Positions 1 through 64,000 of a stretch of DNA of 64,000 bases are shown piece by piece. The stretch spans positions 331,723 through 395,722 of the forward strand of contig CAZMLK010000001.1 of NCBI GenBank assembly GCA_964567265.1, written 5' to 3'. Every line of letters begins with the position of its first letter. Within the stretch, counting starts at the first letter, position 1. The translations under genes and the position numbers were made by a program. The DNA comes from an uncultured Candidatus Saccharibacteria bacterium (lineage in GTDB: Bacteria > Patescibacteriota > Minisyncoccia > Phycocordibacterales > UBA12088). The notes beneath the pieces are model-generated. The model had not been told where the DNA came from. It was given only the letters and a program-made list of their open reading frames with translations, and made no database searches.

Positions 1-393
1 GCGGAACTTTTCCTCCAGGTGCGTCTCAGCCGCAAGATCGCGGCCGATTCGAATCACCGCCTTTCTGAGGCGTCCGTGTGGCAGATTATTCGCCACCTTC
101 TCACGAACCCTATACGGGTTGAGCACCACGGCGAGGAATGCCACGTCTACTTCGAAGGCTTGGTTTCCTATGCTGGTACGCTCGAGGACACGCTTCGCGA
201 CGTTCCCGCCGGTGCGCATATCCACCTTACGGAAAAGACTCTCTATGTATGCGCCGAGGCCATGAGCCGCATCCACGACTTCGTCGACCGTCATGGCGGC
301 GGCCTCATCATCCACGAGGCATTGGTTCCTTGTGGAAATAAAACCACTTCGGCACGTCGGTTTACTCCCGGTGTCGCCGAAAGCTTTGCCTAA
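1..393 (+). CDS. hypothetical protein (possibly 5'-partial; GTG at 19 is first possible start)
   Basis: Frame 1 is open from base 1 to stop at 391-393; no recognisable family motif; followed by hairpin + T-tract. Confidence 0.4.
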   Translation, partial: AELFLQVRLSRKIAADSNHRLSEASVWQIIRHLLTNPIRVEHHGEECHVYFEGLVSYAGTLEDTLRDVPAGAHIHLTEKTLYVCAEAMSRIHDFVDRHGGGLIIHEALVPCGNKTTSARRFTPGVAESFA

Positions 394-454
394 TCATACG
401 CATCGAATAGCGTAGCTTGGGTCAGTTCCTTCATTGTTTCGTCCTTCAAATGAA

Positions 455-492
455 CCCCCCGGATTTTATCCGTGAGGGGTTCTTCTTTTTTT
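455..492 (+). terminator. rho-independent terminator-like hairpin
   Basis: CCCCCCGGAT-TTT-ATCCG..GGGG stem-loop followed by TTCTTCTTTTTTT. Confidence 0.5.
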
Positions 493-536
493 GGGCTTTT
501 CTTGCTAGGATTCGTCGTATCGTTCTATCAACGCTG

Positions 537-607
537 GGGCCTATAGTTCAGCGGTAGAATGCATCCATGGCATGGATGAGGCCGGGGTCCGACTCCCCGT
601 AGGTCCA
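537..607 (+). tRNA. tRNA-Ala (anticodon GGC), atypical T-loop
   Basis: Cloverleaf read by hand: acceptor GGGCCTA/TAGGTCC with G3:U70 Ala identity pair, anticodon loop ATGGCAT, discriminator A; T-loop reads TCCGACT (C at position 55 instead of U). Confidence 0.75.
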
Positions 608-641
608 CAGGATTCGGGAGAAGGAAAAAATTGAACCCTTT

Positions 642-673
642 GTCGGGGTGTAGTACAGGGGTAGTATACACGC
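642..673 (+). repeat. 32-nt direct duplicate of tRNA-Pro 5' half (acceptor 5' strand + D arm + 5' anticodon stem)
   Basis: GTCGGGGTGTAGTACAGGGGTAGTATACACGC occurs identically at 642-673 and 691-722; second copy is the 5' part of the intact tRNA. Confidence 0.9.
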
Positions 674-692
674 GCGGGGTTGGATTTTGTGT

Positions 693-763
693 CGGGGTGT
701 AGTACAGGGGTAGTATACACGCTTCGGGTGCGTGAGACCCGAGTTCGATTCTCGGCACCCCGA
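693..763 (+). tRNA. tRNA-Pro (anticodon CGG)
   Basis: Acceptor CGGGGTG/CACCCCG (C1:G72 as in bacterial tRNA-Pro), D stem GTAC/GTAT, anticodon loop TTCGGGT (CGG, G37), T loop TTCGATT, discriminator A. Confidence 0.85.
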
Positions 764-777
764 CACAAAATCTAACC

Positions 778-797
778 AAAAGTCCTGCGGACTTTTG
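778..797 (+). terminator. rho-independent terminator after tRNA-Pro
   Basis: AAAAGTCC-TGC-GGACTTTT perfect 8-bp stem with U-tract. Confidence 0.6.
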
Positions 798-803
798 CGG
801 CAT

Positions 804-861
804 GTCGGAAGAGAGACCTGAGTTCCATTCTCCTACGAGAGGACAGGCCGGCACTCCGACA
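804..861 (+). pseudogene. decayed tRNA-Pro-like remnant (internally deleted copy)
   Basis: GTCGGAAG..GAGACCTGAGTTCCATTCTC..insert..GGCACTCCGACA parallels tRNA-Pro acceptor 5' strand and GAGACCCGAGTTCGATTCTCGGCACCCCGACA 3' half, with point changes and a ~17-nt insertion; D and anticodon arms missing. Confidence 0.5.
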
Positions 862-874
862 AAGAGTTTAAAAT

Positions 875-948
875 GGGCGCGTAGCTCAGTTGGTTAGAGC
901 GTACGCTTCACACGCGTAAGGTCACAGGTTCGATCCCTGTCGCGCCCA
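875..948 (+). tRNA. tRNA-Val (anticodon CAC)
   Basis: GGGCGCG acceptor, D arm GCTC-AGTTGGTTA-GAGC, anticodon loop TTCACAC, T loop TTCGATC, CGCGCCC-A 3' end. Confidence 0.9.
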
Positions 949-961
949 CAGGAAAAGATAT

Positions 962-1034
962 GGGCCTGTAGCTCAGCTGGTAGAGCGCTGCATTCGCATT
1001 GCAGAGGTCAGGGGTTCGACTCCCCTCAGGTCCA
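962..1034 (+). tRNA. tRNA-Ala (anticodon CGC)
   Basis: GGGCCTG acceptor with G3:U70, anticodon loop TTCGCAT, T loop TTCGACT, CAGGTCC-A. Confidence 0.9.
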
Positions 1035-1109
1035 CCGAGCAAGGCGAGGTACTGAGGGGGGGACGGCCGGAAGGAAATCTCCCCCGGACATTTTCTGGAG
1101 AATCAGTAT

Positions 1110-1118
1110 TGCTATACT
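1110..1118 (+). promoter_or_regulatory. extended -10 element TGCTATACT upstream of tag
   Basis: TGnTATACT motif; the same 9-mer precedes genes at 4746 and 39054. Confidence 0.4.
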
Positions 1119-1159
1119 GTTTCTCAGGTCGGGAGCGCTTAGTAATTTTCGAGCTTGCG

Positions 1160-1789
1160 ATGAAAAATACTTTGCAACTCGTGACTCGACCTCTCAGGTC
1201 CGCTACAGTGAATACAATCAAAAAAGACCATGCACGCCGATGCGACTGGGCTGGGGATGATCCGCTCATGCAGGAGTATCATGATACGGAGTGGGGAACT
1301 GCGGTGCATGACGACAAAAAGCTCTTTGAATTCCTAGTGCTCGAGAGTGCACAGGCGGGACTCAGCTGGAGGACCGTGCTTCACAAGCGAGAGAACTACC
1401 GAAAGGCATTTGCGAATTTTGATGTGCAGAAAGTGTCCAGGTTTACTGAAAAGGATGTCGGACGCTTGCTCCTCAATTCAGGCATCATCCGGAATCGCGC
1501 GAAGATTGCCGCCGTGATACGTAATGCAAAGCATTTTCTGGAAATCCAAAAGGAATTCGGAAGTTTCGCCGCGTACTCGTGGGGATTCGTGAAAGGGAAG
1601 CCGCTTCGCCATAAAATCAAGAAACAGTCTGACATTCCAGTGACCACTCCCGAAGCGCACTTGCTCGCGGCCGACCTCAGGCGAAGAGGATTCAAGTTCC
1701 TGGGCCCGACCATCGTGTACGCGCATATGCAAGCCGTCGGTATGGCGAATGACCACATGGCCCGCTGCTTCCGATCCCGAAAATCCTAG
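1160..1789 (+). CDS. tag: DNA-3-methyladenine glycosylase I
   Basis: RCDWAGDDPLMQEYHDTEWG, KKLFEFLVLESAQAGLSWRTVLHKRENYRKAF, GFKFLGPT..MQAVGMANDH match Tag family; ATG at 1160 preferred over TTG at 1109. Confidence 0.85.
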   Translation: MKNTLQLVTRPLRSATVNTIKKDHARRCDWAGDDPLMQEYHDTEWGTAVHDDKKLFEFLVLESAQAGLSWRTVLHKRENYRKAFANFDVQKVSRFTEKDVGRLLLNSGIIRNRAKIAAVIRNAKHFLEIQKEFGSFAAYSWGFVKGKPLRHKIKKQSDIPVTTPEAHLLAADLRRRGFKFLGPTIVYAHMQAVGMANDHMARCFRSRKS

Positions 1790-1885
1790 GAGGCATCCCG
1801 CGCAGGCGGTCGCCTTGCTAAAATTGTAAAATCATGCTATAACTCGGCGGGATCTATTCGTGATCTCGAATCTTGGAGAAACGAA

Positions 1886-3076
1886 GTGACGCTGTTTCGA
1901 CATCTGCGCAATTCGCTACTCGGTCTTTCGGTACTCTGTCAGCTGCTCTGGCCATCGGTCACACACGCAGCCGTGCCTGATCCACTTACGTACAAGTGGA
2001 AGGCTGGATCTACCTATCTTCGAGACAATTGGGATGCGCTGCTGGTCGATGGACTGACCGGATCGTATGTCAGCGTGTTTCAAGTCGGCACAGAGTGGTT
2101 TGGTTACAGCACTGAGTGGCCGCGCGATCCTGCTGCACCAGGGGTATGCCCGGGTACCAAGTGTCCCGGATTAATACGATTTGCTGGTGTTTCGCCGTAC
2201 AATCTATCCCAATCGCGGCAGATTGTACTGCCAAATGCGGCGATCAACGACGTGTTCGAGTGGAATTCGGCGACGCGAACCTACAGCGCAACTCTTGCTG
2301 CAAAGCGGATGTTCACCCGTCCGACCATCTTCAAGGTACGGAAGGCGGATGGTGGAGGTGACTATTGGGGGTTCATCTACGTCACCAACAGCTATCCACC
2401 TGTCGACGGGCGCGTATTTCCAGCAACGATCCACTCCAAGGACGGCATTAACTGGACCTACTTGGGGAAAGTTGCGGGTGATCTGGCTAGTCTCTTCCCG
2501 GACGGTGCGCCGTACTGGGGTAGCGGCCATGCGCTCGAAGTCCGTGCGGGTACGATCCCTCTCAACATGAATGTCCCGGCGGCAAATAAGTTTTTTGCCC
2601 TCATCGATGGGACGAGGATCGGGGTGCGGCTCGCTGCACTCTTCTCGTCAGATGGCCATACCTGGTATCTGGGGAGAAATCCCAACGGCACGGTCGAGGA
2701 ACTCTTGCCCGACGATCTCGCGCTCCGCATGATCGGCCCCGTCTTTCCTTCCGTACGAAGGGTAGGCACTGCGGGGTATATCGCGGCGGTGCCGGATGGC
2801 TGGTATACGACCGGTGCTTCGATTCGAAATGTCGCACTGATGCATTCCTGCGACGGAAAAAAATGGCAGGCACTCGGCGACCCCGACCGCCAGCACCCCA
2901 CGTTTATCGGGCAGAAGACCTCCAGCCTGACGTACTACGATCCAAGCGCTCGGAAACTGTACCTGTTCGCCTCCTGGGGTAGCGGCATTGATACTTCAAA
3001 CTTTACACAGATCTTGAACGAAGTCAGCGTGCCGAAAACAATCCCATGCCCCGTGGGAACGGTGGTCATCCCGTAA
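1886..3076 (+). CDS. secreted hypothetical protein (signal peptide; GTG start)
   Basis: N-terminal signal peptide ..LWPSVTHA|AVP; GGAG 8 nt upstream of GTG; rich in W/Y/G, beta-rich character; no assignable family. Confidence 0.7.
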   Translation: MTLFRHLRNSLLGLSVLCQLLWPSVTHAAVPDPLTYKWKAGSTYLRDNWDALLVDGLTGSYVSVFQVGTEWFGYSTEWPRDPAAPGVCPGTKCPGLIRFAGVSPYNLSQSRQIVLPNAAINDVFEWNSATRTYSATLAAKRMFTRPTIFKVRKADGGGDYWGFIYVTNSYPPVDGRVFPATIHSKDGINWTYLGKVAGDLASLFPDGAPYWGSGHALEVRAGTIPLNMNVPAANKFFALIDGTRIGVRLAALFSSDGHTWYLGRNPNGTVEELLPDDLALRMIGPVFPSVRRVGTAGYIAAVPDGWYTTGASIRNVALMHSCDGKKWQALGDPDRQHPTFIGQKTSSLTYYDPSARKLYLFASWGSGIDTSNFTQILNEVSVPKTIPCPVGTVVIP

Positions 3077-3111
3077 ACAAATACGCTCATCGCTGTACTT
3101 TCACCCTCTCA

Positions 3112-3147
3112 AGCGCCCGGACCCATAGGTCCGGGCGCTTTCCTTTT
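3112..3147 (+). terminator. rho-independent terminator
   Basis: AGCGCCCGGACC-CATA-GGTCCGGGCGCT 12-bp stem followed by TTCCTTTTG. Confidence 0.7.
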
Positions 3148-3190
3148 GAAGATGATGTTGAATTCAAATACGTTTGATACACTGTACGGC

Positions 3191-3886
3191 ATGAAGGGCG
3201 TTATTCTTGCAGGCGGACTTGGAACACGGCTCCGTCCCATCACGCTCGAGATTCCCAAGCCGCTTCTCACGGTGCACCGGAAACCGATTGTCGAGCACAT
3301 CGTCGATCGGTTTCGTGTCGCGGATATACAAGAGCTTTTTGTGATTGTAAATGAAGCTGATTTGCCTCTTTTCGAAAAATGGAAGCGAGATGCCGCTCCC
3401 GAAGTCACGCTAGTCACGGAAGTCGGAAGACTTGGTACATGGGGCGGGCTCATCAGATACCTCGGCCCTAGACTTACCGAGACGTTTGTAGTCGCAAATG
3501 GTGATGTGCTGAACGCGGTATCACTCGCGGATCTCGTCATCGCGCATCAATCGAGCGATGCTTCGATCACGCTCCATACAGTCGAAGTCCCGAACCCTTC
3601 GGATTTCGGCGTATTCGAGAGCGATGCGGAAGGAGTGATTCGAAAATTCCACTACAAGCCGGCAGAACCGCCCTCACGGTACATCATGTCGGGCGATTAT
3701 GTCGTCGAGCCGTCGGTGCTTCTCCGATGTCCTGATGCGGACGTCGTCTCTTTCGAAACGGATGTCCTGCCTAATGAAATCGCGGCAGGTACTGTTCGAG
3801 AATTCCAATCGGCAGGGCAGTGGCACGACTGCGGGACCTTCGACCGGTACGAAAAGGCGATTTTGGAATGGCCGAAAACAGTGTAG
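3191..3886 (+). CDS. sugar-phosphate nucleotidyltransferase (NTP_transferase family)
   Basis: MKGVILAGGLGTRLRPIT..KPLL glycine-rich nucleotide-binding motif; alternative upstream starts TTG 3146/ATG 3152 overlap the terminator. Confidence 0.8.
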   Translation: MKGVILAGGLGTRLRPITLEIPKPLLTVHRKPIVEHIVDRFRVADIQELFVIVNEADLPLFEKWKRDAAPEVTLVTEVGRLGTWGGLIRYLGPRLTETFVVANGDVLNAVSLADLVIAHQSSDASITLHTVEVPNPSDFGVFESDAEGVIRKFHYKPAEPPSRYIMSGDYVVEPSVLLRCPDADVVSFETDVLPNEIAAGTVREFQSAGQWHDCGTFDRYEKAILEWPKTV

Positions 3887-3897
3887 TATCAGAAGTT

Positions 3898-4728
3898 ATG
3901 CACGAACCATTCATCCAGAGGCAGGTCATCCCGCTCGCTTTGACGATCATCATATTCGGTATCCTCGTCGTGGTACTGGCTGGCGAGATCCTCGCACTCA
4001 ACCATTTCACGGATGCAGATATCCTTTTCCACATACGCCCATTCGATATTCTTATCGGGCTCACTATCTACCTGAAGACATCAATTGATTTCGCGATTTT
4101 CATGGGCAGGCTCATGGACCAGTTCGGCGGTTGGAAGAATCGTATCGCGATCGAGATCGGGACCGCGGTCGGTAATGCCGGCGGCACCATGATCGTGCTC
4201 GCGATCTGGGCCTTCTTCAAGGAAGTCGAGATTCTTCTTGCAGTGATGATCTTCCTTGCCGCACTCGTATTGTTCCGCCTTGCGGAAGAGGGGCTCGAGC
4301 ATGCTGATGCGGGAGACAACAAGTTCCCGAAATGGTTCCAATTCATCGTCACGGGCTTCAGCCACGCGCTTGCTGCGGTGAATGCGGTCATTGCGCCTGT
4401 TCTCAAATATGTCGTCCCGAACCTAAAGGCGAAAGTCGGCGTCCGGACGACCTTCTGGTCCTTGTTCGCATTCTCGTTCAGCGTCCCTTTCATCCTGGGC
4501 CTCGACGACTTCGCAGGGTACGTGCCGCTTTTCAGTATCGTAAGCGTGTTCGGATTCGCGATCGGCGTCTTCCTCGGGCACATGATCCTCAATATCTTCC
4601 TCTATCTAAATCCTGCGGTCACGATTCGCATCGTGAAGAATCCGATCATCTCATTCCTCGGAAGTGTCGCGTTCGTGGGCCTCGGTGTCTGGGGACTGAT
4701 AGAAGTGTTCAAAATTCTGATGCACTAG
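3898..4728 (+). CDS. multi-pass membrane protein, unknown function
   Basis: ~8 predicted hydrophobic helices; alternative starts at 3868/3820 overlap upstream gene. Confidence 0.6.
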   Translation: MHEPFIQRQVIPLALTIIIFGILVVVLAGEILALNHFTDADILFHIRPFDILIGLTIYLKTSIDFAIFMGRLMDQFGGWKNRIAIEIGTAVGNAGGTMIVLAIWAFFKEVEILLAVMIFLAALVLFRLAEEGLEHADAGDNKFPKWFQFIVTGFSHALAAVNAVIAPVLKYVVPNLKAKVGVRTTFWSLFAFSFSVPFILGLDDFAGYVPLFSIVSVFGFAIGVFLGHMILNIFLYLNPAVTIRIVKNPIISFLGSVAFVGLGVWGLIEVFKILMH

Positions 4729-4737
4729 TGCTATACT
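4729..4737 (+). promoter_or_regulatory. TGCTATACT extended -10; predicts leaderless mRNA for gene at 4746
   Basis: -10 hexamer ends 8 nt before ATG 4746. Confidence 0.4.
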
Positions 4738-4745
4738 CGAGCTAA

Positions 4746-5216
4746 ATGGCGAAGCGACCTCCACAAATCAAGACCAACACAGAACGTTTCACTGCCTGGG
4801 TCGGATCCCAAGAATCGGTCGTTGTGCATACGGTGGTATTCGCGTTCGCGCTGGTCTCTGGATTCCTGCACTTCGCTCCGTGGGACTTGGTGCTGCTGAT
4901 ACTCACGACTGCAGTCTCGCTTGAAGCGATCTATCTCGCGATATTCATCCAGATGTCGGTCAATAAGAACACCGAGAGCCTCCGCGAAGTCGAAGAGGAT
5001 GTTGAGGAAATCCAGGAAGACATCGAGGATATCAACGAGGACATCGAGGAGATCGAGAAGGATGTGGGCGAGATCGCCGAAGATGTCGAGGAAATGACCG
5101 AGGAGGAGGCGGAGGAAGAAGCGCGTGAGAAGCGCCATGATGTGACGCTTGAAGCAATTACCACGAATCTGCAACAGCTTCTCGCTGATGTCGAAAATCT
5201 TAAAAAAGGACGTTGA
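4746..5216 (+). CDS. membrane protein with acidic E/D-rich coiled-coil repeat tail
   Basis: Two N-terminal TM helices then EEDVEEIQEDIEDINEDIEEIEKDVGEIAEDVEEM repeats. Confidence 0.65.
   Translation: MAKRPPQIKTNTERFTAWVGSQESVVVHTVVFAFALVSGFLHFAPWDLVLLILTTAVSLEAIYLAIFIQMSVNKNTESLREVEEDVEEIQEDIEDINEDIEEIEKDVGEIAEDVEEMTEEEAEEEAREKRHDVTLEAITTNLQQLLADVENLKKGR
4992..5122 (+). repeat. in-frame imperfect tandem repeat (period ~9/18 nt) encoding ED(I/V)EEI units
   Basis: GAGGATATCAACGAGGACATCGAGGAGATCGAGAAGGATGTG.. repeated GA(G/A)GA(T/C)ATC units. Confidence 0.6.
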
Positions 5217-5226
5217 TAACTTCGCA

Positions 5227-5253
5227 TTGTCAAACGTTTTTGGATGCTATACT
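5227..5253 (+). promoter_or_regulatory. sigma70-like promoter TTGTCA-15-TGCTATACT
   Basis: -35 TTGTCA 5227-5232, extended -10 TGCTATACT 5245-5253. Confidence 0.45.
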
Positions 5254-5283
5254 AGCAGTATTACAAGTTATGTGACTTCGGAT

Positions 5284-5412
5284 ATGCACGGTGTATGCAA
5301 AGAGTGTGGGGTGGCCTCGGACAAGGCAATGGTCTGCAACAACGAAGAATGCAGCGCCAAAGGGCAGACACTTGATGCCTGCAACTGCGAGGATGGGTCG
5401 CACAGCGAGTAG
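5284..5412 (+). CDS. small cysteine-rich protein (42 aa, 6 Cys)
   Basis: MHGVCKECGVASDKAMVCNNEECSAKGQTLDACNCEDGSHSE; CxxC..C..C..CxC spacing; own promoter upstream; longer ORF from 5149 has no support. Confidence 0.45.
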   Translation: MHGVCKECGVASDKAMVCNNEECSAKGQTLDACNCEDGSHSE

Positions 5413-5490
5413 GATTTCCCCATATTACAAGTTCTTGAAGCCCGGATACGATTGCCGGGCGAGGTTTTTCGTTTCTAACTACCAGTACGT

Positions 5491-5739
5491 ATGTCTATTG
5501 AAAATCGAGCAAACGTTGAAGGGGCGGGGCATGGGGAGCCTACATTCGAGGAAGCTATTGAAATATTGAAGGGCAGCCAGCCAGAACTTGGTGACTTTGA
5601 GATCGTAAGCATCTCCCCAAGCCGTATCACGGATACCCCGTATTACCTGGTGAATATTCGGGCTGGGGAGGGAGAGGAGGCATTCCTCGTGGATTTCGAT
5701 TCCGGGGAGGTAAAAAAGTGGGCGACGGTAGAGCGATAG
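5491..5739 (+). CDS. small hypothetical protein, PepSY-like pattern
   Basis: ..YYLVNIRAGEGEEAFLVDFDSGEV.. resembles PepSY domain consensus; followed by strong terminator. Confidence 0.5.
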   Translation: MSIENRANVEGAGHGEPTFEEAIEILKGSQPELGDFEIVSISPSRITDTPYYLVNIRAGEGEEAFLVDFDSGEVKKWATVER

Positions 5740-5762
5740 GGGATTTCGGACTCAAATCACTC

Positions 5763-5811
5763 AAAAAAGCCCCGCCGGCATTCGCAAAGCGAATGCCGGC
5801 GGGGCTTTTTT
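5763..5811. terminator. strong bidirectional rho-independent terminator
   Basis: AAAAAAGCCCCGCCGGCATTCGC-AAA-GCGAATGCCGGCGGGGCTTTTTT. Confidence 0.85.
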
Positions 5812-5851
5812 GCCGAATCACGCATCCGCCTTTCATCTAAGCCAATATTCG

Positions 5852-5860
5852 TGTTACAAT
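5852..5860 (+). promoter_or_regulatory. atp operon promoter, extended -10 TGTTACAAT
   Basis: TGnTACAAT ending 10 nt before ATG 5871; implies very short or no leader. Confidence 0.45.
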
Positions 5861-5870
5861 GCGGGCGTTT

Positions 5871-6614
5871 ATGGAACACGGAATCCACATCGCGCTGGCA
5901 CCTGAGGTGCTTTTTCATATAGGGAGTTTGCCAGTGACGAATACCCTGGTGACCAGCTGGGCAGTCATCTTGCTTCTTGTTGGACTCGCGCTTCTCGTCG
6001 GAAGGCGGCTTTCCCTGATTCCGGGTCGCATTCAGACCCTCTTCGAAAGCGGAATCGGTTTTGTGTATGACTATGTAAGCGAGATCTTGGGTTCTGAGGC
6101 GCTTACGCGGCGTTTCTTCCCGCTCCTCATGACGCTCTTCCTCTTCATCTTTGTCTCGAACCTCCTCGAATTCACTCCTGGCATTGGAAGCATCGGATTC
6201 TTCCACGAGGGGGAATTCATCCCTCTCTTCCGGAGCGTCAATACCGACCTCAACGTGACCCTGGCGCTCACCATCATCGTCGTCACGATCATAGAGATCT
6301 CAGGAGTCATCGCGCTCGGTTTCTTCCGGTACGGAGGCAAGTTCCTTAACTTCTCGTCGCCAGTCAACTTCATCGTCGGCATTATCGAGCTCATCAGCGA
6401 GATCGCGCGCCTCATCACCTTCTCCTTCAGGCTTTTCGGGAACGTGTTCGCAGGCGAGGTGCTTATCGCAGTCGCGACCTTCTTCGTGCCCTACATCCTT
6501 CCGGTGCCGATCATGGCGTTCGAGATGTTCGTGGGCTTCGTGCAGGCAGCGATCTTCACGCTTTTAGCCCTGTTTTTTATCAAGCTCGCGGTCACGGACC
6601 CTCACGCTCACTAG
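5871..6614 (+). CDS. atpB: F0F1 ATP synthase subunit a
   Basis: SFRLFGNVFAGEVL (conserved Arg motif), multi-TM; upstream ATG 5859 lies inside the -10 element. Confidence 0.9.
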   Translation: MEHGIHIALAPEVLFHIGSLPVTNTLVTSWAVILLLVGLALLVGRRLSLIPGRIQTLFESGIGFVYDYVSEILGSEALTRRFFPLLMTLFLFIFVSNLLEFTPGIGSIGFFHEGEFIPLFRSVNTDLNVTLALTIIVVTIIEISGVIALGFFRYGGKFLNFSSPVNFIVGIIELISEIARLITFSFRLFGNVFAGEVLIAVATFFVPYILPVPIMAFEMFVGFVQAAIFTLLALFFIKLAVTDPHAH

Positions 6615-6676
6615 GGGCGGGAAGAGTGGGCACATGGCGGATTTTGTGTTACAGTACAGCCATAACTTATAAATAA

Positions 6677-6925
<249 letters not shown>

Positions 6926-6938
6926 CCCGACCGGTGTC

Positions 6939-7388
6939 ATGGGAGATCTCTTCTCGACATTTGGCATCAATGGCTATCTCCTCCTTACCCAGGCGGTGAA
7001 CTTTGCTGTTCTCTTGACGGCGCTCTGGTACTTCCTCTACAAGCCGGTGTTCAAGCTGCTCGATGAGCGGAGCCGTAAGATAGCTGAAGGTGTCCGCGAG
7101 GCAGAAGCGGCAAAGGAGAAATTGAGGGAGGCCGATAGCGAAAAGCAGAGCATCCTTAAGAGTGCGAACAGCGAGGCCGAAGGCATCGTCTCGAACGCGA
7201 AGGAATTCGCGGCTTCGAAGGGCGACCAGATGGTCAAGGAAGCGCAGGCAAAAAGCGAAGCGCTTCTTGCAGAAGCAAAAATGCGTGCCGAGGAAGCCAA
7301 GAAGAAAGCACTCCAGGAAAGCGAGGCGGAAGTCGCGCGCATGGCCATCCTTGCAGCTGAAAAGGTGCTTACTCAGAAACACGGCTAG
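6939..7388 (+). CDS. atpF: F0F1 ATP synthase subunit b
   Basis: single N-terminal TM then long charged coiled coil (AEGVREAEAAKEKLREA..). Confidence 0.9.
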   Translation: MGDLFSTFGINGYLLLTQAVNFAVLLTALWYFLYKPVFKLLDERSRKIAEGVREAEAAKEKLREADSEKQSILKSANSEAEGIVSNAKEFAASKGDQMVKEAQAKSEALLAEAKMRAEEAKKKALQESEAEVARMAILAAEKVLTQKHG

Positions 7389-7391
7389 CAT

Positions 7392-7769
7392 ATGGCACTT
7401 GCTTCTGAATATGCCGCGCTCCTCGTAGAGCTTTCAAAGTCCGCTGAGACTGCGAAGGTTGAGGAGGAGTTTCTCGCGCTTCTCGAGAGGCGAGGTCATC
7501 TGAAGCTGCTTCCGAGCATCGTGACTGCCTACGAGCGCCTCATCGCAAAAGAGAAGAGCGTCTCTGAGCCTGTGCTTACGATCGCACGTGAGTCGGACCG
7601 CCAGGGAGCGCTCGCCGCGGCAAAAGTGGAAATGGGCGGAGCGGTGAGTCCGCGCGTCGAGATCGACGCGAAGCAAGTCGGCGGATGGAGGCTCCAGAAT
7701 GGAAGCACGCTCATCGATCGCACGGAGAAGCGCATGCTCCTCGATCTCTACCGGAAAATGACTGCCTAA
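7392..7769 (+). CDS. atpH: F0F1 ATP synthase subunit delta (short, 125 aa)
   Basis: Position in operon and C-terminal [22 protein letters not shown] resembling OSCP/delta C-terminal motif; N-terminal domain shortened. Confidence 0.8.
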
Positions 7770-7782
7770 TTATTTAAATACC

Positions 7783-9357
7783 ATGTCACACACCACACTC
7801 ATCGAGCGGCTCAAGAAGGAAATCGACGGTTTCGTCCCGGACGGAGCGTCCGAGAATGTTGGTCGTGTCACCGCGGTCGGCGACGGGATCGCGGAAATCA
7901 GCGGTCTTTCGAATGCGGTCATGTCCGAAATGATCATCTTCGATGATTCGAGCGATAAGTCTCTTGCAGAGGCGACGAACGCGAGCGATCCGATCTACGG
8001 ACTTATTTTGAATCTTGAAGAAGACGTCGTCCGCGCCGTCATCCTTGGAGAGACGCGCCGCGTGCGCGAAGGCATGCTTGCGAAATCAACCGGCAAGGTG
8101 CTCTCGATTCCTGTTTCAGACGAGCTCCTCGGCCGTGTCGTTGACCCCTTGATGAATCCGATTGACGGCAAGGGCGCGATCAAGGCGGACAAGTGGAATC
8201 CGGTCGAGCGCGTCGCGTACGGCGTCATCGAGCGAAAGTCGGTGGATACGCCGCTTCACACCGGCATCAAGGCAATCGACGGCATGGTCCCGATCGGCCG
8301 CGGCCAGCGCGAACTCATCATCGGCGACCGCTTCACCGGAAAGACTACGATCGCGATCGATACCATCCTCAATCAGAAGAGCGAGCCGGAGGGGTCGCGC
8401 CCGATCTGTATCTATGTCGCGATCGGTCAGAAGGAATCCAAGACCGCCCAGCTCGTCGGGCTTCTCAAGGAGCGCGGCGCGATGGACTACACGATCGTGG
8501 TGTCCGCGCCGGCGTCGGCCCCAGCGGCACTCCAATTCCTTGCCCCATTCGCCGGCGCCGCTGTCGGAGAATATTTCATGCAGAAAGGGAAGGATGCGCT
8601 CATCATCTACGATGACCTCTCGAAGCACGCGATTGCGTACCGCCAGATGTCGCTCCTCCTTCGTCGCCCACCAGGACGCGAGGCATATCCGGGAGATATT
8701 TTTTACCTGCACTCACGCCTCCTCGAGCGTGCCGCGAAGCTTTCCGATGCCCTCGGCGGCGGCTCTCTGACCGCACTTCCGATCATCGAGACGCAGGAAG
8801 GTGACGTGTCCGCGTACATCGCGACCAACGTGATTTCGATCACGGACGGGCAGATTTTCCTCGTGACCGATCTTTTCAACAAAGGCATGCGCCCGGCAAT
8901 CGACGTCGGTATCTCCGTGTCGCGCGTCGGCTCAGCCGCACAGACAAAGGCGATGAAGAAGGTCGCTGGCAAGATCCGTCTCGAACTCGCGCAGTTCCGC
9001 GAACTCGAAGCATTCATGCAGTTCTCTTCCGATCTCGACGCGGGCACCAAGAAGCAGATCGACACTGGCATCCGCCTCACTGAGTCACTCCGCCAAGGCA
9101 AGAACATGCCGATCCCGTTCGAGAAGCAATCGGTGATCATCTACGCCGCAACCAAAGGATTCCTCGACACCGTCGCGGTCAAGGACGTCCTTCCTCTCGA
9201 GGAAAAGCTCTTCGCGTACCTTGAGCGTGAGCACGCGCATATCCTGAAAAACATCCGTTCGGAGAAGGCGATCTCTGATGCGACTGAGGCTGCGCTCACG
9301 GAGGCATTCGCGGGATTCAAGATCGCGCACGCTGAACTCTTCACAAGGACTCAATAA
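7783..9357 (+). CDS. atpA: F0F1 ATP synthase subunit alpha
   Basis: [18 protein letters not shown] Walker A, 524 aa, alpha-specific C-terminal region. Confidence 0.97.
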
Positions 9358-9366
9358 TATCCAAAC

Positions 9367-10179
9367 ATGAGTATCACGCAGAAGAAATTGTTCATCACGA
9401 GCGGATGTCTCTTTGCACTCATAATTGTTGCGGGATGTTACTTGATCGTGAGCGAAGCACGAACACGCCTTCTTTCGCAAGCAGAACTTGCGCGGTTGTC
9501 TACTGCTGATGAATCGGATGCGACTGTTGACTCTAGGTATACAGAGGGCGGCGGCGTATCGCGAAATACGCCAATGATGGAAGAGTATCTCAAAAGCATA
9601 CACGCAGCATACCTAGCAGAACCGAACGGCGCCTCAAAGGTGTATGTACTCCGCGACGGAAAAATTTATTTTGTCGCAAATCAGAACGTCGCCAACGAAA
9701 GCGGATTGAAGCAAATCATAGATGCGGATGCGAAATCGTTTACTGTGCTGTATGAGGCGGGGGAACATGATGCGTATGCAAAGGATGTGCATCATGCATA
9801 TTTTTTTGACAGGACCTTGCAAGGTGTCGATGCGGCCTCGTTTGAGCCGATTGTGTATTTCGGAAAGGAAGGAAACTCAACTTTTTTCAAGGACAAGAAC
9901 TACTTGTACAAGTGGAATGACGGAAAAACTGAATTTGCGCAGGTACCGAATGCGGACCCCGCAACCTTCACTCTCATTCCAAGCACTCGCATGACAGGTA
10001 ACGGTGAAGCCAACTATGCAAAAGACAAGAATCAGTTCTATTGCCAGGGAAATGTCAGCGTAATAGATCCTGCAACTGCTGTGGTGCACCCCATTGAGGA
10101 TACGAATACGGGCGGAGTGAATGACGAATACATTACGGATAAAAACGGTCAGTACTCAGGTACCTGCGTGAAAAAATAA
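9367..10179 (+). CDS. DKNYY-like repeat protein, N-terminal membrane anchor; inserted in atp operon
   Basis: N-terminal hydrophobic helix; 4-5 repeats of (Y/F)aKDKNy.Y..g...adpATF.l (FKDKNYLYKW, AKDKNQFYCQ, ITDKNGQYSG); markedly AT-richer than flanking atp genes. Confidence 0.7.
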   Translation: MSITQKKLFITSGCLFALIIVAGCYLIVSEARTRLLSQAELARLSTADESDATVDSRYTEGGGVSRNTPMMEEYLKSIHAAYLAEPNGASKVYVLRDGKIYFVANQNVANESGLKQIIDADAKSFTVLYEAGEHDAYAKDVHHAYFFDRTLQGVDAASFEPIVYFGKEGNSTFFKDKNYLYKWNDGKTEFAQVPNADPATFTLIPSTRMTGNGEANYAKDKNQFYCQGNVSVIDPATAVVHPIEDTNTGGVNDEYITDKNGQYSGTCVKK

Positions 10180-10186
10180 ATCGTAT

Positions 10187-12524
<2,338 letters not shown>

Positions 12525-12726
12525 CAAAATGAAAGGCCTGGTCTCCTAGGGAGCACAGGCCTTGAGGCTTCAGAATGTTCTGACTTCTAATATCGATTCA
12601 GAAATGCAACTCCTACCTGGATCGCAGGGAGATATAGGAAGAACGCTTTGCCGAAATCAAACCATGTTTCCATCGCACATCCTCCGACATTTCGCTCAGT
12701 CCATACGTTAGGTTTTTTAGATACAC

Positions 12727-12966
12727 ATGTCAACATTCCATATACACATCGCATCGGTGGACGACGTCCTTTTTAGCGGCGAGGGCGAGGCCGTTACGGT
12801 GCCTGGAAGCGAGGGGGTCATGACCATCCTCGCGCATCACAGCCCGATCGTCTCTGCCCTCAAGGAGGGTACCGTCATCGTACGGGCATCTGGAGGAGAG
12901 CAGCACTTCGAGATCAAGCGGGGCGTGCTCGAAGTCTCGAACGACGCCGCGACGATCCTTCTCTAG
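12727..12966 (+). CDS. atpC: F0F1 ATP synthase subunit epsilon (beta-sandwich domain only, 79 aa)
   Basis: Operon position; SGEGEAVTVPGSEGVMTILAHHSPIVSALKEGTV pattern of epsilon N-domain; C-terminal helical hairpin absent. Confidence 0.85.
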   Translation: MSTFHIHIASVDDVLFSGEGEAVTVPGSEGVMTILAHHSPIVSALKEGTVIVRASGGEQHFEIKRGVLEVSNDAATILL

Positions 12967-13022
12967 TGGGCAAGGCGTCCCCCAGTGCGTATACTGTTCT
13001 CATATCTGCTAATTGAACATCC

Positions 13023-13661
13023 ATGTACCGAGAAGGAGCGAATTTGAATGAAGCCGAAGCAGCTGAAGGCGAACAGCTTTCAGGCATTGAAGCCGGCGAA
13101 GGTTTGGCCGAAGGAGCGGCAGAGAAACGAAAGGCTTTTACTGAAGACATGGAGGCGGTGAGCAGTATCCAGGAGCTTGCGGATGTACTCATAAAGCATG
13201 CCGATGATGAAACGGCTCTTCTCACGCTCGGCGCCGGCGAGCATGCAATGCAAGTGCCGCTCCACGAGATTTTGAGATTGGTAAATGATAAGGATTGGAT
13301 GGCACTCCGTACGAACTACCAGGATGACGCGCTTGAACAGGTACTCTTCAAGCTCCGTTTGAGCGAGGAGACGGCGTCTGACGAGCGTGAGCGAGCTCAT
13401 TTTGAGAACAATCGCGCGGCGTTCATAAGCGCCGTCCAGGGAGCGGGGAGTCTCGAAGGCGTCGCGGATGTGCTGACCCAGTTTGCAAATCCGGATACCA
13501 ACATGGTCACTCTCGGCGTCTTCGACAATGCGCGGGAAGTGCCCCTTGATGAGCTTCTCGAGATCGTCAAAGAGGGCCAGTGGTCAGCGATCGGGCGAAA
13601 GTACGGCGGCATCGACGACATGCTCGAGAACGCGATATTCAAGCTGGCTACCGCAGAGTAG
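13023..13661 (+). CDS. hypothetical protein with internal ~65-aa tandem duplication
   Basis: Two similar segments (ELADVLIKHADDETALLTLGAGEHAMQVPLHEILRLVNDKDW.. and GVADVLTQFANPDTNMVTLGVFDNAREVPLDELLEIVKEGQW..); TGcgTATACT promoter upstream. Confidence 0.6.
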   Translation: MYREGANLNEAEAAEGEQLSGIEAGEGLAEGAAEKRKAFTEDMEAVSSIQELADVLIKHADDETALLTLGAGEHAMQVPLHEILRLVNDKDWMALRTNYQDDALEQVLFKLRLSEETASDERERAHFENNRAAFISAVQGAGSLEGVADVLTQFANPDTNMVTLGVFDNAREVPLDELLEIVKEGQWSAIGRKYGGIDDMLENAIFKLATAE

Positions 13662-13680
13662 GTTCGTAAAAGATCGCACA

Positions 13681-13720
13681 AACAAACCGCCGCTCCCTTC
13701 GGGAGCGGCGGTTTGTTTTG
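13681..13720. terminator. bidirectional rho-independent terminator between convergent genes
   Basis: AACAAACCGCCGCTCCC-TTCG-GGGAGCGGCGGTTTGTT with T/A tracts both sides. Confidence 0.85.
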
Positions 13721-13730
13721 ACTCGCCGTA

Positions 13731-16700
13731 TTAGAAGTGCAGCTTGCCTGGCTTCTGGACGTAGAGGATCGGCACGAGGAGGAGCGTGATGACTGCCGCA
13801 AACGCGAGACCGAACATGATCGCGATCGCGAGCGGCGCCCAAAGGCCTCCCGCCAAGGAGAGCGGGATCATGCCGATCACGGTCGTGATGTTGGTGAGTG
13901 TGATCGGGCGGAGGCGGATCGCGGCTCCTTCGATGACCACGTCGTGGATCGGCATGTCAGGGTGCTCGAGGCGGAGCTTGTTGATCACGTCGATGAGGAG
14001 AATGGTGTGGTTCACAATGATGCCCGCGAGCGCGATGAAGCCGAGAAGCGATGGGAATGAGAGCGGAAGGCGCGTGAGCGCGAGGCCGACCATGATGCCG
14101 ATCAATGTGAGCGGCACGATCGAGAGGACATAGAGTGAATGGCGCCATGAGTTGAAGTCGAACATGAGAACCGCGAGCATGAAGATGATGCCTGCGATGA
14201 GGGCGAAGAACATTTCCATGAACGACTGGTCCACTTCCTCATTCTCGCCTCCGATCACCATGCGGACTCCGCTCTGGATCGTGAGCGTCTCACCTGCCCG
14301 CTTCTTGAATTCGGCGGTGACGTCGCGAGCGTTTGCGCCCTCGAGCAGATCGCTTCCGACAGTCGCGACGCGATCGCCTTCCTCGTGGTTGATCGCAGCG
14401 CTTGCTTTCGCGACGCGCGAGGAAAGGAGCGAGCCGAGAAGGACCGCCCCCTGCGGCGTCGGCACTTGGATGGCCTCGATGGATTCGATGCCGGTCTTCG
14501 CGGCGTCATGCGGATCCGTATAGGACGGATTGAGGTTCGCGGAGACGATCACCTCTATGTCTCCGTTCGGTGTGCGGATCGTGGTCGCCTTCGTGCCCTG
14601 GACCGCCGTCCGCAGGATCGAAGCCACTGACGCGGAGTCGATGCCGAGCTCGGCAGCCTTCGCCTTGTCGATCGAGAGGATGAATTCCGTACCGTCGTCC
14701 TTGGTGGAGGTAGTGATATTCGAAGTTCCGTCGATGCCCGCAAGGATCTTTGCTGATGCGTCTGCGAGGCGCTCCATTGCCTCGAGATCCTCACCGAGGA
14801 ATTTCACGAGGATCGGACGGCCGACGGGCGGCCCGTTCTGCGGCTCGCTGATGCGGACTTCGCTGGTGTGGATGGTCCGGAACCGCTCGCGGAGGAGTGC
14901 GGAAAGCTCTGCGCTCGTGCGATCGCGATCTTTCGCTTTCTTGAGATTGATGAAGATGTTTCCGAGCTTGCTGTCGCTGCTTGGATTATTTCCAAACTGG
15001 CTCGATGCGCCCGCAGTGATAGAGAAGGAAGAAATTTCGGGGATGTCGTAGAGTGACTCCTCGATGCGGCGAAGCTCGAGATCGGTGACCTGTACCGGCG
15101 TGCCCTGCGGCATCTCGACTTCGGTAATGAGGTAGTCTACATCCTCGCCAGGGAAGAAGATGACCTTCACGACTCCGATGATCGGGAAGAGGAGCGAAAC
15201 GAAGAAGAGGCCGATCAAGGACCATTTGATCTGCCGCATGAGGCGCGGCTTGTAGAGGATGTCGCTCATCGTCTTCCGGTACCAGGCCTGGAAGCGATCC
15301 ATATAGCGATCCTGCCAAGTCTTTGCATTCTCGCCAGAATGGCCGGTCAATGTTGAGGCGCCGATGAGTGGCACAAACACGAGCGCGACCACGAGAGAGG
15401 CGATGAGGACGAAGATGATGGTGAAGGGGATGGTGGCGATAAACTGGCCCGTGACGCCCGAGATGAAGAAGAGTGGCACGAACACGGCGACCGTCGTGAG
15501 GATTCCGGTCGTAAGCGGCGCATGATAAGTCTTCACGGCGAGAAGCGCGGCCTCGGCACGAGAATGCCCCTTCGTGATGAAGGTGTACATGCTTTCGACG
15601 ATCACGATGCCGGCATCGACGAGGATACCGACCGCAAGGATGAGCGCGAACAGGGAGACGAAGTTGATTGTGTTCCCGGACTTGTAGAGGCCGATGAACG
15701 CGAGGATGAATGAAATCGGGATCGAGGAGCTCGCGACAAGGGCTTCACGCCAGCCAACGGTGAGGAAGAGGACGAGCATCACGAGAATGACGGTCTCGAA
15801 GCCGGTGCGGGTGAGCTCGGAAAGGCTCTTCTTGAGTTCCTCTCCTGAGTTGAATACGGAAATGACGGTGATGCCATCGAGAGACTCGCCCGGCTTCTGG
15901 AGCTCTACGAGCTTCGCATCCACCGCATCAGTGATTGTCGTGATATTCCCGCCGCTTCGTTTGAATACGGAAAGGGTGAGGGAGGAATTGGAAGGCTGGC
16001 CGCCGACGGAGATGCGGGAAATGCTGGTTTCCGGCGCAAGGCCGTCATAGACATCCGCGACGTCGCGGACATACACGGCGCGGCCGTTAATCGAGGTGAT
16101 CGCGAGGTCTCGGATCTCTGAAGGGTCATTGATATCGCCCTCGAACTGGATGCCGTAGCGGACGCCATCGAGCTCGATGGCTCCGACAGGGAGGTTCGCG
16201 TTGCCGCGTGCAAGGGCGCCGATCACGTCAGTGATGCGGATGCCGTAGGATGCGAGCGCTTCCTTGCGGACCACCACCTGCGTCTCGCGATCGCGCTTGC
16301 CGCCGATCTCGACACGGGAAACGCCGGGAACGGTGATCAGCTGGTCCTTCAGATTTTCAGCAAGCGTGCCGAGCTCTTCAGGCGGCGCGTCGCTTCCGAT
16401 CGCGAACGTATAAATAGGCTGGTTGACGAAATTGACGTCGGAGACGATCGGATCGTTCGCTTCATCAGGAAGTTCGGTCTTCACCTTATCCACTTCATCC
16501 TTGAGGTCTTGGATGGATTTATCGAGGTCTGCGCTCGCGGTGAATTCGACGACGACGGTCGAAACGCTCTCACGCGAGGTCGAGGTGACATTCTTCACGT
16601 TCTCAAGGCTTCCGGAGAGCTGATCCTCCACCTTGTTGGTGATGAGGGTCTCCACATCGAGTGCGGAGGCACCCGGCAAAAATACGGAAACAACGCCGAT

Positions 16701-16832
16701 CGGAATGCGCACTTCAGGTGCGGATTCCTTCGGGATGACGATCAGCGAATACAGTCCGGCAACCGCAAGGGCGCCGAGCAGCAAGTACGTGAAATTCTGC
16801 TTTTGAATGAAGAAGCTCCAGAGTCGGTACAT
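13731..16832 (-). CDS. RND family efflux transporter permease (AcrB/HAE1-like)
   Basis: 1033 aa, 12-TM RND architecture, N-terminal ..LIVIPKESAPEVRIPIGVVSVFLPGASALDVE.. Confidence 0.9.
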   Translation of the reverse strand: MYRLWSFFIQKQNFTYLLLGALAVAGLYSLIVIPKESAPEVRIPIGVVSVFLPGASALDVETLITNKVEDQLSGSLENVKNVTSTSRESVSTVVVEFTASADLDKSIQDLKDEVDKVKTELPDEANDPIVSDVNFVNQPIYTFAIGSDAPPEELGTLAENLKDQLITVPGVSRVEIGGKRDRETQVVVRKEALASYGIRITDVIGALARGNANLPVGAIELDGVRYGIQFEGDINDPSEIRDLAITSINGRAVYVRDVADVYDGLAPETSISRISVGGQPSNSSLTLSVFKRSGGNITTITDAVDAKLVELQKPGESLDGITVISVFNSGEELKKSLSELTRTGFETVILVMLVLFLTVGWREALVASSSIPISFILAFIGLYKSGNTINFVSLFALILAVGILVDAGIVIVESMYTFITKGHSRAEAALLAVKTYHAPLTTGILTTVAVFVPLFFISGVTGQFIATIPFTIIFVLIASLVVALVFVPLIGASTLTGHSGENAKTWQDRYMDRFQAWYRKTMSDILYKPRLMRQIKWSLIGLFFVSLLFPIIGVVKVIFFPGEDVDYLITEVEMPQGTPVQVTDLELRRIEESLYDIPEISSFSITAGASSQFGNNPSSDSKLGNIFINLKKAKDRDRTSAELSALLRERFRTIHTSEVRISEPQNGPPVGRPILVKFLGEDLEAMERLADASAKILAGIDGTSNITTSTKDDGTEFILSIDKAKAAELGIDSASVASILRTAVQGTKATTIRTPNGDIEVIVSANLNPSYTDPHDAAKTGIESIEAIQVPTPQGAVLLGSLLSSRVAKASAAINHEEGDRVATVGSDLLEGANARDVTAEFKKRAGETLTIQSGVRMVIGGENEEVDQSFMEMFFALIAGIIFMLAVLMFDFNSWRHSLYVLSIVPLTLIGIMVGLALTRLPLSFPSLLGFIALAGIIVNHTILLIDVINKLRLEHPDMPIHDVVIEGAAIRLRPITLTNITTVIGMIPLSLAGGLWAPLAIAIMFGLAFAAVITLLLVPILYVQKPGKLHF

Positions 16833-16841
16833 AGGATTGTT

Positions 16842-18491
16842 TTAGTTGGCAGCAGCTCCGGCTTCGACAACGACATCACCCGGCTTGAATCCGCGTGCAT
16901 CGGTCACGATGACCATGTCCGGGGTCGCGCCGGTGAGGAGAAGGACTTTTCCTCCGACCACAGATCCGAGAGTGACGACATGCGGGACGAGGGCCATGTT
17001 CTCATCAACGGTAAAGATTGTGGTTTCCGTGGCGCCTATCTTGACTGCGGTAAGCGGAACGAAAAGTTCAGTTGAGGTTGCGTTGCCGTTCGTTGAAGCA
17101 ACTGGCGTGCCGCCTGTTCGTTCAATATCGATGCGAACCGTAGAGCCCTGCGTAAGAACTGCAGCCTTGTCGGTGACACCGACCTTGATCTCGACCTTCT
17201 TTGTCGCTGGATCAAGTCCGGGAGCGACTGAGGTGACGACGCCCGCATACTTTCCTTCGATCTGCGCCTTGGCGCCGACAACAATGGAATTCTTCTCGCG
17301 ATCGCTGACATACGCCACGATCTCGAGGCCGCCGTTCGACGAGGATACGGTCGCCGCGGGCTCGAACGAGCCGACGAATGACCCCTTCGAGAGCGTGAGC
17401 GTGTTCACTTTTCCGGAGATCGGAGTGCGGACGACGCTCTTCTCGTAGTTGGCGCGCGCGAGCGCGAGCGAGGCTTCTGCCTGCTTGAGACCGGCATCTG
17501 CGGCACGCACATCCTCGCTCTGTCCGCCCACCTGGCCCTGGGTCAGATTCTTTTCCGCGATCTCGAGAGCGCTGCGGCGATTGCTCAGATTTTCTTCCGC
17601 AGCAGTCACGGCCGAAAGATTGGCGAGGATGGTGGTGCGGCCGGTCGCGGCGCTCACTTTATATCCGGCGATGTCGCTGTCGGAAACGGTGCCGGTGGAG
17701 ATTGCACGGTTCAGCGCTGCCGCAAGGGTGTCGAAGAATGCTTTCACCGTCTGGAGCTCTGCTTCGGTCGTCTTCAGTTCCGAATCGACATTGGATGCAG
17801 ACAGCGTGCCGCGGGCTCCCGCCTCGCGCTTCATGATGCCTTCGATCTTGATGCGTGCGGCAACGAGGTTGGTCGCGAGCTGTGAATCGGAAGCGGTGAT
17901 ATTGAAACTCGGATTCGAGGAACGCGGGTTCGAGAACATCTCATCCGCCAGGCGGGTGACCGTGTCATCGATCGCGGCGTATGCCGACTGGACCGTGGTC
18001 TGCGCGCCTGTCTCAGCATTCCGAAGGGAAGACTCCGCGTTGTCGCGGCTTATCGTGAGGACCGAGAGCTGCTCGTTCCGGACGCCGCGCGTGAGCTTGT
18101 CGTACGAGGCCTGTGCCTGCGCGACGAATGCTGCAGCCTGCGCGACGCTTGCACGTTCAGACGCATTCTCGATTTCAGCGAGAACCGCTCCCGCGCCGAC
18201 CGTATCTCCGACGTGCGCATAGACGGCAGTCACTTCGCCCGACTTCTCGGTGCGGAGGATTGCCTCAGACTGCGAGTGGACCGTTCCGATGACCGGAAGG
18301 GTCGCCTTTGATGACGCAAGCGCTGCAATCGAGGAGAGAGTGACCTGACGGGTGTGCGTGTCCGCGACGGCTGCATCGTCACCATTACCTCCGAAAATGA
18401 AATACGCACCGGCTGCAAGGAGGACGATCAGCAAAAGGGCGCCGAGAACGATCCGGTTTTTCGAAGCGAAGGTCATGTTCTTGAAATTCAT
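16842..18491 (-). CDS. efflux RND periplasmic adaptor / membrane fusion protein
   Basis: N-terminal TM, biotin-lipoyl-like hairpin (AVYAHVGDTVGAGAVLAEI), long coiled coil, beta-barrel C-terminus; 9 nt upstream of RND permease. Confidence 0.85.
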   Translation of the reverse strand: MNFKNMTFASKNRIVLGALLLIVLLAAGAYFIFGGNGDDAAVADTHTRQVTLSSIAALASSKATLPVIGTVHSQSEAILRTEKSGEVTAVYAHVGDTVGAGAVLAEIENASERASVAQAAAFVAQAQASYDKLTRGVRNEQLSVLTISRDNAESSLRNAETGAQTTVQSAYAAIDDTVTRLADEMFSNPRSSNPSFNITASDSQLATNLVAARIKIEGIMKREAGARGTLSASNVDSELKTTEAELQTVKAFFDTLAAALNRAISTGTVSDSDIAGYKVSAATGRTTILANLSAVTAAEENLSNRRSALEIAEKNLTQGQVGGQSEDVRAADAGLKQAEASLALARANYEKSVVRTPISGKVNTLTLSKGSFVGSFEPAATVSSSNGGLEIVAYVSDREKNSIVVGAKAQIEGKYAGVVTSVAPGLDPATKKVEIKVGVTDKAAVLTQGSTVRIDIERTGGTPVASTNGNATSTELFVPLTAVKIGATETTIFTVDENMALVPHVVTLGSVVGGKVLLLTGATPDMVIVTDARGFKPGDVVVEAGAAAN

Positions 18492-18519
18492 ACTAAATAT
18501 GAGCGGTTAATTGCTTGCC

Positions 18520-18548
18520 AGCATACGCGTTTCGAAGCGTACGGTCAA
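18520..18548 (-). promoter_or_regulatory. sigma70-like promoter for efflux operon (TTGACC-17-TATGCT on minus strand)
   Basis: Reverse complement of 18520-18548 reads TTGACC gtacgcttcgaaacgcg TATGCT. Confidence 0.5.
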
Positions 18549-18654
18549 AAGTACAGTAATGTCGAAGTAAAACACGCATTTCATAAAAGGTCAATGATTG
18601 GTTGGCCTTTCGGACATTCTTGGCGGGGTTCTGCTGGTGCGCTACAATACGGCA

Positions 18655-18882
18655 ATGATCAAAGAATTCCTGATGAAAAAAATGCTGGAGAAGCAGCTGA
18701 AGGCGCTTCCAAAAGACCAGCAAGAGAAGATTATGAAGATGGTCACGGAGAATCCTGATCTGTTCACTAAGATCGCCAAAGAAGTCGAGCAGGAGGTGAA
18801 GAGCGGCAAGGAGCAGACCTCGGCCGCCATGCTCGTCTTCTCGCGCCACAAGGCAGAGATCCAGAAGGTGATGGGCCAGTAG
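18655..18882 (+). CDS. small helical hypothetical protein (75 aa)
   Basis: TACAAT -10 at 18643-18648 ends 6 nt before ATG (leaderless); K/E-rich helical sequence; longer ORF from 18598 unsupported. Confidence 0.5.
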   Translation: MIKEFLMKKMLEKQLKALPKDQQEKIMKMVTENPDLFTKIAKEVEQEVKSGKEQTSAAMLVFSRHKAEIQKVMGQ

Positions 18883-18960
18883 TCCCCGTACCGCCTCTCG
18901 TCCCAAAGGGCGAGAGGCGGTAGACTTATATACGAATACATTATTCGTTCATCCCACCTC

Positions 18961-19482
18961 ATGAGCCTCCTAGTGTTCTTGTTCGTACTCCAGCAGCTCG
19001 CGCTTGCGCTTGCGATCGGTTCGTCCACCTTCTCGATCATCTTCTACTACAAGTCCATCCGTGACGGGAAGATCGACTCCGAGGAGCGGAGCTTCATGTC
19101 CATCGTGTACCGCGTGCTCAGGATCGGGCTCATGCTCATCGTCATCTCCGAGCTCCTCCTTCTCGCGGTCTTCACCTCAGAGAATTCATTGTCCTCGCTT
19201 CTCACAAACGGTTTCTGGTTCCGCTGGCTCCTCCTTGGCATCATTGTCATGAATGCCGTTCTCATGGACCTCCGGAAAATGCCGATGTGGCTCGGCCCGG
19301 CGCTCGCGGGCGCGTCGTGGTACATGTACGCCATCATCACCACGCTCGCTCGCGGCGGCATCGATACCAACTTCTTTGCCTGGGCCTACTATTACGTGAT
19401 CCTCGTTGCCGCATTTGTCGGACTTCTCTCACTGGTCCAGCGCATCTACGTCGATCGAAAGCCGGCCGAAGGCCTTCTTTAA
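18961..19482 (+). CDS. membrane protein, unknown function
   Basis: 5 predicted hydrophobic helices; no family motif recognised. Confidence 0.6.
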   Translation: MSLLVFLFVLQQLALALAIGSSTFSIIFYYKSIRDGKIDSEERSFMSIVYRVLRIGLMLIVISELLLLAVFTSENSLSSLLTNGFWFRWLLLGIIVMNAVLMDLRKMPMWLGPALAGASWYMYAIITTLARGGIDTNFFAWAYYYVILVAAFVGLLSLVQRIYVDRKPAEGLL

Positions 19483-19559
19483 ATGATGATAGCCACGGGA
19501 TTAGGCGCGACTCTACGGGGCCGCGCCTAACTGCTATATCTGTGGTATGGTGAAAACCT

Positions 19560-20657
19560 ATGGCACTCGCAATCGGCATCGTTGGGCTTCCAAACGTGGG
19601 CAAATCCACGCTTTTTAATGCACTGACCAAGAAATCCGTCCCTGCGGAGAACTTCCCATTCTGTACCATCGACCCATCGGTCGGCGTGGTCGCAGTCCCA
19701 GATCCGCGCCTCCAGAAGCTCACTGACTTCGCGCATTCCAAGAAGACTATTCCTGCGGCTGTTGAATTTGTCGACATCGCAGGACTTGTGAAAGGCGCAT
19801 CGGAGGGCGAAGGGTTGGGGAATCAGTTTCTCGCGCATATCCGAGAAGTGGATGCGATTGCAGAGGTGGTGCGTATCTTCGAAGATCCGAATGTCATCCA
19901 CGTGAATGGCGTTGTTGATCCACTTTCGGATATTGAAGTCATCAACCTCGAGCTTATCCTTGCCGATCTTGAAACGGTTGCGAAGCGTCTCGGTACGATT
20001 GAAAAAGAAGTGCGCCGCGGCGACAAGGCCGCACTCATCGAGCAGGAAGCGGCCAACAAGGTGCGGCAGGCTCTCGAATCAGGTCGCCTCGCGAGAAGCG
20101 TCGACCTCACTGAAGCCGAAGAGAAAGCGATCAAGACTCTCCACCTCCTCAGCATGAAATCGATCCTCTACGTGCTCAACAAGCAGGCGGGCGGACACAA
20201 TCTCGATGAGATGAAAGACGAACGCTTCACCAATCTCATTGAATTTCTTGAGATGTCCGGCTCAAGCTACGTGATTGTTGATGCGGGCGTTGAGAACGAG
20301 CTCAAGGATGTGAGCGACGATGACAAGTCTATGTTCCGTGAGGAATTCGGTGTTCTTGATGACGGCATCGATTCGCTCATCAAGAAAGGGTACGAGATGC
20401 TCGGCCTCATGACCTACTTCACGACCGGTGAAGACGAGACGCGTGCATGGACCATTCAGAAAAATTCAACCGCGCCGATTGCAGGAACCGCAATCCACAC
20501 AGACTTCAAAGATAAATTCATCCGCGCAGAGGTGATTCCCTGGGAAAAGCTCCTGGAAGCCGGCTCATACGGCGCCGCACGCGAGAAGGGATGGCTCAAG
20601 ACCGAAGGAAAGGAGTATATCGTTAAGGATGGCGACGTGATTGAGTTCAAAATTTAA
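19560..20657 (+). CDS. ychF: ribosome-binding ATPase YchF
   Basis: IGIVGLPNVGKSTLFNALT G1 motif, TGS C-terminal domain (..VIEFKI). Confidence 0.95.
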   Translation: MALAIGIVGLPNVGKSTLFNALTKKSVPAENFPFCTIDPSVGVVAVPDPRLQKLTDFAHSKKTIPAAVEFVDIAGLVKGASEGEGLGNQFLAHIREVDAIAEVVRIFEDPNVIHVNGVVDPLSDIEVINLELILADLETVAKRLGTIEKEVRRGDKAALIEQEAANKVRQALESGRLARSVDLTEAEEKAIKTLHLLSMKSILYVLNKQAGGHNLDEMKDERFTNLIEFLEMSGSSYVIVDAGVENELKDVSDDDKSMFREEFGVLDDGIDSLIKKGYEMLGLMTYFTTGEDETRAWTIQKNSTAPIAGTAIHTDFKDKFIRAEVIPWEKLLEAGSYGAAREKGWLKTEGKEYIVKDGDVIEFKI

Positions 20658-20660
20658 GAC

Positions 20661-20691
20661 AAAACCCCCGCGCCAAAGGCGCGGGGGTTTT
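20661..20691. terminator. bidirectional terminator
   Basis: AAAACCCCCGCGCC-AAA-GGCGCGGGGGTTTT. Confidence 0.85.
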
Positions 20692-20692
20692 G

Positions 20693-21784
20693 TTATTGCG
20701 ATACTCGAGACAATACGAACGTACAGAGCCTCTGAAATACGACCGCGATGCCGATAAGGAGTGGTAGGTATAGGAGTGTCGCTACTGCCGGCGGAAGTGC
20801 TTGATACAAGACTTCGTATCTTGAAATGAGTGGCCAGTGGAAGAGGTAGATTTCGTACGAATAAAGCCCGAAGAGTGCAAAAAAGCCAAATTCAAAACGC
20901 GAGAGAGCAAGGAGTGCGATTACCAGAAGCATGGTTACGATACTGATTGATTGCTCGAGCGTAATCGAACCACCGACGCCCGAATGGATCGCGAGATGGC
21001 TGATTCCGGCAGCAAGTAGAGTGACTGCAATGATTCTTGAAGGAATGGGCATGTCCGCAATCCGCTTGCCGAGCTCAAGCTTCCGTACCCGTGCCGATGA
21101 TATCGTCCAGGCAGCAAGCATCCCAAGAGGGAACGCAATCAGATGTACCGCATAGAGTCTGACAACATCGGCGATATATGCGGGCTCAATGAAGATGATG
21201 CCGTACGTGAATGCATAGAGCAAAAACGCTGAAAGCCACGGCCGTGGTCGGGAGAAAAACAAAGGGAATGCGATGTAGTAGAAGACGATGATGGTGAAGT
21301 ACCACATCGGCGAATTGATATCTGTGAAGGCGTTCGCGCTCGTGAATATGCCTAGCGCAGACTGTAGCAGGTATGAAAGCGAATAGTATTTTGAAAGTAT
21401 GAACCCATCGAGCGCTGTAAAGATCGCAAGCGCAAGCCAGAACGGGATGTAGAGCCGCGGCAACTGCTCTCGGTAAAATTTCAAAATCGAGTTGTCATGC
21501 GAAAGGGCATACAGCGTACGTCCGTATCCCGAAAGAAAGAGGAACAGATTGACTGCGACGCCTGCAAAGATTGAAAAAGGGAAGAGGAATGCGGGAGTAT
21601 CGGAAAGCAGATATCCGATATGGGCAAAGAAGACCGCAAGGATCGCAAATCCCTTAAGTTCCGTCGTCCGTTCAAGCGGTAAGAGGTCAACATCCGTCCG
21701 GCGCCTTGCAGAAAATAAAATCGCTAACACAAGCGCTGCGGTGACAACCATAGTCGACAACACTGGATTTTCTATATGAATCAT
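20693..21784 (-). CDS. acyltransferase family 3 membrane protein
   Basis: ~10 TM, LKGFAILAVFFAHIGYL motif typical of acyltransferase_3 (OafA/OpgC-like); possible upstream start at 21820. Confidence 0.8.
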   Translation of the reverse strand: MIHIENPVLSTMVVTAALVLAILFSARRRTDVDLLPLERTTELKGFAILAVFFAHIGYLLSDTPAFLFPFSIFAGVAVNLFLFLSGYGRTLYALSHDNSILKFYREQLPRLYIPFWLALAIFTALDGFILSKYYSLSYLLQSALGIFTSANAFTDINSPMWYFTIIVFYYIAFPLFFSRPRPWLSAFLLYAFTYGIIFIEPAYIADVVRLYAVHLIAFPLGMLAAWTISSARVRKLELGKRIADMPIPSRIIAVTLLAAGISHLAIHSGVGGSITLEQSISIVTMLLVIALLALSRFEFGFFALFGLYSYEIYLFHWPLISRYEVLYQALPPAVATLLYLPLLIGIAVVFQRLCTFVLSRVSQ

Positions 21785-21962
21785 GTCTCGACATCCTTTC
21801 ACATGCAGCATGGATTGCAAATGAATGGATGGCCAGCATCATTTTCTACGGACCAGAGTTGCCGCACTGTCAAACCCGTGTCCCCATTTGCGAAATGAGA
21901 CGCTTCATTTACAACACATGGATTCGTTGTACAATGCCTCTATTACGAGCTTAGCCAATCCT

Positions 21963-22934
21963 ATGGACTCAAGCATGCCGAAGCCGAAGCTGACGCCGAA
22001 GGACTTCGTCCTCTACGCCGGCGCGATGATCGCACTCTATGTCAGTGTCTTCTCCCTCCTCGCGCTTCTTTTTAATTACGTCGACTATTCGTTCCGCGAC
22101 GCCCTCGATTACATCGACCCATACAATGGCGCGATGCGTGCGGCCATGGCCTCGCTGATCGTCTTCTTCCCGCTGTTTGTGTGGCTCACCCGCGTACTCA
22201 ACCAGGGGATGCGTGCTGATTCATCGATGCGCGAGAGCGGTTTCCGCCGTTGGATCCTCTACATCACGCTTCTCATCGCTGGACTCGCTATGGCGATCGA
22301 CCTCGTTGTCCTCATCAATACCTTCCTCGGCGGCGAAATCACGACGCGGTTTATTCTTAAAGTGATCGCTGTCCTCGTTGTCGCTGCAAGCGTCTTCGGA
22401 TACTACCTTGCAGATCTCCGTGGCTACTGGCAGCAGAATGAGAGCAAGTCGAAAGCGGCCGGCGCGGTGGCACTTGCAGCAGTCATTATCTCGATCGTCG
22501 CTGGATTCTTCATCATGGGTTCTCCAGCTTCACAGCGCCTGCTCCGCTTCGATGAACAGCGCGTTTCCGATCTTCAGAACATGCAGTGGCAGCTGGTGAA
22601 CTACTGGCAGGCGAAGCAGAAGCTCCCGGAATCGCTCGGTGAGCTGACCAATTCCATTGCCGGATTCACCGTACCGAAGGATCCTGAGACGGGTGCCGAC
22701 TATACGTACAGCGTGGTCGGAGGAGGAGCTCCGAGCTTCAAGCTCTGCGCGACCTTCAGCACGGATTCAAGCAAGACTACTGGCCGCTCCAATCCGATCT
22801 ATGCGCCGATGGTTGATCAGGGCATCAAGGGCGGCAACACCTGGGATCATGGAACGGGAAATGTCTGCTTCGACCGGACCATCGATCCCGATTTCTACCC
22901 GCCGATCAACGCGCCGACGAAAGGAGTCCTCTAA
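21963..22934 (+). CDS. membrane protein (4 TM) with C-terminal type IV pilin-like globular domain, no prepilin leader
   Basis: After last TM: R.SDLQNMQWQLVNYWQAKQKLPESLGEL..DPETGADYTYSV..FKLCATF matches pilin alpha1-C/globular domain consensus; no G|FTLIE cleavage site; alternative starts 21825/21918/21975. Confidence 0.65.
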   Translation: MDSSMPKPKLTPKDFVLYAGAMIALYVSVFSLLALLFNYVDYSFRDALDYIDPYNGAMRAAMASLIVFFPLFVWLTRVLNQGMRADSSMRESGFRRWILYITLLIAGLAMAIDLVVLINTFLGGEITTRFILKVIAVLVVAASVFGYYLADLRGYWQQNESKSKAAGAVALAAVIISIVAGFFIMGSPASQRLLRFDEQRVSDLQNMQWQLVNYWQAKQKLPESLGELTNSIAGFTVPKDPETGADYTYSVVGGGAPSFKLCATFSTDSSKTTGRSNPIYAPMVDQGIKGGNTWDHGTGNVCFDRTIDPDFYPPINAPTKGVL

Positions 22935-22960
22935 GAGATCGTTCTCTAGCACGCCACTGA

Positions 22961-25405
22961 ATGGAATTCTACGACCACAAAAAAGTCGAGTCGAAATGGC
23001 AGTCCCGGTGGGATTCTGAAAAGCTGTACGCGGCCAGCGATGATCATTCAAGAAAAAAATACTTCGCACTCATAGAATTCCCGTACCCATCGGGCGCCGG
23101 ACTCCATGTGGGCCATCCGCGCCCGTACATCGGGCTCGACATCGTGGCGAGGAAGCGCCGCATGCAGGGATTCAACGTGCTCTATCCGATCGGATGGGAT
23201 GCCTTCGGCCTTCCGACCGAGAACTACGCGATCAAGACGGGCCGCAATCCGCGCGACATCACCAAGGAGAATTCCGACACCTTCCGCCGCCAGATCAAAT
23301 CCCTCGGCGTGTCGTTTGACTGGTCACGTGAGATCAACACCACTGATCCCAAGTACTACAAATGGACGCAGTGGATCTTCCTCCAGCTCCTGAAGCATGA
23401 CCTCGCGTACAAGGCGAAGACGCTCATCAATTGGTGCCCTAAGGATAAGATTGGGCTCGCGAACGAGGAAGTCGTCGACGGCAAGTGCGAGCGTTGCGGT
23501 ACGGTCGTCGAGAAACGTGAGAAAGAGCAATGGATGCTCGCGATCACGAAATACGCTGACCGCCTCTACAACGATCTCGATACCGTCGACTATATCGAGC
23601 GCGCGAAGATCCAGCAGCGCAATTGGATCGGCCCGTCCGAAGGCGCCGAGATTGATTTCGAACTTCTCTTCACGCATCAGCCATCAGCGAACGCGAACCG
23701 TGGACCGAATGGCGAGAAGGCCGCACTCAAAGTATTCACGACTCGGGCGGACACGCTCTTTGGCGTGACCTATCTTGTGCTGGCGCCCGAACATCCCTGG
23801 GTGACACTCGCGACCGACGCCGATCACGACGTGCTCGCGAACAAGGATGCCGTGAAAGCATATGTCGAAGCGGCAGGGAAGAAGACGGACTTCGAGCGTG
23901 GTGCTGACGCGAAAGAAAAGACAGGAATCAAGATCGAGGGCGTCGTTGCGATCAATCCCGCAACTAAGGAAGAGATCCCGATGTATGTTGCGGACTACGT
24001 GCTCGCGGGCTATGGCACCGGAGCGATCATGGCTGTTCCTGCCCATGATGAACGCGACTCTGCATTCGCGGCCGCCTTTGATATCCCTCGTCGGTCAGTC
24101 ATTTCTGGAGGCACCGAAGGCGAGCTTTTCACGGGCGAAGGGAGGCTCGTTGATTCCGGAGAATTCACCGGCATGGAGAGTGCCGAAGCGAAGGAAAAAA
24201 TCACGCTCTTCGTCGAAGGTAAGATCGCAAAATCCTACAAGCTCCGTGATTGGGTATTCTCGCGCCAGCGCTACTGGGGCGAGCCGATTCCGGTCGTCCA
24301 TTGTGAAAAGGATGGCATCGTGCCGCTTCCCGAAGACCAGCTCCCGCTCATCCTTCCAGACGTCGAGAACTATGTCCCGACCGACAACGGCGATTCACCT
24401 CTTGCGAATATTACTGATTGGGTCAACACGACCTGTCCGAAATGCGGCGGACCCGCGAAGCGCGAGACCGATACCATGCCCAATTGGGCGGGCTCTTCCT
24501 GGTACTACCTCCGGTATACCGATCCAACGAATGATACTGCGCTTGCATCCCCTGAAAATCTGAAGTACTGGACGCCGGTCGATTGGTACAACGGCGGCAT
24601 GGAGCATACGGTGCTCCATCTCCTATATTCGCGCTTCTGGCACAAGTTCCTCTTCGACATCGGCGTCGTGCCGACGTCAGAGCCATATATGAAGCGGACT
24701 TCGCATGGGCTTATCCTTGCAGAAGGGGGGGCGAAGATGTCGAAATCGGTCGGGAATGTCGTCAATCCCGATGAGATCGTCGAGCGCTTCGGCGCGGACA
24801 CGCTCCGCGTCTACGAGATGTTCATGGGACCGTTCGAGCAGGCGATCGCCTGGTCAACCGACAACCTCGTCGGTACGAAGCGCTTCTTGGAGCGCGTCGA
24901 GAAGACCTCACAGAAAGTCGGGGATGCCGCACTCTCGCCATCGCTCGAAATCCTTCTCAATCAGACGATCCGCAAGGTCGGGGAGGATATCGAGCAGCTG
25001 AAGATGAACACGGCGATCTCCGCGCTCATGATCCTCCACAATGAGCTTGAAAAACTCGAAGTCGTGCCGAAGAATGCATTCACCGTGTTCTTGCAGCTCC
25101 TCGCGCCGTTTGCACCGCATCTTGCCGATGAGCTGTATGAACGCATCGGGAACGGTGTCTCGATCCATGCGAGCCCTTGGCCTGTGTTTGACGAGTCGAA
25201 AACGGAATCCGAAACGGTAATGATTGCTGTCCAGATCAATGGCAAGGTCCGCGGAGAGCTGGGGGCTCCGCGCGGCGTTTCCGAAGCTGATGTGGTCACC
25301 GCCGTGCACGGAAAGCCGGAACTGATGCGCTATCTGGAAGGGAAGTCGGTTTCGAAAACCTTCTACGTCCCGAACCGCCTTATCAATTTCGTCCTTTCTG
25401 GTTGA
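22961..25405 (+). CDS. leuS: leucine--tRNA ligase
   Basis: PYPSGAGLHVGHPRPY HIGH motif, KMSKS, 814 aa. Confidence 0.97.
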   Translation: MEFYDHKKVESKWQSRWDSEKLYAASDDHSRKKYFALIEFPYPSGAGLHVGHPRPYIGLDIVARKRRMQGFNVLYPIGWDAFGLPTENYAIKTGRNPRDITKENSDTFRRQIKSLGVSFDWSREINTTDPKYYKWTQWIFLQLLKHDLAYKAKTLINWCPKDKIGLANEEVVDGKCERCGTVVEKREKEQWMLAITKYADRLYNDLDTVDYIERAKIQQRNWIGPSEGAEIDFELLFTHQPSANANRGPNGEKAALKVFTTRADTLFGVTYLVLAPEHPWVTLATDADHDVLANKDAVKAYVEAAGKKTDFERGADAKEKTGIKIEGVVAINPATKEEIPMYVADYVLAGYGTGAIMAVPAHDERDSAFAAAFDIPRRSVISGGTEGELFTGEGRLVDSGEFTGMESAEAKEKITLFVEGKIAKSYKLRDWVFSRQRYWGEPIPVVHCEKDGIVPLPEDQLPLILPDVENYVPTDNGDSPLANITDWVNTTCPKCGGPAKRETDTMPNWAGSSWYYLRYTDPTNDTALASPENLKYWTPVDWYNGGMEHTVLHLLYSRFWHKFLFDIGVVPTSEPYMKRTSHGLILAEGGAKMSKSVGNVVNPDEIVERFGADTLRVYEMFMGPFEQAIAWSTDNLVGTKRFLERVEKTSQKVGDAALSPSLEILLNQTIRKVGEDIEQLKMNTAISALMILHNELEKLEVVPKNAFTVFLQLLAPFAPHLADELYERIGNGVSIHASPWPVFDESKTESETVMIAVQINGKVRGELGAPRGVSEADVVTAVHGKPELMRYLEGKSVSKTFYVPNRLINFVLSG

Positions 25406-25418
25406 GAAGGAGCAGCAC

Positions 25419-25468
25419 TTGACACCCGTTTGACAAAACTTGACGCATCTCCCTTTACGTGATACAAA
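25419..25468 (+). promoter_or_regulatory. three helically phased TTGAC(A/G) direct repeats + TGaTACAAA -10
   Basis: TTGACA 25419, TTGACA 25430, TTGACG 25440 (spacing 11 and 10 bp); third repeat is 17 bp from TACAAA (25463-25468). Confidence 0.5.
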
Positions 25469-25486
25469 GAACCTATCGAAAAATAT

Positions 25487-26530
25487 ATGGCCAAACCAAG
25501 CCTCACATTCAAGCCGAAGCAGATCTCAAAGCGCCTCCTTTCCGCGCTTCCACCACGAGCCCGAGAAGTGATCGAAGGCCGCTACGGCCTCGGCACCACT
25601 TCCGAGCGTATTACGCTTGAAGGGATCGGTTCTACCTACGGCATCACCCGAGAGCGCGTGCGCCAGATCGAGAACTATGCCCTCGGATCCATCCGAAAGT
25701 CTCCTGCATTCAAGGCGGAGAAGGCTGCCTTTGACGAGCTCGAGAAGATCATCTCCGGTCTTGGCGGATTGGTTGCAGAAGAAGAGCTCCTTGCGCTTCT
25801 CGCGAAGGATCAGCCGACACGCAACCACATCCACTTCCTCCTTGTCCTCGGTGACGCATTCACGCGCGAGAAGGAAGACGAGGAATTCCAGCACCGCTGG
25901 TTCGTCGATCCGAAGCTCGCTGAGAGCATCCACGAATCGCTCCGCACGCTCTACAAGAGCCTTTCAGACAATGACCTCATCCCGGAATCAGAGCTTATCA
26001 ACCGGTTCCTTAACGAGATCGAGGACCTGAACGAGAAATTCCGAAACGATGAGATCGCGAAGCGTTGGCTCGGACTCTCGAAGACGCTCGGGAAGAACCC
26101 GCTCGGAGAATGGGGACGTGCCGCCTCTCCGAATGTCCGCGTGAAGGGCATGCGCGATTACGCATACCTCGTCATCAAGCGCCATGGATCCCCGATGCAC
26201 TTCCGCGAGGTCGCGAAGGCTATCACGACCGTCTTCAACAAGAAGGCGCATGAGGCGACCACCCACAATGAACTCATCAAGGACAAGCGCTTTGTGCTCG
26301 TCGGCCGCGGCCTCTACGCGCTCGCAGAATGGGGCTACACCAACGGCGTCGTGAAGGATGTCATCGCCGGTATTCTCAAGAAGAACGGCCCGCTCTCAAA
26401 GGACGACATCATCGAGAAGGTACGGAACGAGCGCTATGTGAAGAACAATACGATCGTCGTGAACTTGCAGGACGGGAAAGTGTTCAAGCGCGACAAGAAT
26501 GGGCTCTATACGCTCGCGAAGGGCCAGTAA
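25487..26530 (+). CDS. sigma-70 region 4 HTH domain protein with C-terminal extension
   Basis: N-terminal LSALPPRAREVIEGRYGL..ITLEGIGSTYGITRERVRQIENYAL = sigma70 region 4 HTH; no region 2; 347 aa. Confidence 0.8.
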   Translation: MAKPSLTFKPKQISKRLLSALPPRAREVIEGRYGLGTTSERITLEGIGSTYGITRERVRQIENYALGSIRKSPAFKAEKAAFDELEKIISGLGGLVAEEELLALLAKDQPTRNHIHFLLVLGDAFTREKEDEEFQHRWFVDPKLAESIHESLRTLYKSLSDNDLIPESELINRFLNEIEDLNEKFRNDEIAKRWLGLSKTLGKNPLGEWGRAASPNVRVKGMRDYAYLVIKRHGSPMHFREVAKAITTVFNKKAHEATTHNELIKDKRFVLVGRGLYALAEWGYTNGVVKDVIAGILKKNGPLSKDDIIEKVRNERYVKNNTIVVNLQDGKVFKRDKNGLYTLAKGQ

Positions 26531-26552
26531 TAATTAAAGATCGAAAGGGAAA

Positions 26553-26581
26553 CGCGCCGCATGCTTGCATGCGGCGTTTTT
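26553..26581 (+). terminator. rho-independent terminator
   Basis: GCCGCATG-CTTG-CATGCGGC followed by GTTTTT. Confidence 0.75.
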
Positions 26582-26669
26582 CGATATGGCACATTCGAGA
26601 GGAACAACTGTGCACACGGATTCTGCTCTGGTTTGGTACAATGGCAGGGATTCATCCTACATCTGAACG

Positions 26670-27971
26670 ATGGGCAAATTAATTGAAAATCTTGAAAAAA
26701 TCGGGGTCCTGCCCTATGTCATCGGAACCCTGTTCGTTGGCATTCTTGGATTCTATTTGTACAAAGTACCGTTCACTGTCTTTGGCGCATTCCCGCTCAT
26801 TTTCCAGCTTATGCCGATCTGGCTGCCGCCCATCCTGGTCGCCACCATCTGGAAGCTTTGGATGCGATACATCCGCTTCTATGAATACACCAACCGCCAG
26901 TACACGCTTCTTGAGATCAAGCTTCCAGCCGACGTGACGCAATCGCCGCGCGCCATGGAAGTCATCCTGAACGTGATGTACCACACGGATGAGTCCGGCA
27001 ACTTCTTCGAGAAGTACTGGGACGGCAAGACCGCGCCTTGGTTCTCGCTCGAGATCGCCTCGATGGAAGGCCGCATCCATTTCTATATCTGGATGCGTTC
27101 GAACTATAAGAACATCGTCGAGTCCCAGATCTATGCGCACTACCCGACCGTTGAGGTCAACGAGGTCCCGGACTACACGCAGGATGTCGTATATGACGAG
27201 AAGACCATGGATCTCTGGGGAATCGAGCAGAAGCTCCAGAATCCCGATCCGTATCCCATCATGACCTACGTCGACTTCGGCCTAGATAAGGATCCGAAGG
27301 AAGAGTTCAAGATCGATCCATTGCATTCCGTGATCGAATTCCTCGGCTCGATCGGGCAAGGAGAGTATTGCTGGGTCCAGATCGGTATCCGCGCGCACTC
27401 AAAACTCTATCCGAAGCCGGGAGCGCGCTTCGAGAAGATGCATTGGAACGGCGTCGTTGAATCTGAGATCAAGAAGATTCTTGCCCGTACAGTTGATGAC
27501 AAGGGCCGCACCAACGCGATGCAGCTCACCGAAGGGGAGCGGGACAAGCTGAAAGCCATGCAGCGGAATGCGAACAAGAAGCCGTTCGATACCGGCATGC
27601 GCATTATTTATATCGACAAGAAGATCGCCCAGCATCCGAGCCGCAACAACGGCATCCCCACCATGTTCCGTTCATTCGAGCATGCGTCCGAAGGCATGGG
27701 GTACAATGGACTTCGCCCGGTATTCGTCATCGGATACTCATACAAGCTCCGGGATCCATCAGGAGCCGAGAAGCGGGCGCACAAGCGTGCGTTGTATCGC
27801 TTCTACCGCATGCGATCCTTCTTCCACTGGCCGCGCGCGAAGAATATATTCGTGATGAGCAGCGAGGAACTGGCGACCTTGTATCACTTCCCGGGACGCG
27901 CAAGCATGACGCCGACACTCGAACGCATCCCGTCGAAGCGCAGCTCTGCACCTCCGAATCTCCCGATCTAG
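26670..27971 (+). CDS. hypothetical membrane-anchored protein (2 N-terminal TM + ~340-aa domain)
   Basis: No recognisable motif; W/Y-rich; 11 bp upstream of mltG, so co-transcribed. Confidence 0.65.
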   Translation: MGKLIENLEKIGVLPYVIGTLFVGILGFYLYKVPFTVFGAFPLIFQLMPIWLPPILVATIWKLWMRYIRFYEYTNRQYTLLEIKLPADVTQSPRAMEVILNVMYHTDESGNFFEKYWDGKTAPWFSLEIASMEGRIHFYIWMRSNYKNIVESQIYAHYPTVEVNEVPDYTQDVVYDEKTMDLWGIEQKLQNPDPYPIMTYVDFGLDKDPKEEFKIDPLHSVIEFLGSIGQGEYCWVQIGIRAHSKLYPKPGARFEKMHWNGVVESEIKKILARTVDDKGRTNAMQLTEGERDKLKAMQRNANKKPFDTGMRIIYIDKKIAQHPSRNNGIPTMFRSFEHASEGMGYNGLRPVFVIGYSYKLRDPSGAEKRAHKRALYRFYRMRSFFHWPRAKNIFVMSSEELATLYHFPGRASMTPTLERIPSKRSSAPPNLPI

Positions 27972-27982
27972 AACCCTCGCCC

Positions 27983-29011
27983 ATGTTCTTTCGAAACCCC
28001 ATGTCCTCAAAGAAAACCGAACAGACTGAAATCAAAACCGCCTGGTATCAGGTCGGCTGGAAATGGTATCTGCTTGGTGCGGCCAGTGCGGCATTTCTTT
28101 GCATGATCGGTACCGCGTATGCTTTCCGGCCCGGAAGCACGCTTCCGCGCGGACCAGCGGAACCTGCAATCATCGAGGTGAAGAAGGGCGAGACGCTTTC
28201 CGAGATCGGCATGTCGCTCCGTGACGCCGGCGTAGTGAAGTTCGCGACGCCCGCCACGCTCGCGCTCCGCGTCCTTTCCGGAAGCGATGGTGTGCTCGCA
28301 GGCGACTATGTCATTCATCCCGATTGGAATCCGATACGCGCGCTCTTCCAGATCGCTCGGGGTGACTTCGGCGTTGAGCCGATAAAGATCACCATTCCCG
28401 AAGGGACGACTTCTTTTGAAATGGCTGAGATATTGAAAGGGAAGCTCCTCACCTTCGATACACACACTTTTGAGGGGCTGGCACGCACCTACGAGGGATA
28501 CCTGTTCCCGGATACCTATTTCTTCCTGCCGACGATGAATGAGCAGGAGGTCGTCACGGTCATGAATGCGGCATTCCGCAAGCAGATCGCGACGCTTTCT
28601 TCGGATGTCGAGGCGTCGAAGCGCCCACTCTCCGATGTCATCATCGTCGCATCACTCCTGGAAAAAGAGGCACGTACCTTCGAGTCGAAGCAGATGATCG
28701 CAGGCATCATCTATAATCGGCTTGCCATCAACATGCCGCTCCAGATAGATGCCGTCTTCGGATACATCCAAGAGCGTGACACCTTCAATCCATCTTTGAA
28801 GGACCTTGCGACCGATTCTCCCTACAATACCTATACGAACAAGTCGCTGCCGCCGGGTCCGATCGCGAATCCGGGCCTCACGTCGATCATGGCAGCGCTC
28901 CATCCGACTGAATCGAAATATCTGTACTATCTGACCGGCCGCGACGGGAAGATGCATTATGCAAAGACATTCGAGGAGCATATCGCGAACCGGAAGAAAT
29001 ACCTGGATTAA
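27983..29011 (+). CDS. mltG: endolytic murein transglycosylase MltG (YceG family)
   Basis: N-terminal TM; ..DSPYNTYTNKSLPPGPIANPGLTSIMAAL conserved YceG motif. Confidence 0.9.
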   Translation: MFFRNPMSSKKTEQTEIKTAWYQVGWKWYLLGAASAAFLCMIGTAYAFRPGSTLPRGPAEPAIIEVKKGETLSEIGMSLRDAGVVKFATPATLALRVLSGSDGVLAGDYVIHPDWNPIRALFQIARGDFGVEPIKITIPEGTTSFEMAEILKGKLLTFDTHTFEGLARTYEGYLFPDTYFFLPTMNEQEVVTVMNAAFRKQIATLSSDVEASKRPLSDVIIVASLLEKEARTFESKQMIAGIIYNRLAINMPLQIDAVFGYIQERDTFNPSLKDLATDSPYNTYTNKSLPPGPIANPGLTSIMAALHPTESKYLYYLTGRDGKMHYAKTFEEHIANRKKYLD

Positions 29012-29030
29012 GTCATGGGGGTATTTTAGG

Positions 29031-29063
29031 AAACCCCTGCGAAGGCAATGCCTTCGCAGGGGT
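29031..29063. terminator. 16-bp hairpin; U-tract only on minus-strand side
   Basis: AACCCCTGCGAAGGCA-A-TGCCTTCGCAGGGGTT; minus-strand read has TTTCCTAAAAT after the stem. Confidence 0.5.
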
Positions 29064-29068
29064 TCGTG

Positions 29069-29284
29069 CTACCACAACAAGCTCGGCGGTTCTGCGCTCT
29101 TTGCACACCTTCGGATCCGGCTGCACGCATTTCCGGCATTGAGAAGCATTCTCCAAGCCAGTACGTACAGGAACTCAAGGAACGTCAGATCGTCGTAGTC
29201 AATCGCCCCCACGTCCTCGGGCCCTAGTCCATCTTCTGAGGCTGCTTTTTTCCGATGCGCCGATAGCGGCACAGGATCGCACAT
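29069..29284 (-). CDS. candidate small minus-strand ORF (71 aa), weak
   Basis: ORF present, hairpin downstream on its strand; no motif; listed start at 29344 is produced by an ACATGT palindrome shared with mnmA ATG. Confidence 0.2.
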   Translation of the reverse strand: MCDPVPLSAHRKKAASEDGLGPEDVGAIDYDDLTFLEFLYVLAWRMLLNAGNACSRIRRCAKSAEPPSLLW

Positions 29285-29342
29285 GGGTCCAAACTCCAGC
29301 TGAAAGTTGCGTTCCTCGTGACATTCCCATACATTGGGATAC

Positions 29343-30431
29343 ATGTCAAAAGGGAAAGTCTATCTCGGGATGTCGGGCGGTGTTGATTCCTCGGTGTCCG
29401 CAGCGCTGCTTCAAGAACAGGGCTACGACGTCACCGGCATCTTCATCACGGTCTGGCAACCTGATTTCATCGTCTGTACGGCAACTGCCGACCGCCTGGA
29501 CGCGATGCGCGTCTGCGCCGCGCTCGGAATCCCGTTCCGTGACCTCGATCTCACCGACGTATACAAGCGCGAGGTCGTCGATTACATGGTCAGGGAATAT
29601 TCAAGAGGACGTACCCCGAACCCCGACGTGATGTGCAACCAACACGTGAAATTCGGAGCCTTCTTCGAGTGGGCGATCAGGGAGGGTGCTGATTTCGTCG
29701 CGACTGGCCACTACGCGCAGTCGGTCCAGAATCCTGCATCCAAAGCGCACGAACTCCAGGTAAGCAAGGACGTCAACAAGGATCAGACGTATTTCTTGTG
29801 GACGCTCACAATGGCACAGCTCGCGAAGACGCTATTTCCCGTGGGCGGGATGCAAAAAGCAGAAGTGCGCCAGGAGGCGGAGCGGTTCCATCTTCCGACT
29901 GCCACGAAGAAGGATAGCCAAGGCCTGTGCTTCATCGGCAAGCTCGACCTGAAGGAATTCCTCTCGCACTTCGTCGAATCGAAGCAGGGAGAAGTTTTGT
30001 CCGTTGCAGGCGCAGTCATCGGTACGCACGACGGCGCGCTATTCTACACGCTCGGGCAGCGACACGGCTTCCACGTTGACGCGAAGACCCCGAGTGATCA
30101 GCCTCTCTACGTCGTCGCCAAGGATGTCGTGGCGAATACCATCACCGTCGGAGACAAGGGGCCCGGGAGCACCGCGGGCGTCACGCATGGCGCGCTCCTG
30201 TCTTCGATCTCGTGGATCAGCGGCGCAGCACCAGATCTTGAGACGCCGATCGAGGCTCGTTTTCGGTACCGACAAAAGCTTTTGCCTGTCACAGTGCATC
30301 CGCGCGGATCAGGCAGCCTTTCTGTCAGGTTCAATGAGGGTGCGGAGTACGTCCCTGTCGGCCAATCCGTTGTCTTTTATCGAGAAGATACTTGCCTCGG
30401 TGGCGGCATCATCGAAGAAACAACAGGCTAG
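29343..30431 (+). CDS. mnmA: tRNA 2-thiouridine(34) synthase MnmA
   Basis: MSKGKVYLGMSGGVDSSV PP-loop, CNQHVKFGAF; ATG 29343 preferred over TTG 29334. Confidence 0.93.
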   Translation: MSKGKVYLGMSGGVDSSVSAALLQEQGYDVTGIFITVWQPDFIVCTATADRLDAMRVCAALGIPFRDLDLTDVYKREVVDYMVREYSRGRTPNPDVMCNQHVKFGAFFEWAIREGADFVATGHYAQSVQNPASKAHELQVSKDVNKDQTYFLWTLTMAQLAKTLFPVGGMQKAEVRQEAERFHLPTATKKDSQGLCFIGKLDLKEFLSHFVESKQGEVLSVAGAVIGTHDGALFYTLGQRHGFHVDAKTPSDQPLYVVAKDVVANTITVGDKGPGSTAGVTHGALLSSISWISGAAPDLETPIEARFRYRQKLLPVTVHPRGSGSLSVRFNEGAEYVPVGQSVVFYREDTCLGGGIIEETTG

Positions 30432-30504
30432 GACTGCCAACAACAGCGCCTTTTCATGGAAAATGCATTCGCGTATACTGTAGCTAACCTACTAGCAACA
30501 GTAT

Positions 30505-30969
30505 ATGACCCAGGAAAATAAACCATTCATCATTCTCGTCGTGCTCGGAGTCGTCGGTGTGCTCTTCTGGATGTATGGGCCGACCATCAAGAATATGAAT
30601 GTCGCTCGGACCGGCGATCTTCCTGCAAGCGCGGTTGACCAGCTCCCGCCACCGCCACCTCCTCCGAGCATCCCCATGACGCCTGCGATCGAGATAGAGG
30701 CAACGCACGTATACGCTGCCGGAACGCACACGATCACCGGTGTCATACACAAGGAAGCCCCATGTGACACGGTCACGACAGGCGTCGTCGTCGGAAAGTC
30801 AGTACCGGAGCAAGTGCTCGTGACGATCACGGATACTCCGTCCAAGAAGGCGTGTGCCGCAAAGACGAGCGATGAGAAATTCACGGTCTCGTTCGCTGCA
30901 GGGCCGGATGCGATGATCAAGCCGGCGTTCAACGGACAGTCAGCCGTCTTCAAGTTCGAAGGCGAATAA
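30505..30969 (+). CDS. membrane-anchored hypothetical protein with poly-Pro linker
   Basis: N-terminal TM, PPPPPPPS linker, C-terminal ~100-aa domain; TATACT promoter at 30473. Confidence 0.6.
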   Translation: MTQENKPFIILVVLGVVGVLFWMYGPTIKNMNVARTGDLPASAVDQLPPPPPPPSIPMTPAIEIEATHVYAAGTHTITGVIHKEAPCDTVTTGVVVGKSVPEQVLVTITDTPSKKACAAKTSDEKFTVSFAAGPDAMIKPAFNGQSAVFKFEGE

Positions 30970-30973
30970 TCTC

Positions 30974-31822
30974 ATGGAAGGAACATTCTTGGTTACAAAA
31001 GCGGACGGCTCTACTGAGCCGTTTGTGGTTGATAAGCTTCGATCCTCGCTTCAGCGCTCCGGGGCGAGTTCTGAGATGATATCGACAATCATCGAGGAGC
31101 TGGATCCGGTTTTCCAGAACGGCATCACGACAGAAGAAATTTATCGCCGCGCATTCCAGCTTTTGAAAAAAGAAGAGCGCGTCACCGCGTCGCGCTACTC
31201 ACTTCGCCGCGCGCTTTTCGGTTTCGGACCGACAGGATTTCCGTTCGAGGATTTCGTTGCCGCCATCTTCAAGGCGAAAGGGTATGAAACGAAGACGCGC
31301 GTGATGCTGAAAGGCCGGTGTGTCGAGCATGAAGTGGACGTTCTCGCGCAAAAGGATGGCAAGACTATCGGCGCTGAGCTCAAGTTCCACAACGACAGTG
31401 CAGTCAAATCGGATGTGAAGATCGCGCTCTACGTGCATGCACGCTTCGAGGACATCCGGCTCGGCTCGGAGGAGGAGCATACGCAGGCACCGGTCACTGA
31501 GCCCTGGCTCATCACGAATACAAAATTCACCGGGCAGGCGATCCAATTCGGCAAATGCGCAGGGCTTACCATGATCGGATGGAGTTATCCCGAGAAGGGC
31601 AATCTGCAGGACCTTATAGAGGAATCCGGCATCCACCCGCTCACCTGCCTCACGACACTCTCGAAGAGCGAGAAAGTCCAATTGTTGTCCCAGGATGTCG
31701 TCCTCTGCAAGGCGCTTCCTGATAATCCTGATCTGCTCCGCAAGATCGGGATGCCGGAGGCAAAGATCAAGAAAGTCCTGGAAGAGAGCACGCTCTTGTG
31801 CCAGCCAGGAGCGGCGCGGTAA
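30974..31822 (+). CDS. ATP-cone domain + restriction endonuclease-fold (Mrr-like PD-(D/E)XK) protein
   Basis: N-terminal LVTKADGSTEPFVVDKLRSSLQRSG..EEIYRRAFQLL (ATP-cone); middle FEDFVAAIFKAKGY..HEVDVLAQKDGKTIGAELKF (D..E.K nuclease core). Confidence 0.8.
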   Translation: MEGTFLVTKADGSTEPFVVDKLRSSLQRSGASSEMISTIIEELDPVFQNGITTEEIYRRAFQLLKKEERVTASRYSLRRALFGFGPTGFPFEDFVAAIFKAKGYETKTRVMLKGRCVEHEVDVLAQKDGKTIGAELKFHNDSAVKSDVKIALYVHARFEDIRLGSEEEHTQAPVTEPWLITNTKFTGQAIQFGKCAGLTMIGWSYPEKGNLQDLIEESGIHPLTCLTTLSKSEKVQLLSQDVVLCKALPDNPDLLRKIGMPEAKIKKVLEESTLLCQPGAAR

Positions 31823-31853
31823 ACTAGGGTATTAGCAATAGTAGGCGTTCCGT

Positions 31854-32417
31854 ATGAACACACAAGCAGTTTCAGGTACGGTTCAGGATGCGGGCACGTC
31901 ATGGGGAATGACTGCGAAGATTGGTGCAGGTTTTGTCGCAGGATTGGTGGTCGGAGGAGTCCTTGGCTGGATGATTTGGCACAATAGCGATGCAGACGGG
32001 ACGACGAATACGGGTTCAAGCGTGCCACGCGGCACCGTGACGGACACCGGAAGCAACACTTCGACGAATACCAGCACGGCAAGCGGACTGGTCCCGGATG
32101 GGTCATTCGTCGTCTCGAAGCAGAAGGCAGGAGACGTCGTTGCCGTTGAGAAAGTTGCATTTGGCGCAGGCGGCGGCTGGGTCGTGATCCGCGATGATGT
32201 CTCCGGCGCAGTCGGGAACGCGCTGGGCGCCCACTGGTTCCCGGAAGGAGCATCGACCGGCGATGTGACCCTGCTTCGAAATACCGAGGCTGGAAAAAGC
32301 TACCACGCGATTTTGTACACCGACGATGGCAATAAGACGTTTTCTCTCCAGGAAGACAAGCCGCTCGTCTCATCCGTGAATGGGAAGCCAATCGAGATAC
32401 TTTTTACAGCTGAATAA
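31854..32417 (+). CDS. membrane-anchored hypothetical protein with Thr/Ser-rich linker
   Basis: TM at ~20-40, TNTGSSVPRGTVTDTGSNTSTNTSTASG linker, beta-rich C-domain. Confidence 0.6.
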   Translation: MNTQAVSGTVQDAGTSWGMTAKIGAGFVAGLVVGGVLGWMIWHNSDADGTTNTGSSVPRGTVTDTGSNTSTNTSTASGLVPDGSFVVSKQKAGDVVAVEKVAFGAGGGWVVIRDDVSGAVGNALGAHWFPEGASTGDVTLLRNTEAGKSYHAILYTDDGNKTFSLQEDKPLVSSVNGKPIEILFTAE

Positions 32418-32419
32418 GC

Positions 32420-32917
32420 ATGGAGCCCTACATCGGCACAACTGAAATCCAGATTTTCCTCCAGCTCATCCTTGCCGTGACGCTTGGACTCCTCCTCGGA
32501 GCAGAGCGCACGCTTGCGGGGAAGAATGCAGGTATGCGGACACACGCGCTTGTCGCACTCGCATCGACGCTCCTCGTCTCGGTCTCAGTTGCGTTGATTT
32601 CCGTCGCGGACGTGAATCCGAATGTTAAATTCGACGTATTCAATGTCGTAAGTGGCATCGTGACGGGTATGGGCTTCATCGGTGCCGGCGCGATCCTTTT
32701 CCGCGACCAGACGCTGAAAGGCCTCACGACTGCAGCCGGCCTCTGGGTGACGGCTGCAATAGGCATCAGCATCGGATTCGGATTCTATGCGGTCGGCATC
32801 TTTGCCGCGTTCCTCACCCTGTTTGTCTTCCGAGTGCTCTGGTTCCTCGAGGATCGCATCAAGGTGCTGGTAAAGCATGACGATATTGAGCCGACAAATG
32901 GATCCGCAAGCAGTTAA
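32420..32917 (+). CDS. MgtC/SapB family membrane protein
   Basis: LGLLLGAERTLAGKNAGMRTHALVAL signature of MgtC family. Confidence 0.8.
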   Translation: MEPYIGTTEIQIFLQLILAVTLGLLLGAERTLAGKNAGMRTHALVALASTLLVSVSVALISVADVNPNVKFDVFNVVSGIVTGMGFIGAGAILFRDQTLKGLTTAAGLWVTAAIGISIGFGFYAVGIFAAFLTLFVFRVLWFLEDRIKVLVKHDDIEPTNGSASS

Positions 32918-32946
32918 GGAAGAAGCGGGTTATTGATACAAATGAA

Positions 32947-32982
32947 CAGAACCCCTGTCTGCGAACGCGGACAGGGGTTCTG
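32947..32982 (+). terminator. terminator hairpin immediately followed by TATACT promoter
   Basis: CAGAACCCCTGTCTGCG-AAC-GCGGACAGGGGTTCTG then GTATACT. Confidence 0.7.
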
Positions 32983-32997
32983 GTATACTGCAGTCAC

Positions 32998-33795
32998 ATG
33001 GCATACGAAAAGAAGAAGGGGCCGCGGAGTGCGGACTGGAATTACGGCGGGCCGAAGTGGCGGCTGTCACGTTCGAAGATAGATGTATTCATGGAGTGCC
33101 AGCGCTGCTTCTATTTAGACAACAAGCTCGGGGTCGCGCGTCCGCGCGGACCTTCATTCACGCTGAATGTCGCCGTAGACGCGCTCCTCAAGAAGGAGTT
33201 CGACATCCTCCGGAAAAACAAGAAGCCGCATCCGCTCATGGAGAAGTATGGCGTCGATGCCATCCCGTTCACGCACAAGGAGCTGGATACCTGGCGCGAG
33301 AACTTCGAGGGCATCCGATATCTCCACGAGCCCACCGGGCTTACCGTATCAGGCGCAGTCGACGATCTCTGGGTGAATCCGAAAGGGGAGCTCCATATCG
33401 TCGATTACAAGGCGACGAGCAAGGAAGAGGGGCCATCGACCGTTGAGGCCCTCTACCCTTCGTACAAGCGCCAGATGGAAATCTACCAGTGGCTGTTCCG
33501 CCAGAACGGATTCCAGGTCTCGCCAATTGCATATTTCGTCTACGTGAACGGGAAATCAGACGCTGCCTCATTCGACGGCAAGCTTGAATTCGACACCGTC
33601 CTCATTCCGTACGAGGGCAACGATTACTGGGTTGAAGGAGTGCTTCCCGAGATCAAGGCACTTCTCGAGTCGGATGCGATCCCTCCTGCGGGAACGGGAT
33701 TCGGCGGCGGCCCGTGCGAATTCTGCGCATATCGCGAGATGGCCGGCAAGATACTCATGCAGAAGCACTATGCAGAAAAAGCAAAAAACAAGTAA
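32998..33795 (+). CDS. PD-(D/E)XK nuclease family protein, Cas4/RecB-like with flanking Cys pairs
   Basis: N-terminal SRSKIDVFMECQRCFY, core IVDYKAT (D..K), C-terminal GGGPCEFCAY. Confidence 0.8.
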   Translation: MAYEKKKGPRSADWNYGGPKWRLSRSKIDVFMECQRCFYLDNKLGVARPRGPSFTLNVAVDALLKKEFDILRKNKKPHPLMEKYGVDAIPFTHKELDTWRENFEGIRYLHEPTGLTVSGAVDDLWVNPKGELHIVDYKATSKEEGPSTVEALYPSYKRQMEIYQWLFRQNGFQVSPIAYFVYVNGKSDAASFDGKLEFDTVLIPYEGNDYWVEGVLPEIKALLESDAIPPAGTGFGGGPCEFCAYREMAGKILMQKHYAEKAKNK

Positions 33796-34063
33796 GGAAG
33801 ATTCATTCACCGAGCGCGTCCGTGCAGTGGTTCGGAAGATCCCGAGGGGAAAGACAATGACGTACGCTGCGGTGGCATCGAAAGTGGGTGCGCCCGGTGC
33901 ATCACGCGCGGTCGGCACTATCATGGCGAGGAACTTCGACCCCGACATCCCGTGCCATCGCGTCATCCGCTCCGACGGCAAGATCGGGCAGTACAACCGC
34001 GGCGGCCCGGCGAAGAAGCGCGCGCTCCTCATCGCTGAGGGAGCACTTCTGGCGGACGCATAA
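33770..34063 (+). CDS. MGMT-family protein (methylated-DNA-protein-cysteine methyltransferase DNA-binding domain only)
   Basis: IPCHRVIRSDG active-site PCHR motif, helix-turn-helix YAAVASKVGAPGASRAVG; overlaps preceding gene by 26 nt in another frame. Confidence 0.8.
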   Translation: MQKKQKTSKEDSFTERVRAVVRKIPRGKTMTYAAVASKVGAPGASRAVGTIMARNFDPDIPCHRVIRSDGKIGQYNRGGPAKKRALLIAEGALLADA

Positions 34064-34164
34064 CCACAGCCCAAGAAGCGATACTGGAGCATCCGCGCCC
34101 AAGTTCGCAAAAAGCGAAGCACATGCTAGGCTTTTTGGTATTGCCAGCACTCACATAATCCCGC

Positions 34165-36132
34165 ATGACCACGAAAAAACACACCATTCCGAGCCTCAAG
34201 GATGTCGACACGAGCGTCCGTCCACAGGATGATTTCTACGCCTACGCGGTCGGCAAGTGGCTCGCGAAGAACCCCATTCCGAAGACGGAGTCGCGCTGGG
34301 GAAGCTTCCATATTCTCCGCGAGAACAGCAAGGACCAGCTCCATGCGATCGCGCTCGAGGTCGCGAAGGACGCACGTGCCAAGAAGGGATCGCCCGAGCA
34401 GCTGGTTCGGGATTTTTGGATATCTGGGATGGACGAAGCTGCGCGTGAGAAGCTCGGGAGCGCACCGCTCATTCCGATCTTCAAGAAGATAGACGCGCTC
34501 AAGAGTGAAAAAGACATCGTGCCATTCATCGCCGAAGCCCACAAGATGGGCATTGATGCGCTCTGGGGCGCGTACGTGGGGCCTGATGACAAGCGGAGCG
34601 AGCGGAATATCTTCCACCTCTACCAGTCCGGCATCTCACTTCCGGACCGCGATTACTATATAAAGACCGATCCTGATTCGATCCGCATCCGCGAGGCCTA
34701 TCTGAAGCACGGCACCAAGATGTTCGAGTTGGTCGGGCTCTCCAGGAAGGAGGCCGCCATGGCGATGCGGATCGTCCTCCAGATCGAGACCTCGCTCGCG
34801 GAAGCGTCGATGACCGGCGTCGAGCGCCGGGATGTCGAGAAGCAGTACAACAAGCGGAGCGTGAAGAAGCTCGTCTCCGAAGCGCCGCTCGATTGGGCAA
34901 CCTATCTGAAGCGTCTCGGCGCCGGTTCGGTCAAGGAACTGATCGTCGCGCAGCCGTTGTTTATGAAGCGCGCAAGCGAGCTCCTCCAGACCATATCGCT
35001 TCCGGAGTGGAAGATATACTTGAAATGGCAGGCGATCGATGAGTTCGCACCCTTTCTCAGCACACCGTTCCTAACGGAGCACTTCAATTTCTACGGAAGG
35101 ACGCTTTCCGGCACCAAGGAGATACAGCCACTCTGGAAGCGAACCATCGCGGTCATCGACGCATCCGTCGGGGATGCGCTCGGGAAGCTCTACGTCGCGA
35201 AGCACTTCAACGCCGAAGCGGAGCGGAAAATCAACGCGCTCGTTGATAATCTCTTCGACACCTATGCCGCGCGCATCAAGACGCTCGACTGGATGAGCGC
35301 GCCCACCAAGAAGAAGGCGCTCGCGAAGCTCTGGCAGATCAACCGCAAGCTCGGGCACACGAAGAAATGGAAGACCTATGCGGGCCTCGACATCAAGCCG
35401 AATGATTTCATCGGCAATCTCTCACGTTCTCACACGCTCGCGCTCAAGCGGATGCTCAAGAAGATCGGAAAGGCACCTGATCGCACGGAATGGCACATGA
35501 CGCCGCCGACCGTGAATGCCTACTATTGGCCGAACATGAATGAGATCGCTTTTCCTGCGGGCATCATGCAGCCCCCGTTCTTCGATCCGGCTGCTCCCGA
35601 CGCCATCAATTACGGCGCGATCGGTTCCGTGATCGGGCACGAGCTCACACATGGATTCGACGACCAGGGCTGCCAATTCGACGGCAAGGGGAACTTCAAG
35701 AACTGGTGGACCGCGGATGATGCTGCGAAGTTCGCAAAGAAAACAAAGATGCTCGTGAAGCAGTACGATGATTTCGTTGCTGTCGGGGACATGCATGTCA
35801 ACGGGAAGCTGACGCTCGGCGAAAACATCGCAGACCTCGGGGGCGTCGTCATCGCATTCGAAGCCATGCAGCGCGCTCTCAAAGGCAAGAAGATTGAACT
35901 CGTGAACGGCTTCACGCCAGAACAACTGTTCTTCATAGGATACTCCTTCACTGAAGCCACGAACACGCGGCCGGAGGCCCTGAAGCGCCAGGTCATCACG
36001 GATCCGCACTCGCCGTCACCCTTCCGGGTAAATGGACCCTTGGCGCACGCTGAGGAGTTCTACAAGGCATTCGATGTGAAATCCGGAGACAAGCTTTTCC
36101 GCAAGCCAAGCGATCGCGTGAAGATCTGGTAA
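34165..36132 (+). CDS. M13 family zinc metallopeptidase (neprilysin/PepO-like)
   Basis: HELTHGFDDQG HExxH, GENIADLGG, 655 aa. Confidence 0.92.
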   Translation: MTTKKHTIPSLKDVDTSVRPQDDFYAYAVGKWLAKNPIPKTESRWGSFHILRENSKDQLHAIALEVAKDARAKKGSPEQLVRDFWISGMDEAAREKLGSAPLIPIFKKIDALKSEKDIVPFIAEAHKMGIDALWGAYVGPDDKRSERNIFHLYQSGISLPDRDYYIKTDPDSIRIREAYLKHGTKMFELVGLSRKEAAMAMRIVLQIETSLAEASMTGVERRDVEKQYNKRSVKKLVSEAPLDWATYLKRLGAGSVKELIVAQPLFMKRASELLQTISLPEWKIYLKWQAIDEFAPFLSTPFLTEHFNFYGRTLSGTKEIQPLWKRTIAVIDASVGDALGKLYVAKHFNAEAERKINALVDNLFDTYAARIKTLDWMSAPTKKKALAKLWQINRKLGHTKKWKTYAGLDIKPNDFIGNLSRSHTLALKRMLKKIGKAPDRTEWHMTPPTVNAYYWPNMNEIAFPAGIMQPPFFDPAAPDAINYGAIGSVIGHELTHGFDDQGCQFDGKGNFKNWWTADDAAKFAKKTKMLVKQYDDFVAVGDMHVNGKLTLGENIADLGGVVIAFEAMQRALKGKKIELVNGFTPEQLFFIGYSFTEATNTRPEALKRQVITDPHSPSPFRVNGPLAHAEEFYKAFDVKSGDKLFRKPSDRVKIW

Positions 36133-36192
36133 GAAATTGACTCTCTTCCTCCGCTCCACTAGGCTGAGTACAGCAGAAACCAGTTCGAAAGG

Positions 36193-36549
36193 GTGCGTAT
36201 CGTGGAAAGACGCAGAGGCTACTGTGCACCGATGTCTGAATCAGACGGCGTCCCGAATCCGGGATCCGCGCGCTTCGTGCTCGATTTACGGGACGGCAGC
36301 TCCGTCGTGGCAAGCGAGCAACACGTAGGGTTGATCGAGTATTCGCTTGATGCCAACGGATGCGTGATCGATGCGAAGCCATGCACCGTCGATGACCTGA
36401 CCGCCGATGAGCGATATTTTTACGAGGAGATGATTACGGAGCCCATGACAACGGAGCAGCACACCATTTTTGACGCTATTTGGGGCGACGAAGTCGCTCC
36501 AGACTATGGCAGTGAACACGGTGGAGGATTACTCGGTCCAATAAAATAG
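36193..36549 (+). CDS. small hypothetical protein
   Basis: GTG start at 36193 or ATG at 36232; acidic C-terminus; no family motif. Confidence 0.45.
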   Translation: MRIVERRRGYCAPMSESDGVPNPGSARFVLDLRDGSSVVASEQHVGLIEYSLDANGCVIDAKPCTVDDLTADERYFYEEMITEPMTTEQHTIFDAIWGDEVAPDYGSEHGGGLLGPIK

Positions 36550-36557
36550 TGTCGCAT

Positions 36558-36596
36558 ATCGCCGAGGGCTCGTGCCCTCGGCGATCATCGTTTTTC
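36558..36596 (+). terminator. rho-independent terminator
   Basis: ATCGCCGAGGGC-TCGT-GCCCTCGGCGAT then CATCGTTTTTC. Confidence 0.8.
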
Positions 36597-36623
36597 AGAA
36601 AAAGATATGCTAGACTCGCGAGT

Positions 36624-38540
36624 ATGACAGTCGACGAGATACGTACGAAATATCTGGCTTTCTATAAGGCGCGCGGGCACGCAGTCCTCCCGTCTGCTTC
36701 GCTTGTGCCGGCAAATGACCCGACCACGCTGTTTACCGGAAGCGGCATGCAGCCGCTAGTCCCATATCTCCTCGGCAAGGATCATTCGGAGGGAACGCGG
36801 CTCGTGAACTCGCAGAAGGCATTCCGCTCCGGCGACATCGAGGAAGTCGGCGACAATCGCCATACGACTTTTTTCGAGATGCTTGGCAACTGGTCGCTCG
36901 GCGATTATTTCAAGCAGGAGCAGCTGCCATGGGTCTTCGAGTTCCTCACGAATGCGGATGAGGGAGTCGGACTTGACCCACGCAAGCTCTACGTCACCGT
37001 TTTCAGAGGAGATGAGAAGAACGAGGTGCCGCGCGACACTGAATCAGTGGACATCTGGAAAATGCTTTTTGCGGAGAAGGGGATCGAGGCGAACGTCGTC
37101 GAGATTGGCTCCGAGGAGCATGGCTACGAGGTCGGCATGCAGGGCGGCCGCATCTTCTATTACGATGCAAAGAAGAACTGGTGGAGCCGCGCAGGAGTCC
37201 CGGAAAAGATGCCGGCCGGCGAGCCCGGCGGCCCGGACTCCGAGATCTTCTATGATTTTGGAACGCCGCATGATCCGAAATGGGGCGCGGAATGCCATCC
37301 GAACTGCGATTGCGGGCGCTTTCTCGAGATCGGCAACTCGGTGTTCATGCAGTACATCAAGAAAGAAGACGGCTCCTTCGCGCTTCTTCCCAAGCAGAAT
37401 GTCGACTTTGGCGGCGGCTTGGAGCGTATCGCGGCGGCTTCGAACGGGAATCCTGATGTATTCCTCGCTGATATCTTTGAAAGCGTGATTGGGGATCTAG
37501 AGGCGAAGTCCGGAAAGAAATATGGGATATCAGATAAGGACACGAAAGCCTTCCGCGTCGTCGCGGATCATATCCGTGCCGCCGTATTCCTGATCGTTGA
37601 CGGCGTCCAGCCTTCAAACTCGGACCAGGGCTATTTCGTCCGCCGCCTGCTTCGGCGGGCGGTCCGGTTCGCGGATGCACTTGGAGTCCCGGAAAACCAG
37701 CTTTCAGAAATCGCTGGCATGGTCGTGCACGCCTATGGTCACGCCTATTTCATTTTGGATATTCATCTGCCGCTTGTCATCGGCACCGTAAGCGCTGAGG
37801 AAGAGCGCTTCCGCCAGACGCTCAAGCAGGGGATGCGTGAATTCGAAAAACTGTCGAAAGGAGACACGGTTTCGGGCCAGGATGCGTACGTGCTCTTCAC
37901 GACGCATGGCTTCCCGATCGAGCTCACGGAAGAAATCGCCCTCGAGCGCGGCGCGAAAGTAGATATGGATGCATTCAAGGCAGCGATGACGAAGCATCGC
38001 GACGATTCTCGTGCAGGCGCGGAGCAGAAGTTCAAGGGCGGACTCGCCGATACTTCCGAGGCCACCACACGCCTCCACACCGCGCATCATCTCCTCCTTA
38101 AGGCGCTTCAACAGGTCCTCGGAGATCACGTCCACCAGCGCGGCTCCAATATCACGGCTGAACGGCTTCGCATCGATTTCTCACACAGCGAGAAAATGAC
38201 TCCGGAACAGATCGCCGAGGTTGAAAAGATCGTAAATGAGAAAATCGAAGAGGGGATTCCGATGATCCGTTCGGTCTTGCCGAAGGAAGAAGCTGAAAAA
38301 TTGGGAGCTGAGCACGAATTCGGCGCTAAATATCCTGATACGGTATCAGTCTATTCCCTCGGTCCCATCGATGCGACTGAAACAAATCCTCGTTTTGAGC
38401 AGGCATTCTCTATTGAATTCTGCGGAGGCCCGCACGTTGCAAACACTTCTGAGCTCGCAGAATCAGGCCGCTTCAAGATCCAGAAGGAAGAAGCATCGTC
38501 GGCAGGCATTCGTCGCATCAAAGCCGTGTTGACAAAGTAG
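36624..38540 (+). CDS. alaS: alanine--tRNA ligase (short form, ~638 aa)
   Basis: MTVDEIRTKYLAFYKARGHAVLPSASLVPANDPTTLFTGSGM class II AlaRS N-terminus; editing-domain HxxxH (TAHHLLLKAL..GDHVHQRGS); listed ORF start 36549 spans the upstream terminator. Confidence 0.92.
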   Translation: MTVDEIRTKYLAFYKARGHAVLPSASLVPANDPTTLFTGSGMQPLVPYLLGKDHSEGTRLVNSQKAFRSGDIEEVGDNRHTTFFEMLGNWSLGDYFKQEQLPWVFEFLTNADEGVGLDPRKLYVTVFRGDEKNEVPRDTESVDIWKMLFAEKGIEANVVEIGSEEHGYEVGMQGGRIFYYDAKKNWWSRAGVPEKMPAGEPGGPDSEIFYDFGTPHDPKWGAECHPNCDCGRFLEIGNSVFMQYIKKEDGSFALLPKQNVDFGGGLERIAAASNGNPDVFLADIFESVIGDLEAKSGKKYGISDKDTKAFRVVADHIRAAVFLIVDGVQPSNSDQGYFVRRLLRRAVRFADALGVPENQLSEIAGMVVHAYGHAYFILDIHLPLVIGTVSAEEERFRQTLKQGMREFEKLSKGDTVSGQDAYVLFTTHGFPIELTEEIALERGAKVDMDAFKAAMTKHRDDSRAGAEQKFKGGLADTSEATTRLHTAHHLLLKALQQVLGDHVHQRGSNITAERLRIDFSHSEKMTPEQIAEVEKIVNEKIEEGIPMIRSVLPKEEAEKLGAEHEFGAKYPDTVSVYSLGPIDATETNPRFEQAFSIEFCGGPHVANTSELAESGRFKIQKEEASSAGIRRIKAVLTK

Positions 38541-38593
38541 CCGTTCACTATAGATTTGAGATAGAGATTCACAACCCTAGAGGGAGAATTCTG

Positions 38594-38959
38594 ATGGACG
38601 GAGCACTCGCTTCGGCCGATGCGAACGGGCGTGCTGGGGATATACCAGTACACGGACCACTGGCTGATACGCTGAGGCGGGAGCGTGTCAGACATGGAAC
38701 GCTCAAAAATATCCACCGTCTTGAAATGTACCTCGATCAACGGATCGGAGTACTTTTCCTCACAGCGGGAAATCTGACGGAAACCCAGCGCGAAGTGGTC
38801 CTTCGATATCGAGACCACTCCACCCTCGATCTCCTGTGCATTGCAATGCAAAGTACAGAATCAAGCCAAGTGTTCCTGGATTACAACGTGCTTGCCAGCA
38901 TCTATCTGGCTCCGTTCAATCCGCTCGATGCGCTCTGGGATGTGGCGGAAGAGAACTGA
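38594..38959 (+). CDS. hypothetical protein (121 aa)
   Basis: Strong AGAGGGAGAA ribosome-binding site 8 nt upstream of ATG; no family motif. Confidence 0.5.
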   Translation: MDGALASADANGRAGDIPVHGPLADTLRRERVRHGTLKNIHRLEMYLDQRIGVLFLTAGNLTETQREVVLRYRDHSTLDLLCIAMQSTESSQVFLDYNVLASIYLAPFNPLDALWDVAEEN

Positions 38960-39038
38960 CGCCGGTCGGATGCGGCGAGCCCCCAGGCTCGCCGCATTTC
39001 TTTTTCACAGCCTCGCCAAAAGTTTTGAAAACACTGCA

Positions 39039-39047
39039 TGCTATACT
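39039..39047 (+). promoter_or_regulatory. TGCTATACT extended -10, leaderless start at 39054
   Basis: -10 ends 6 nt before ATG 39054. Confidence 0.45.
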
Positions 39048-39053
39048 TTTTTC

Positions 39054-40256
39054 ATGATTTCTTCGTGGCTCTTTCCGAACAGCGCGCCGCGTGCAGTGGC
39101 AGTTTTTGATATTGGAAGCAGCAGCATCGGCACCGCGCTGGTGCTTGTCGGGAAAGGCTTGCCCGAAATTCTTTATGGCAACCGGACACCGATCCCGTTC
39201 CAGAAGGACCTTGAGATTGAGAAGTTCACCAAAGCGACGCTGACCGCCCTCATGGATGCTGCGCTCGATCTCCAGAGCGTCGGGCTCCTCCGTATGCAGG
39301 GTAGGGGAGTGAGGCACGTAAGCGATACCTGTGTCATTTTTGCATCACCCTGGTCGGAGTCCCGGAGTACCAATATTGAGCTCCAGAAGGACAAGGCATT
39401 TGCGATAACCCGGGAGCTCGTTGATGAGACCGTCCAAACAGAAGCAGACAAGCTGAACGATGCTGATACGGGCGATGCGGAGAAGCCAGTCTTGATTGAA
39501 AGGCATGCGGTCGGAATCACGCTGAATGGCTACCGTTTTGATAATCCCTATGGCAAGAAGACGAAGTCGGTATCTATCCGTTCCTTTTTCAGCTTCATTC
39601 CGAGTGATTTGGAGGCGAAGGCACGGGAAATCATCACGGGCGCGATCCCGGGAGCGCGTATCGTCGCGCATTCCTTCGGCATGGTGCTTTTCTCCGGAAC
39701 ACGAGATATCCACCAGGATATCGATGCCGCACTCCTCATCGATATACGCGGAGAAATGACGGACATCTCCCTCATGCGGAACGGTATCCTCGAGACGACC
39801 GTTTCCTTCCCGATTGGAGAACGGACACTCATGCGCATGCTTTTTGAACGCGGAAGCAATCGCCTTCCAGAAGAGGAACATTCGCGGCTCCGGATGTATC
39901 TCGAAGGACGGGCTGGTGAGGAACTGACCGGATCCTTGGCTGCCGAGCTTGCCGCAGCGAGCGGCGTCTTCGAGATGTCACTCAAGAAAACGCTTGAACC
40001 CCTCGTCGCATCCGGCATGCTCCCGAGCCAGGCTGTTATTGTGACGGAAGGAGATGTCGGTCCTTGGTTCCAAGAGCTCATCGGCAAACTCGACATGAGC
40101 GCCCTCATCCTTGGGGGAGGATCACTCCAAGTCTATCCGCTCACGAGCGACTCACTCAAGAACACGACGATAGCCGGCGGCAATGTCAAGCCGGATCCTT
40201 TCCTTATGCTCGATGCCATATTCGTGGACAAGATCCTGAAGATATCCACCGCATGA
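39054..40256 (+). CDS. actin-like ATPase (ASKHA fold), FtsA/PilM-like
   Basis: AVFDIGSSSIGTALV phosphate-1, ALLIDIRGEMTDISLMRNG phosphate-2, C-terminal ALILGGGSLQ adenosine motif; listed ORF from 38841 overlaps upstream gene. Confidence 0.75.
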   Translation: MISSWLFPNSAPRAVAVFDIGSSSIGTALVLVGKGLPEILYGNRTPIPFQKDLEIEKFTKATLTALMDAALDLQSVGLLRMQGRGVRHVSDTCVIFASPWSESRSTNIELQKDKAFAITRELVDETVQTEADKLNDADTGDAEKPVLIERHAVGITLNGYRFDNPYGKKTKSVSIRSFFSFIPSDLEAKAREIITGAIPGARIVAHSFGMVLFSGTRDIHQDIDAALLIDIRGEMTDISLMRNGILETTVSFPIGERTLMRMLFERGSNRLPEEEHSRLRMYLEGRAGEELTGSLAAELAAASGVFEMSLKKTLEPLVASGMLPSQAVIVTEGDVGPWFQELIGKLDMSALILGGGSLQVYPLTSDSLKNTTIAGGNVKPDPFLMLDAIFVDKILKISTA

Positions 40257-40312
40257 CAGCCGCCTTTGTGGTATAAATAAGGCATTAACGAAGCCCGCTA
40301 TCAGCGACAACT

Positions 40313-41623
40313 ATGAAAAAAATGCCTCTCCAAGATGTTGTTTCCCGGCCGCCTGTGCCGCCAAGGATGTCCCGCCAGACCGTACCAATGACTCCGCAGA
40401 ACCCGCCTGAAGATGAACCACCACGACGTATGAACCCCGAACCAATGCGAACACACGAAGGACGGAAACGAGGCCATGGGCTCCGCACCATCGGCATCAT
40501 CTTGGCGCTCATAATATTGGCAGTCGGCATCGGCTCGGTCTTCTTCTTCGCAGGAGCTGACGTCAATGTGACCCCCAAGCAGGCGACCACCCCGGTCGAT
40601 GCCACATTTACTGGCCACATCTCCGGTGGTCCAGCGGTAGCGGGCGTTCTTCCTTATGATATCCTCACGCTTGAGGAATCACGTTCAAAGACCCTTCCAT
40701 CAACTGGCTCTGAGCAGGTCTCGGAACCAGCATCCGGAACAATCGTCGTATACAACAACTATAGCGACAAGAGCCAAGAGCTCGTGAAGAACACGCGTTT
40801 CCAGACGCCGGAAGGGCAGATCTTCCGAATACGTAATTCAATCTCCGTTCCTGGCCAAAAGACTGACGGCGGCAAAAAGGTTCCGGGAAGCGTAGAGGTC
40901 ATGGTGTACGCGGAGGAAGCGGGTGATAAGTACAATATCGGACTCACCGACTTTACCATCCCTGGATTCAAGGGTGGGCCTCGTTTCGAGGCATTCTACG
41001 CACGCTCGAAGACCCCAATGACGGGCGGATTTGTAGGAGTACGGAAGGTTGTCTCGAAGGCGGATGAGGAAAAGGCACGCCAGGAACTCCAGACGGAGCT
41101 CCGAAGCGTCCTTGCCGAATCTGCGGTGACGAAGACCCCCGAGGGCTTCCTCTTGCCACTGAAGGGCGTATTCCTTTCATTCGAATCACCTGCAAGCGCT
41201 CCAGACGGAGACCAGGTAACCATCACCGAAAAGGGTATTCTCCATGGAATCATCTTGAATCAAGGTGACGTAGCGAAGGCCATCGCGGAAAAGAATATCC
41301 CTAGTTACGATGAATCGCCGGTCATGCTGAAGGACCCTAAGGCCGTGACCATCGAACCCCTCATCACAGCAACCTCAAGCTCGCCTTGGATCGAAGAAAC
41401 TCTCGAGTTCTCAATAAAGGGCAGTGCAACCATTAATTGGGTCGTTGATACAGGCAAATTGGCCGCAGACCTCGCTGGAAAGCCCGAGGAGGCGCTGAAT
41501 ACGGTGCTTGGCGGGTATCCCGGCGTAGAGCGTGCAAAAGCCGTCCTCCGGCCGATCTGGAGGAAAACCTTCCCCTCAAAAGCGGAGGATATCAAGGTTA
41601 TCCTAGAGGAACCGGCCAGCTAG
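40313..41623 (+). CDS. bitopic membrane protein with Pro-rich cytoplasmic N-terminus and large external domain
   Basis: ~65-aa Pro-rich N-terminus, single TM (IGIILALIILAVGIGSVFFFAG), ~350-aa C-terminal domain; directly downstream of actin-like ATPase. Confidence 0.65.
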   Translation: MKKMPLQDVVSRPPVPPRMSRQTVPMTPQNPPEDEPPRRMNPEPMRTHEGRKRGHGLRTIGIILALIILAVGIGSVFFFAGADVNVTPKQATTPVDATFTGHISGGPAVAGVLPYDILTLEESRSKTLPSTGSEQVSEPASGTIVVYNNYSDKSQELVKNTRFQTPEGQIFRIRNSISVPGQKTDGGKKVPGSVEVMVYAEEAGDKYNIGLTDFTIPGFKGGPRFEAFYARSKTPMTGGFVGVRKVVSKADEEKARQELQTELRSVLAESAVTKTPEGFLLPLKGVFLSFESPASAPDGDQVTITEKGILHGIILNQGDVAKAIAEKNIPSYDESPVMLKDPKAVTIEPLITATSSSPWIEETLEFSIKGSATINWVVDTGKLAADLAGKPEEALNTVLGGYPGVERAKAVLRPIWRKTFPSKAEDIKVILEEPAS

Positions 41624-41705
41624 TCGGTGACTCTATGAAGGCTGTCTGAAGCTATTATTTGACGGAAAAGCAAAGCTTTGGTAGTGTATTCGAGCATCTT
41701 CAGGA

Positions 41706-41918
41706 ATGGGTAAGGTAGAACAAGCAACAGTCGGTGGTGTGGTCGAAGAGGCCCTGCCGAACACTCTTTTTCGAGTGACCCTCGAAGACGGGTCGACCGT
41801 GTTGTCATACCTTTCCGGAAAGATGCGCATGCACCGCATCAAGGTTCTTGTAGGCGATTCGGTACGGCTCGAAATCGAACCGTATGGCGGAAAAGCGCGA
41901 ATCGTGAAGAGGCTTTAG
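41706..41918 (+). CDS. infA: translation initiation factor IF-1
   Basis: 70 aa S1-like; [24 protein letters not shown]. Confidence 0.95.
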
Positions 41919-42001
41919 CGGGGAGATTCGCCATATCGGCGTTTTGTATTTTCAGAATCAAAGACGACGTTCGCAGAGAGGAAACCGCACGACCACCAGG
42001 T

Positions 42002-42115
42002 ATGAAAGTTCGATCAGCAATTGCGCCACGATGCGCGAAATGTACTACCGTACGCCGGAGGGGTGTTGTCTATGTCCTCTGCGAGAATCCGCGTCATAAG
42101 CAGCGCCAGGGCTAA
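42002..42115 (+). CDS. rpmJ: 50S ribosomal protein L36
   Basis: [37 protein letters not shown] (37 aa, zinc-ribbon Cys pattern); not in ORF track. Confidence 0.9.
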
Positions 42116-42123
42116 ATATACAT

Positions 42124-42504
42124 ATGCGTATCGCAGGTATCACAATTCCAGACGGAAAGCGGCTTGAAATCGGCCTCACGGCCATTTATGGCATCGGACG
42201 ACCGCGTGCGCAGAAGATTCTTGCACTCGCAAAGATCGATGGCAGCAAGAAGCCGACCGAGCTCTCGGGAGATGAGGAAAACATCATCCGAAAGGCGATC
42301 GAGGAAACCGGCATCATCGAAGGCGAGCTCCGCCGCGATGTCGGTACCAACATCAAGCGCCTCAAGGACATCAACGCGTACCGCGGATCGCGCCACGCGA
42401 AGAAGCTCCCGGCCCGCGGCCAGCGCACCAAGACCAACGCGCGTACCCTCAAAGGCGCGAAGAAGACCATGGGTTCTGGTCGCCGCAAGCTCGAGAAGAC
42501 CTAG
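42124..42504 (+). CDS. rpsM: 30S ribosomal protein S13
   Basis: MRIAGITIP..GIGRPRAQKIL..RGSRHAKKLPARGQRTKTNARTLKG. Confidence 0.97.
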   Translation: MRIAGITIPDGKRLEIGLTAIYGIGRPRAQKILALAKIDGSKKPTELSGDEENIIRKAIEETGIIEGELRRDVGTNIKRLKDINAYRGSRHAKKLPARGQRTKTNARTLKGAKKTMGSGRRKLEKT

Positions 42505-42542
42505 CAGCCAGATGATGACGCTATCGGAAGTCTGATAAATAC

Positions 42543-42977
42543 ATGGGAAAGAAAAGAATCGTAAAAAAACAGGGTGGCAGCGTAGATAACGGACTCAAGT
42601 CACGTTCTCTTTCGAAGGCTGTGAAGCGCAAGGTGGAGCTCGGCACCCTTTTCGTGCAGTCTACCTACAACAACACCCTTATCTCGCTCGGCGACCGGAA
42701 CGGGAACATCATCTGCGCATCGTCTTCAGGCGCGCTCGGTTTCAGCGGCGCAAAGAAGTCTACGCCGTTTGCTGCGGCGAAGGTTGCAGAACTCATCGCT
42801 GAAAAGGCGATGCAGGTCGGCATGAAGGAAGTGGATGTCGTCGTTACCGGCGTTGGTGCCGGCCGCGAGTCCTCGATCCGCGCATTCGCTGGAAAGGGAA
42901 TCGGCGTCAATTCGATTGTCGACAAGACCCCGGTCCCGCATAACGGTCCGCGTCCGAAGAAGGCGCGCCGCGTATAA
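42543..42977 (+). CDS. rpsK: 30S ribosomal protein S11
   Basis: ..GTLFVQSTYNNTLISLGDRNGN..TGVGAGRESSIRA.. Confidence 0.97.
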   Translation: MGKKRIVKKQGGSVDNGLKSRSLSKAVKRKVELGTLFVQSTYNNTLISLGDRNGNIICASSSGALGFSGAKKSTPFAAAKVAELIAEKAMQVGMKEVDVVVTGVGAGRESSIRAFAGKGIGVNSIVDKTPVPHNGPRPKKARRV

Positions 42978-42987
42978 AATTTGATAT

Positions 42988-43590
42988 ATGAAAATTGGCC
43001 CTAAATACAAGATTTGCAAGAGACTCGGAAGCGGGGTCTTTGAGAAGTGCCAGACTGCGCGCTACACCATTTCGGAAGCCCGCAAGAAGATGACCAGCCG
43101 CCGCCCGAAGCCGCTCTCAGATTACGGAAAACAGCTTCTCGAGAAGCAGAAGCTTCGCTATACCTATGGCCTTTCGGAGCGCCAGTTCCGCGGATACGTC
43201 GATAAGGCGATGGAAGCTGCAAAGCCTTCTGACGCCCTCTACATCTCACTCGAAAGTCGTCTCGACAACGTCGTCTACCGCGTCGGGCTCGCGAATACCC
43301 GCCGTCTCGCACGCCAGCTTGTTTCTCATGGACACATCACCGTTGATGGCCAGAAAGTGACCATTCCTTCATTCCGCGTCCAGAAAGGCGAGAAAATTTC
43401 AGTACGAGAGGGGAGCCGCACGAAGGGCCCCTTCACAGCCGCTGTTGAAAAAGAACTTCCAACCGCTCCCGCATGGATCACGTTCGACGGAAAGACCCTG
43501 AACGGGGAAGTGACTGCGAACCCAGACCGCGCCCTTGCCACCGACATGTCGGCAGACATCCGCGCAGTGCTTGAGTTCTACAGCCGTTAA
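42988..43590 (+). CDS. rpsD: 30S ribosomal protein S4
   Basis: MKIGPKYKICKRLG.. S4 N-terminus and S4 RNA-binding domain (VSHGHITVDGQKV). Confidence 0.97.
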   Translation: MKIGPKYKICKRLGSGVFEKCQTARYTISEARKKMTSRRPKPLSDYGKQLLEKQKLRYTYGLSERQFRGYVDKAMEAAKPSDALYISLESRLDNVVYRVGLANTRRLARQLVSHGHITVDGQKVTIPSFRVQKGEKISVREGSRTKGPFTAAVEKELPTAPAWITFDGKTLNGEVTANPDRALATDMSADIRAVLEFYSR

Positions 43591-43626
43591 CAGAGCCTTA
43601 CCAGTATTATTCACTCACTATTCCAT

Positions 43627-44601
43627 ATGGAGCATAACGTTGCACTGCCGTCCAAGCCGCGCATCGTCTCCGAGAAGGATTTCTCGGGCACGTATGAGAT
43701 CGATGGGCTCTACCCGGGCTACGGCCACACACTGGGTAACAGCCTTCGCCGCATCATCCTTTCCTCCCTCCCGGGTGCGGCTATTACGTCTGTAAAGATC
43801 GACGGCGTTTCGCATGAATTTTCAACGATGGAAGGCGTGAAGGAAGATGTCATCACCATCCTCCTCAACCTGAAGCGCATCCGCCTCTCGATGGCGACCG
43901 ACGAGCCGCAGACGCTTACACTTGAATTCAAGGGCCCAGGCATCGCGACCGCGGGCGATATCAAGGTTCCTGGCCAGGTCACTATCCTCAATCCAGAGCA
44001 GCCGATCGCAGAACTTACCAAGAAAGTAGACCTCACGATCGAAGTACAGGCAGAGATGGGTCTCGGCTACGTGCCACGGGAAGTACTCCAGGAAGAGAAG
44101 GTGGATATCGGCACCATCGCCGTCGATGCAACCTTCACTCCGATCCGTCGCGTAAACTACGAAGTAGAGAACATGCGTATTGGCAACCGCACTGACTTCA
44201 ACCGCCTTCGCGTATTCATCGAGACCGACGGCACCCTCACCCCTCGCGAAGCGCTCGAGAAGTCAATCGAGATCATGATCCACCAGCTCAAGGCCGTCAT
44301 CGGCTTCAAGGAGGAGGAGGCGCCAGCTGCACCGGTGCTTGCAATGCCATCAGCACGCGACGAGGCAGAGCGCGGTGAGAAGCCCATGGATCAGGGTGAT
44401 GCAGAGGCCATGAAGACCCGCATCGACTCGCTCAACCTTTCCGCTCGCACCGTGAACGCCCTTTCGACCGCCGGCATCCGGACGATCGGAGGACTTGCGC
44501 GAAAGAAAGAAGAGGATATATTGTCCATTGAAGGACTTGGCGTCAAAGGGCTCCAGGAAATTCGCCGTGCACTCAGTAACTTCGGCATCACCCTCAAATA
44601 A
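43627..44601 (+). CDS. rpoA: DNA-directed RNA polymerase subunit alpha
   Basis: GYGHTLGNSLRRIILSSLPGAAITSVKIDGV.. N-terminal domain and C-terminal domain HhH. Confidence 0.97.
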   Translation: MEHNVALPSKPRIVSEKDFSGTYEIDGLYPGYGHTLGNSLRRIILSSLPGAAITSVKIDGVSHEFSTMEGVKEDVITILLNLKRIRLSMATDEPQTLTLEFKGPGIATAGDIKVPGQVTILNPEQPIAELTKKVDLTIEVQAEMGLGYVPREVLQEEKVDIGTIAVDATFTPIRRVNYEVENMRIGNRTDFNRLRVFIETDGTLTPREALEKSIEIMIHQLKAVIGFKEEEAPAAPVLAMPSARDEAERGEKPMDQGDAEAMKTRIDSLNLSARTVNALSTAGIRTIGGLARKKEEDILSIEGLGVKGLQEIRRALSNFGITLK

Positions 44602-44607
44602 ACCTTT

Positions 44608-44961
44608 ATGAAGCACCACGACAGCGTACGAAAATTCGGCAGAGAGAAAAACGCCCGTCAGGCGCTTATTAAGTCGTTGCTCCGCTCCGTGATCCTTCAC
44701 GAGCAGATCGAGACGACCGAGGCGAAGGCCAAGGAAATCCGTCCGATACTCGAGAAGCTCGTTACCCGCGGCCGCACCGACACGGTAGCAAACCGCCGCA
44801 TCGTAGCAGCCCGCGTCTCATCTGAGGACAAGGTTGTAAAGAAGCTCTTCGAGGAGATTGCTCCTCGCTACAAGGATCGCATGGGTGGATACACTCGCGT
44901 CGTCCGCAGTGGCCGCAAGGGAAGCGATGCCCGCTCGATGGCCGTCATTTCCTTCGTATAG
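44608..44961 (+). CDS. rplQ: 50S ribosomal protein L17
   Basis: ..LLRSVILHEQIETTEAKAKEIRP..GGYTRVVRSGRKGSDA.. Confidence 0.95.
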   Translation: MKHHDSVRKFGREKNARQALIKSLLRSVILHEQIETTEAKAKEIRPILEKLVTRGRTDTVANRRIVAARVSSEDKVVKKLFEEIAPRYKDRMGGYTRVVRSGRKGSDARSMAVISFV

Positions 44962-44965
44962 GCAT

Positions 44966-45337
44966 ATGAAAAAAGAAATTACAGAAAAGACGAAGGTCTA
45001 CAAGATCGATGCGACAGGAAAGTCGATGGGCCGCATTGCGTCCGAAGCGGCTAATTACCTTTCTGGCAAGAATCTCGTCACCTACGCGCGCAACATCTAC
45101 CCAGACGTGTCGGTCACGATCTCGCACGCTTCGAAGATCACGCTCCGCGACACGAAGCGTCAGCAGAAGCAGTACGAGAAGTACTCCGGATACCCGGGAG
45201 GACTCACCTTCGACAACCTTGATCGCATCATCGCGCGCAAGGGTCACAAGGAAGCGATCCGCCTCGCGGTCTACGGCATGCTCCCGTCGAACCGCCTCCG
45301 TGCACGCATGATGAAGAATATCGAAATCACCGACTAA
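44966..45337 (+). CDS. rplM: 50S ribosomal protein L13
   Basis: MKKEITEKTKVYKIDATGKSMGRIASEAANYLSGK..; listed ORF start 44858 lies inside rplQ. Confidence 0.93.
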   Translation: MKKEITEKTKVYKIDATGKSMGRIASEAANYLSGKNLVTYARNIYPDVSVTISHASKITLRDTKRQQKQYEKYSGYPGGLTFDNLDRIIARKGHKEAIRLAVYGMLPSNRLRARMMKNIEITD

Positions 45338-45342
45338 CCTGT

Positions 45343-45747
45343 ATGACAAAGACAGACAGCAAATATTTTGAAGCAGTCGGACGCCGCAAGACGGCCATCG
45401 CACGTGTGCGTCTCTTCGAGACGACCAAGCCGCACCATGTCTGCAACGACAAGCCGCTTGATGTCTATTTCGCAACCAAGGACCTCCAGGGTCTCGCGCT
45501 CGAGTCGCTCACGAAGGCTGGACTCCAGGACAAGTTTTCAATCTCAGCCAAGCTGAATGGCGGTGGTACGTCGTCCCAGGCAGAGTCAGTCCGTCTCGGC
45601 GTCGCGCGTGCACTCCTCAAGTACGATCTCACCCTCCGCGGAGACTTGAAGAAGGCCGGCTACCTCAAGCGCGATCCGCGCGCAGTGGAACGCAAGCACT
45701 TCGGTCTCAAGAAGGCCCGCCGCGCTCCGCAGTGGAGCAAGCGATAG
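45343..45747 (+). CDS. rpsI: 30S ribosomal protein S9
   Basis: ..AVGRRKTAIARVRL..LNGGGTSSQAESVRLGVARAL..RKHFGLKKARRAPQWSKR. Confidence 0.95.
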   Translation: MTKTDSKYFEAVGRRKTAIARVRLFETTKPHHVCNDKPLDVYFATKDLQGLALESLTKAGLQDKFSISAKLNGGGTSSQAESVRLGVARALLKYDLTLRGDLKKAGYLKRDPRAVERKHFGLKKARRAPQWSKR

Positions 45748-45755
45748 TCGCCTTG

Positions 45756-45788
45756 CAAGTCCGCATCTCTGCGGACTTGTTGCTTTAT
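45756..45788 (+). terminator. rho-independent terminator
   Basis: CAAGTCCGC-ATCTCT-GCGGACTTG then TTGCTTTATG. Confidence 0.7.
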
Positions 45789-45841
45789 GTCCCTCTACTG
45801 CTAGTATGCATCGTAGTCATTTTTGAAAGGAAAGTAGGACA

Positions 45842-46222
45842 ATGCCGAGACACCAGGTGTCTCCCCGAGACAAACTCCGCAACCGCATGCTGCGTCTTAT
45901 CAAACAAGACCCAGAACTTGCTGCGGAAGTACTCCTCCAACACCCTTTCTGGCCACCTTCTCTAAAGGGTGCCGATGCGGACCAGGTTCGTTACAGTGAC
46001 GATCAACGATTGGGCATCATTCAGGTCATGTTCTCTCACGACAGCGATGCTTGGATTCACATACTATCCATTCCAGATCCAGATGAGATGTCAGTCACCC
46101 ATCGATTTCGTACATATTTCGGTGGAGGTGAGAGCCCGTGCACCTGGCAAGCGTTACTCATTCTCGCCCTCGCAATGCGACTGGACAACATGCATCGTCC
46201 CCAGAATAGGGGTCCTGCATGA
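45842..46222 (+). CDS. hypothetical protein (126 aa) with palindrome at its 5' end
   Basis: TGCTAGTAT -10-like and AAAGGAAAGTAGGACA ribosome-binding site upstream; GAGACACC-A-GGTGTCTC inverted repeat at codons 3-8; no family motif. Confidence 0.5.
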   Translation: MPRHQVSPRDKLRNRMLRLIKQDPELAAEVLLQHPFWPPSLKGADADQVRYSDDQRLGIIQVMFSHDSDAWIHILSIPDPDEMSVTHRFRTYFGGGESPCTWQALLILALAMRLDNMHRPQNRGPA

Positions 46223-46226
46223 TTTA

Positions 46227-46258
46227 AGACCGCGGCTCACACCGCGGTCTCTCTATTT
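46227..46258 (+). terminator. rho-independent terminator
   Basis: AGACCGCGG-CTCACA-CCGCGGTCT then CTCTATTTTAAAA. Confidence 0.75.
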
Positions 46259-46311
46259 TAAAACCTCCTTTTGACAGCAGCGAAAAATTACGCGATAATA
46301 CGCACCTAAGT

Positions 46312-46914
46312 TTGAAATACATGCACGATGATATGAACACTGACGATACAGAAATCCGGAATGACTCGGATGCACCCGAGAACTTAGACGCTGTTGTCAT
46401 GGAAGATGATTCGATGGCGCCTGCGGAAAAACTGAAAGAACTTCGCGAAAAGCTAAAAGCGGTCCAAAAGGAAAAAGACGACAACCTGGCCGGCTGGCAG
46501 CGCGCGAAAGCGGATCTCGTCAACTTCAAGCGCGACATGGGAACACGGAGCGCCGAAGAGGCGAAGTACGCAGCGAAGCAAGTACTTCTCGACCTGCTTC
46601 CGGTTCTCGATAGCTTCGATATGGCGATTGCATCGCCTTCGTGGCAAGAAATCGACGCCACGTGGCGGAAGGGAATGGAAGGCGTGTATCAGCAGGCACT
46701 GAGCGCTGCGAAAGGTCACGGTCTTGAGCAGTATGCCCCGAAAGCAGGAGACGCCTTCGATCTCAGCACGCAGGAGCCTGTAGGGACTGAAGCAGCGCCG
46801 ACTGAAACAGATGACCATACGGTGGCGAAAGTTCTCCAGAAGGGATACGCGCTCCATGGAACCAACATACGCCCGGCAAAAGTTATCATTTATGTCGCGG
46901 AAGAATCAAAATAA
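46312..46914 (+). CDS. grpE: nucleotide exchange factor GrpE
   Basis: ..AGWQRAKADLVNFKRDMGTRSAEEAKYAAKQVLLDLLPVLDSFDMA.. GrpE family. Confidence 0.9.
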   Translation: MKYMHDDMNTDDTEIRNDSDAPENLDAVVMEDDSMAPAEKLKELREKLKAVQKEKDDNLAGWQRAKADLVNFKRDMGTRSAEEAKYAAKQVLLDLLPVLDSFDMAIASPSWQEIDATWRKGMEGVYQQALSAAKGHGLEQYAPKAGDAFDLSTQEPVGTEAAPTETDDHTVAKVLQKGYALHGTNIRPAKVIIYVAEESK

Positions 46915-46943
46915 CTAGTCTTTAAAATTTAACTAAAAAACGT

Positions 46944-48848
46944 ATGTCAAAAATTCTTGGAATCGACCTCGGCACCACGAATTCGGCGATGGCAATCGTT
47001 GAAGGCGGTGAGCCGCGCATTATTGAAAATGCGGAAGGCGTTCGCACGACCCCATCGGTCGTTGCTATTTCAAAGACGGCCGAGCGACTGGTCGGTCTTA
47101 TCGCGCGCCGGCAGGCGGTGACGAACCCGAAGAACACTGTGTACGGTATCAAGCGCTTCATCGGCCACACCTTCAATGAGGAGGCGGTCCAGAAGGACAA
47201 GGCCTCGGTCCCGTATGAAATCCAGGCCGGAAAGGATGGCGGTGTCGAAGTGAAGATGGGCGACCGTTTTTACCGACCAGAAGAAATTTCTGCAATGATC
47301 CTCGGTAAACTCAAGGCGGATGCAGAAGCACGCCTTGGAGAAACGATCACGGAGGCAGTCATTACAGTCCCTGCCTACTTCAATGACTCACAGAGACAGG
47401 CAACAAAGGACGCCGGCAAGATCGCGGGGCTCGATGTGAAGCGCATCATCAACGAGCCGACCGCAGCCGCGCTCGCGTATGGCATCAACAAGAAGAAGGA
47501 TGAGAAGATCGCTGTCTTCGACTTCGGCGGCGGCACCTTCGACATTTCTATCCTTGAAGTCGGCATGGCTGCAGAAGGCGAGGCATCGATTGAAGTCAAA
47601 TCGACTGACGGCGATGCGCACCTCGGTGGCAAGGATCTTGACCAGAAGATCATGACCTGGCTCGGAGATGAGTTCAAAAAGGAAAGCGGCATCGATATCC
47701 TGAACGACCCCCTCGCGCGCCAGCGCCTCGACGAGGCCGCAGAAAAGGCGAAGATCGAGCTCTCGAGCGCCGCGCAGACTGAAATCAACATCCCGTTCAT
47801 CACCTCGGACGCATCGGGCCCGCGCCACCTCCTCATCACGATGACCCGCGCGAAGCTCGAAGAGCTCGCACGCGAATTCGTCGACAAGGCCATGGCGATC
47901 ACGAAGCGGGCGATGGAATCGTCGCCATTCAAGGTGGCTGAGATCAACGAGGTCATCCTTGTCGGCGGCCAGACACGCATGCCGATGATCCAGGCAGCCG
48001 TGAAGGAGTTCTTCGGCAAGGAGCCGAACATGAGCGTGAACCCTGACGAAGTCGTCGCGATCGGCGCAGCGATCCAGGGAGGCATCCTCCAGGGCGACGT
48101 CAAGGACGTGCTCCTTCTTGACGTGATTCCACTTTCCCTCGGCATCGAGACCATGGGCGGCGTCGCGACCAAGCTTGTCGAGCGGAACACCACCATCCCA
48201 ACCTCACGTTCCCAGACATTCTCGACCGCAGCCGACAACCAAACCTCGGTAGAAATCCACGTCGTCCAAGGCGAGCGCGCGATGGCAGCTGACAACAAGT
48301 CGCTTGGGCAGTTCATCCTCGAAGGAATTCCTCCAGCACCGCGCGGCATGCCGCAGGTAGAAGTCTCATTCGATGTGGACGCGAACGGCATCGTGAACGT
48401 GACCGCGAAGGACAAGACCAGCGGCAAGGCACAGACCATTCGCATCGAAGCACGTGGCAGCCTGAGCGAAGAAGATATTGCAAAAATGACCGCTGATGCG
48501 GCATCCCACGAGGCTGACGACAAGGCCAAGCGTGAGCTTGTTGAGGCCAAGAATATGGCTGAGCAGCTTATCTACACCGCAGAGAAGTCGGTGAAGGACT
48601 ACGCGGATAAGGTTGCAGCTGAAGTGAAAACGGAGGTTGAAACCGCCATTGCGACTCTTAAGACCGCTAAGGAGGGAACTGACCTCGCGGCCATCAAGTC
48701 TGCAACCGAAAAGCTTTCAGAGGCACTCTCGAAGATTGGCGAAGCGATGTCGAAAGCTGCACCAGAATCCGCTCCGAATCCGAATCCAGCAGGCGAGAAG
48801 CCGCCAGAAGGCGAAGGACCAAAGGTCCATGATGCAGAGACGCAGTAA
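46944..48848 (+). CDS. dnaK: molecular chaperone DnaK (Hsp70)
   Basis: [35 protein letters not shown] Hsp70 signatures. Confidence 0.98.
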
Positions 48849-48857
48849 TATAAAAAA

Positions 48858-48884
48858 TGAGCCGTCCTGAACATGGACGGCTCA
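48858..48884 (-). terminator. hairpin with U-tract on the minus strand (terminator for minus-strand small gene)
   Basis: TGAGCCGTCC-TGAACAT-GGACGGCTCA; + strand has A6 before stem, so T6 follows it on the minus strand. Confidence 0.6.
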
Positions 48885-48899
48885 AATCGGGGATCGCAA

Positions 48900-49163
48900 T
48901 TATCGTTCTTCGATAGCCAGCATACTGGTAAGTGCGGGGTTATGTGCGCCATCGTCATAAGAGAAAGGTATGAAATGAAAATCCCTGCCAGGATACCTTT
49001 CGTATAACCTCTTCATTCCACTGGAAAATTCAACAGCGGCCTCCCACCTACCAGGTGTACATCCATCAGGCAGCGTAATCATGATGACGAGCGGTTCCTC
49101 ACTTACGAGTTGTACAGTATCCGACGCATTGATCGAGTCAGGCATAGCCAGAACTCCATTCAT
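48900..49163 (-). CDS. small hypothetical protein (87 aa) between dnaK and dnaJ, antisense orientation
   Basis: AT-richer segment; ATG at 49161-49163 (rc) preceded by AAGGCA ribosome-binding site; own TTGACA-17-TTTATA promoter and terminator; no family motif. Confidence 0.45.
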   Translation of the reverse strand: MNGVLAMPDSINASDTVQLVSEEPLVIMITLPDGCTPGRWEAAVEFSSGMKRLYERYPGRDFHFIPFSYDDGAHNPALTSMLAIEER

Positions 49164-49187
49164 GATTGCCTTAATGTTCCAAGGCAA

Positions 49188-49229
49188 TATAAAACATTAA
49201 TTTACAACTCTGTCAACTAGGAGTACATT
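49188..49229. promoter_or_regulatory. divergent promoters: minus-strand TTGACA-17-TTTATA (small gene) and plus-strand TTTACA-17-TACATT (dnaJ)
   Basis: rc of 49188-49216 gives TTGACA..17..TTTATA; + strand 49201-49229 gives TTTACA..17..TACATT. Confidence 0.45.
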
Positions 49230-49237
49230 AGGAATCT

Positions 49238-50293
49238 ATGGCGAAGGACTACTACAAAACGCTAGGGCTTGAAAAAGGTGCCTCGAAGGAGGAGATCAAG
49301 AAGGCTTTCCACAAGCTGGCCCACAAGTACCACCCGGACAAGAAGACGGGCGACGAGGCCAAGTTCAAGGAGGTCTCTGAGGCGTACAGCATCCTCTCCG
49401 ACGACAAGAAGCGCGCAGAGTACGATTCGTATGGCCGTACCTTCACTGGCGCCGGCGGGCCAGACGGCTTCGACTTCTCTGGCTTCCAGGGCGGCAATCC
49501 GTTCCAGGGCTTCGAGTTCGATCTCGGGGATATTTTCGGCGACATCTTCGGGCAGAGCGGCGGGCGCGAGCGCCGCGGCCGGGATATCTCGATCGATCTC
49601 CAGCTTCCGCTGAAGGATATCGTCTTCGGGACCGAGCGGACCGTCATGCTCACCAAGACAAGTTCGTGTCCGCTGTGCGCCGGTTCTGGTGCGGAGCCGG
49701 GTACCGAACTCATCACCTGCAAGACATGCAATGGGAAGGGAAAGATCCATGAGAGCCGCAATTCGTTCTTCGGCTCGATCGCGACGACCCGCGTCTGTCC
49801 TGATTGTTCAGGGACCGGTACTGTTCCCAAGACCCCATGTTCTGAATGCCACGGCGTCGGCGTCGTGAAGCGACAGGACGATATCGTCATCAAGGTCCCG
49901 CCCGGCATCAACGACGGCGAGATGATCCGGCTTGCCGGCATGGGCGAAGCGGTTCCGAAGGGAACGACTGGCGATCTGTACGTGAAGATCCGCGTCGAGC
50001 GCGATACGACCTTCACTCGCGAAGGCTCGAATCTGATCATGAACCACACCATCAAGCTTTCGGATGCGCTCCTTGGCTCCAAATACACCATCAAGACATT
50101 CGACGGCGATGTCCAAGTAACCGTGCCTCCTGGCATCGGCTTCGGCGAATTCCTCCGCGTAAAAGGGAAGGGTGTCGTCATTCCACAGGGCGGCCGCGGC
50201 GACCTCCTTATCCGCATCGTTATCCAGCTCCCGAACAAGCTTTCCCGGAAAGCACGTGAGGCTGTGGAAAAGCTCCAGGAAGAAGGCATATAG
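49238..50293 (+). CDS. dnaJ: molecular chaperone DnaJ
   Basis: J domain HPD (KYHPDKK), G/F region, four CxxCxGxG zinc-finger repeats. Confidence 0.97.
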   Translation: MAKDYYKTLGLEKGASKEEIKKAFHKLAHKYHPDKKTGDEAKFKEVSEAYSILSDDKKRAEYDSYGRTFTGAGGPDGFDFSGFQGGNPFQGFEFDLGDIFGDIFGQSGGRERRGRDISIDLQLPLKDIVFGTERTVMLTKTSSCPLCAGSGAEPGTELITCKTCNGKGKIHESRNSFFGSIATTRVCPDCSGTGTVPKTPCSECHGVGVVKRQDDIVIKVPPGINDGEMIRLAGMGEAVPKGTTGDLYVKIRVERDTTFTREGSNLIMNHTIKLSDALLGSKYTIKTFDGDVQVTVPPGIGFGEFLRVKGKGVVIPQGGRGDLLIRIVIQLPNKLSRKAREAVEKLQEEGI

Positions 50294-50368
50294 CGGAAAG
50301 CGCATCTGCGGTATACTGGGGCAGTGCCTCAAGCACTGCAAACAGCGCAAGCCGCGGGTGAAAATGCC

Positions 50369-50827
50369 GTGACCTCACTCGGTTCGGTGCCAACGGACAT
50401 TTTCGTCATACTCGCGCTTTTCCTCGTCCTGTTCGTCTGGACCAAGATGAAAGGATTCAACGGTCCCGTCGCACTCCTTGTCTCGTTGATCGCCTCGACT
50501 GCACTTTTCAATGCATTCCCGTATGTGAGCATATTTTCAAGCTCGCCCTTCGTCCCGCTCGCACTCTTTGCAGTACTCACGGGTGCACTCACCTACGTGC
50601 TCTCAGGAATCATTTCGATATTCTCGTTCCAGGGCGGGGCGATGGATTGGCTGAAGACCGCAGTGCTCGCGTTCCTGTTGACCGCGCTCATTGTCGGGAT
50701 TTCATATCATGTCGTTTCGATCGCACCCGTATACACCTGGAGCGGAGCTGTTGACTTCGTCTTCAAGCCGGATGCATACTTCTTCTGGCTGCTGCTGGCG
50801 CCGTTCGGATTATTATTACTGCTCTAG
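50369..50827 (+). CDS. membrane protein, unknown function (first gene of speH cluster)
   Basis: 4 hydrophobic helices; GTG 50369 has GGTGA ribosome-binding site 8 nt upstream; alternative GTG 50324 directly follows TATACT -10. Confidence 0.55.
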   Translation: MTSLGSVPTDIFVILALFLVLFVWTKMKGFNGPVALLVSLIASTALFNAFPYVSIFSSSPFVPLALFAVLTGALTYVLSGIISIFSFQGGAMDWLKTAVLAFLLTALIVGISYHVVSIAPVYTWSGAVDFVFKPDAYFFWLLLAPFGLLLLL

Positions 50828-50845
50828 GACACTAATTACCACGTC

Positions 50846-51262
50846 ATGAGCCCTGTCGAAGAAGAGACGCCTCAAACATATTTTGGAGAGCACATTACGA
50901 TTGACGGTTATGGAGGTGACGCCGCGCGACTCAACGACAAAGACCTTGTACTTTCGATACTGAATGAATTGCCGAGCCTTCTTGAGATGAAGAAGCTTTC
51001 GGAGCCGGAGATTTATTTTGCTGAGGGCAATGGCGCGAAGGATCCAGGTGGCTGGAGCGGTTTCGTGGTGATCGCCGAAAGCCACATCAGTGTGCACACT
51101 TTTCCAGGGCGCCAGTTCGTGAGCGCCGATGTATACACGTGCAAGAACCGCATGGATGTGGCGTTCGTAGAACGGTTTTTTGCCGAGAAGTTCCTGCTCG
51201 CGGACATCGAGACCAATTTCATTAAACGCGGGACACGGTACCCGAACCATAACACCGCATAG
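50846..51262 (+). CDS. speH: S-adenosylmethionine decarboxylase proenzyme (pyruvoyl-dependent, class 1b)
   Basis: GWSGFVVIAESHISVHTFP (ES|S self-cleavage/pyruvoyl site) and DVYTC match SpeH family. Confidence 0.9.
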   Translation: MSPVEEETPQTYFGEHITIDGYGGDAARLNDKDLVLSILNELPSLLEMKKLSEPEIYFAEGNGAKDPGGWSGFVVIAESHISVHTFPGRQFVSADVYTCKNRMDVAFVERFFAEKFLLADIETNFIKRGTRYPNHNTA

Positions 51263-51814
51263 ATGACACGGGTTGCACTCAATACGCTGATCGAATCGGT
51301 ACGCAGATGGGCAATCACCATTGCAGCCAATGTCGGATCTATTTACATTCTCGACGTCACGGCGACCGCATTCGGACTCGGGTTAGTCGCCCTCTTGCAG
51401 ATCTTCGCGCCAGGTATTCTTGGTATGCCCATTGCATATATTGCCTTATTCCTGGCGTGCTCATACGCCATTTGGGGCTATTCGCTTTCCCAGAACCTGA
51501 AAGCAAATTGGCGCCTCCTTGAGGAAACGGAGACAAGCACGAATGTCCTCTCAAAAGCGATGCATGACCTGGCCACTTCCTATACCCGGAATCTTGCCGT
51601 CCGAAAATTCGCGACCGGTGCCGGGTATGCGGTTACGGAGCTTGCAAAAGAGATTCCATACTATGTGGCCGCATTCGGGGCCGCAGCCGCGAGCGAGACC
51701 ATCACGGTGAATGCCTCCCTCCTGTTTCTCGCGGGCGCGAATCTGGGTGCCGCGGTATACGAATATGTCCTCGCGCTTGGTACGATCCGAGTCCTTTCTT
51801 TTATACATAAATAA
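51263..51814 (+). CDS. membrane protein, unknown function
   Basis: Starts 1 nt after speH stop; 4-5 hydrophobic helices. Confidence 0.6.
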   Translation: MTRVALNTLIESVRRWAITIAANVGSIYILDVTATAFGLGLVALLQIFAPGILGMPIAYIALFLACSYAIWGYSLSQNLKANWRLLEETETSTNVLSKAMHDLATSYTRNLAVRKFATGAGYAVTELAKEIPYYVAAFGAAAASETITVNASLLFLAGANLGAAVYEYVLALGTIRVLSFIHK

Positions 51815-51820
51815 AACACC

Positions 51821-52606
51821 GTGAATACCGAGCAACAGTCGCACTACGACACCTACGAGGACGACTGGGTCCCGCAGGATTATCTGAAGTACTACTACTC
51901 GGCGGTAAACGCCGACGAGGAGCATACGATGCGTTTCTTCGCGGATACCGTCCGTGAGATCGGAGACCTTGGCAACGTTCTGTATTTCGGCTGCGGCCCG
52001 ACCCTCCACCACGTTTTTCTTGCAGCGCCGAAGGCTCGGACCATCCATCTTGCCGACTACCTCAAGAACAACATGGACGAGGTGCAGAAGTGGCTGAACG
52101 GGGATGCCGAGGCGCACGACTGGCGGCCGTTCGTGCGCTATACGCTCATCTGCGAAGGTATCAGTAACCCATCGGAAGAGGATATTTCAGAGCGCGAACA
52201 GCTGACCCGGAGCAAGATCACCAAGCTTCTCTCAGACACTGATGTCAACGATGCGGATCCGCTTGGTGAGGAGGGTGCGGGAAGATATACGACAATCATC
52301 AGCGCGTACTGTGCCGATGCCGTGACGACAGACAAGGACGTGTGGCGTCAGTACATGCGGAACATCGCGTCCATGCTCGCGCCGGGCGGACACCTTCTTG
52401 TGTCAGCACTCGGGAACACCAAGGAATATCGCGTCAACGGCAAGATTTTTCCCTGCGTGAACCTCAGCAAGCAAGACATGGAGGACGCTTTGAAGCTCGA
52501 CTTCGCGCATGATAGTATCAAGGTCATAGAAGTGACCAGTCTTGGCGAGCAGGAGGAACTCGGATACACGGGTATTATTCTGGCTCGAGCAAGCAAAACA
52601 ATATGA
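51821..52606 (+). CDS. NNMT/PNMT/TEMT-family SAM-dependent N-methyltransferase homolog
   Basis: PQDYLKYYY, LYFGCGPTLHH, EVQKWLNGDAEAHDWRPFV, LAPGGHLLVSAL align with nicotinamide N-methyltransferase family (PRDYLEKYY, LIDIGSGPTIYQ, ELEKWLKKEPEAFDWSPVV, LKPGGFLVIMDAL). Confidence 0.85.
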   Translation: MNTEQQSHYDTYEDDWVPQDYLKYYYSAVNADEEHTMRFFADTVREIGDLGNVLYFGCGPTLHHVFLAAPKARTIHLADYLKNNMDEVQKWLNGDAEAHDWRPFVRYTLICEGISNPSEEDISEREQLTRSKITKLLSDTDVNDADPLGEEGAGRYTTIISAYCADAVTTDKDVWRQYMRNIASMLAPGGHLLVSALGNTKEYRVNGKIFPCVNLSKQDMEDALKLDFAHDSIKVIEVTSLGEQEELGYTGIILARASKTI

Positions 52607-53481
52607 AAGAAACGCATCTGAACCTGACTAGCAGTTCAGCAATCATTGGCGGATTTTTTAGTTGTCTCCTGGTCCTCTGGTTCTCCGTCTCGATCGCGCT
52701 TACCCAGATGGGTGCGCTCGAAGGATCATCCTACTTATTAGCGGGTGTTCCGACTGCACCATACAGTTACATATTCGCGTTTCTCTACGGCCTCATCCCC
52801 CTCGCAGGAGGCATCATGGGCCTCTCCAAGGCGCGGAAGTGGGGCATGTTCGGAAGCCTGATGGGGAAGGCGCTCTTCTTCTTGTCAGTCGGACTCATCA
52901 CATGGGGCGTCGGGGAAGCTATCTGGTCCTACTACAATTTTTTCCTTGACCAGGAGATTCCGTATCCGTCCCTCGCAGACGCGAGTTTCATGCTCAGCTG
53001 GCCGCTCTGGGCCATCGGGACGTTCTATCTTTCCCACGCTACGGGACTCAAATACGCGCTCAAGCAGCGGAGCGGACGCTTCCTAGCATTTGCCATTCCC
53101 GTATTTGCAGCCGCGGTCACGTACTACCTTCTCGTGGTCGTCGCGCGAGGCGGTTCGTTTGAATTCGAAGGCGGGGCGGCAAAGGTATTCTTCGATCTCG
53201 GATATCCGATCGGTGACGCGGTCATCCTCGCGCTGGCGCTTCTGGTATATGGGCTATCATTCCGCTATCTCGGTGGCCGTTTCAAGTGGCCGGTACTCCT
53301 CTTGCTGTTCGGATTCGTCCTCAATTACATCGCTGATTTCGGATTCTCCTACACCACGACCGTCGGCACTTTTTACAATGGCAACTGGGTTGATCTGATT
53401 TTCGCGACAGCCATGTTCTTCCTTAGCTTCGCTGTTAACAGTTTCGATATCGCTGATGGCACATCAGCCACACTTAAATGA
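52603..53481 (+). CDS. membrane protein (7-8 TM), unknown function
   Basis: ATGA overlap with upstream gene; polytopic. Confidence 0.65.
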   Translation: MKETHLNLTSSSAIIGGFFSCLLVLWFSVSIALTQMGALEGSSYLLAGVPTAPYSYIFAFLYGLIPLAGGIMGLSKARKWGMFGSLMGKALFFLSVGLITWGVGEAIWSYYNFFLDQEIPYPSLADASFMLSWPLWAIGTFYLSHATGLKYALKQRSGRFLAFAIPVFAAAVTYYLLVVVARGGSFEFEGGAAKVFFDLGYPIGDAVILALALLVYGLSFRYLGGRFKWPVLLLLFGFVLNYIADFGFSYTTTVGTFYNGNWVDLIFATAMFFLSFAVNSFDIADGTSATLK

Positions 53482-53762
53482 GCGCGCTCGACCAAGTAGC
53501 TGGACAGATAATAAAGGAGCAAGGGCTCATCATCGGTCCGATTGCTTGGAGCACGGCGCGGCGGGTGACTGGACTCCAAGTCATCGATGAGGGTGTGGGG
53601 CAAGTCGTCCTCGATCAGAATCGGAGCAGGGAAGTAGTAGACGCGCTCGTGCACGAATATGAATCCCTCTTCGGGCTCGCTGCGCGGGAGGCCTGCCGAG
53701 AAGCGGTCGTGTCCCTGATCGCGGATCTTCCGAAGGATCAGGTTCCGTCGAGCCTCCAGTAA
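53478..53762 (+). CDS. small hypothetical protein (94 aa)
   Basis: ATGA overlap with upstream membrane protein gene (translational coupling); no motif. Confidence 0.45.
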   Translation: MSALDQVAGQIIKEQGLIIGPIAWSTARRVTGLQVIDEGVGQVVLDQNRSREVVDALVHEYESLFGLAAREACREAVVSLIADLPKDQVPSSLQ

Positions 53763-53787
53763 TTAATGCATCAATTCCAATAGACAC

Positions 53788-55182
53788 ATGGGTATATTCT
53801 CGCGCCGAACAACCGCCCCTCCCCAGAGCGACGGTGCACCCGTAGACAAATCAAAGGAGGTTGCCGAGAGCTTGTACCGGCAGAATCTGGAGCTGGCGGT
53901 TACCAACAAGACGCTGTCTCTTCTTGAGAAGCTTTACGGCATCAGCATTCTCAGCCTCGACTCGAAGGAAATCGCGAAGCGGATCAGCGAAACGATCCGC
54001 GAGGACTTCAATTTCGCGGAAGTCAGCATTCTCAGTTTTGACCAAAAGACGGACGGACTTACAGAACTCGCTTCCGCCATGTCTCAGAAATTCGAGAGCG
54101 TGCGCGGAGCCCTCGCGGATTGTTACCCGAAGGCATCGGAAACGCCCTTCTTCCGCACCGCAATTACGGACCGTAAAATGGGCTATACGGAGGATCTTCG
54201 GGAAGTATTCGGAAGCAAGCCGGACAGAGCACTCCTTGAGAAGCTGATTACCGAAGGACATGCACGCTCTGCGATCAGCTTCCCGCTCATCACCGATGAT
54301 GCAGTGATCGGGGTCTGCCTCCTCATTCTTAATCGCGTGTATGCCGAGCTTGCTGCGTATGAAAAAGATTCGATGGCAAGCTTCACGAACGTGATCGCAG
54401 TCGCGCTCGACAAGGCGCGACTTTATGAGCAGCTGAAGACGAGCAACGAGCAGCTCGGGAAGACGAATGAGCGTCTGCGCATCCTTGACCAGCAGAAGAC
54501 AGAATTCGTTTCGATCGCCTCGCACCAGCTCCGCGCTCCAGTGACGGCGCTCAAGGGCTATGCATCTCTGATTCTTGAAGGCTCCTTTGGGGCAGTCCCG
54601 GAAACCATGAAGGAGGCAGTATCCCGCATCTTCGAGTCGAGCAAATACATGGCAGCCTCGATCGATGACTTCCTCAGCATCACGCGCATCGAGCAGGGGC
54701 AGATGAAATATGACTACAAGACGTTCAACGCCGTGAAATTGGGCAAGCAGACCTACGAGGAATACATCCCGCTCGCGGAAAAGAAGAAGCTCGAGCTCAC
54801 ATTCACCGGCGACGGCGAACTCAACGTGAACGCGGACGAGAACAAGATCAAGCAGGTCATGACGAACCTCGTTGATAATGCAGTCAAGTATACGATCCAA
54901 GGCTTCGTAGCGATCAGCGTGACCATGGATCCATCCGGCACGAAGGTCCTGTTCGCAGTCAAGGATTCAGGCATCGGTATCTCGGAAGAGGACCGCCAGA
55001 AGCTGTTCACAAAATTCGGCCGGGCATCGAATGCCAATACTGCGAATGTGCAGGGAACCGGGCTCGGCCTCTTCGTGGCGGAACAGATGGTGAAGGCGCA
55101 AGGCGGCGCGATCACCATTTTCTCTGAGGGGGCAGGGAAGGGGACGACCTTCACGATGGAGCTTCCCACGGCGAGGAAATAG
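53788..55182 (+). CDS. cytoplasmic sensor histidine kinase (GAF + HisKA + HATPase_c)
   Basis: H-box FVSIASHQLRAP, N-box NLVDNAVKYT, G1 DSGIGI, G2 GTGLGL; no TM; no adjacent response regulator. Confidence 0.9.
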   Translation: MGIFSRRTTAPPQSDGAPVDKSKEVAESLYRQNLELAVTNKTLSLLEKLYGISILSLDSKEIAKRISETIREDFNFAEVSILSFDQKTDGLTELASAMSQKFESVRGALADCYPKASETPFFRTAITDRKMGYTEDLREVFGSKPDRALLEKLITEGHARSAISFPLITDDAVIGVCLLILNRVYAELAAYEKDSMASFTNVIAVALDKARLYEQLKTSNEQLGKTNERLRILDQQKTEFVSIASHQLRAPVTALKGYASLILEGSFGAVPETMKEAVSRIFESSKYMAASIDDFLSITRIEQGQMKYDYKTFNAVKLGKQTYEEYIPLAEKKKLELTFTGDGELNVNADENKIKQVMTNLVDNAVKYTIQGFVAISVTMDPSGTKVLFAVKDSGIGISEEDRQKLFTKFGRASNANTANVQGTGLGLFVAEQMVKAQGGAITIFSEGAGKGTTFTMELPTARK

Positions 55183-55231
55183 GCCGGCTCGGAACTGTTC
55201 GAATAAGCCGTTTTCTGCTAGAATTCGCGTC

Positions 55232-56188
55232 ATGACGTCTCAAAATACACGTCGGCTTATCTCAGGCGTCAAGCCGACCGGCCGCCCTCATATCGGCAAC
55301 TATTTCGGCGCGATGCGCCAGTTTGTCGATCAGCAAAGCAATTTCGAGGCATTCTATTTCATTGCTGATTACCATGCACTGAACGGCATCCAGGATGCGG
55401 CCGAAATGCGGGAAAACATTCTCGGAGTCGCGATGGACTACCTTGCGGTCGGACTTGACCCGAAGAACAGCGTAATCTTCAAGCAGTCAGATATCAGCGC
55501 GCACACGGAGCTCGCATGGATTTTCGACACCTTCACGACGATGCCGTATCTCATGCGCGCGCATGCGTTCAAGGACGCGGAAGCGAAGAACAAGGAGATC
55601 AGTGTCGGCACCTTCAACTATCCGATACTCATGGCAGCCGACATCCTCCTCTACGACGCCGATGTGGTTCCGGTTGGCCAAGACCAGAAGCAGCATATCG
55701 AGTACGCGCGCGATACAGCAGAGAAATTCAATCGCATTTTCGGCCAAACCTTCAAGCTTCCTGAGCCGCTCATCATCGAAGATGTCGCGATCGTTCCGGG
55801 CCTCGATGGCCAGAAGATGTCGAAAAGCTATGGCAACACCATCCCGCTCTTCGCCGAAGAGGAAGAGATCCGTAAGTGCGCGATGGGCATCGTCACCGAC
55901 TCGTCGGGAGACTTTCCGACCAATGTGTATGCCATCCACAAGCTCTTCAAGACCGAGGAAGAGTTGAAGCCGCTCTACGAGGAGAACAAGAAAAATTACA
56001 AGGCGCTCAAGGAGGCACTGGCTGCGGACATCAATACATTCATCGCTCCGCTTCGCGAGAAACGGAAGGAATTCGCAGCGAATCCTGAGTCGGTAAAGGA
56101 AATGTTGCGAGAGGGAGGGGATCGCGCGCGAGCGGTCGCGGATGCGAAGATGGATGCGGTCCGCAAACATATCGGCGTTAGTCTTTAA
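55232..56188 (+). CDS. trpS: tryptophan--tRNA ligase
   Basis: GVKPTGRPHIGNYFGA HIGH-class motif, KMSKS. Confidence 0.95.
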   Translation: MTSQNTRRLISGVKPTGRPHIGNYFGAMRQFVDQQSNFEAFYFIADYHALNGIQDAAEMRENILGVAMDYLAVGLDPKNSVIFKQSDISAHTELAWIFDTFTTMPYLMRAHAFKDAEAKNKEISVGTFNYPILMAADILLYDADVVPVGQDQKQHIEYARDTAEKFNRIFGQTFKLPEPLIIEDVAIVPGLDGQKMSKSYGNTIPLFAEEEEIRKCAMGIVTDSSGDFPTNVYAIHKLFKTEEELKPLYEENKKNYKALKEALAADINTFIAPLREKRKEFAANPESVKEMLREGGDRARAVADAKMDAVRKHIGVSL

Positions 56189-56197
56189 ATAAAAATC

Positions 56198-57544
56198 ATG
56201 GAACGGATACTGATCAAGGATCTCCACGAACATATTGGAAGCGATGTAACCATTCAAGGATGGGTGGACGTCGCACGTGACCAGGGAAAGATGGCCTTTT
56301 TTGATTTCCGGGACCGTTCAGGAAAGGTGCAGGGCGTCGTCTTCGGCAAGCCGGAACTCCTTGAGACGGCGAAGAGGTTGCGATCAGAGTGGGTGGTGTC
56401 AGTTCGCGGGAAGGTGAATGCGCGCCCTGAGAAGATGGTGAAGGCGGGGGATCCGAACGGCGATATCGAGCTCGAGATCATCGAAATCACGGTCCTTTCT
56501 GCCGCGGCAGAGCTCCCATTCCACAGCGAGGCCGAGCTCAACCTCGACACGCTCCTCGACTATCGTCCACTCACACTCCGTCGGAAGCGCGAACAGGCCA
56601 TTTTCAAGGTCCAGCATCACATCATCCAGGCATACCGCGATTTCCTGGTTGCCGAAGGATTCACTGAATTTGAGGCACCAAAGCTCGTCGGCGATGATGC
56701 CGAGGGCGGCGGCAACGTCTTCAAGCTCGACTATTTCAATGGAAAATCAGCCTTCCTCGCGACCAGTCCCCAGCTCTACAAGCAGATCATGGTCGGCGTA
56801 TTTGAACGCGTCTTCGCGATCGGCAATGTCTTCCGCGCGGAAAAGCATGCGACCACGCGCCACATCAACGAATACACCTCGCTCGACATCGAGTGCGGAT
56901 TCATCACGGATCACATGGACCTGATGCGGCTCGAGACCCGACTTCTCCGATGTATCTTCGATCGCCTCAAGACCACCTGCGCAGATGCGTTTGCCGCAGT
57001 CGGCGCTGAATTCCCACTCATTCCTGAGGGTGACACCATGCCGTACATGAAGTTGCGGGAAGCGCAGGCGCTCATCTCAAAGGAGACCGGGGTTGATTGC
57101 ACGACCGAGCCCGATCTTGAGCCGGAGCACGAGCGCTGGCTCTGTGCATATGCAAAAGAGCATCTGGGAAGTGACTTCATCTTCATCACCCACTATCCTG
57201 TCTCAAAGCGTCCGTTCTACACCATGGAAGACCCCGCAGACGTCGGATTCACCAAGAGCTTCGACCTGTTGTTCCGGGGCATCGAGATCACGACCGGCGG
57301 ACAGCGCGTGCATACCTATGACATGATGATCGCGAAGCTCCAGTCGAAAGGGCTCGACCCGGAAAATTTCTCATTCTACCTCCAGGCCTTCAAATTCGGC
57401 ATGCCGCCGCATGGAGGATGGGGAATGGGGCTTGAGCGGCTCACAGAGAAATTCCTCGGCATCGCGAACGTGAAGGAGGCGACGTTGTTCCCGCGCGACA
57501 TCAACCGCATAGATACGTTGCTCTCAAATAATGCCTCCAAGTAG
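56198..57544 (+). CDS. aspS: aspartate--tRNA ligase, archaeal/eukaryal-type (probably non-discriminating)
   Basis: 448 aa class IIb; SPQLYKQIMV..FRAEKHATTRHINEYTSLDIE motif 2; no bacterial GAD insertion. Confidence 0.88.
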   Translation: MERILIKDLHEHIGSDVTIQGWVDVARDQGKMAFFDFRDRSGKVQGVVFGKPELLETAKRLRSEWVVSVRGKVNARPEKMVKAGDPNGDIELEIIEITVLSAAAELPFHSEAELNLDTLLDYRPLTLRRKREQAIFKVQHHIIQAYRDFLVAEGFTEFEAPKLVGDDAEGGGNVFKLDYFNGKSAFLATSPQLYKQIMVGVFERVFAIGNVFRAEKHATTRHINEYTSLDIECGFITDHMDLMRLETRLLRCIFDRLKTTCADAFAAVGAEFPLIPEGDTMPYMKLREAQALISKETGVDCTTEPDLEPEHERWLCAYAKEHLGSDFIFITHYPVSKRPFYTMEDPADVGFTKSFDLLFRGIEITTGGQRVHTYDMMIAKLQSKGLDPENFSFYLQAFKFGMPPHGGWGMGLERLTEKFLGIANVKEATLFPRDINRIDTLLSNNASK

Positions 57545-58271
57545 CTACCAACTGAAGCTCGACGTGTTCGAAGGTCCGCTTGACCTTCTGCTGACGCTTA
57601 TCGAGAAGCGGCGGCTTGTCATCAACGACATCTCGCTCGCATCGGTCGCCGATGATTTCATCGAGTACGTGAGCGGGCACAAGGAGTTTCCGGTTCCGGA
57701 GGCAGCGCATTTCGTGCTGATTGCCTCGACGCTCCTGCTCATCAAATCGAAGTCGCTTCTGCCGGTCCTCGAGCTTACCACCGAAGAAGTCGCGACGATC
57801 GACGATCTTGAGAAGCGACTCTCGTTATATCGCTACTATCGCGAGCTCTCTGGCATGCTCCGGAATGTCTTCGGGAAGTCATTCTTGTTTTCTCGCGACA
57901 CCAACCGCCGCATCGAGCATCCAGTCTTCTCGCCGCACGCCGCGATCACGAAGGAGGGGATCCTCGCGGCTGCTCGCCGTGTCTTCGAGGACGCCCCCGC
58001 AGAGGAAACCGCGCTCCCGAAGGCGATGGTCAAGAAGGTGATGAGCCTCGAGGAGATGATCTCCACGCTTGCGGGACGAATCCAGGCCAGCATGCAGCTC
58101 TCATTCAAGGAATTCGCCGGGCTCGGGAAGGCCGAGAAAGTGCACGTCATCGTCGGATTCCTCGCGATGCTCGAGCTCGTGAAGCAGGGCGTCATCGCGG
58201 TCGAGCAGCAGGGGCGTTTTTCTGATATCATCATGGAAACAGATACGATCGGGACGCCGAAATATGCATAG
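57531..58271 (+). CDS. scpA: segregation and condensation protein A
   Basis: LKLDVFEGPLDLLLTLIEKRRLVINDISLASV ScpA N-terminus; overlaps aspS by 14 nt. Confidence 0.9.
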   Translation: MPPSSYQLKLDVFEGPLDLLLTLIEKRRLVINDISLASVADDFIEYVSGHKEFPVPEAAHFVLIASTLLLIKSKSLLPVLELTTEEVATIDDLEKRLSLYRYYRELSGMLRNVFGKSFLFSRDTNRRIEHPVFSPHAAITKEGILAAARRVFEDAPAEETALPKAMVKKVMSLEEMISTLAGRIQASMQLSFKEFAGLGKAEKVHVIVGFLAMLELVKQGVIAVEQQGRFSDIIMETDTIGTPKYA

Positions 58272-58274
58272 CGT

Positions 58275-58826
58275 ATGAATCTTGAACAGCACATTGAAGC
58301 GCTCCTTTTTTATCGCGGCGAGCCCGTCAGCATTGCAGCGCTCCAAAAGACGTTCGAAGTAGATGAGGCAACGATCATGACTGCGTTGAACGCGCTCGGC
58401 CTGTCGCTCGCAAGCCGCGGCATCCGCCTCATGGAACTGAACGGCGATGTCGAACTCCGGACCGCGCCCGAAAGCGCCGAGATCATACGGAACATCCGGA
58501 AAGAGGAGCTTTCGAAGGATCTGGGCAAGGCAGGCATGGAAACACTCTCCATCATCCTCTACCAGGGGCCTCTTTCACGTGCAGACATCGACTACATCCG
58601 CGGGGTCAATTCCTCATTCATCCTTCGAAATCTCTTGATCCGGAACCTCATCGATCGCGTCCCGAATCCCAAGGACGAGCGGAGCTTCCTCTATCGTGGT
58701 ACGGTAGACCTTCTTGCATTCATGGGCGTATCCCGGATCGAGGAGCTGCCAGACTATGAAAAGGTCAGGGCGGAACTCCGGGCAATTTCAGAAAAACAAG
58801 CTGGTGAACATGACGGAATCGTATAA
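58275..58826 (+). CDS. scpB: segregation and condensation protein B
   Basis: IEALLFYRGEPVSIAALQK, winged-helix tandem. Confidence 0.9.
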   Translation: MNLEQHIEALLFYRGEPVSIAALQKTFEVDEATIMTALNALGLSLASRGIRLMELNGDVELRTAPESAEIIRNIRKEELSKDLGKAGMETLSIILYQGPLSRADIDYIRGVNSSFILRNLLIRNLIDRVPNPKDERSFLYRGTVDLLAFMGVSRIEELPDYEKVRAELRAISEKQAGEHDGIV

Positions 58827-59811
58827 CAACCCTCAAGAAGAAAAAATCTCACTGATACAGACGAAATCCCTTCGTCCGTGGATTGTTTTTTTCGTATTCA
58901 TCGGAGCCATCATGGCGCTCGCGCTTGTCGCGATCTGGTACTTGAAGGAAGAGCCCGCGGCTCCGATCGAGACGCCTCCTATGGTAACGCCGCCGGTCGC
59001 GACCGTGACCCTGAAGACGCCGATCCAGGGCAGGGCAGCGTATGTGTATGACGCCGTGACCGGCCAGATGCTCTATGAGAAGAATCCGGAGCTCCAACTG
59101 CCACTGGCATCACTTACGAAAGTGATGACCGCGCTGGTAGCATCCGACAGCCTTGAGGATGATGATACCGTTACCATAACGGACGAGTCCCTCCACGAAG
59201 ATGGTTCGAGCGGACTCGGTGCAGGCGAAACATGGCTGTTCCGCAACCTTCTCAATCTCACGCTCATCTCTTCATCTAATGATGCCGCACATGCCATCGC
59301 GGGTGCAGCAGGGGCGATCGAGCGCATGAGCCCGCCAGGCGAGAGCGATGACCATGCGAATGTGACCACCTTTGTTGCCTCGATGAACGAAAAAGCTGCC
59401 GAGCTCGGGCTCGCGAAGACGTATTTCCTGAATCCGACAGGACTCGATGAGACGACTGAAAAAAGCGGTGCCTATGGCTCCGCAAAAGATGTAGCGAAAC
59501 TGCTTGCGTACATCATCGCGACGAAACCGGAACTTCTTGAGGAGACACGACTTACCGATCTCAAGGTCACCGACATGGCGGGCCATGAGAAGACTGCGAA
59601 GAATACAAACAAGAACATCAGCAATCTGCCCGGCCTGATGGCTTCGAAGACCGGACTTACCGATCTCGCCGGCGGGAATCTCGCCATCGCATTCGATGCC
59701 GGCCTCGGCCACCCAATAGTCGTTGTCGTCCTTGGCTCCACTGAGGACGGCCGCCTTACCGATGTCGAGAATCTCGTTGACGCGACCTTGGCCAGCTTCA
59801 CCCACGAATAG
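58810..59811 (+). CDS. D-alanyl-D-alanine carboxypeptidase (peptidase S11, low-molecular-weight penicillin-binding protein)
   Basis: N-terminal TM; SLTK (SxxK), SSSND (SxN), KTGLT (KTG) motifs; overlaps scpB by 17 nt. Confidence 0.85.
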   Translation: MTESYNNPQEEKISLIQTKSLRPWIVFFVFIGAIMALALVAIWYLKEEPAAPIETPPMVTPPVATVTLKTPIQGRAAYVYDAVTGQMLYEKNPELQLPLASLTKVMTALVASDSLEDDDTVTITDESLHEDGSSGLGAGETWLFRNLLNLTLISSSNDAAHAIAGAAGAIERMSPPGESDDHANVTTFVASMNEKAAELGLAKTYFLNPTGLDETTEKSGAYGSAKDVAKLLAYIIATKPELLEETRLTDLKVTDMAGHEKTAKNTNKNISNLPGLMASKTGLTDLAGGNLAIAFDAGLGHPIVVVVLGSTEDGRLTDVENLVDATLASFTHE

Positions 59812-59865
59812 GGGATAGCCGGCCGACGTTCTCTTGCTCTGAACGCGGTATACTAGCCACAATCC

Positions 59866-60927
59866 ATGTCCCCAGATATCGTTAAAGTTATCGTTCCCTT
59901 GGCTGCGGCCTTTTTTGTCGGCATCAGCATCACGCCAATCGTCACGCACTATCTTTTCAAATACAAAGTCTGGAAGAAGAAGGGCGGCAAGGAGGCCCTC
60001 GACGGAAACGTTGCCACCGAATTCAACAAGCTCCACGGGGCAGGGGAGCTCCACACCCCACGGATGGGCGGCATCGTCGTCTGGGCGAGCGCGCTCCTCA
60101 CCACCTTCGGCCTGTCCGCGCTCGCCCATTTCTTTCCATCATCAACAACGCTGAAGCTTGATTTCCTCAGCCGTGACCAGACCTGGATCCCGCTCTTCGC
60201 GCTCATAACGGGTGCTCTGGTCGGCTTCCTCAATGACGTCTTCGACATTCATGAGGACGGCCCACGCGGGATACCGCTCCGCATACGCCTTCTCATAATC
60301 GGCGGACTCTCCCTATTCATCGGCTGGTGGTTCTATACCAAACTCGCGGTCACGACCATCGGCATCCCGTTCGGCATGCCGCTTGAGATCGGCTGGCTCA
60401 TCATCCCGTTCTTCATGCTCGTATCCTTGGGGCTCTACGCGAGCGGTGTCATCGATGGCATCGACGGGCTTTCCGGCGGAGTCTTCGCGTCCATATTCAC
60501 GGCATATGCAATCATCGCGTTCCACCAGAGCCAGATCAACATCGCCGCATTTTGCGCGATGATGGTCGGCGCGCTCCTCGCATTCCTCTGGTTCAACATA
60601 CCGCCCGCGCGCTTCTGGATGACCGAGACCGGAACCATGGGCATCACGCTCGCGATCGCTGTCATTGCCTTCATGACGGACACCCCCGGGGAAGGGATCG
60701 GTGTCGCGGTGCTTCCGATCGTCGCAGCACTCCTTGTAGCGACCGTGTTTTCAAACATCCTGCAGGTCCTCTCGAAGAAGCTCCGCGGCAAGAAGCTTTT
60801 TCGCATCGCGCCCCTGCATCACCACTTCGAGGCGCTCGGCTGGCCTGGATACAAGGTCACGATGCGCTACTGGGTACTCTCAATCATCTTCGCCTTTGTC
60901 GGGATCATAATCGCCTTAATCGGATAG
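59866..60927 (+). CDS. mraY: phospho-N-acetylmuramoyl-pentapeptide transferase
   Basis: 10-TM MraY family, GIDGLSGG motif region. Confidence 0.95.
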   Translation: MSPDIVKVIVPLAAAFFVGISITPIVTHYLFKYKVWKKKGGKEALDGNVATEFNKLHGAGELHTPRMGGIVVWASALLTTFGLSALAHFFPSSTTLKLDFLSRDQTWIPLFALITGALVGFLNDVFDIHEDGPRGIPLRIRLLIIGGLSLFIGWWFYTKLAVTTIGIPFGMPLEIGWLIIPFFMLVSLGLYASGVIDGIDGLSGGVFASIFTAYAIIAFHQSQINIAAFCAMMVGALLAFLWFNIPPARFWMTETGTMGITLAIAVIAFMTDTPGEGIGVAVLPIVAALLVATVFSNILQVLSKKLRGKKLFRIAPLHHHFEALGWPGYKVTMRYWVLSIIFAFVGIIIALIG

Positions 60928-60931
60928 CGGT

Positions 60932-62029
60932 ATGCGGAAGGGAATCGATCGCACGTTCTTTTTCACCGTCCTGGTCCTCGTGTCCTGCGGTTTTTTCATA
61001 TTCCTCTCGGCATCGCTCGGTCTCCTCGCCCGTGAAGGCGCCGCGTTCACGAGCGTAGCGTTCAATCAGATCATCCTCGGCCTTTTTGGAGGCAGCATCG
61101 CACTCTTCACGCTATCCCGGTTCTCATACAAGCTTTACCGGCCGTATGTACTCCATTTTCTGGTTGGATCAGTGTTCGCAACGCTTCTGGTATTCGTTCC
61201 GGGCATCGGTTTCGGGCACAACGGCGCCCATCGCTGGCTCGACCTCCGGGTAACATCCTTCCAGCCCTCCGAGCTCCTGAAGATCGCCGTGATCCTCTAT
61301 TTCGCCGCCTACCTCTCGTCTCACCGGGATAAGCTCAAATATCTCAAATTCGGCTTCCTGCCGCTTCTCGGGGTCCTTGGCCTTGTAGCGGGCGTACTTC
61401 TTCTCCAGCCTGATACCGGGACCTTCCTAGTCCTGGCATCGGCCGTTGTTGCCATGTATTTGGCCGCAGGAGCCCCCTGGAGGGACATTCTGCTCCTGGT
61501 GCTCATGGCCTTCATGGGAATCGCCGTTTTGGCCTTTTTCAGGCCGTATGTCATGGACCGCTTCACCACCTTCCTCGACCCCGCAAGCGATCCTCTCGGT
61601 TCCGGCTATCAGATCCAGCAATCCCTGATTGCTATCGGATCCGGCAAGATCACTGGTCGCGGATTCGGCCAGAGCATCCAGAAATTCGACTTTCTGCCGG
61701 AGCCGATCGGCGATTCGGTCTTTTCGGTGTATGCCGAGGAATTCGGTTTCGTCGGTGCTGCCGCGCTCATCGTACTCTATCTCTTTGTAGCGCTTCGAGG
61801 CCTCCGAATCGCAAGCAGATCGCCAGATTTGTTCGGTGGACTCATCGCGGTCGGGATTGTTATACTGATAATGTCTCAATCGTTCATTAATATTGGATCG
61901 ATGCTCGGAGTATTGCCGCTGACCGGCGTCCCGCTCGTGTTCGTGAGTCACGGCGGTACCGCCCTCTTCTTCTCGCTCGCGGAAATAGGCATCCTCCTTA
62001 ACATCTCTTCCTACATCAAGCGCGTATAG
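60932..62029 (+). CDS. ftsW: SEDS family peptidoglycan glycosyltransferase FtsW/RodA
   Basis: 10-TM SEDS protein between mraY and murG. Confidence 0.9.
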   Translation: MRKGIDRTFFFTVLVLVSCGFFIFLSASLGLLAREGAAFTSVAFNQIILGLFGGSIALFTLSRFSYKLYRPYVLHFLVGSVFATLLVFVPGIGFGHNGAHRWLDLRVTSFQPSELLKIAVILYFAAYLSSHRDKLKYLKFGFLPLLGVLGLVAGVLLLQPDTGTFLVLASAVVAMYLAAGAPWRDILLLVLMAFMGIAVLAFFRPYVMDRFTTFLDPASDPLGSGYQIQQSLIAIGSGKITGRGFGQSIQKFDFLPEPIGDSVFSVYAEEFGFVGAAALIVLYLFVALRGLRIASRSPDLFGGLIAVGIVILIMSQSFINIGSMLGVLPLTGVPLVFVSHGGTALFFSLAEIGILLNISSYIKRV

Positions 62030-62044
62030 CGCTATCCCGAACAC

Positions 62045-63190
62045 ATGAAAATCGTATTTGCAGGCGGCGGGAGCGGTGGACATTTTTATCCTATCGTTGC
62101 AGTCGCCGAAGAGCTTGAACGCATCATAGACAATGAAGGACTCCTGAAAGCGAAGCTGTTTTACATAGCGCCGCATCCTTTTGATAAGCGCCTCCTTTTC
62201 GAGAATGATATCGAATTCATCCCGGCACCCTCGGGCAAGATGCGTGTCGGATACGGCTCATTCCTTAATTTTCTCGATTCTTTCAAGATTGCTGCCGGTA
62301 TTGTGAAGTCGGTCTTCGTGCTGTTTCGCATCTACCCTGATGTGATTTTCAGCAAGGGCGGGTACGCGAGCGTTCCGATCCTCGTCGCGGCGCGCATCCT
62401 CCGCATCCCCGTATTCATCCATGATTCCGACGCGGTCCCGGGACGTACTACGCTGTGGGCGGCCAAGTTCGCGGCGCGCATCGCGATCTCATACCCTGAA
62501 GCAGCTGATAAGTTCACAGAAAAGCAGCGTGAAAAGATTGCATTCACCGGCAACCCGGTCCGACGCGGCGTCGCGACGCCTGCCACTGAAGGGGTGTTCG
62601 AGTATCTCGAGCTCGCGCGCGACGTGCCCACCATCTTCGTGATCGGCGGATCACAGGGAGCGCTCCACATCAATGATGTGATCCTCGAGGCGCTTCCCAT
62701 TCTGCTTGAGAAGTACCAGGTCATCCATCAGACAGGCGAGCACAACTTCGCTGAGGCAAGCGGAGCCGCATCAATCGCCCTCGAGAATAATCCGTATCGC
62801 AATCGGTACAAGCCATTTCCATACCTGAGCGATCTCGCGCTCCGCATGGCCGCAGGCGCCGCGACCCTGATCGTCTCACGTGCAGGTTCGGGCTCCATTT
62901 TCGAGATCGCTGCCTGGGGCAAGCCATCTATCATGATCCCGATTCCAGAGGAAATCTCGAGGGATCAGCGTGAGAATGCCTTCGCGTTCGCGCGCGCAGG
63001 CGCTGCCGTCGTGATCGAGGAAGTGAACCTGAGTCCGCACGTGCTCGCGGCCGAAATAGACCGCCTGGTAGACAATCCGACCGCATGCGCGCAGATGGCC
63101 GCGGCTGCGGTCGCCTTCCGAAAGCCAGACGCTGCTGAAGTGATCGCGCGGGAAATCATGCGCATTGCGCTCAAACATGAGGTAGAGTAA
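62045..63190 (+). CDS. murG: undecaprenyldiphospho-muramoylpentapeptide beta-N-acetylglucosaminyltransferase
   Basis: MKIVFAGGGSGGHFYPIVAVAEEL G-loop, GT28 two-domain. Confidence 0.93.
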   Translation: MKIVFAGGGSGGHFYPIVAVAEELERIIDNEGLLKAKLFYIAPHPFDKRLLFENDIEFIPAPSGKMRVGYGSFLNFLDSFKIAAGIVKSVFVLFRIYPDVIFSKGGYASVPILVAARILRIPVFIHDSDAVPGRTTLWAAKFAARIAISYPEAADKFTEKQREKIAFTGNPVRRGVATPATEGVFEYLELARDVPTIFVIGGSQGALHINDVILEALPILLEKYQVIHQTGEHNFAEASGAASIALENNPYRNRYKPFPYLSDLALRMAAGAATLIVSRAGSGSIFEIAAWGKPSIMIPIPEEISRDQRENAFAFARAGAAVVIEEVNLSPHVLAAEIDRLVDNPTACAQMAAAAVAFRKPDAAEVIAREIMRIALKHEVE

Positions 63191-63197
63191 GGAAGCC

Positions 63198-64000
63198 ATG
63201 CATACACCAGTCGTCACACGTTTTCCGCCATCGCCAACAGGCAATCTCCAAATCGGCAATATCCGTACGGCATTGTTCAATTACTTGTATGCGCGCAAGC
63301 ATGGCGGCAAGTTCGTCGTGCGCATCGAAGATACCGACCGCGAGCGCTCGAAGCCGGAATACGAAGCTTCGATCCTTGCGGACCTCGAGTGGCTCGGCTT
63401 CGCGCATGATGCGTTTGCCAGGCAGTCGGATCGGACCGCCATCCACCAGAAATACCTGGAAATGCTCGTCTCGAGCGATAAAGCGTATGTCTCGAAAGAA
63501 CCGGCAGAGGAAGGGAAGCGCGACAGCGTGATCCGTTTCCGCAATCCGAACCGCAAGGTCACGTTTACCGATCTCGTGCGCGGAGAGATCACGATGGATA
63601 CGACCGATCTCGGCGACTTCGTGATCGCGAAGGATTTCACCGAACCGCTGTACCATCTGGCGGTCGTCGTTGATGACTACGAGATGGGCATCACGCATGT
63701 CATCCGCGGCGAAGATCATATTTCGAATACGCCACGCCAGATCCTTTTTCTCGAAGCTATCGGCGCGCCGATTCCGACCTATGCGCACCTGCCGCTCGTG
63801 CTTGCTGCGGATCGGTCGAAGCTGTCCAAACGAAACGGATCGGTCTCGCTCGAGCATCTCAAGAACCAAGGCTACCTGAAGGATGCTGTCATCAACTTCC
63901 TCGCGCTCCTCGGATGGAATCCGGGAACGGAGCAGGAGCTCTTCACGCTTGATGAGCTCATAGAAGCCTTCGATTTATCCGGAATCCAGAAAAGCGGTGG
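63198..64000 (+). CDS. gltX: glutamate--tRNA ligase (3'-partial, runs off window)
   Basis: VVTRFPPSPTGNLQIGNIRTALFNYLYAR HIGH region, ..VRIEDTDRERS.., HVIRGEDHISNT; frame 3 open to window end, so not in ORF track. Confidence 0.93.
   Translation, partial: MHTPVVTRFPPSPTGNLQIGNIRTALFNYLYARKHGGKFVVRIEDTDRERSKPEYEASILADLEWLGFAHDAFARQSDRTAIHQKYLEMLVSSDKAYVSKEPAEEGKRDSVIRFRNPNRKVTFTDLVRGEITMDTTDLGDFVIAKDFTEPLYHLAVVVDDYEMGITHVIRGEDHISNTPRQILFLEAIGAPIPTYAHLPLVLAADRSKLSKRNGSVSLEHLKNQGYLKDAVINFLALLGWNPGTEQELFTLDELIEAFDLSGIQKSG

Follow-up and report, generated by a model that had tools for sequence, protein, structure and literature searches.

Disrupted tRNA genes, whether intron-containing, split, or permuted, are textbook knowledge for Archaea and eukaryotes. 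In Archaea, the complementary sequences that join the 5' and 3' parts are 12-14 nt long, and the intron of pre-tRNA-Trp encodes a box C/D guide RNA. Integration into tRNA genes is also common, with anticodon stem-loops frequently serving as crossover cores; the phages and islands that target tRNA genes duplicate the 3' part, leave the copies kilobases apart, encode an integrase, and give tandem copies. MITEs, REP/REPIN sequences with their RAYT or IS200-like Y1 transposases, and 'Russian-doll' nested transposon insertions are further systems to be considered. The leader and trailer of rRNA operons form processing stems that are cut by RNase III, and the rRNA genes of CPR bacteria contain ORF-less insertions. 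Many insertions in CPR rRNA genes are unexplained. CPR rRNA introns are mentioned in PMC10714607. The disrupted tRNA genes of Archaea comprise intron-containing, multi-intron, and split genes (Nanoarchaeum equitans, Caldivirga, Thermoproteales; PMC4033280). All tRNA introns known from Bacteria are group I ribozymes, located in anticodon loops (tRNA-Leu(UAA), tRNA-fMet of cyanobacteria), mostly at 37/38 (PMC4033280).

In the present study, we analysed a tRNA-Pro locus in a 64-kb stretch of a 622-kb CPR genome; the whole stretch is referred to as the window. We confirmed, as facts of the sequence, that a complete tRNA-Pro gene sits in the anticodon loop of an older tRNA-Pro gene that is broken. 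No description of such a nested tRNA-in-tRNA layout was found in the full-text literature that could be searched.

The nest is located on the plus strand in a tRNA cluster (537-1036; ARAGORN and Rfam), between tRNA-Ala(GGC) (537-608) and tRNA-Val(CAC) (875-949), the latter being followed by tRNA-Ala(CGC) (962-1036). The outer gene, designated here as the shell, begins with a leader strand, TTGAACCCTTTGT (631-643), which was recognized from an inverted repeat, from pairing in a fixed register, and from the computed fold, where it forms the outermost helix with its partner at 859-871. In this register, 12 of the 13 positions are paired (11 Watson-Crick pairs and one G-U pair), for which we estimate a chance probability of about 7e-5 (0.375 per position). 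The 5' part of the shell (644-680, tRNA positions 1-38) consists of the acceptor 5' strand, the D arm, the anticodon-stem 5' strand CACGC, and the mutated loop GCGGGGT. The leader of the inner gene, GGTTGGATTTTGTGT (678-692; inverted repeat and alignment), starts within the shell anticodon loop and is the 5' strand of a helix that we call the clamp. It is followed by the intact tRNA-Pro(CGG) (693-763), by the 3' strand of the clamp, made up of discriminator A73 and the trailer (ACACAAAATCTAACC, 763-777; inverted repeat and alignment), and by hairpin A (AAAAGTCC-TGC-GGACTTTT, 778-796), which was found in the fold and lies where the relatives have their covarying hairpin A. The degenerate 3' interior of the shell (797-851), read from the sequence, leads to the acceptor 3' strand CACTCCG (852-858), discriminator A859, and the trailer (859-871), as deduced from the inverted repeat and the fold. 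This shell 3' end (852-871) lies directly 5' of tRNA-Val, like the plain tRNA-Pro of the relative L011.

The direct repeat is exact over 33 nt (641-673 = 690-722), comprising the last three leader bases (TGT) and tRNA positions 1-31, and extends at 93% identity to 40 nt (641-680 versus 690-729). The homology ends exactly where the anticodon loop ends, and the sole differences are three adjacent loop bases (GCGGGGT versus TTCGGGT). Only 16 nt separate the repeats, and the window has two occurrences of the 20-mer GTAGTACAGGGGTAGTATAC, for which 0.00 were expected. Two inverted repeats are nested in each other: 678-699 with 756-777 (22 nt, 95%) and 631-650 with 852-871 (20 nt, 85%). In the RNA fold of 625-875, which contains the nested structure, the z score was -7.2, and none of 200 shuffled sequences folded as well. 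Because the acceptor strands and 13-nt flanks of the upstream half and the downstream remnant pair at 19 of 20 positions and enclose the intact gene, the two pieces belong together; as judged from these pairings, a single older tRNA-Pro gene was split into the upstream half (644-680) and the remnant (approximately 797-858). A previous reading made from the sequence only had listed three rearrangement products at this locus. The rearrangement itself is borne out by the repeats and the fold, and all three objects are present, yet they are two things, a shell in two halves and an intact gene, rather than three independent products. The upstream copy, given there as 32 nt, is indeed exact, but the distance from it to the inner gene is 19 nt (674-692), not 17.

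The shell of the window is decayed. Its anticodon loop, GCGGGGT, has no U33. Behind hairpin A, T796-G799 (TGCG) may be a relic of positions 38-41, 801-813 is filler at the place where the relatives have hairpin B, 814-817 (AGAC) is the variable region, 818-833 is a relic of the T arm with three of five stem pairs and the loop TTCCATT, and 834-850 is a 17-nt insertion. Counted by hand base by base, 811-833 matches positions 41-64 of the intact tRNA at 19 of 23 positions, and 851-861 matches the acceptor 3' strand plus ACA at 10 of 11. Thus, U33, two T-stem pairs, and most of the anticodon-stem 3' strand are missing from the shell, and the insertion has been added to it. The earlier description of a decayed tRNA-Pro 3' part with a 17-nt insertion was correct for 811-861, whereas its 'acceptor 5' strand' at 804-811 is only a match to TGTCGG; likewise, hairpin A, which had been taken for a terminator, did not score as a plus-strand terminator. 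An intron-containing or permuted tRNA, proposed there as an outcome to look for, was not called in the window, since ARAGORN in intron mode (-i 0-400) returned only four plain tRNAs; in a relative, the same mode reports the corresponding outer gene as an intron-containing tRNA. The shell is degenerate, and in the window only the inner tRNA can be functional. The 5' half of the shell shows no change in 30 nt, and the 3' half has about five substitutions and two indels; this unequal divergence means that gene conversion or selection must be invoked. The identity of both 5' halves would be best explained by gene conversion between the direct repeats, which are 49 bp apart.

The inserted module of about 119 nt (678-796) splits the shell after anticodon-loop position 37/38 and consists of the 15-bp leader/trailer clamp, the complete tRNA-Pro(CGG), and the 3' hairpin (778-796). 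The inner gene (693-763/764), already recognized as intact from the sequence, was called by ARAGORN and scored 60.6 bits with RF00005 (gathering score, 29 bits). It has the features of a canonical bacterial tRNA (model-scored cloverleaf, U33, and a purine at 37), has no encoded CCA, and is identical at 71 of 71 positions to the tRNA of L001, L002, and L011; the same 71-nt tRNA-Pro(CGG) is present in Paceibacteria and Saccharibacteria. The clamp prolongs the inner acceptor stem and is paired at 13 of 13 positions in the window. The trailer and hairpin A of the window are homologous to the trailer and terminator palindrome of a plain gene, L009 (alignment score 48, versus 23 +/- 5.7 in shuffled sequences, none of 300 reaching it). 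A search with cmscan and Rfam 15 (the window at E <= 10 and seven nest loci at E <= 0.1) gave only tRNA and chance matches, with no group I or other intron or ribozyme family. The canonical hairpin-A motif CGG-N6-loop-N6-CCG-NGG was found only directly behind tRNA-Pro trailers; no copy of this canonical form, from which the hairpin of the window diverges, occurs in the 64 kb, and scans of viral contigs gave no match for the tRNA or hairpin A.

Comparison with the tRNA-Pro loci of relatives had been suggested by the sequence-only reading. At tRNA-Pro loci of Paceibacteria-like and Saccharibacteria CPR, the nested layout recurs in at least eight other lineages of these ultra-small bacteria (L005, L007, L008, L003, L024, L025, L026, and L030), with as many as three layers, and in one case it involves tRNA-Val. 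The order in this family is the shell 5' part to G37, leader, inner gene (possibly itself a nest), trailer, hairpin A, a 3-nt linker, hairpin B, and the shell 3' part. L026 contains a fully mirrored triple nest with all acceptor stems paired 7/7 and, in addition, a tRNA-Val nested within tRNA-Val. Homology between shell and inner gene ends at 37/38 in the window, L005, L007, L008, L024, L026, and L030. A repeated (C)GTG ... (T)GTG flanks hairpin B in every nest, and no clean target duplication was seen at the G37 junction. Plain genes occupy the corresponding positions elsewhere: in L011 (84% identity in the Tag protein), an identical, plain tRNA-Pro directly precedes tRNA-Val, and the response-regulator locus, which carries nests in L007, L008, L024, L026, and L030, holds a plain Val-Pro pair in L028. 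No tRNA lies near the Tag homologue of L013 (76% identity), and the ORF upstream of the cluster (window 1-393) gave no homologues at E <= 1e-10. Several relatives have intact shells, which are 91-94% identical between lineages with saturated synonymous sites (fourfold identity 17-42%), with the changes lying within loops or being wobble-compatible; the outermost shells carry the anticodon TGG in seven lineages, and further insertions in nests lie in D, T, or variable loops, not in stems. Other shells are broken: L022 is without hairpin B and the T arm, L007 has a D-arm deletion at level 1, and the acceptor strands of L003 are mismatched. The comparative sample is small and biased, as it was seeded by an exact 20-23-mer of this tRNA, and all its loci are from metagenome assemblies.

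The clamp is conserved as a pairing. In nine tRNA-Pro(CGG) cassettes, 11-13 of 13 positions are paired, whereas most of 33 other tRNAs in the same loci reach 4-9 of 13 flank pairs at the best of 12 registers; two plain tRNA-Pro(CGG) genes (L004 and L006) have 10 of 13. In an alignment of 12 cassettes, 94.7% of the cells are paired and 14 of 15 flank pairs are changed on both sides. None of 500 shuffles matched these values, and sliding the partner reduced pairing to 36-45%. The clamp ends are always complementary, yet at least seven different sequences occur across the cassettes. For hairpins A and B together, 99.1% are paired and 12 of 16 pairs are changed on both sides (0 of 500 shuffles). 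G-T outnumber A-C mismatches in the helices (10 versus 5), a difference too weak to separate RNA from DNA structure.

We consider it probable that one old tRNA-Pro gene (631-680 plus 797-871) was interrupted after 37/38 by a self-contained module of about 119 nt that belongs to a recurring CPR family. The nesting, its recurrence in up to three layers, the covariation of clamp and hairpins, and the plain genes at the same positions in relatives are direct observations. The module would be a small non-autonomous mobile cassette or an intron-like element that moved into a cognate tRNA gene already resident there. The shell promoter may drive transcription of the whole unit, the clamp could keep the inner cloverleaf apart from the near-identical shell half, and RNase P and a 3' endonuclease would release the inner tRNA, possibly preceded by an RNase III cut in the 22-bp duplex. 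In favour of this reading, a scan of 50 ORFs of the window with Pfam gave no integrase, transposase, or reverse transcriptase. Counting against it, the clamp sequences vary between loci, unlike the terminal repeats that a transposase recognizes, no clean target-site duplication was seen at the nests, the canonical hairpin-A motif has no second copy in the window, the halves of the window shell have diverged unequally, and the comparative sample is small and biased. Two further ideas were tried and rejected. Leader and trailer as a target-site duplication show direct similarity in L001 only, and that sequence is palindromic. Two deletions in a tandem Pro-Pro-Pro array do not account for the outer halves, whose acceptors match each other (L005 and L026), or for a junction that recurs at G37 with unrelated leader sequences.

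Purely local accidents would need no element: replication slippage or a 49-bp tandem duplication would be joined by a separate tandem copy downstream with an internal deletion. Repeats spaced 49 bp apart are typical of slippage, and TGTCGG at 803-808 looks like the beginning of an acceptor strand. Such events predict neither the pairing of 631-643 with 859-871, nor an end of homology exactly at the anticodon loop, nor the recurrence of the layout with different sequences in other lineages, and the covariation already observed contradicts them, so that we regard this explanation as improbable. Still less credit can be given to the model first proposed for this locus, in which an integrase repeatedly inserted and removed elements at an att site in the tRNA and left scars. 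Anticodon stem-loops and tRNA genes are commonly targeted, breakpoints within tRNAs exist in relatives (a swapped tRNA 5' half in L023), and an IS30-like rve gene lies near the L022 nest and Y1_Tnp genes near the Pro cluster of L002. However, there is no integrase among the 50 window ORFs scanned, the repeats are only 16 nt apart, and the repeated part is the 5' one (positions 1-38), which had rightly been remarked on as unlike an att duplication. A crossover in the anticodon loop yields tandem hybrid genes, so the nested topology already contradicts this model, which also leaves the outer leader/trailer complementarity and the covarying hairpins at fixed positions unexplained. An assembly artefact from repeated tRNA halves is hardly credible: a Logan assembly of the same organism (L010) ends within the adjacent tRNA-Ala, and the locus shows an N gap in L019 and an inverted contig end in L020, but the 33-nt repeat is shorter than usual assembly k-mers, nests come from many samples and several assemblers, and the triple nest is identical, base for base, in records from separate sources (L014 from ENA and L015 from NCBI). 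The L007 triple nest is found under four record names from four sources, L007 and L016 being the same JGI contig.

It is unlikely, though a more serious rival, that a live tRNA-Pro gene carries the module as an intron at 37/38 and that the window holds a recently inactivated example. RNase P and RNase Z would free the inner tRNA, the clamp would hold the shell halves, and trimming and ligation would follow, much as in the split and intron-containing tRNAs of Archaea, though here the host is bacterial and no group I core is involved. The site 37/38 is the canonical one for tRNA introns (PMC4033280). Joining G37 to the base before the conserved TTGTG gives a canonical tRNA-Pro that ARAGORN can call in L007 level 2, L026 levels 1 and 2, and L024, a D-loop or T-loop insertion also having been removed by hand in L026 level 1 and L024. 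The L026 shell change of G30 to A gives a perfect 5/5 stem with TTGTG. The conservation of the shell modules despite saturated fourfold sites, the TGG anticodon of outermost shells (an isoacceptor expected to be essential), and the confinement of extra insertions to loops point the same way. On the other hand, the shell of the window is unable to fold as a tRNA, and those of L022, L007 level 1, and L003 are broken too. There is no bulge-helix-bulge; on inspection, the predicted 3' junction of L026 lies in a continuous 9-bp helix (CACAATTCG/CGAATTGTG), with two hairpins intervening. No Rfam intron or ribozyme family matches, and neither a splicing endonuclease (EndA) nor RtcB is among the 50 ORFs scanned in the window, which is about 10% of the genome. 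Introns would not demand the strict Pro-in-Pro and Val-in-Val pattern, and CGG within CGG is redundant. The intact shells count, in turn, against the interruption of an old gene as the whole explanation, as a dead relic would not predict such conservation in several relatives; being far more conserved than neutral DNA, they keep a tRNA-containing intron a live alternative to a mobile cassette. With some doubt, we think it possible that all layers are live genes in the well-preserved relatives, and were so in the window lineage until recently. In that case, two or three concentric tRNA genes would be transcribed as one precursor, the innermost tRNA would be released, the leftover clamp and hairpin sequence would be removed at 37/38, and the outer tRNA would be rebuilt. 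This would be a non-group-I tRNA intron carrying another tRNA, with an archaeal-split-like splicing and ligation pathway not known in Bacteria.

The nest represents either a new kind of small mobile cassette, which takes the place of the gene that it disrupts, or evidence of a new tRNA excision and ligation pathway in CPR bacteria. Either reading bears on the movement of tRNA genes between genomes and on whether split tRNAs are ancestral or derived. As tRNA finders report the innermost gene only, the tRNA complements of CPR bacteria may be counted too low or wrongly, and nested tRNA loci tend to interrupt assemblies.

Among the known systems, tRNA-targeting integrative elements share with the nest the tRNA gene target and the partial tRNA copies left behind, but the nest has no 3' duplication, no kilobase spacing, no integrase among the 50 window ORFs scanned, and no tandem copies. 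Like MITEs and REPINs, the nests are small, have no ORF, combine terminal inverted complementarity with hairpins, and insert self into self, and a Y1_Tnp gene lies beside one Pro cluster (L002); unlike them, they conserve the pairing of the clamp rather than its sequence, show no clean target duplication at the G37 junction, have no second copy of the canonical hairpin-A motif in the window, carry a tRNA gene, and target the cognate tRNA. The clamp resembles the rRNA processing stems in being a long duplex of sequences that flank a structured RNA, although it flanks a single tRNA and its cleavage by RNase III is only proposed; in CPR rRNA genes, too, many insertions are tolerated or removed. 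Group I tRNA introns are likewise bacterial insertions in the anticodon loop next to 37/38, but the nests have no Rfam match, and their non-tRNA part of about 70 nt is short beside a catalytic core, which has about 100 nt and some 10 helices. The archaeal pre-tRNA-Trp intron offers a second functional RNA inside a tRNA intron, released from the same precursor (splicing of the nest being hypothetical); the cargo of the nest is a tRNA of the same amino-acid family, and the domain differs. The disrupted tRNA genes of Archaea are also interrupted at 37/38, with extra insertions in D and T loops, their 5' and 3' parts are joined by short complementary sequences (in the nests, a clamp of 13-15 bp that covaries in 12 cassettes), and similar insertions in different tRNA genes suggest mobility. 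The nests differ from them in their bacterial host, in having no bulge-helix-bulge and no splicing endonuclease known or seen, and in an intervening part that consists of a complete cognate tRNA with two conserved hairpins and is built up to three layers.

The tRNA cluster in the window comprises tRNA-Ala(GGC) (537-608), an intact tRNA-Pro(CGG) (693-763/764), tRNA-Val(CAC) (875-949), and tRNA-Ala(CGC) (962-1036). A 33-nt sequence occurs twice without mismatch (641-673 and 690-722), and this direct repeat extends to 40 nt at 93%. It takes in tRNA positions 1-38 together with the three leader bases immediately before them, the homology ends where the anticodon loop ends, and the upstream copy differs from the 5' half of the intact gene only in three adjacent loop bases (GCGGGGT vs TTCGGGT). 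Downstream, 811-833 and 851-861, separated by a 17-nt insertion, match the variable region plus T arm (19/23) and the acceptor 3' strand (10/11) of the intact gene, respectively, by manual count. The half-copy, intact gene, and downstream remnant noted in the sequence-only reading were thus found again, although the first two are 19 nt apart rather than 17; its acceptor 5' strand at 804-811 is a mere TGTCGG match, and its terminator at 778-796 is a hairpin that received no plus-strand terminator score.

A repeat finder revealed two nested inverted repeats that the same reading had overlooked. The inner one (678-699 with 756-777; 22 nt, 95%) consists of the acceptor stem of the intact tRNA and 15 bp of leader/trailer pairing. 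The outer one (631-650 with 852-871; 20 nt, 85%, or 19/20 counting G-U) consists of the half-copy and its own 13-nt leader, paired to the acceptor 3' strand and trailer of the downstream remnant. RNA folding of 625-875 gave the same concentric structure (-109 kcal/mol, z = -7.2; 0/200 shuffles as good). The 13 flanking positions of the outer pair are paired at 12 sites in a fixed register (estimated chance about 7e-5); therefore, a single gene, the shell (631-680 and 797-871), has the upstream half at one end and the downstream remnant at the other; these are not separate products among three rearrangements, as had been proposed. The intact gene, the leader/trailer helix extending its acceptor stem (the clamp), and the hairpin at 778-796 sit inside the anticodon loop of the shell.

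To find related loci, we searched a 20-mer of the D arm in 185,579 genomes; it matched only three species, all of them CPR bacteria (L001 from Paceibacteria; L002 and L003 from Saccharibacteria). A degenerate 23-mer gave six metagenome contigs, and additional loci were reached through proteins adjoining the nests. The comparative set, seeded by an exact match to the window tRNA, spans about a dozen lineages; all its loci are metagenome assemblies, some visibly troubled at the nest (L019, L020), and the window is 10% of its source genome. Assemblies break or are misjoined at L010 1-60 (a Logan contig of the window's organism, starting within tRNA-Ala(CGC)), at L019 ~1700-1930 (an N gap across the 5' halves), and at the contig end of L020 (an inverted duplicate). 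An assembly artefact is nevertheless unlikely, because identical nests occur in records from separate sources: the three-layered L007 has the same sequence in JGI (L007 and L016, one contig), ENA (L014), and NCBI (L015) records, L014 and L015 being base-for-base identical.

Nests with CGG inside a TGG shell were found in L005, L008, and L030 (two layers). L026 has three fully mirrored layers, with acceptor stems all 7/7 and intact T arms; in the L003 nest, the 3' part is mismatched to the 5' part; and the nests of L024 and L025 have a large T-loop insertion in the shell. The order of parts is constant. The shell 5' part runs to G37; next come a leader of 12-15 nt, the enclosed gene or nest, and a trailer complementary to the leader. 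Hairpin A (a 9-bp stem, usually CGG...CCG, with a loop of 3 nt) and hairpin B (~7 bp) follow, joined by a linker of 3 nt that is usually TGG, and the shell 3' part (GTG-AGAC, T arm, acceptor 3' strand) comes last. In the window, hairpin A is unlike those of the relatives in sequence, and hairpin B is unrecognisable. At L026 1245-1517 (+), a tRNA-Val(CAC) is nested in the anticodon of a shell that is itself a tRNA-Val(CAC), of a different sequence type, with a 12-bp clamp (CCCGTTAGAAAT/ATTTCTAACGGG) and without hairpins A or B; therefore, nesting extends beyond tRNA-Pro.

Shells also carry insertions in other loops. T-loop insertions of 90-190 nt were seen in Pro and Val shells (L008 ~430-520, L007 2440-2625, L024, L025, L026 1412-1503); those of L008 and L026 have GGGGTCGCGAC ... 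GTTGTGACCGA in common, and those of L007 and L024 have the related motifs GTCGCGAC / CGCGACCCC. These insertions have the look of a second element family, insertional or intron-like, residing in tRNA genes. Hairpin insertions occur in the D loop of TGG shells: L008 (220-250), L026 (1540-1570), and L007 (2100-2135) contain CCCCG(A/G)TAGAA..CTTCTGACGGGG, where the L007 copy has T-A in place of C-G, a compensatory change, and L030 and L020 contain a different palindrome, CCTGCCTGCGCAGGCAGG.

Leader/trailer pairing reaches 11-13 of 13 positions in nine tRNA-Pro(CGG) cassettes. Most of the 33 other tRNAs at the same loci pair at 4-9 positions in the best of 12 registers; the plain tRNA-Pro(CGG) genes of L004 and L006 reach 10. 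In an ungapped alignment of 12 cassettes, 94.7% of clamp cells are paired and both sides have changed in 14/15 flank pairs, values reached by 0/500 shuffles; pairing falls to 36-45% once the partner is slid. One clamp position forms a series in related lineages, being T-A in L007, T.G in L020 and L024, and C-G in L026 and L030. Across seven modules, hairpins A and B have 99.1% of their cells paired, with both sides altered in 12/16 pairs. These data indicate that all three helices are maintained; among mismatches, G-T outnumbers A-C by 10 to 5, which is too weak to separate RNA from DNA structure.

Plain genes occupy the same positions in relatives. In L011, the nearest relative with data (84% identity in the Tag protein), Ala(CGC) and Val(CAC) accompany a plain tRNA-Pro(CGG), and neither half-copy nor remnant is present at the Pro locus; this tRNA-Pro lies directly 5' of tRNA-Val, the spot held by the shell 3' end in the window. 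A plain Val-Pro(CGG) pair stands at the response-regulator locus of L028, and the nests of L007, L008, L024, L026, and L030 start at or near this Pro position, the 2-nt Val-Pro spacer being alike in L026, L030, and L028. The innermost gene is intact in every nest, and outer layers are often damaged. In the L022 shell, both the T arm and hairpin B are lost; the outermost layer of L007 has a D-arm deletion and a T-loop insertion of ~190 nt. The window shell lacks U33, retains 3/5 T-stem pairs, contains the 17-nt insertion, has mostly lost the 3' strand of its anticodon stem, and is uncalled by ARAGORN in intron mode; it is clearly non-functional now.

The layered loci fit repeated entry of a small cassette into a cognate tRNA gene at its anticodon loop, which disables the gene and supplies its replacement, successive entries building decaying layers. 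The polarity of decay, the relatives with plain genes, the Pro-in-Pro and Val-in-Val specificity, and the redundancy of CGG-in-CGG layers favor such entry, and an intron would call for a splicing machinery not known in Bacteria; Rfam searches of the window and nest loci gave no ribozyme signature. The module also fits an intron-like insert in a live tRNA gene. Shell modules are 91-94% identical between lineages whose response-regulator fourfold sites are saturated (17-42% identity), their changes fall in loops or stay wobble-compatible, and the intergenic flanks appear, by eye, unrelated between loci. When G37 is joined to the base preceding the conserved TTGTG, a canonical, ARAGORN-callable tRNA-Pro results (in two constructs, a D-loop or T-loop insertion was additionally removed by hand). 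The G30 to A change in the L026 shell perfects the stem with TTGTG, the outermost shells of seven lineages have the anticodon TGG, and the remaining insertions lie in loops, not stems.

The trailer and hairpin A of the window align with the trailer and terminator palindrome of L009, which has a plain gene of this type (score 48 vs 23 +/- 5.7 in shuffles, 0/300). By this homology, the insert looks like a copy of an entire tRNA-Pro unit with its 3' hairpin. In L009 (reverse strand, 3' of tRNA-Pro), the trailer complement lies downstream, making a 23-bp terminator palindrome; in the window cassette (756-804 region) it lies, oppositely, upstream of the tRNA, and the cassette resembles the plain unit after circular permutation. 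An identical 71-nt tRNA-Pro(CGG) occurs in the window (693-763), L001 (3994-4064), L002 (623-693), and L011 (68-138), spanning Paceibacteria-like and Saccharibacteria genomes, and the Pro(TGG) and Pro(GGG) genes of L002 have a different backbone (acceptor stem, D arm) from its Pro(CGG), which suggests lateral movement of the gene by horizontal transfer.

Several neighboring genes deserve mention. At L002 800-2400, two identical tandem IS200-like Y1 transposase genes (Pfam Y1_Tnp, E = 3e-17) begin ~135 nt downstream of a Pro(TGG)-Pro(CGG cassette)-Pro(GGG) cluster, with REP-like repeats CCAAAGGTGTCAGG ahead of them; the encoded transposase might mobilise hairpins. L022 and L023 encode an identical response regulator; on the reverse strand, downstream of this gene, their sequences differ upstream of tRNA-Pro. 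The swapped 5' half of L023 creates an A5.C68 mismatch, which places a recombination breakpoint within the tRNA. In L022, an IS30-like rve gene is found ~700 nt away. In the window, the ORF immediately before the tRNA cluster (19-393) is unmatched in Pfam, and a search of 5.8 billion proteins gave no homologue at E <= 1e-10; it is either an orphan or no gene. Within the F-type ATP synthase operon (7783-12524), the expected gamma-subunit spot between alpha and beta is taken by a 270-aa ORF (9367-10179) that matches the DKNYY family, and no gamma-subunit family was reported for it.

The window locus has a nested anatomy, a clamp and hairpin at conserved positions, and an intact inner gene. The cluster is probably transcribed as one unit, because terminator-like hairpins are read at ~455-495 and ~1050-1095 (both uncalled in the plus-strand terminator scan). 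The 22-bp clamp-plus-acceptor duplex would keep the inner cloverleaf in register although an identical 5' half lies 49 nt upstream, and it may be cleaved by RNase III; tRNA-Pro(CGG) would be freed by RNase P and a 3' endonuclease, and the shell pieces would be thrown away. Gene conversion between the close direct repeats would best account for identical 5' halves beside a decayed 3' half, and, when such repeats recombine, shells would also be removed from their 5' end inward (compare L022).

Several known kinds of element do not match this arrangement. The integrase scar suggested earlier lacks a recombinase among the 50 ORFs scanned in the 64-kb window, and the duplicated half, spacing, and topology are all wrong. 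A bulge-helix-bulge intron was excluded by inspecting the L026 fold, and a group I intron by the lack of a match in the Rfam searches of the window and nest loci. A classical MITE is also rejected: the ends are complementary yet unconserved, a clear target duplication was not seen, and the window gave no second copy of the canonical hairpin-A motif. In full-text searches, nested tRNA genes and non-group-I tRNA introns in CPR bacteria were undescribed; a 2014 review of tRNA gene diversity, in which the word 'nested' is absent, gives group I introns as the only ones in Bacteria (PMC4033280).

Follow-up and report, generated by a model that had tools for sequence, protein, structure and literature searches.

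A compositionally foreign DKNYY-repeat gene lies between atpA and atpG in the ATP synthase operon of a Saccharibacteria strain cluster

Within the 64,000 nucleotides of Saccharibacteria DNA analysed here (the window), all eight subunit genes of an F1Fo ATP synthase were identified on one strand (+) and in canonical order, with one further gene placed among them. The Fo subunits are encoded by atpB (subunit a, 251 aa; 5859-6614), atpE (subunit c, 75 aa; 6698-6925) and atpF (subunit b, 149 aa; 6939-7388; PF00430, E 3.4e-21). These are followed by atpH (delta/OSCP; 7392-7769), a short form of 125 aa that matches PF00213 (E 5e-10) over profile positions 52-171 only, and by atpA (F1 alpha, 524 aa; 7783-9357; PF00006, PF00306 and PF02874), which has 78% identity to the atpA of the relative L002. 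A 270-aa ORF (9367-10179, +, ATG start) comes next, and then atpG (F1 gamma, 306 aa; 10187-11107; PF00231, E 4e-84), atpD (F1 beta, 462 aa; 11136-12524) and atpC (epsilon; 12727-12966), whose 79-aa product comprises the N-terminal beta-sandwich only (PF02823, E 1.1e-18). Subunits b, delta, alpha, gamma and epsilon were assigned from Pfam matches of their own, subunits a and c through the identical genes of L001 (PF00119, with orthologues in relatives found by tblastn, and PF00137, respectively), and beta through an 87% identity to the L002 atpD together with PF00006 on the L094 orthologue. A sequence-only reading of the window had proposed the order atpB-E-F-H-A, 270-aa ORF, atpG-D-C, with gaps of 9 and 7 nt around the ORF; Pfam and tblastn bore out this order, and the ORF and both spacers are as described.

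The upstream spacer (TATCCAAAC; 9358-9366, +) separates the atpA stop codon (TAA, 9355-9357) from the ATG of the insert, which is in the same reading frame as atpA, and is identical in the L094 copy. The downstream spacer (ATCGTAT; 10180-10186, +) runs from the TAA of the insert to the ATG of atpG and is unchanged in the strain variants. Neither promoter-like nor terminator-like sites were found in these two spacers, and from their shortness and the absence of such signals we infer that the insert is co-transcribed with the atp genes. A terminator-like scan did return a hairpin within the insert ORF (9766-9806, +; 12 pairs, four of them G-C, followed by CATATTTTTT) with a fold energy of -15.3 kcal/mol (z = -2.45). 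Terminator-like sites numbered seven compared to 8.1 expected by chance, and this one is probably incidental.

By its profile match the inserted protein is a member of the DKNYY family. PF13644 was matched at 54.5 bits (E 2.6e-14), twice the gathering cut-off of 25, over residues 93-263 and profile positions 1-137 of 141. About five DKNYY-type repeats had been counted by eye and five cores were indeed located, at residues 96, 139, 175, 219 and 257 (RDGKIYF, KDVHHAYF, KDKNYLY, KDKNQFY and TDKNGQY, in that order), with a literal DKN..Y in three of them. The cores alternate with DAKSF, DAASF, DPATF and DPATA at a period of 37-44 aa. The Pfam range, the motif positions and an AlphaFold model together delimit a domain of five beta-rich repeats of ~40 aa (residues 93-263; 9643-10155, +), which was modelled confidently (pLDDT block means 76-95, mostly at least 80) and in which Cys226 and Cys267 are conserved in an alignment with the closest homologues. 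A Foldseek search of the PDB gave no convincing fold, with weak beta-propeller-like matches (E at least 2e-3, TM at most 0.31), and a sequence search for relatives of solved structure returned only chance antibody matches at E of at least 0.08. NCBIfam and PHROGs held no family for the protein, and no paralogue was detected in the window by tblastn. In the literature, DKNYY occurred as a gene-table entry in one paper with no informative account, and a search on the Saccharibacteria ATP synthase operon returned nothing specific.

The family had been described as otherwise known from Fusobacterium-like surface proteins, which proved too narrow. The named homologues belong to Bacteroidota, Acidobacteriota, Actinomycetota and Parcubacteria, and proteins labelled as DKNYY domain-containing include those of Dyadobacter, Runella, Chitinophagaceae, Pyrinomonadaceae and Parcubacteria. 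A HMMER search found 707 representatives matching the protein at E of 1e-3 or below, with a best identity of no more than 42% among 1.84 billion representatives. PF13644 was precomputed on 12 of 12 matches from one search of sequence neighbours and on all 120 matches listed of 123 from a second. Family members share ~40-aa repeats in which KD(K)N..Y cores alternate with D-P/A-x-T/S-F; most are 250-700 aa long, and those inspected carry an N-terminal signal or anchor, as is predicted for the insert protein. The latter falls in a small sub-group with its closest homologues P0016 (42% identity), P0025 and P0027, which are short (250-290 aa) and anchored; the sub-group is marked by a repeat number of five and by an FYC...C motif conserved at the tail. 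The genes of these homologues adjoin inositol-phosphatase, UvrB/MurB and dcw-cluster genes, on contigs of ~47% GC (L089, L090) and 57% GC (L091). Unlike the insert, no examined member of the family lies within an atp operon. The family is a known one, and the location is unusual but not unique.

An N-terminal anchor had been read from the sequence, and one hydrophobic segment is present (residues 8-28; 9388-9450, +), following K6 and K7. Its maximum Kyte-Doolittle score over 19 residues is 2.4 (residues 10-28) and it coincides with an AlphaFold helix at residues 6-27; no further segment reaches 1.6 and the remainder of the protein is hydrophilic. A single N-terminal hydrophobic segment behind positive charges is the pattern of a Sec-exported or anchored protein, and the segment is predicted to be a signal anchor, a signal peptide or a lipoprotein signal. 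A lipobox-like VAGC at residues 21-24 follows K6, K7 and a 13-residue h-region and fits the lipoprotein pattern ([LVI][ASTVI][GAS]C), but the hydrophobic residues continue past Cys24. In the homologues P0016 and P0025 a comparable hydrophobic segment is present, with no Cys at the lipobox position, and P0027 has a shorter, unscored hydrophobic N-terminus. Between the segment and the repeats lies a low-complexity linker (residues 29-69; 9451-9573, +) that is predicted to be disordered (residues 28-67 in the AlphaFold model, with pLDDT below 50 at residues 25-36 and 47-67). It is from the one hydrophobic segment that we infer the label of surface protein.

The insert is compositionally foreign. 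Its GC content of 0.469 and GC3 of 0.502 are below those of the genes of the window (0.554±0.029 and 0.654±0.078, respectively), in line with the AT-richness noted from the letters. The atp genes had been put at ~60% GC; they are richer than the insert, but range from 55 to 60% and are not uniform (GC and GC3 of 0.587 and 0.741 for atpA, 0.604 and 0.735 for atpD). The deviation goes beyond amino-acid content, as the GC expected from the amino acids of the protein and the codon usage of the window is 0.537±0.009, which places the observed value at z = -7.0. In amino-acid-corrected codon choice the insert ranks second among 41 genes for atypicality. An Acyl_transf_3 gene elsewhere in the window (20693-21820) is equally atypical in codon choice. 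The synonymous-codon log-likelihood of the insert was -1.11 under the tables of L089 and L090, -1.15 under that of L002 and -1.20 under that of its own genome; atpA and atpG displayed the opposite pattern, with the own-genome table fitting better. Low GC3 could in part come from weak codon selection linked to expression and not from a foreign origin.

The insert was carried by three strain variants only, recovered from six assemblies (L001, L092-L095 and the NCBI contig of 621,860 bp) with identical junctions; as these six independent assemblies agree, an assembly artefact was ruled out. In the next relative, L096 (89% amino-acid identity in atpG), atpA ends in ELFARA and its stop codon, and an 11-nt spacer leads directly to atpG. 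The insert was likewise absent from L002 (atpG 69%), L097 (67%) and L099 (67%); none of 80 metagenome atp loci gave a DKNYY match, and the gene was in none of ~85 other related atp operons. An ancestral position at this junction is not supported by this synteny, and judged by its distribution the insertion is recent and restricted to a strain-level cluster. The view that a horizontally acquired gene has entered a housekeeping operon is supported by the composition, the codon usage and the absence from relatives. A mobile element with its own machinery was considered and rejected. With only 16 nt beyond the ORF, the insert leaves no space for mobility genes; no integrase, transposase, att site or tRNA site was found with it, and it had no match in phage and plasmid collections or PHROGs. 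The only repeat at the junctions is a 5-nt AATAA on both sides, overlapping the two TAA stops.

Comparison of the strain variants revealed a block of low divergence. Between the window and L094, pS was 0.075 in the 3' part of atpA and 0.022 in the insert compared to 0.358 in atpG and 0.365 in atpD, and the switch from low to high divergence falls between 10060 and 10210. The DKNYY gene is 99% identical across strains whose atpG and atpD differ by ~7-15% in nucleotides, as would be expected from recent spread between lineages. The one length difference is an in-frame gain of 6 nt (Thr-Asp) in the disordered linker of L092 and L094, and the insert of the window differs from that of L094 by four synonymous and three non-synonymous changes, seven substitutions being too few to demonstrate purifying selection. 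The in-frame indel and this ratio indicate that the ORF is coding and intact.

Our preferred reading, to which we give a probability of about 0.7, is that a short DKNYY-repeat gene was recently gained by one Saccharibacteria lineage (TM7, Patescibacteria), that it was placed precisely in an atpA-atpG spacer of the 11-nt class within an otherwise canonical F1Fo operon, and that it yields a Sec-exported, membrane-tethered putative binding protein from the atp transcript. The insert would be transcribed within the atp polycistron, there being no room for a promoter or terminator of its own, and translated from Met1. The K-K pair and the 21-residue hydrophobic segment would direct the protein through Sec, and it would be held at the cytoplasmic membrane either by a signal anchor or as a lipoprotein via VAGC 21-24, with a disordered stalk of ~40 aa bearing the ~170-aa beta-repeat domain outside the cell. 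This domain most probably binds a host-cell or environmental ligand and may form part of an epibiotic, strain-variable surface repertoire. The protein would probably be unrelated to ATP synthesis, and its atp location would provide constitutive expression. The conserved atp genes may serve as homology arms, by which the block would move between related lineages through homologous recombination. Strain-variable surface proteins of epibiotic Saccharibacteria offer a general parallel, in that the insert, too, is confined to one cluster of strains, its product is predicted to be exposed, and the organism is of the Saccharibacteria type, with a Candidatus Saccharibacteria MAG as its closest genome; this is an analogy and not a claim of membership.

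Four other explanations were weighed against this reading. The true product might begin at Met70 (9574-9576, +), giving a cytoplasmic DKNYY protein of 201 aa that lacks the anchor and follows a 216-nt untranslated spacer, possibly with regulatory signals. Met70 is the start annotated for this genome in the public NCBI record, and it is also used in the gene calls of two Logan assemblies, and neither candidate start is preceded by a Shine-Dalgarno motif. Such a motif is found at almost none of ~44 genes, however, and because the genome uses none the AT-rich leader at Met1 is typical. The frame is also open from 9367, the sole inter-strain indel in the first 69 codons preserves the frame, a canonical K-K and hydrophobic segment with hydrophobic counterparts in the nearest homologues is specified by codons 1-28, a scan of 9358-9573 gave no promoter-like site, and the two cysteines that the subfamily conserves suit an extracytoplasmic domain. 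On these sequence features we argue that Met1 is the better start, and initiation at Met70 appears improbable. A role in the enzyme itself is very unlikely. F-type ATPase operons may carry extra genes, among them atpI upstream of atpB, atpZ in Bacillus and atpQ/atpR in N-ATPase operons, all of which are operon-conserved, lie at the 5' end and have polytopic membrane products that act on the synthase. The insert resembles these in being small, predicted to be membrane-associated (like the Fo sector) and encoded within, and presumably co-transcribed with, the ATP synthase genes. Its tight packing between two F1 genes, and the trimmed delta and epsilon of the operon in this lineage, for which compensating parts are conceivable, would also suit a lineage-specific accessory or assembly factor. 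It differs, however, in lying between F1 alpha and gamma, in its strain-restricted distribution and foreign composition, and in a large predicted extracytoplasmic domain; most of the protein is predicted to lie outside the membrane, in contrast to the cytoplasmic F1. Nor does it keep company with atp genes, being absent from L096 and every other related operon, with its closest homologues encoded away from atp genes, and unrelated genes (ORF6N, DinB, a MazF-like toxin) are found at the same junction elsewhere.

An ancestral gene at the junction, lost repeatedly and low in GC through amino-acid bias and weak expression, can draw on the Lys, Asn, Tyr and Asp richness of DKNYY repeats, through which the GC to be expected falls to 0.537, and on the DKNYY proteins of Parcubacteria, since members of the family thus occur within Patescibacteria. 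It would demand a clean loss in every lineage from 89% down to ~35% atpG identity, mostly leaving spacers of 2-60 nt, and the codon deviation persists after amino-acid correction (z = -7) while the subfamily homologues occupy unrelated loci; we consider it very unlikely. A recent arrival may instead be a neutral or slightly deleterious hitch-hiker with no selected function, kept as it is young and its deletion risky to the operon. The very narrow, strain-level distribution, the unameliorated composition, the uninformative count of substitutions and the many unrelated kinds of insert at the same junction are all compatible with this. Against it, the ORF has stayed intact in three variants that span the atpG/atpD differences given above, its one indel being in-frame, and divergence in the block is far below that of the genes downstream of it. 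Saccharibacteria-type genomes are also small and streamlined, and a core operon in such a genome should not keep useless DNA for long. We judge a hitch-hiker unlikely, though not negligibly so.

The junction between atpA and atpG held an unrelated insert in 11 of 78 related operons (~14%). Inserts at this junction included a 327-aa anchored protein in a Saccharibacteria relative (L098), two-TM proteins of 90-96 aa (L026 and L030), DinB (L032), NTPase_I-T with a PemK/MazF-like protein (L037) and ORF6N (L052, L057, L058 and L079). All are on the same strand as the DKNYY insert and those inspected, such as that of L098, have short spacers. The L098 protein has a single N-terminal hydrophobic segment, as in the DKNYY protein, and its gene is lower in GC than its flanks (0.465 compared to ~0.51), but the two proteins have no sequence similarity. 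The L098 insert is also polymorphic among contigs with identical atpG. The lack of similarity to the DKNYY protein indicates independent captures of different genes, and the presence of ORF6N, DinB and a MazF-like toxin at one junction indicates a permissive site. More tentatively, accessory genes, often for exported or membrane proteins, might be captured and exchanged repeatedly at both junctions flanking atpG, in Saccharibacteria as well as in neighbouring lineages. They would borrow the constitutive atp transcript and spread across lineage boundaries of roughly 90% identity by homologous recombination, the DKNYY gene being one such cassette; we hold this broader proposal to be possible but doubtful.

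If these readings are correct, foreign genes are tolerated even in the most highly conserved housekeeping operon of a bacterium that is streamlined and host-dependent, specifically at the two junctions flanking atpG but not inside the Fo part. Inserts of this kind can then encode exposed proteins that vary between strains, candidates for host recognition in epibiotic Saccharibacteria; what is known of the ATP synthase itself is unchanged. Presence or absence of a gene between atpA and atpG would then also be a cheap marker of recent gene flow among uncultivated Saccharibacteria.

The F1Fo ATP synthase operon was complete on the + strand of the window (atpB, 5859–6614; atpE, 6698–6925; atpF, 6939–7388; atpH, 7392–7769; atpA, 7783–9357; atpG, 10187–11107; atpD, 11136–12524; atpC, 12727–12966) and held one extra ORF between atpA and atpG (9367–10179, +; ATG start, 270 aa), an intact DKNYY-family gene that was compositionally foreign, tightly embedded and strain-restricted. 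This insert began 9 nt after the atpA stop (TATCCAAAC) and ended 7 nt before the atpG ATG (ATCGTAT); the coordinates, gaps and gene order of the sequence-only reading were exact. It shared its reading frame with atpA, lying one TAA and three codons downstream (9352–9369); read-through of the atpA stop would give an atpA-DKNYY fusion, and the shared frame is probably a coincidence with one chance in three. The inserted segment had the pentamer AATAA at either edge (9353–9357 and 10175–10179), overlapping both TAA stops; it is possibly microhomology from illegitimate recombination, though too short and AT-rich to serve as evidence. The delta subunit (7392–7769) had only 125 aa, corresponding to OSCP profile positions 52–171, and epsilon only 79 aa, comprising the N-terminal beta-sandwich without the C-terminal helices. 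The atpD-atpC gap was 202 nt (within 12525–12966); a related Candidatus Saccharibacteria MAG (L002) resembled the window, its gap measuring about 210 nt and its epsilon being likewise short (82 aa).

The insert had a GC content of 0.469, compared to 0.554±0.029 for the window genes, 0.587 for atpA and 0.604 for atpD, and a GC3 of 0.502, compared to 0.654±0.078, 0.741 and 0.735, respectively. Amino-acid content accounted for only part of this gap, as the GC expected from the insert's own protein with the window's codon usage was 0.537±0.009 and the observed value was 7 SD lower, bearing out the AT-richer composition first noted by eye. The synonymous choices of the insert scored −1.11 to −1.15 per codon under foreign usage tables (lower-GC relatives and the contigs bearing its two closest homologues) compared to −1.20 under its own genome, and atpA and atpG displayed the opposite preference. 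Among 41 genes it was the second most codon-atypical, exceeded only by an Acyl_transf_3 gene (20693–21820, −; 375 aa; GC 0.491; z = −7.25), itself another candidate for recent acquisition.

The organism is of Saccharibacteria type; the best genome match was L002 (atpG 69%, atpA 78%, atpD 87%), with flanking synteny common to both. Six assemblies carried the insert in three alleles, ruling out an assembly artefact: one was identical to the window (L001, SRR16481186) and the others, L092, L093 and L094 (SRR31757426/30/29), L095 (SRR28480386) and the NCBI contig, had identical junctions. The next lineage, L096 (atpG 89% aa identity; ~75–93% nt identity in 200-nt windows), had no insert, its atpA ending ELFARA* 11 nt before atpG. 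The insert was also absent from L002 (124-nt spacer), L097 (131 nt) and L099 (atpA abuts atpG), and no DKNYY match was found in 80 metagenome loci with atpG 35–57% identical; relatives thus did not carry the same gene at this junction. There was no DKNYY paralogue within the 64-kb window. In an exhaustive HMMER scan of 1.84 billion representatives the best identity was 42%, and the three best matches (P0016, P0025, P0027) had the same short anchored architecture. Their genes adjoined inositol-phosphatase, UvrB/MurB and dcw-cluster genes and none adjoined atp genes; two of their contigs were ~47% GC like the insert and the third (L091) ~57% GC. Presence in a single strain cluster, absence in relatives and homologues at unrelated loci point to a recent, lineage-restricted acquisition, plausibly from a lower-GC lineage within the phylum, and gene gain inside an operon is an already known type of event.

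Comparison of window 8302–12524 with L094 (1–4229) displayed low divergence in the 3' two-thirds of atpA (pS 0.075) and in the insert (pS 0.022; 7 substitutions and one in-frame indel), 3' atpA and the DKNYY gene being 98–99% identical, compared to pS 0.358 in atpG and 0.365 in atpD. The switch was sharp, falling between 10060 and 10210 at the insert's 3' edge. L095 was close to the window but had a patch of a third allele at ~10300–10500, and the operon is a recombination mosaic. Because divergence jumps at the insert's 3' edge, either the atpA-insert block would have moved by homologous recombination between populations or the downstream genes would have been replaced; neighbouring genes of the exchanging populations differ by ~10%. 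Either direction would fit, as the 5' boundary of the low-divergence block lay beyond the ends of the contigs compared.

Were the gene ancestral at this junction and repeatedly lost, clean loss would be needed everywhere and the codon deviation would be left unexplained. A role for the protein as an ATP-synthase accessory factor was contradicted by the distribution of the insert and by the genomic contexts of its homologues. A neutral hitch-hiker is a less likely reading: substitutions were too few to show selection, but the frame is intact in backgrounds that have diverged and the block itself has diverged little, both of which argue mildly against it. Horizontal acquisition of a gene embedded in the operon, as initially proposed, was supported by checks put forward along with it, namely composition and the comparison with relatives.

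Spacers longer than 250 nt were present at atpA-atpG in 11/78 related operons and at atpG-atpD in 13/68, compared to 0/40 at atpB-atpE and 0/39 at atpE-atpF, and the Fo-gene junctions of these operons showed no inserts. The contents of the long spacers flanking atpG were mutually unrelated, and at atpA-atpG included ORF6N proteins (L052, L057, L058, L079), DinB (L032), an NTPase_I-T with a PemK/MazF-like toxin (L037) and 90–96-aa two-TM proteins (L026, L030); L034, L071 and L085 also had inserts there. Inserts at atpG-atpD occurred in L010, L015, L022 (a 2.5-kb multi-gene block), L025, L043, L060, L070 and L076. Most telling was L098, a Saccharibacteria relative (atpG 68%) with a 327-aa ORF at atpA-atpG (3610–4593, +; spacers of 12 nt and 3 nt; GC 0.465 compared to ~0.51 in the flanks). 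Its product has a single hydrophobic segment at the N-terminus and a linker rich in Ser/Thr, with no Pfam, NCBIfam or PHROGs family and no similarity to the DKNYY protein; the ORF was absent from a second contig with an identical atpG. Since unrelated inserts recur there, the junctions around atpG are permissive, recurrent insertion points, so the insertion into a housekeeping operon is present as described but at a recurrent soft spot and not as a unique breach. In Saccharibacteria, these junctions may be a site at which accessory genes for exported proteins are captured and exchanged. Putative antisense ORFs with hydrophobic segments in 450–700-nt atpG-atpD gaps of the closest genomes, L002 (6971–7468, −) and L097 (5512–5748, −), would split the operon at that point.

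The insert product matched Pfam DKNYY (PF13644; E 2.6e-14, 54.5 bits against a cut-off of 25 bits) over residues 93–263, and is a new addition to a known but uncharacterised family, which is not Fusobacterium-specific, contrary to the earlier attribution. Five repeat cores (RDGKIYF 96, KDVHHAYF 139, KDKNYLY 175, KDKNQFY 219, TDKNGQY 257) were interleaved with DAKSF, DAASF, DPATF and DPATA at a period of 37–44 aa. The N-terminus, MSITQKK followed by a 21-residue hydrophobic stretch, contained the sole hydrophobic segment (Kyte-Doolittle 19-residue maximum 2.4, residues 10–28). An AlphaFold model built from 120 homologues (mean pLDDT 74.8) predicted a helix at 6–27, disorder at ~28–67, then a short helix and, at 93–264, a beta-rich domain whose 10-residue pLDDT block means were 76–95, mostly ≥80. 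Sec would export the product, which would then be membrane-tethered and display its beta domain of five repeats on a flexible stalk; of the proposed surface protein, the anchor is predicted and exposure is probable. V21-A22-G23-C24 fits a lipobox, and because the nearest homologues lack that Cys, the anchoring could be by signal anchor, cleaved signal or lipoprotein. Cys226 was invariant within the closest sub-group and Cys267 kept in 2/3 homologues, P0027 instead having a Cys a few residues upstream, a pattern consistent with an extracytoplasmic disulfide. Sequence search found no relative of solved structure, Foldseek with the model gave weak propeller-like resemblances only (TM≤0.31) and a literature search for DKNYY domain activity found nothing. 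Ligand or host binding is tentatively the leading candidate role, by comparison with exposed proteins built of repeats.

The main technical alternative is a cytoplasmic 201-aa product starting at Met70, as annotated in two Logan assemblies and in the public NCBI record for this genome, whose 621,860-bp contig also carries identical atpA and atpG. We prefer translation from Met1, because no stop interrupts the frame after 9367, the sole between-strain indel in codons 1–69 is an in-frame +6 nt, the anchor is canonical and homologues have hydrophobic N-termini (an equivalent segment in P0016 and P0025, a shorter one in P0027), and the AT-rich leader resembles those of other genes in the genome. 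Almost none of the ~44 gene starts of the window had a Shine-Dalgarno motif, leaders being short and AT-rich; start codons in this genome cannot be called on that motif, which probably explains the conflicting 270-aa and 201-aa annotations. The insert's two spacers contained no promoter-like or terminator-like sites, which suggests transcription together with the atp genes, a softer statement than the 'must' of the sequence-only reading. A 12-pair hairpin followed by a T-run (CATATTTTTT; 9766–9806, +; −15.3 kcal/mol, z = −2.45) lay inside the insert ORF, unaltered in strain variants. It was terminator-like but was treated as incidental, being AU-rich and within translated sequence, and such sites were no commoner here than in shuffles.

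Downstream of atpC, an ORF (13023–13661, +) encoded an acidic 212-aa protein with no Pfam or NCBIfam family and, by eye, a ~65-aa unit duplicated within it (…VPLHEILRLVNDKDW… / …VPLDELLEIVKEGQW…). The window and L094 diverged most in this region. The only Rfam families in the window were four tRNAs clustered at 537–1036 (+): Ala-GGC, Pro-CGG, Val-CAC and Ala-CGC.

Follow-up and report, generated by a model that had tools for sequence, protein, structure and literature searches.

An ATP-cone fused to an AF1548/Mrr-type nuclease, encoded by a core gene of Paceibacteria-type CPR bacteria, may be a nucleotide-gated enzyme rather than a defense protein

To our knowledge, experiments have established ATP-cones only as regulatory domains in ribonucleotide reductases and in the repressor NrdR. 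They exert regulation through nucleotide-dependent oligomerization. In one report, NrdR tetramers bound DNA solely in the form carrying both ATP and dATP (10.1101/2024.05.27.596032). A quite different protein is AF1548 of Archaeoglobus fulgidus (PDB 1Y88), which combines an Mrr_cat domain with an AF1548-like_C domain and is itself a structural-genomics "hypothetical protein", known from its structure and from prediction; the only literature found on it is the 2007 GOS paper, in which its D/E/K triad is predicted to be catalytic (Yooseph et al. 2007, PMC1821046). AF1548 carries no ATP-cone, since its chain is 199 residues long and its match to the protein described below starts near its own N-terminus. 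In the literature searched, no published characterization was found of a fusion of an ATP-cone with a nuclease or of the CPR family that carries it. If in this fusion the cone does drive the nuclease, it would constitute a third output for the ATP-cone sensor.

The fusion is encoded by g2 (282 amino acids; 30974-31822, + strand), within the window, i.e., the whole 64,000-nucleotide stretch of DNA that was analyzed. An ATP-cone (residues 1-85; 30974..31228, +) is followed by an AF1548/Mrr-type PD-(D/E)XK core (residues 88-205; 31235..31588, +) and a helical AF1548-like_C domain (residues 206-282 plus the stop codon; 31589..31822, +). A profile search of the 282-residue protein, as proposed in the earlier note, placed the first two domains above cutoff: Pfam PF03477 matched residues 7-79 with 33.3 bits (cutoff 25.8) and Mrr_cat matched residues 88-194 with 24.9 bits (cutoff 21). 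The third domain (Pfam PF22357) matched the single sequence of g2 weakly, is precomputed for many homologs, and aligns with the C-terminal half of 1Y88. The match of 1Y88 to g2 had an E-value of 7e-35 with the single sequence, 2.6e-46 with a profile, and 7e-15 by Foldseek; the homology extends over residues 94-275 of g2 (Foldseek TM 0.75 on the target), and the D/E/K triad and three conserved cysteines are common to the two proteins. In the AF2 model of g2 (pLDDT 91 overall and 88-96 in the C-terminal domain), the cone consists of a beta-hairpin (strands at residues 5-8 and 14-17) and then helices over residues 19-82 (pLDDT 75-96), and Foldseek aligned it with the cones of NrdA, NrdB, and NrdR. 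Given the two Pfam matches, the modeled fold, and the homology to 1Y88, the fusion of ATP-cone and PD-(D/E)XK nuclease perceived in the earlier note is real.

In the cone, K9, G12, and K21 are invariant in 97/97 sequences (62 from CPR and 35 from outside). T53 does not vary among those from CPR and reaches at least 90% conservation among the other 35. The Arg that canonically follows K9 (in the motif K-R-D-G) is present in none of the 97, being replaced by A, G, L, Q, S, or E in CPR sequences and by A, M, Y, or S elsewhere, and the cone might for that reason bind a ligand different from ATP and dATP. In the nuclease core, D122, E135, and K137, which sit on strands 118-127 and 130-137 of the AF2 model, are invariant in CPR alignments of 70/70 and 62/62 sequences, with equivalents in 35/35 homologs from outside CPR. 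Conservation of these active-site residues, on which the earlier note had made its reading depend, is thus borne out. E92, H119, E120, H139, R157, and D160 are also invariant across the 62-70 aligned CPR homologs, and most of them likewise in the 35 others. Since the triad is invariant and coincides with the residues predicted to be catalytic in AF1548, the nucleotide-gated nuclease suggested at the outset is a reasonable reading.

g2 is the second of four ORFs on the + strand (g1-g4, 30505-32917), encoding 154, 282, 187, and 165 amino acids. The genes are exactly as first described, and an independent gene caller gave the identical four in a near-identical strain, L166; the arrangement is found also in the closest relative, L001. 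The tight spacing holds as well, but the gaps initially given as 5, 32, and 3 nt were differences between coordinates, the actual spacers being 4, 31, and 2 nt. A promoter-like site, TTTTCA-17-TATACT (30451..30479, +), lies 25 nt 5' of the ATG of g1. The TATACT box that had been proposed as a promoter is thus present, and a GTATACT box occupies the equivalent position in L001, 5' of the orthologous genes (the g1 ortholog first), but sites of this type in the region are no more numerous than in shuffled sequence (2 found vs 2.1 expected). Overlapping the -10 box 5' of g1 is an imperfect palindrome, and another half-site, the third, precedes g3 (3 matches vs 0.28 expected in the window); the palindrome at the g1 promoter is not conserved in L001. 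At the other end of the locus, 3' of the MgtC gene (g4), a 10-bp hairpin, AACCCCTGTC-n10-GACAGGGGTT (32950..32979, +), was read directly from the sequence; having no T-run, it went unflagged by the terminator scan. After the hairpin comes another TATACT (32984-32989), 8 nt 5' of the ATG of the next gene. No riboswitch or leader RNA (e.g., a Mg2+ or PRPP riboswitch) was found in the operon: no Rfam match reached its gathering score in the window, and the one match within 30300-33100 was at chance level (E=0.19).

The GC content of the locus is that of its flanks. On the 5' side is mnmA (tRNA 2-thiouridylase by Pfam; 29334..30431, +), the near-universal upstream neighbor of g2 in CPR. On the 3' side is a gene encoding a PDDEXK_1/Cas4-like nuclease (32998..33795, +; Pfam PDDEXK_1, 46 bits), its 3' end overlapped by a gene (33770..34063, +; Pfam DNA_binding_1, 98 bits) for a protein of 97 amino acids with the C-terminal domain of O6-alkylguanine-DNA alkyltransferase and a PCHR motif, which was called at the same length in L166. 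Elsewhere the window encodes housekeeping functions (ATP synthase, aminoacyl-tRNA synthetases, RpoA, DnaK/J, and MraY/FtsW/MurG), and no nrd gene was found among its Pfam-scanned ORFs.

The three companions of g2 proved to be the membrane proteins they had been taken for. g1 (154 amino acids; 30505..30969, +) is membrane-anchored, with an N-terminal hydrophobic TM helix, then a PPPPPPP linker and a domain of ~90 amino acids, and it matches no Pfam family. g3 (187 amino acids; 31854..32417, +) is also membrane-anchored, its TM helix leading through a disordered linker rich in Ser and Thr to a DUF7282 domain (Pfam, 34.7 bits; cutoff 27), which AF2 renders as an Ig/FN3-like beta-sandwich (pLDDT ~90). 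A Foldseek comparison of this model with PDB yielded only weak, generic FN3/Ig matches and no functional clue. The idea that g1 and g3 are paralogs from one family of membrane partners was rejected, with an hhalign probability of 16% that reflects the TM helix only. g4 (165 amino acids; 32420..32917, +) is a short membrane protein of the MgtC/SapB family, matching Pfam MgtC (PF02308) over the five-TM MgtC domain at 110.8 bits, well above the cutoff of 31.4. It differs from the MgtC/SapB/YhiD family in having no C-terminal soluble domain, and its NCBIfam scores fall below the cutoffs for characterized MgtC/YhiD equivalogs (PRK09977, 127 bits with a cutoff of 214; PRK15385, 66 with a cutoff of 255).

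The short spacers, the promoter-like box at one end, the hairpin at the other, and the repetition of the arrangement in L001 and L166 might lead one to see in g1-g4 a single module for the envelope or for Mg2+/ATP homeostasis, in which the nuclease acts with MgtC and two surface-anchored proteins. MgtC of Salmonella lowers ATP by inhibiting F1Fo ATP synthase, and MgtC-family genes recur near g2 orthologs in Bacteroidota; altogether, two distant lineages show such a link to g2, at 7/80 CPR loci (between g2/g3 and the PDDEXK_1 gene) and at 9/87 loci outside CPR. Such a module is improbable all the same, as most members of the g2 family do without all three companions. While g3 lies directly 3' of g2 in 37/67 CPR loci (~55%), neither g1 nor MgtC exceeds 10%: a g1 homolog is directly 5' of g2 in 5/66 loci, a g1 HMM matched 9 loci (the window included), and tblastn found g1 at 7/80. 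Neither g1 nor g3 occurs in any of the 87 loci outside CPR. Moreover, g1 and g3 are extracytoplasmic, with domains that are unassigned or generically Ig-like, whereas g2 is cytoplasmic. The four-gene unit is lineage-specific and not conserved. In part this goes against the proposal of the earlier note, which had named occurrence of the gene everywhere else without its membrane partners as a refutation.

The g2 family itself is another matter. It comprises 6,388 clusters at 90% identity; the nuclease part alone forms 937 clusters at 50% identity, and ~135 of the best 150 of these have an N-terminal extension of ~85 amino acids. In CPR genomes of the Paceibacteria type, the gene order is LeuRS...MltG-MnmA-[g2]-PDDEXK_1-MGMT...AlaRS. 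Across 80 CPR genomes, mnmA is present in the block in 72, mltG in 69, the PDDEXK_1 gene in 60 (downstream of g2 by tblastn, at 53-74% identity), and MGMT in 47, with g2 itself at 42-76% identity across the species. Immediately upstream of g2 in 57/66 CPR loci is mnmA, the two genes usually overlapping (median gap -1 nt). The family is large and vertically inherited, and g2 is a core gene in Paceibacteria-type CPR bacteria, forming part of a housekeeping block in which it is probably cotranscribed with mnmA.

The genes conserved downstream, encoding a second nuclease and an MGMT-domain protein, raise the thought that g2 is a (d)ATP-regulated nuclease of DNA repair or recombination, perhaps structure-specific or resembling a Holliday junction resolvase, working with PDDEXK_1 and the alkylguanine transferase. 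Foldseek matches the repair endonuclease NucS (2vld), JGI labels some members of the family "Holliday junction resolvase-like predicted endonuclease" (these names being automatic annotations), and sensing of dATP would suit an enzyme tied to DNA synthesis. In the window, however, g3 and MgtC separate g2 from the repair genes, and the hairpin and TATACT intervene just 5' of the PDDEXK_1 gene. The orthologs outside CPR are never beside repair genes and instead adjoin an RNA-type beta-CASP nuclease and genes of nucleotide catabolism. We consider a role in repair unlikely, though deserving of attention.

The sample from outside CPR consisted of 87 loci from Bacteroidota and Chlamydiota, 65 of them with enough downstream sequence. 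In 39/65, the first or second gene 3' of the ortholog encodes a beta-CASP/RMMBL RNase, after which come genes for a homolog of archaeal-type nucleoside/AMP phosphorylase (PRK04350/TIGR02645) and for PRPP synthetase (PRK07199), the g2 ortholog being the first gene of the cluster. The flanks contain genes for tandem Usp, HSP20, PFK, class-I aldolase, 2-hydroxyacid dehydrogenase, PPK2, P-type ATPases, CstA, and MgtC-DUF4010, and it is from these contexts that the stress module offered as an alternative in the earlier note gains support. The P-type ATPases were considered as a Mg2+-specific link to MgtC, an idea abandoned when they proved to be Ca-type (IIA) or Cu-type, below the cutoffs for Mg-ATPases.

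Heading a cluster of nucleotide metabolism would also become a regulator. NrdR is the only well-studied free-standing ATP-cone protein, and g2 might similarly be a nucleotide-sensing DNA-binding protein whose nuclease fold and C-terminal helices bind an operator, with the cone setting occupancy; the palindrome over the -10 box of g1 and the half-site before g3 would be candidate operators. That palindrome is not kept in the closest relative, g2 has no Zn-ribbon, and its triad, which aligns with D/E/K of AF1548, is as invariant as the polar residues listed above, a pattern typical of an active enzyme. A purely regulatory g2 is therefore hard to credit.

The reading we prefer, tentatively and with doubts that slightly outweigh our confidence, is that g2 is a nucleotide-gated nuclease serving nucleic-acid turnover and nucleotide/energy homeostasis, a core enzyme of CPR bacteria not concerned with defense. 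The protein would be a cytoplasmic enzyme of three domains with an intact predicted site (D122/E135/K137). Binding of an adenine nucleotide to the cone would change the oligomeric state or the conformation, by analogy with ribonucleotide reductase and NrdR, and the altered cone would turn the nuclease on or off. Breakdown of nucleic acid, plausibly RNA, could in this way be coupled to nucleotide and energy status and feed nucleotide salvage. In this genome, g2 has become part of a putative transcription unit specific to the lineage, along with genes for a short MgtC and two surface-anchored proteins. A bolder version, which we regard as doubtful, has the family set off controlled degradation of the cell's own RNA (or of nucleic acid taken up from outside) as adenylate drops, its products passing to the beta-CASP RNase, the archaeal-type nucleoside/AMP phosphorylase, and PRPP synthetase; the route would parallel, in bacteria, the nucleotide-catabolic route of archaea (of the pentose-bisphosphate type), and it would have become a core function in CPR.

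Some observations run against turnover. In CPR, g2 is accompanied by mnmA and by genes for a Cas4-like nuclease and an alkyltransferase, with no genes of RNA decay or salvage among these neighbors; the idea of salvage is carried over from orthologs just 40-43% identical; and synteny kept in streamlined genomes may not reflect function. As far as we know, CPR bacteria have no de novo synthesis of nucleotides, and given their reliance on salvaged nucleotides, their management of nucleic-acid turnover could hinge on a nuclease gated by nucleotides. The matter extends to thousands of clusters, core in a major CPR class and found also in stress- or dormancy-like loci of Bacteroidota and Chlamydiota, with a solved homolog. 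Since Bacteroidota orthologs are present in cultivable species, the question can be put directly to the test.

Defense, the other possibility offered in the earlier note, has not fared well. An Mrr_cat domain, two plasmid-borne copies, and a fold that Foldseek likens to MspJI and to ligand-gated defense nucleases (Cdn1, Can2, and Card1) could be taken to mean that g2 acts in abortive infection or phage defense, as an Mrr-like type IV restriction enzyme or a sensor of nucleotide depletion. A PADLOC scan of five genes, however, gave only partial matches of no significance (PDC-S02, E=0.0037; the nuclease end of ZorD, E=0.0074), and tblastn found no match to g2 in 50,697 phage records and homologs in only 2 of 72,556 plasmids, both in metabolic operons. 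No mobile or defense genes flank g2, its GC content does not set it apart from its surroundings, and its position is fixed in a housekeeping block across 80 divergent CPR species. A defensive role for g2 is accordingly very improbable, and the locus is not a phage-defense system. A restriction-endonuclease fold alone is no sign of defense, and a tempting misreading is here corrected.

Like Mrr-type type IV restriction endonucleases, g2 has a catalytic domain that falls within Mrr_cat above the gathering score, but it lacks the winged-helix domain (Mrr_N) that reads modified DNA, and it is vertically inherited, absent from phage records, nearly absent from plasmids, and outside any defense context. 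Can2, Card1, and Cdn1, of CRISPR and CBASS signaling, resemble it in design, each joining a sensor of small nucleotides to a PD-(D/E)XK nuclease, and the nuclease cores are similar (Foldseek E 3e-4 to 1e-2); in place of CARF or SAVED, however, g2 has an ATP-cone as its sensor, there are no CRISPR or CBASS neighbors, and g2 is core and syntenic instead of belonging to defense islands. With class I and III ribonucleotide reductases and NrdR, g2 has in common the sensor domain itself, by Pfam and by fold: K9, K21, and T55 of NrdA would correspond to K9, K21, and T53 of g2, a mapping that is our own reading of the range of the alignment. g2 is not a member of NrdR, as it has no CxxC...CxxC Zn-ribbon, its cone is N-terminal and followed by a nuclease, and it has 282 amino acids as against ~150. 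The Arg after the first Lys, too, is missing throughout the g2 family. By analogy with these proteins, nucleotide-dependent oligomerization would be the expected mode of action of g2, whose output domain is a nuclease where theirs is a reductase or binds DNA through a Zn-ribbon.

The product of g2, the second of four + strand genes in the window (30974-31822, + strand, 282 aa), combines three domains, an intact nuclease site, and a conserved, non-canonical cone. Both domains that an earlier note had read in it are present: an ATP-cone at residues 7-79 (Pfam, 33.3 bits, cutoff 25.8) and an Mrr-like PD-(D/E)XK nuclease at residues 88-194 (Mrr_cat, 24.9 bits, cutoff 21), with a weak Pfam match to AF1548-like_C. 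Residues 94-272 match PDB 1Y88 (E=7e-35 with the single sequence, 2.6e-46 with the family profile), AF1548 of Archaeoglobus fulgidus, a structural-genomics 'hypothetical protein'. The AF2 model of g2, made from an alignment of 62 homologs, is confident (pLDDT 91.4, pTM 0.85) and predicts a beta-hairpin with a helical bundle (residues 1-85), a nuclease core (alpha-beta-beta-beta-alpha-beta), and a helical C-terminal domain. Its top Foldseek match in the PDB is again 1Y88 (E=7e-15), followed by the ligand-gated PD-(D/E)XK nucleases Cdn1, Can2, and Card1 and then by MspJI and NucS; the N-terminal part matches the ATP-cones of NrdA, NrdB, and NrdR.

AF1548 has been predicted to be a restriction-type nuclease with catalytic D38, E51, and K53 (Yooseph et al. 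2007, PMC1821046). In the 1Y88 alignment these residues fall on D122, E135, and K137 of g2, which are invariant in 70 CPR homologs, in 62 database homologs, and, as equivalent residues, in 35 non-CPR homologs, so the concern that the active site might not be conserved falls away. E92, C116, H119, E120, H139, R157, D160, and N182 are also invariant across all three alignments, and T181 and T183 in the CPR sets, only the equivalent of T183 being reported invariant in the non-CPR set too. That g2 is instead a regulator like NrdR is very unlikely in view of its invariant catalytic residues. Within the cone, K9, G12, and K21 never vary, but the Arg of the canonical K-R-D-G is present in 0/97 family sequences, the motif being K-[AGLQS]-D-G (window 30998-31003, residues 9-10). 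Since no Arg follows the invariant Lys, the ligand may not bind in the classical way, and the nucleotide or the binding mode may differ from those of RNR and NrdR cones. Four cysteines spread over the nuclease core and the C-terminal domain (C116, C195, C245, C276) are conserved within CPR and outside it, three of them visible in the AF1548 alignment; they might serve as a structural metal or Fe-S site, in the manner of the 'iron staple' in Cas4/AddB nucleases.

The g2 family comprises 6,388 clusters at 90% identity (E<=1e-3), and a search from the Criblamydia ortholog gave a similar number. With the nuclease and C-terminal part alone as query, 937 clusters at 50% identity were hit, 310 with E<=1e-30. 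Among the 150 best matches to this query, ~135 have an alignment that begins near residue 85 of a ~280-aa protein, and thus the cone-fused form is, to judge from these alignments, the dominant architecture; ~10 matches are short cone-less proteins or fragments. Database names are all automatic ('ATP cone domain-containing protein', 'restriction endonuclease', 'ATPase', 'Holliday junction resolvase-like predicted endonuclease'). Pfam and NCBI annotation already record this architecture, and the copy in the window is unremarkable among family members; no characterization of the family was found in the literature on the ATP-cone (and on neighboring gene names alone). What would be new is a nuclease as the output of an ATP-cone, and it is the family with its two conserved contexts, more than the window's operon, that deserves attention.

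That operon consists of g1 (30505-30969, + strand, 154 aa), g2, g3 (31854-32417, + strand, 187 aa), and g4 (32420-32917, + strand, 165 aa), with all four genes exactly where the earlier note had drawn them in our ORF listing, and with the same genes called independently on the contig of a near-identical strain (L166). The tight spacing also holds, but the gaps given as 5, 32, and 3 are coordinate differences, the true spacers being 4, 31, and 2 nt. The proposed TATACT box is found upstream of g1, within a promoter-like TTTTCA-17-TATACT (30451-30479), but promoter-like sites in the region are no more frequent than in shuffles. In the closest relative (L001), a GTATACT box precedes the orthologous g1 and PDDEXK_1, a Cas4-like nuclease gene that in the window lies downstream of g4. 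A 10-bp hairpin (32950-32979) follows g4, with a second TATACT (32984-32989) directly after it, 8 nt 5' of the next gene. From these signals, g1-g4 in the window genome look like one transcription unit. GTATACT stands only 7-8 nt 5' of the ATG of PDDEXK_1, in the window (32984-32998) and in L001 (~7985-8000), and of g1 in L001 (~5520-5535), a spacing that points to mRNAs with no leader, or a very short one, in this lineage. An imperfect palindrome, TACTGTAGCTA-n6-TAGCAACAGTA (30476-30503), overlaps the -10 box just 5' of the g1 ATG, and a third copy of its half-site, TAGCAATAGTA, lies in the g2-g3 spacer (31833-31843), making 3 matches versus 0.28 expected in shuffles. The palindrome is not conserved at the locus in L001 and could be a local operator or chance.

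The partner proteins are of the kinds that had been claimed. The product of g1, which matches no Pfam family, carries a hydrophobic helix at its N-terminus and a linker of PPPPPPP. That of g3 matches DUF7282 (Pfam, 34.7 bits, cutoff 27) and has a TM helix and a disordered Ser/Thr linker, after which AF2 confidently predicts an Ig/FN3-like sandwich of ~100 aa with no informative structural neighbor in Foldseek; it looks like a generic surface protein. By profile comparison, g1 and g3 are not homologous to each other. The g4 product matches Pfam MgtC at 110.8 bits and is a short MgtC/SapB-type membrane protein, under the NCBIfam equivalog cutoffs.

In CPR bacteria g2 is a core gene. Tblastn, with our own ORF calling and clustering, was used to compare 80 loci from GTDB species representatives, nearly all Patescibacteria/Paceibacteria MAGs (Kaiser-, Zambryski-, Taylor-, and Wolfe-bacteria and others). 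Gene order hardly varies: LeuRS - sigma70_r4/HARE-HTH protein - DUF8128 membrane protein - MltG - MnmA - g2 - [g3] - PDDEXK_1 - MGMT-domain protein - ... - AlaRS. Of the genes closest to g2, mnmA is present in 72/80 loci, mltG in 69/80, PDDEXK_1 in 60/80, MGMT in 47/80, g3 in 45/80, and g1 and MgtC in 7/80 each. Where enough flank was available, the 5' neighbor of g2 is mnmA in 57/66 (median gap -1 nt) and g1 in 5/66, and the 3' neighbor is g3 in 37/67, PDDEXK_1 in 10, AlaRS in 6, and MgtC in 4. The four-gene arrangement, sought in other genomes, thus mostly gives way to g2 without g1 or MgtC; the tie to membrane partners largely fails for these two and fails in about half of the loci for g3. 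The four-gene unit is a lineage-specific elaboration, and that g1-g4 are a functional envelope or Mg2+/ATP module appears quite unlikely. Two loci labeled as non-CPR, L059 (Patiriisocius sp., with the full mltG-mnmA-g2-g3-PDDEXK_1 order) and L047 (Acidimicrobiales, order unresolved by clustering, with a g3-type gene directly 3' of g2), have CPR-type synteny and so are probably mis-binned CPR contigs.

Among the block members in the window are the 347-aa sigma-70 region 4 + HARE-HTH protein (25487-26530; 64/81 loci) and the 433-aa DUF8128 membrane protein (26670-27971; 66/81). PDDEXK_1 (32998-33795) has CxxC pairs at both termini and 53-74% identity across its loci, and it is overlapped by ~26 nt by a 97-aa gene (33770-34063) whose product corresponds to the catalytic C-terminal domain alone of O6-alkylguanine transferase, with a PCHR motif. 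The neighbors PDDEXK_1 and MGMT speak for g2 as a (d)ATP-regulated DNA repair or recombination nuclease, a reading that we consider possible, if rather unlikely. Between the MGMT gene and AlaRS lies an M13-family (neprilysin-like) peptidase (34165-36132), found in only 3/80 loci: L001, at the corresponding position, and L011 and L014, where it is encoded on the other strand. It thus represents an insertion into this conserved block that is specific to the lineage.

Housekeeping genes make up the remainder of the window: ATP synthase, AcrB/HlyD, YchF, RpoA, DnaK/J, several aminoacyl-tRNA synthetases, and MraY/FtsW/MurG. GC content is flat across the g2 region, PADLOC gave no significant match, phage genomes held no g2 homolog, and only 2 of 72,556 plasmids did. 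Together with the fixed block, these results mark g2 as a core gene passed on by vertical descent, not as part of a defense island; the suggested defense module finds no footing here, and a defense role for the nuclease is highly improbable. The AcrB-type RND transporter (full-length, 1,033 aa) and its HlyD-type adaptor (13731-18491, - strand) lie in what is apparently a CPR genome; CPR organisms are usually regarded as having no outer membrane, so the transporter is unexpected. A four-tRNA cluster (Ala-GGC, Pro-CGG, Val-CAC, Ala-CGC) occupies 537-1036.

Outside CPR, g2 stands in a context of nucleotide catabolism and stress, the most informative result of the analysis. The two plasmid orthologs (Criblamydia sequanensis and Pontibacter actiniarum; 40-43% identical over full length) each open an identical same-strand cluster: ATP-cone nuclease - MBL-fold hydrolase - 'thymidine phosphorylase family' protein (~500 aa) - ribose-phosphate pyrophosphokinase. 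We clustered 87 non-CPR loci, drawn from isolates (Chitinophaga, Psychroserpens, Winogradskyella), MAGs, and a metagenome scan. In the 65 with enough sequence 3' of g2, a beta-CASP/RMMBL nuclease, closest to the RNA-type nucleases aCPSF1 and Cas14, comes first in 27 and second (behind an 84-aa ORF) in 12 more. Next, commonly, is an archaeal-type nucleoside phosphorylase (above the cutoffs for PRK04350 and TIGR02645; 485 bits against the AMP phosphorylase model, whose cutoff is 535), and then a PRK07199 PRPP synthetase. The cluster is flanked by Usp genes in tandem arrays of up to four (31 loci), together with a 2-hydroxyacid dehydrogenase, PFK, a DeoC/LacD-type aldolase, a GAPDH-like gene, HSP20, NDH2, PPK2, P-type ATPases, and CstA. 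A 422-aa MgtC-DUF4010 gene occurs in 9 loci, directly 3' of g2 in L111. MgtC-family genes near g2 in two very distant lineages lend some weight to the inclusion of MgtC in the earlier note.

The non-CPR locus has the look of a stress locus of the starvation, hypoxia, or dormancy type, with RNA decay and nucleotide catabolism at its center. In L091 (~2900-16900), L093, L088, L090, and others, there is a conserved, apparently undescribed same-strand locus of aldolase, PFK, MgtC-DUF4010, 2-hydroxyacid dehydrogenase, tandem Usp, ATP-cone nuclease, 84-aa ORF, beta-CASP RNase, archaeal-type nucleoside phosphorylase, PRPP synthetase, 220- and 97-aa ORFs, and P-type ATPase. Marine Bacteroidota are the probable source of these contigs; those from metagenomes come with no taxonomic label, and the examples from isolates belong to Flavobacteriia. 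In gene content, the locus is reminiscent of the mycobacterial DosR regulon.

We tentatively favor, at somewhat less than an even chance, a g2 in which an adenine nucleotide at the cone gates the nuclease. Binding would alter oligomerization or conformation, on the model of RNR and NrdR (10.1101/2024.05.27.596032), and the change would gate the nuclease domain. Nucleic-acid breakdown, plausibly of RNA, would thereby be coupled to nucleotide or energy status, its products feeding nucleotide salvage. If true, this would matter especially for CPR bacteria, which are generally regarded as unable to make nucleotides de novo.

Among known systems, g2 belongs with the AF1548-like/Mrr_cat nucleases, all of whose sequence-level features it shows, with an ATP-cone in addition. 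It differs from Mrr-type restriction enzymes in having neither an Mrr_N domain nor a defense context, and from NrdR in having no Zn-ribbon. It is not a member of the CARF/SAVED effectors, since its sensor is different, but it probably works as they do, as a sensor-gated PD-(D/E)XK nuclease.
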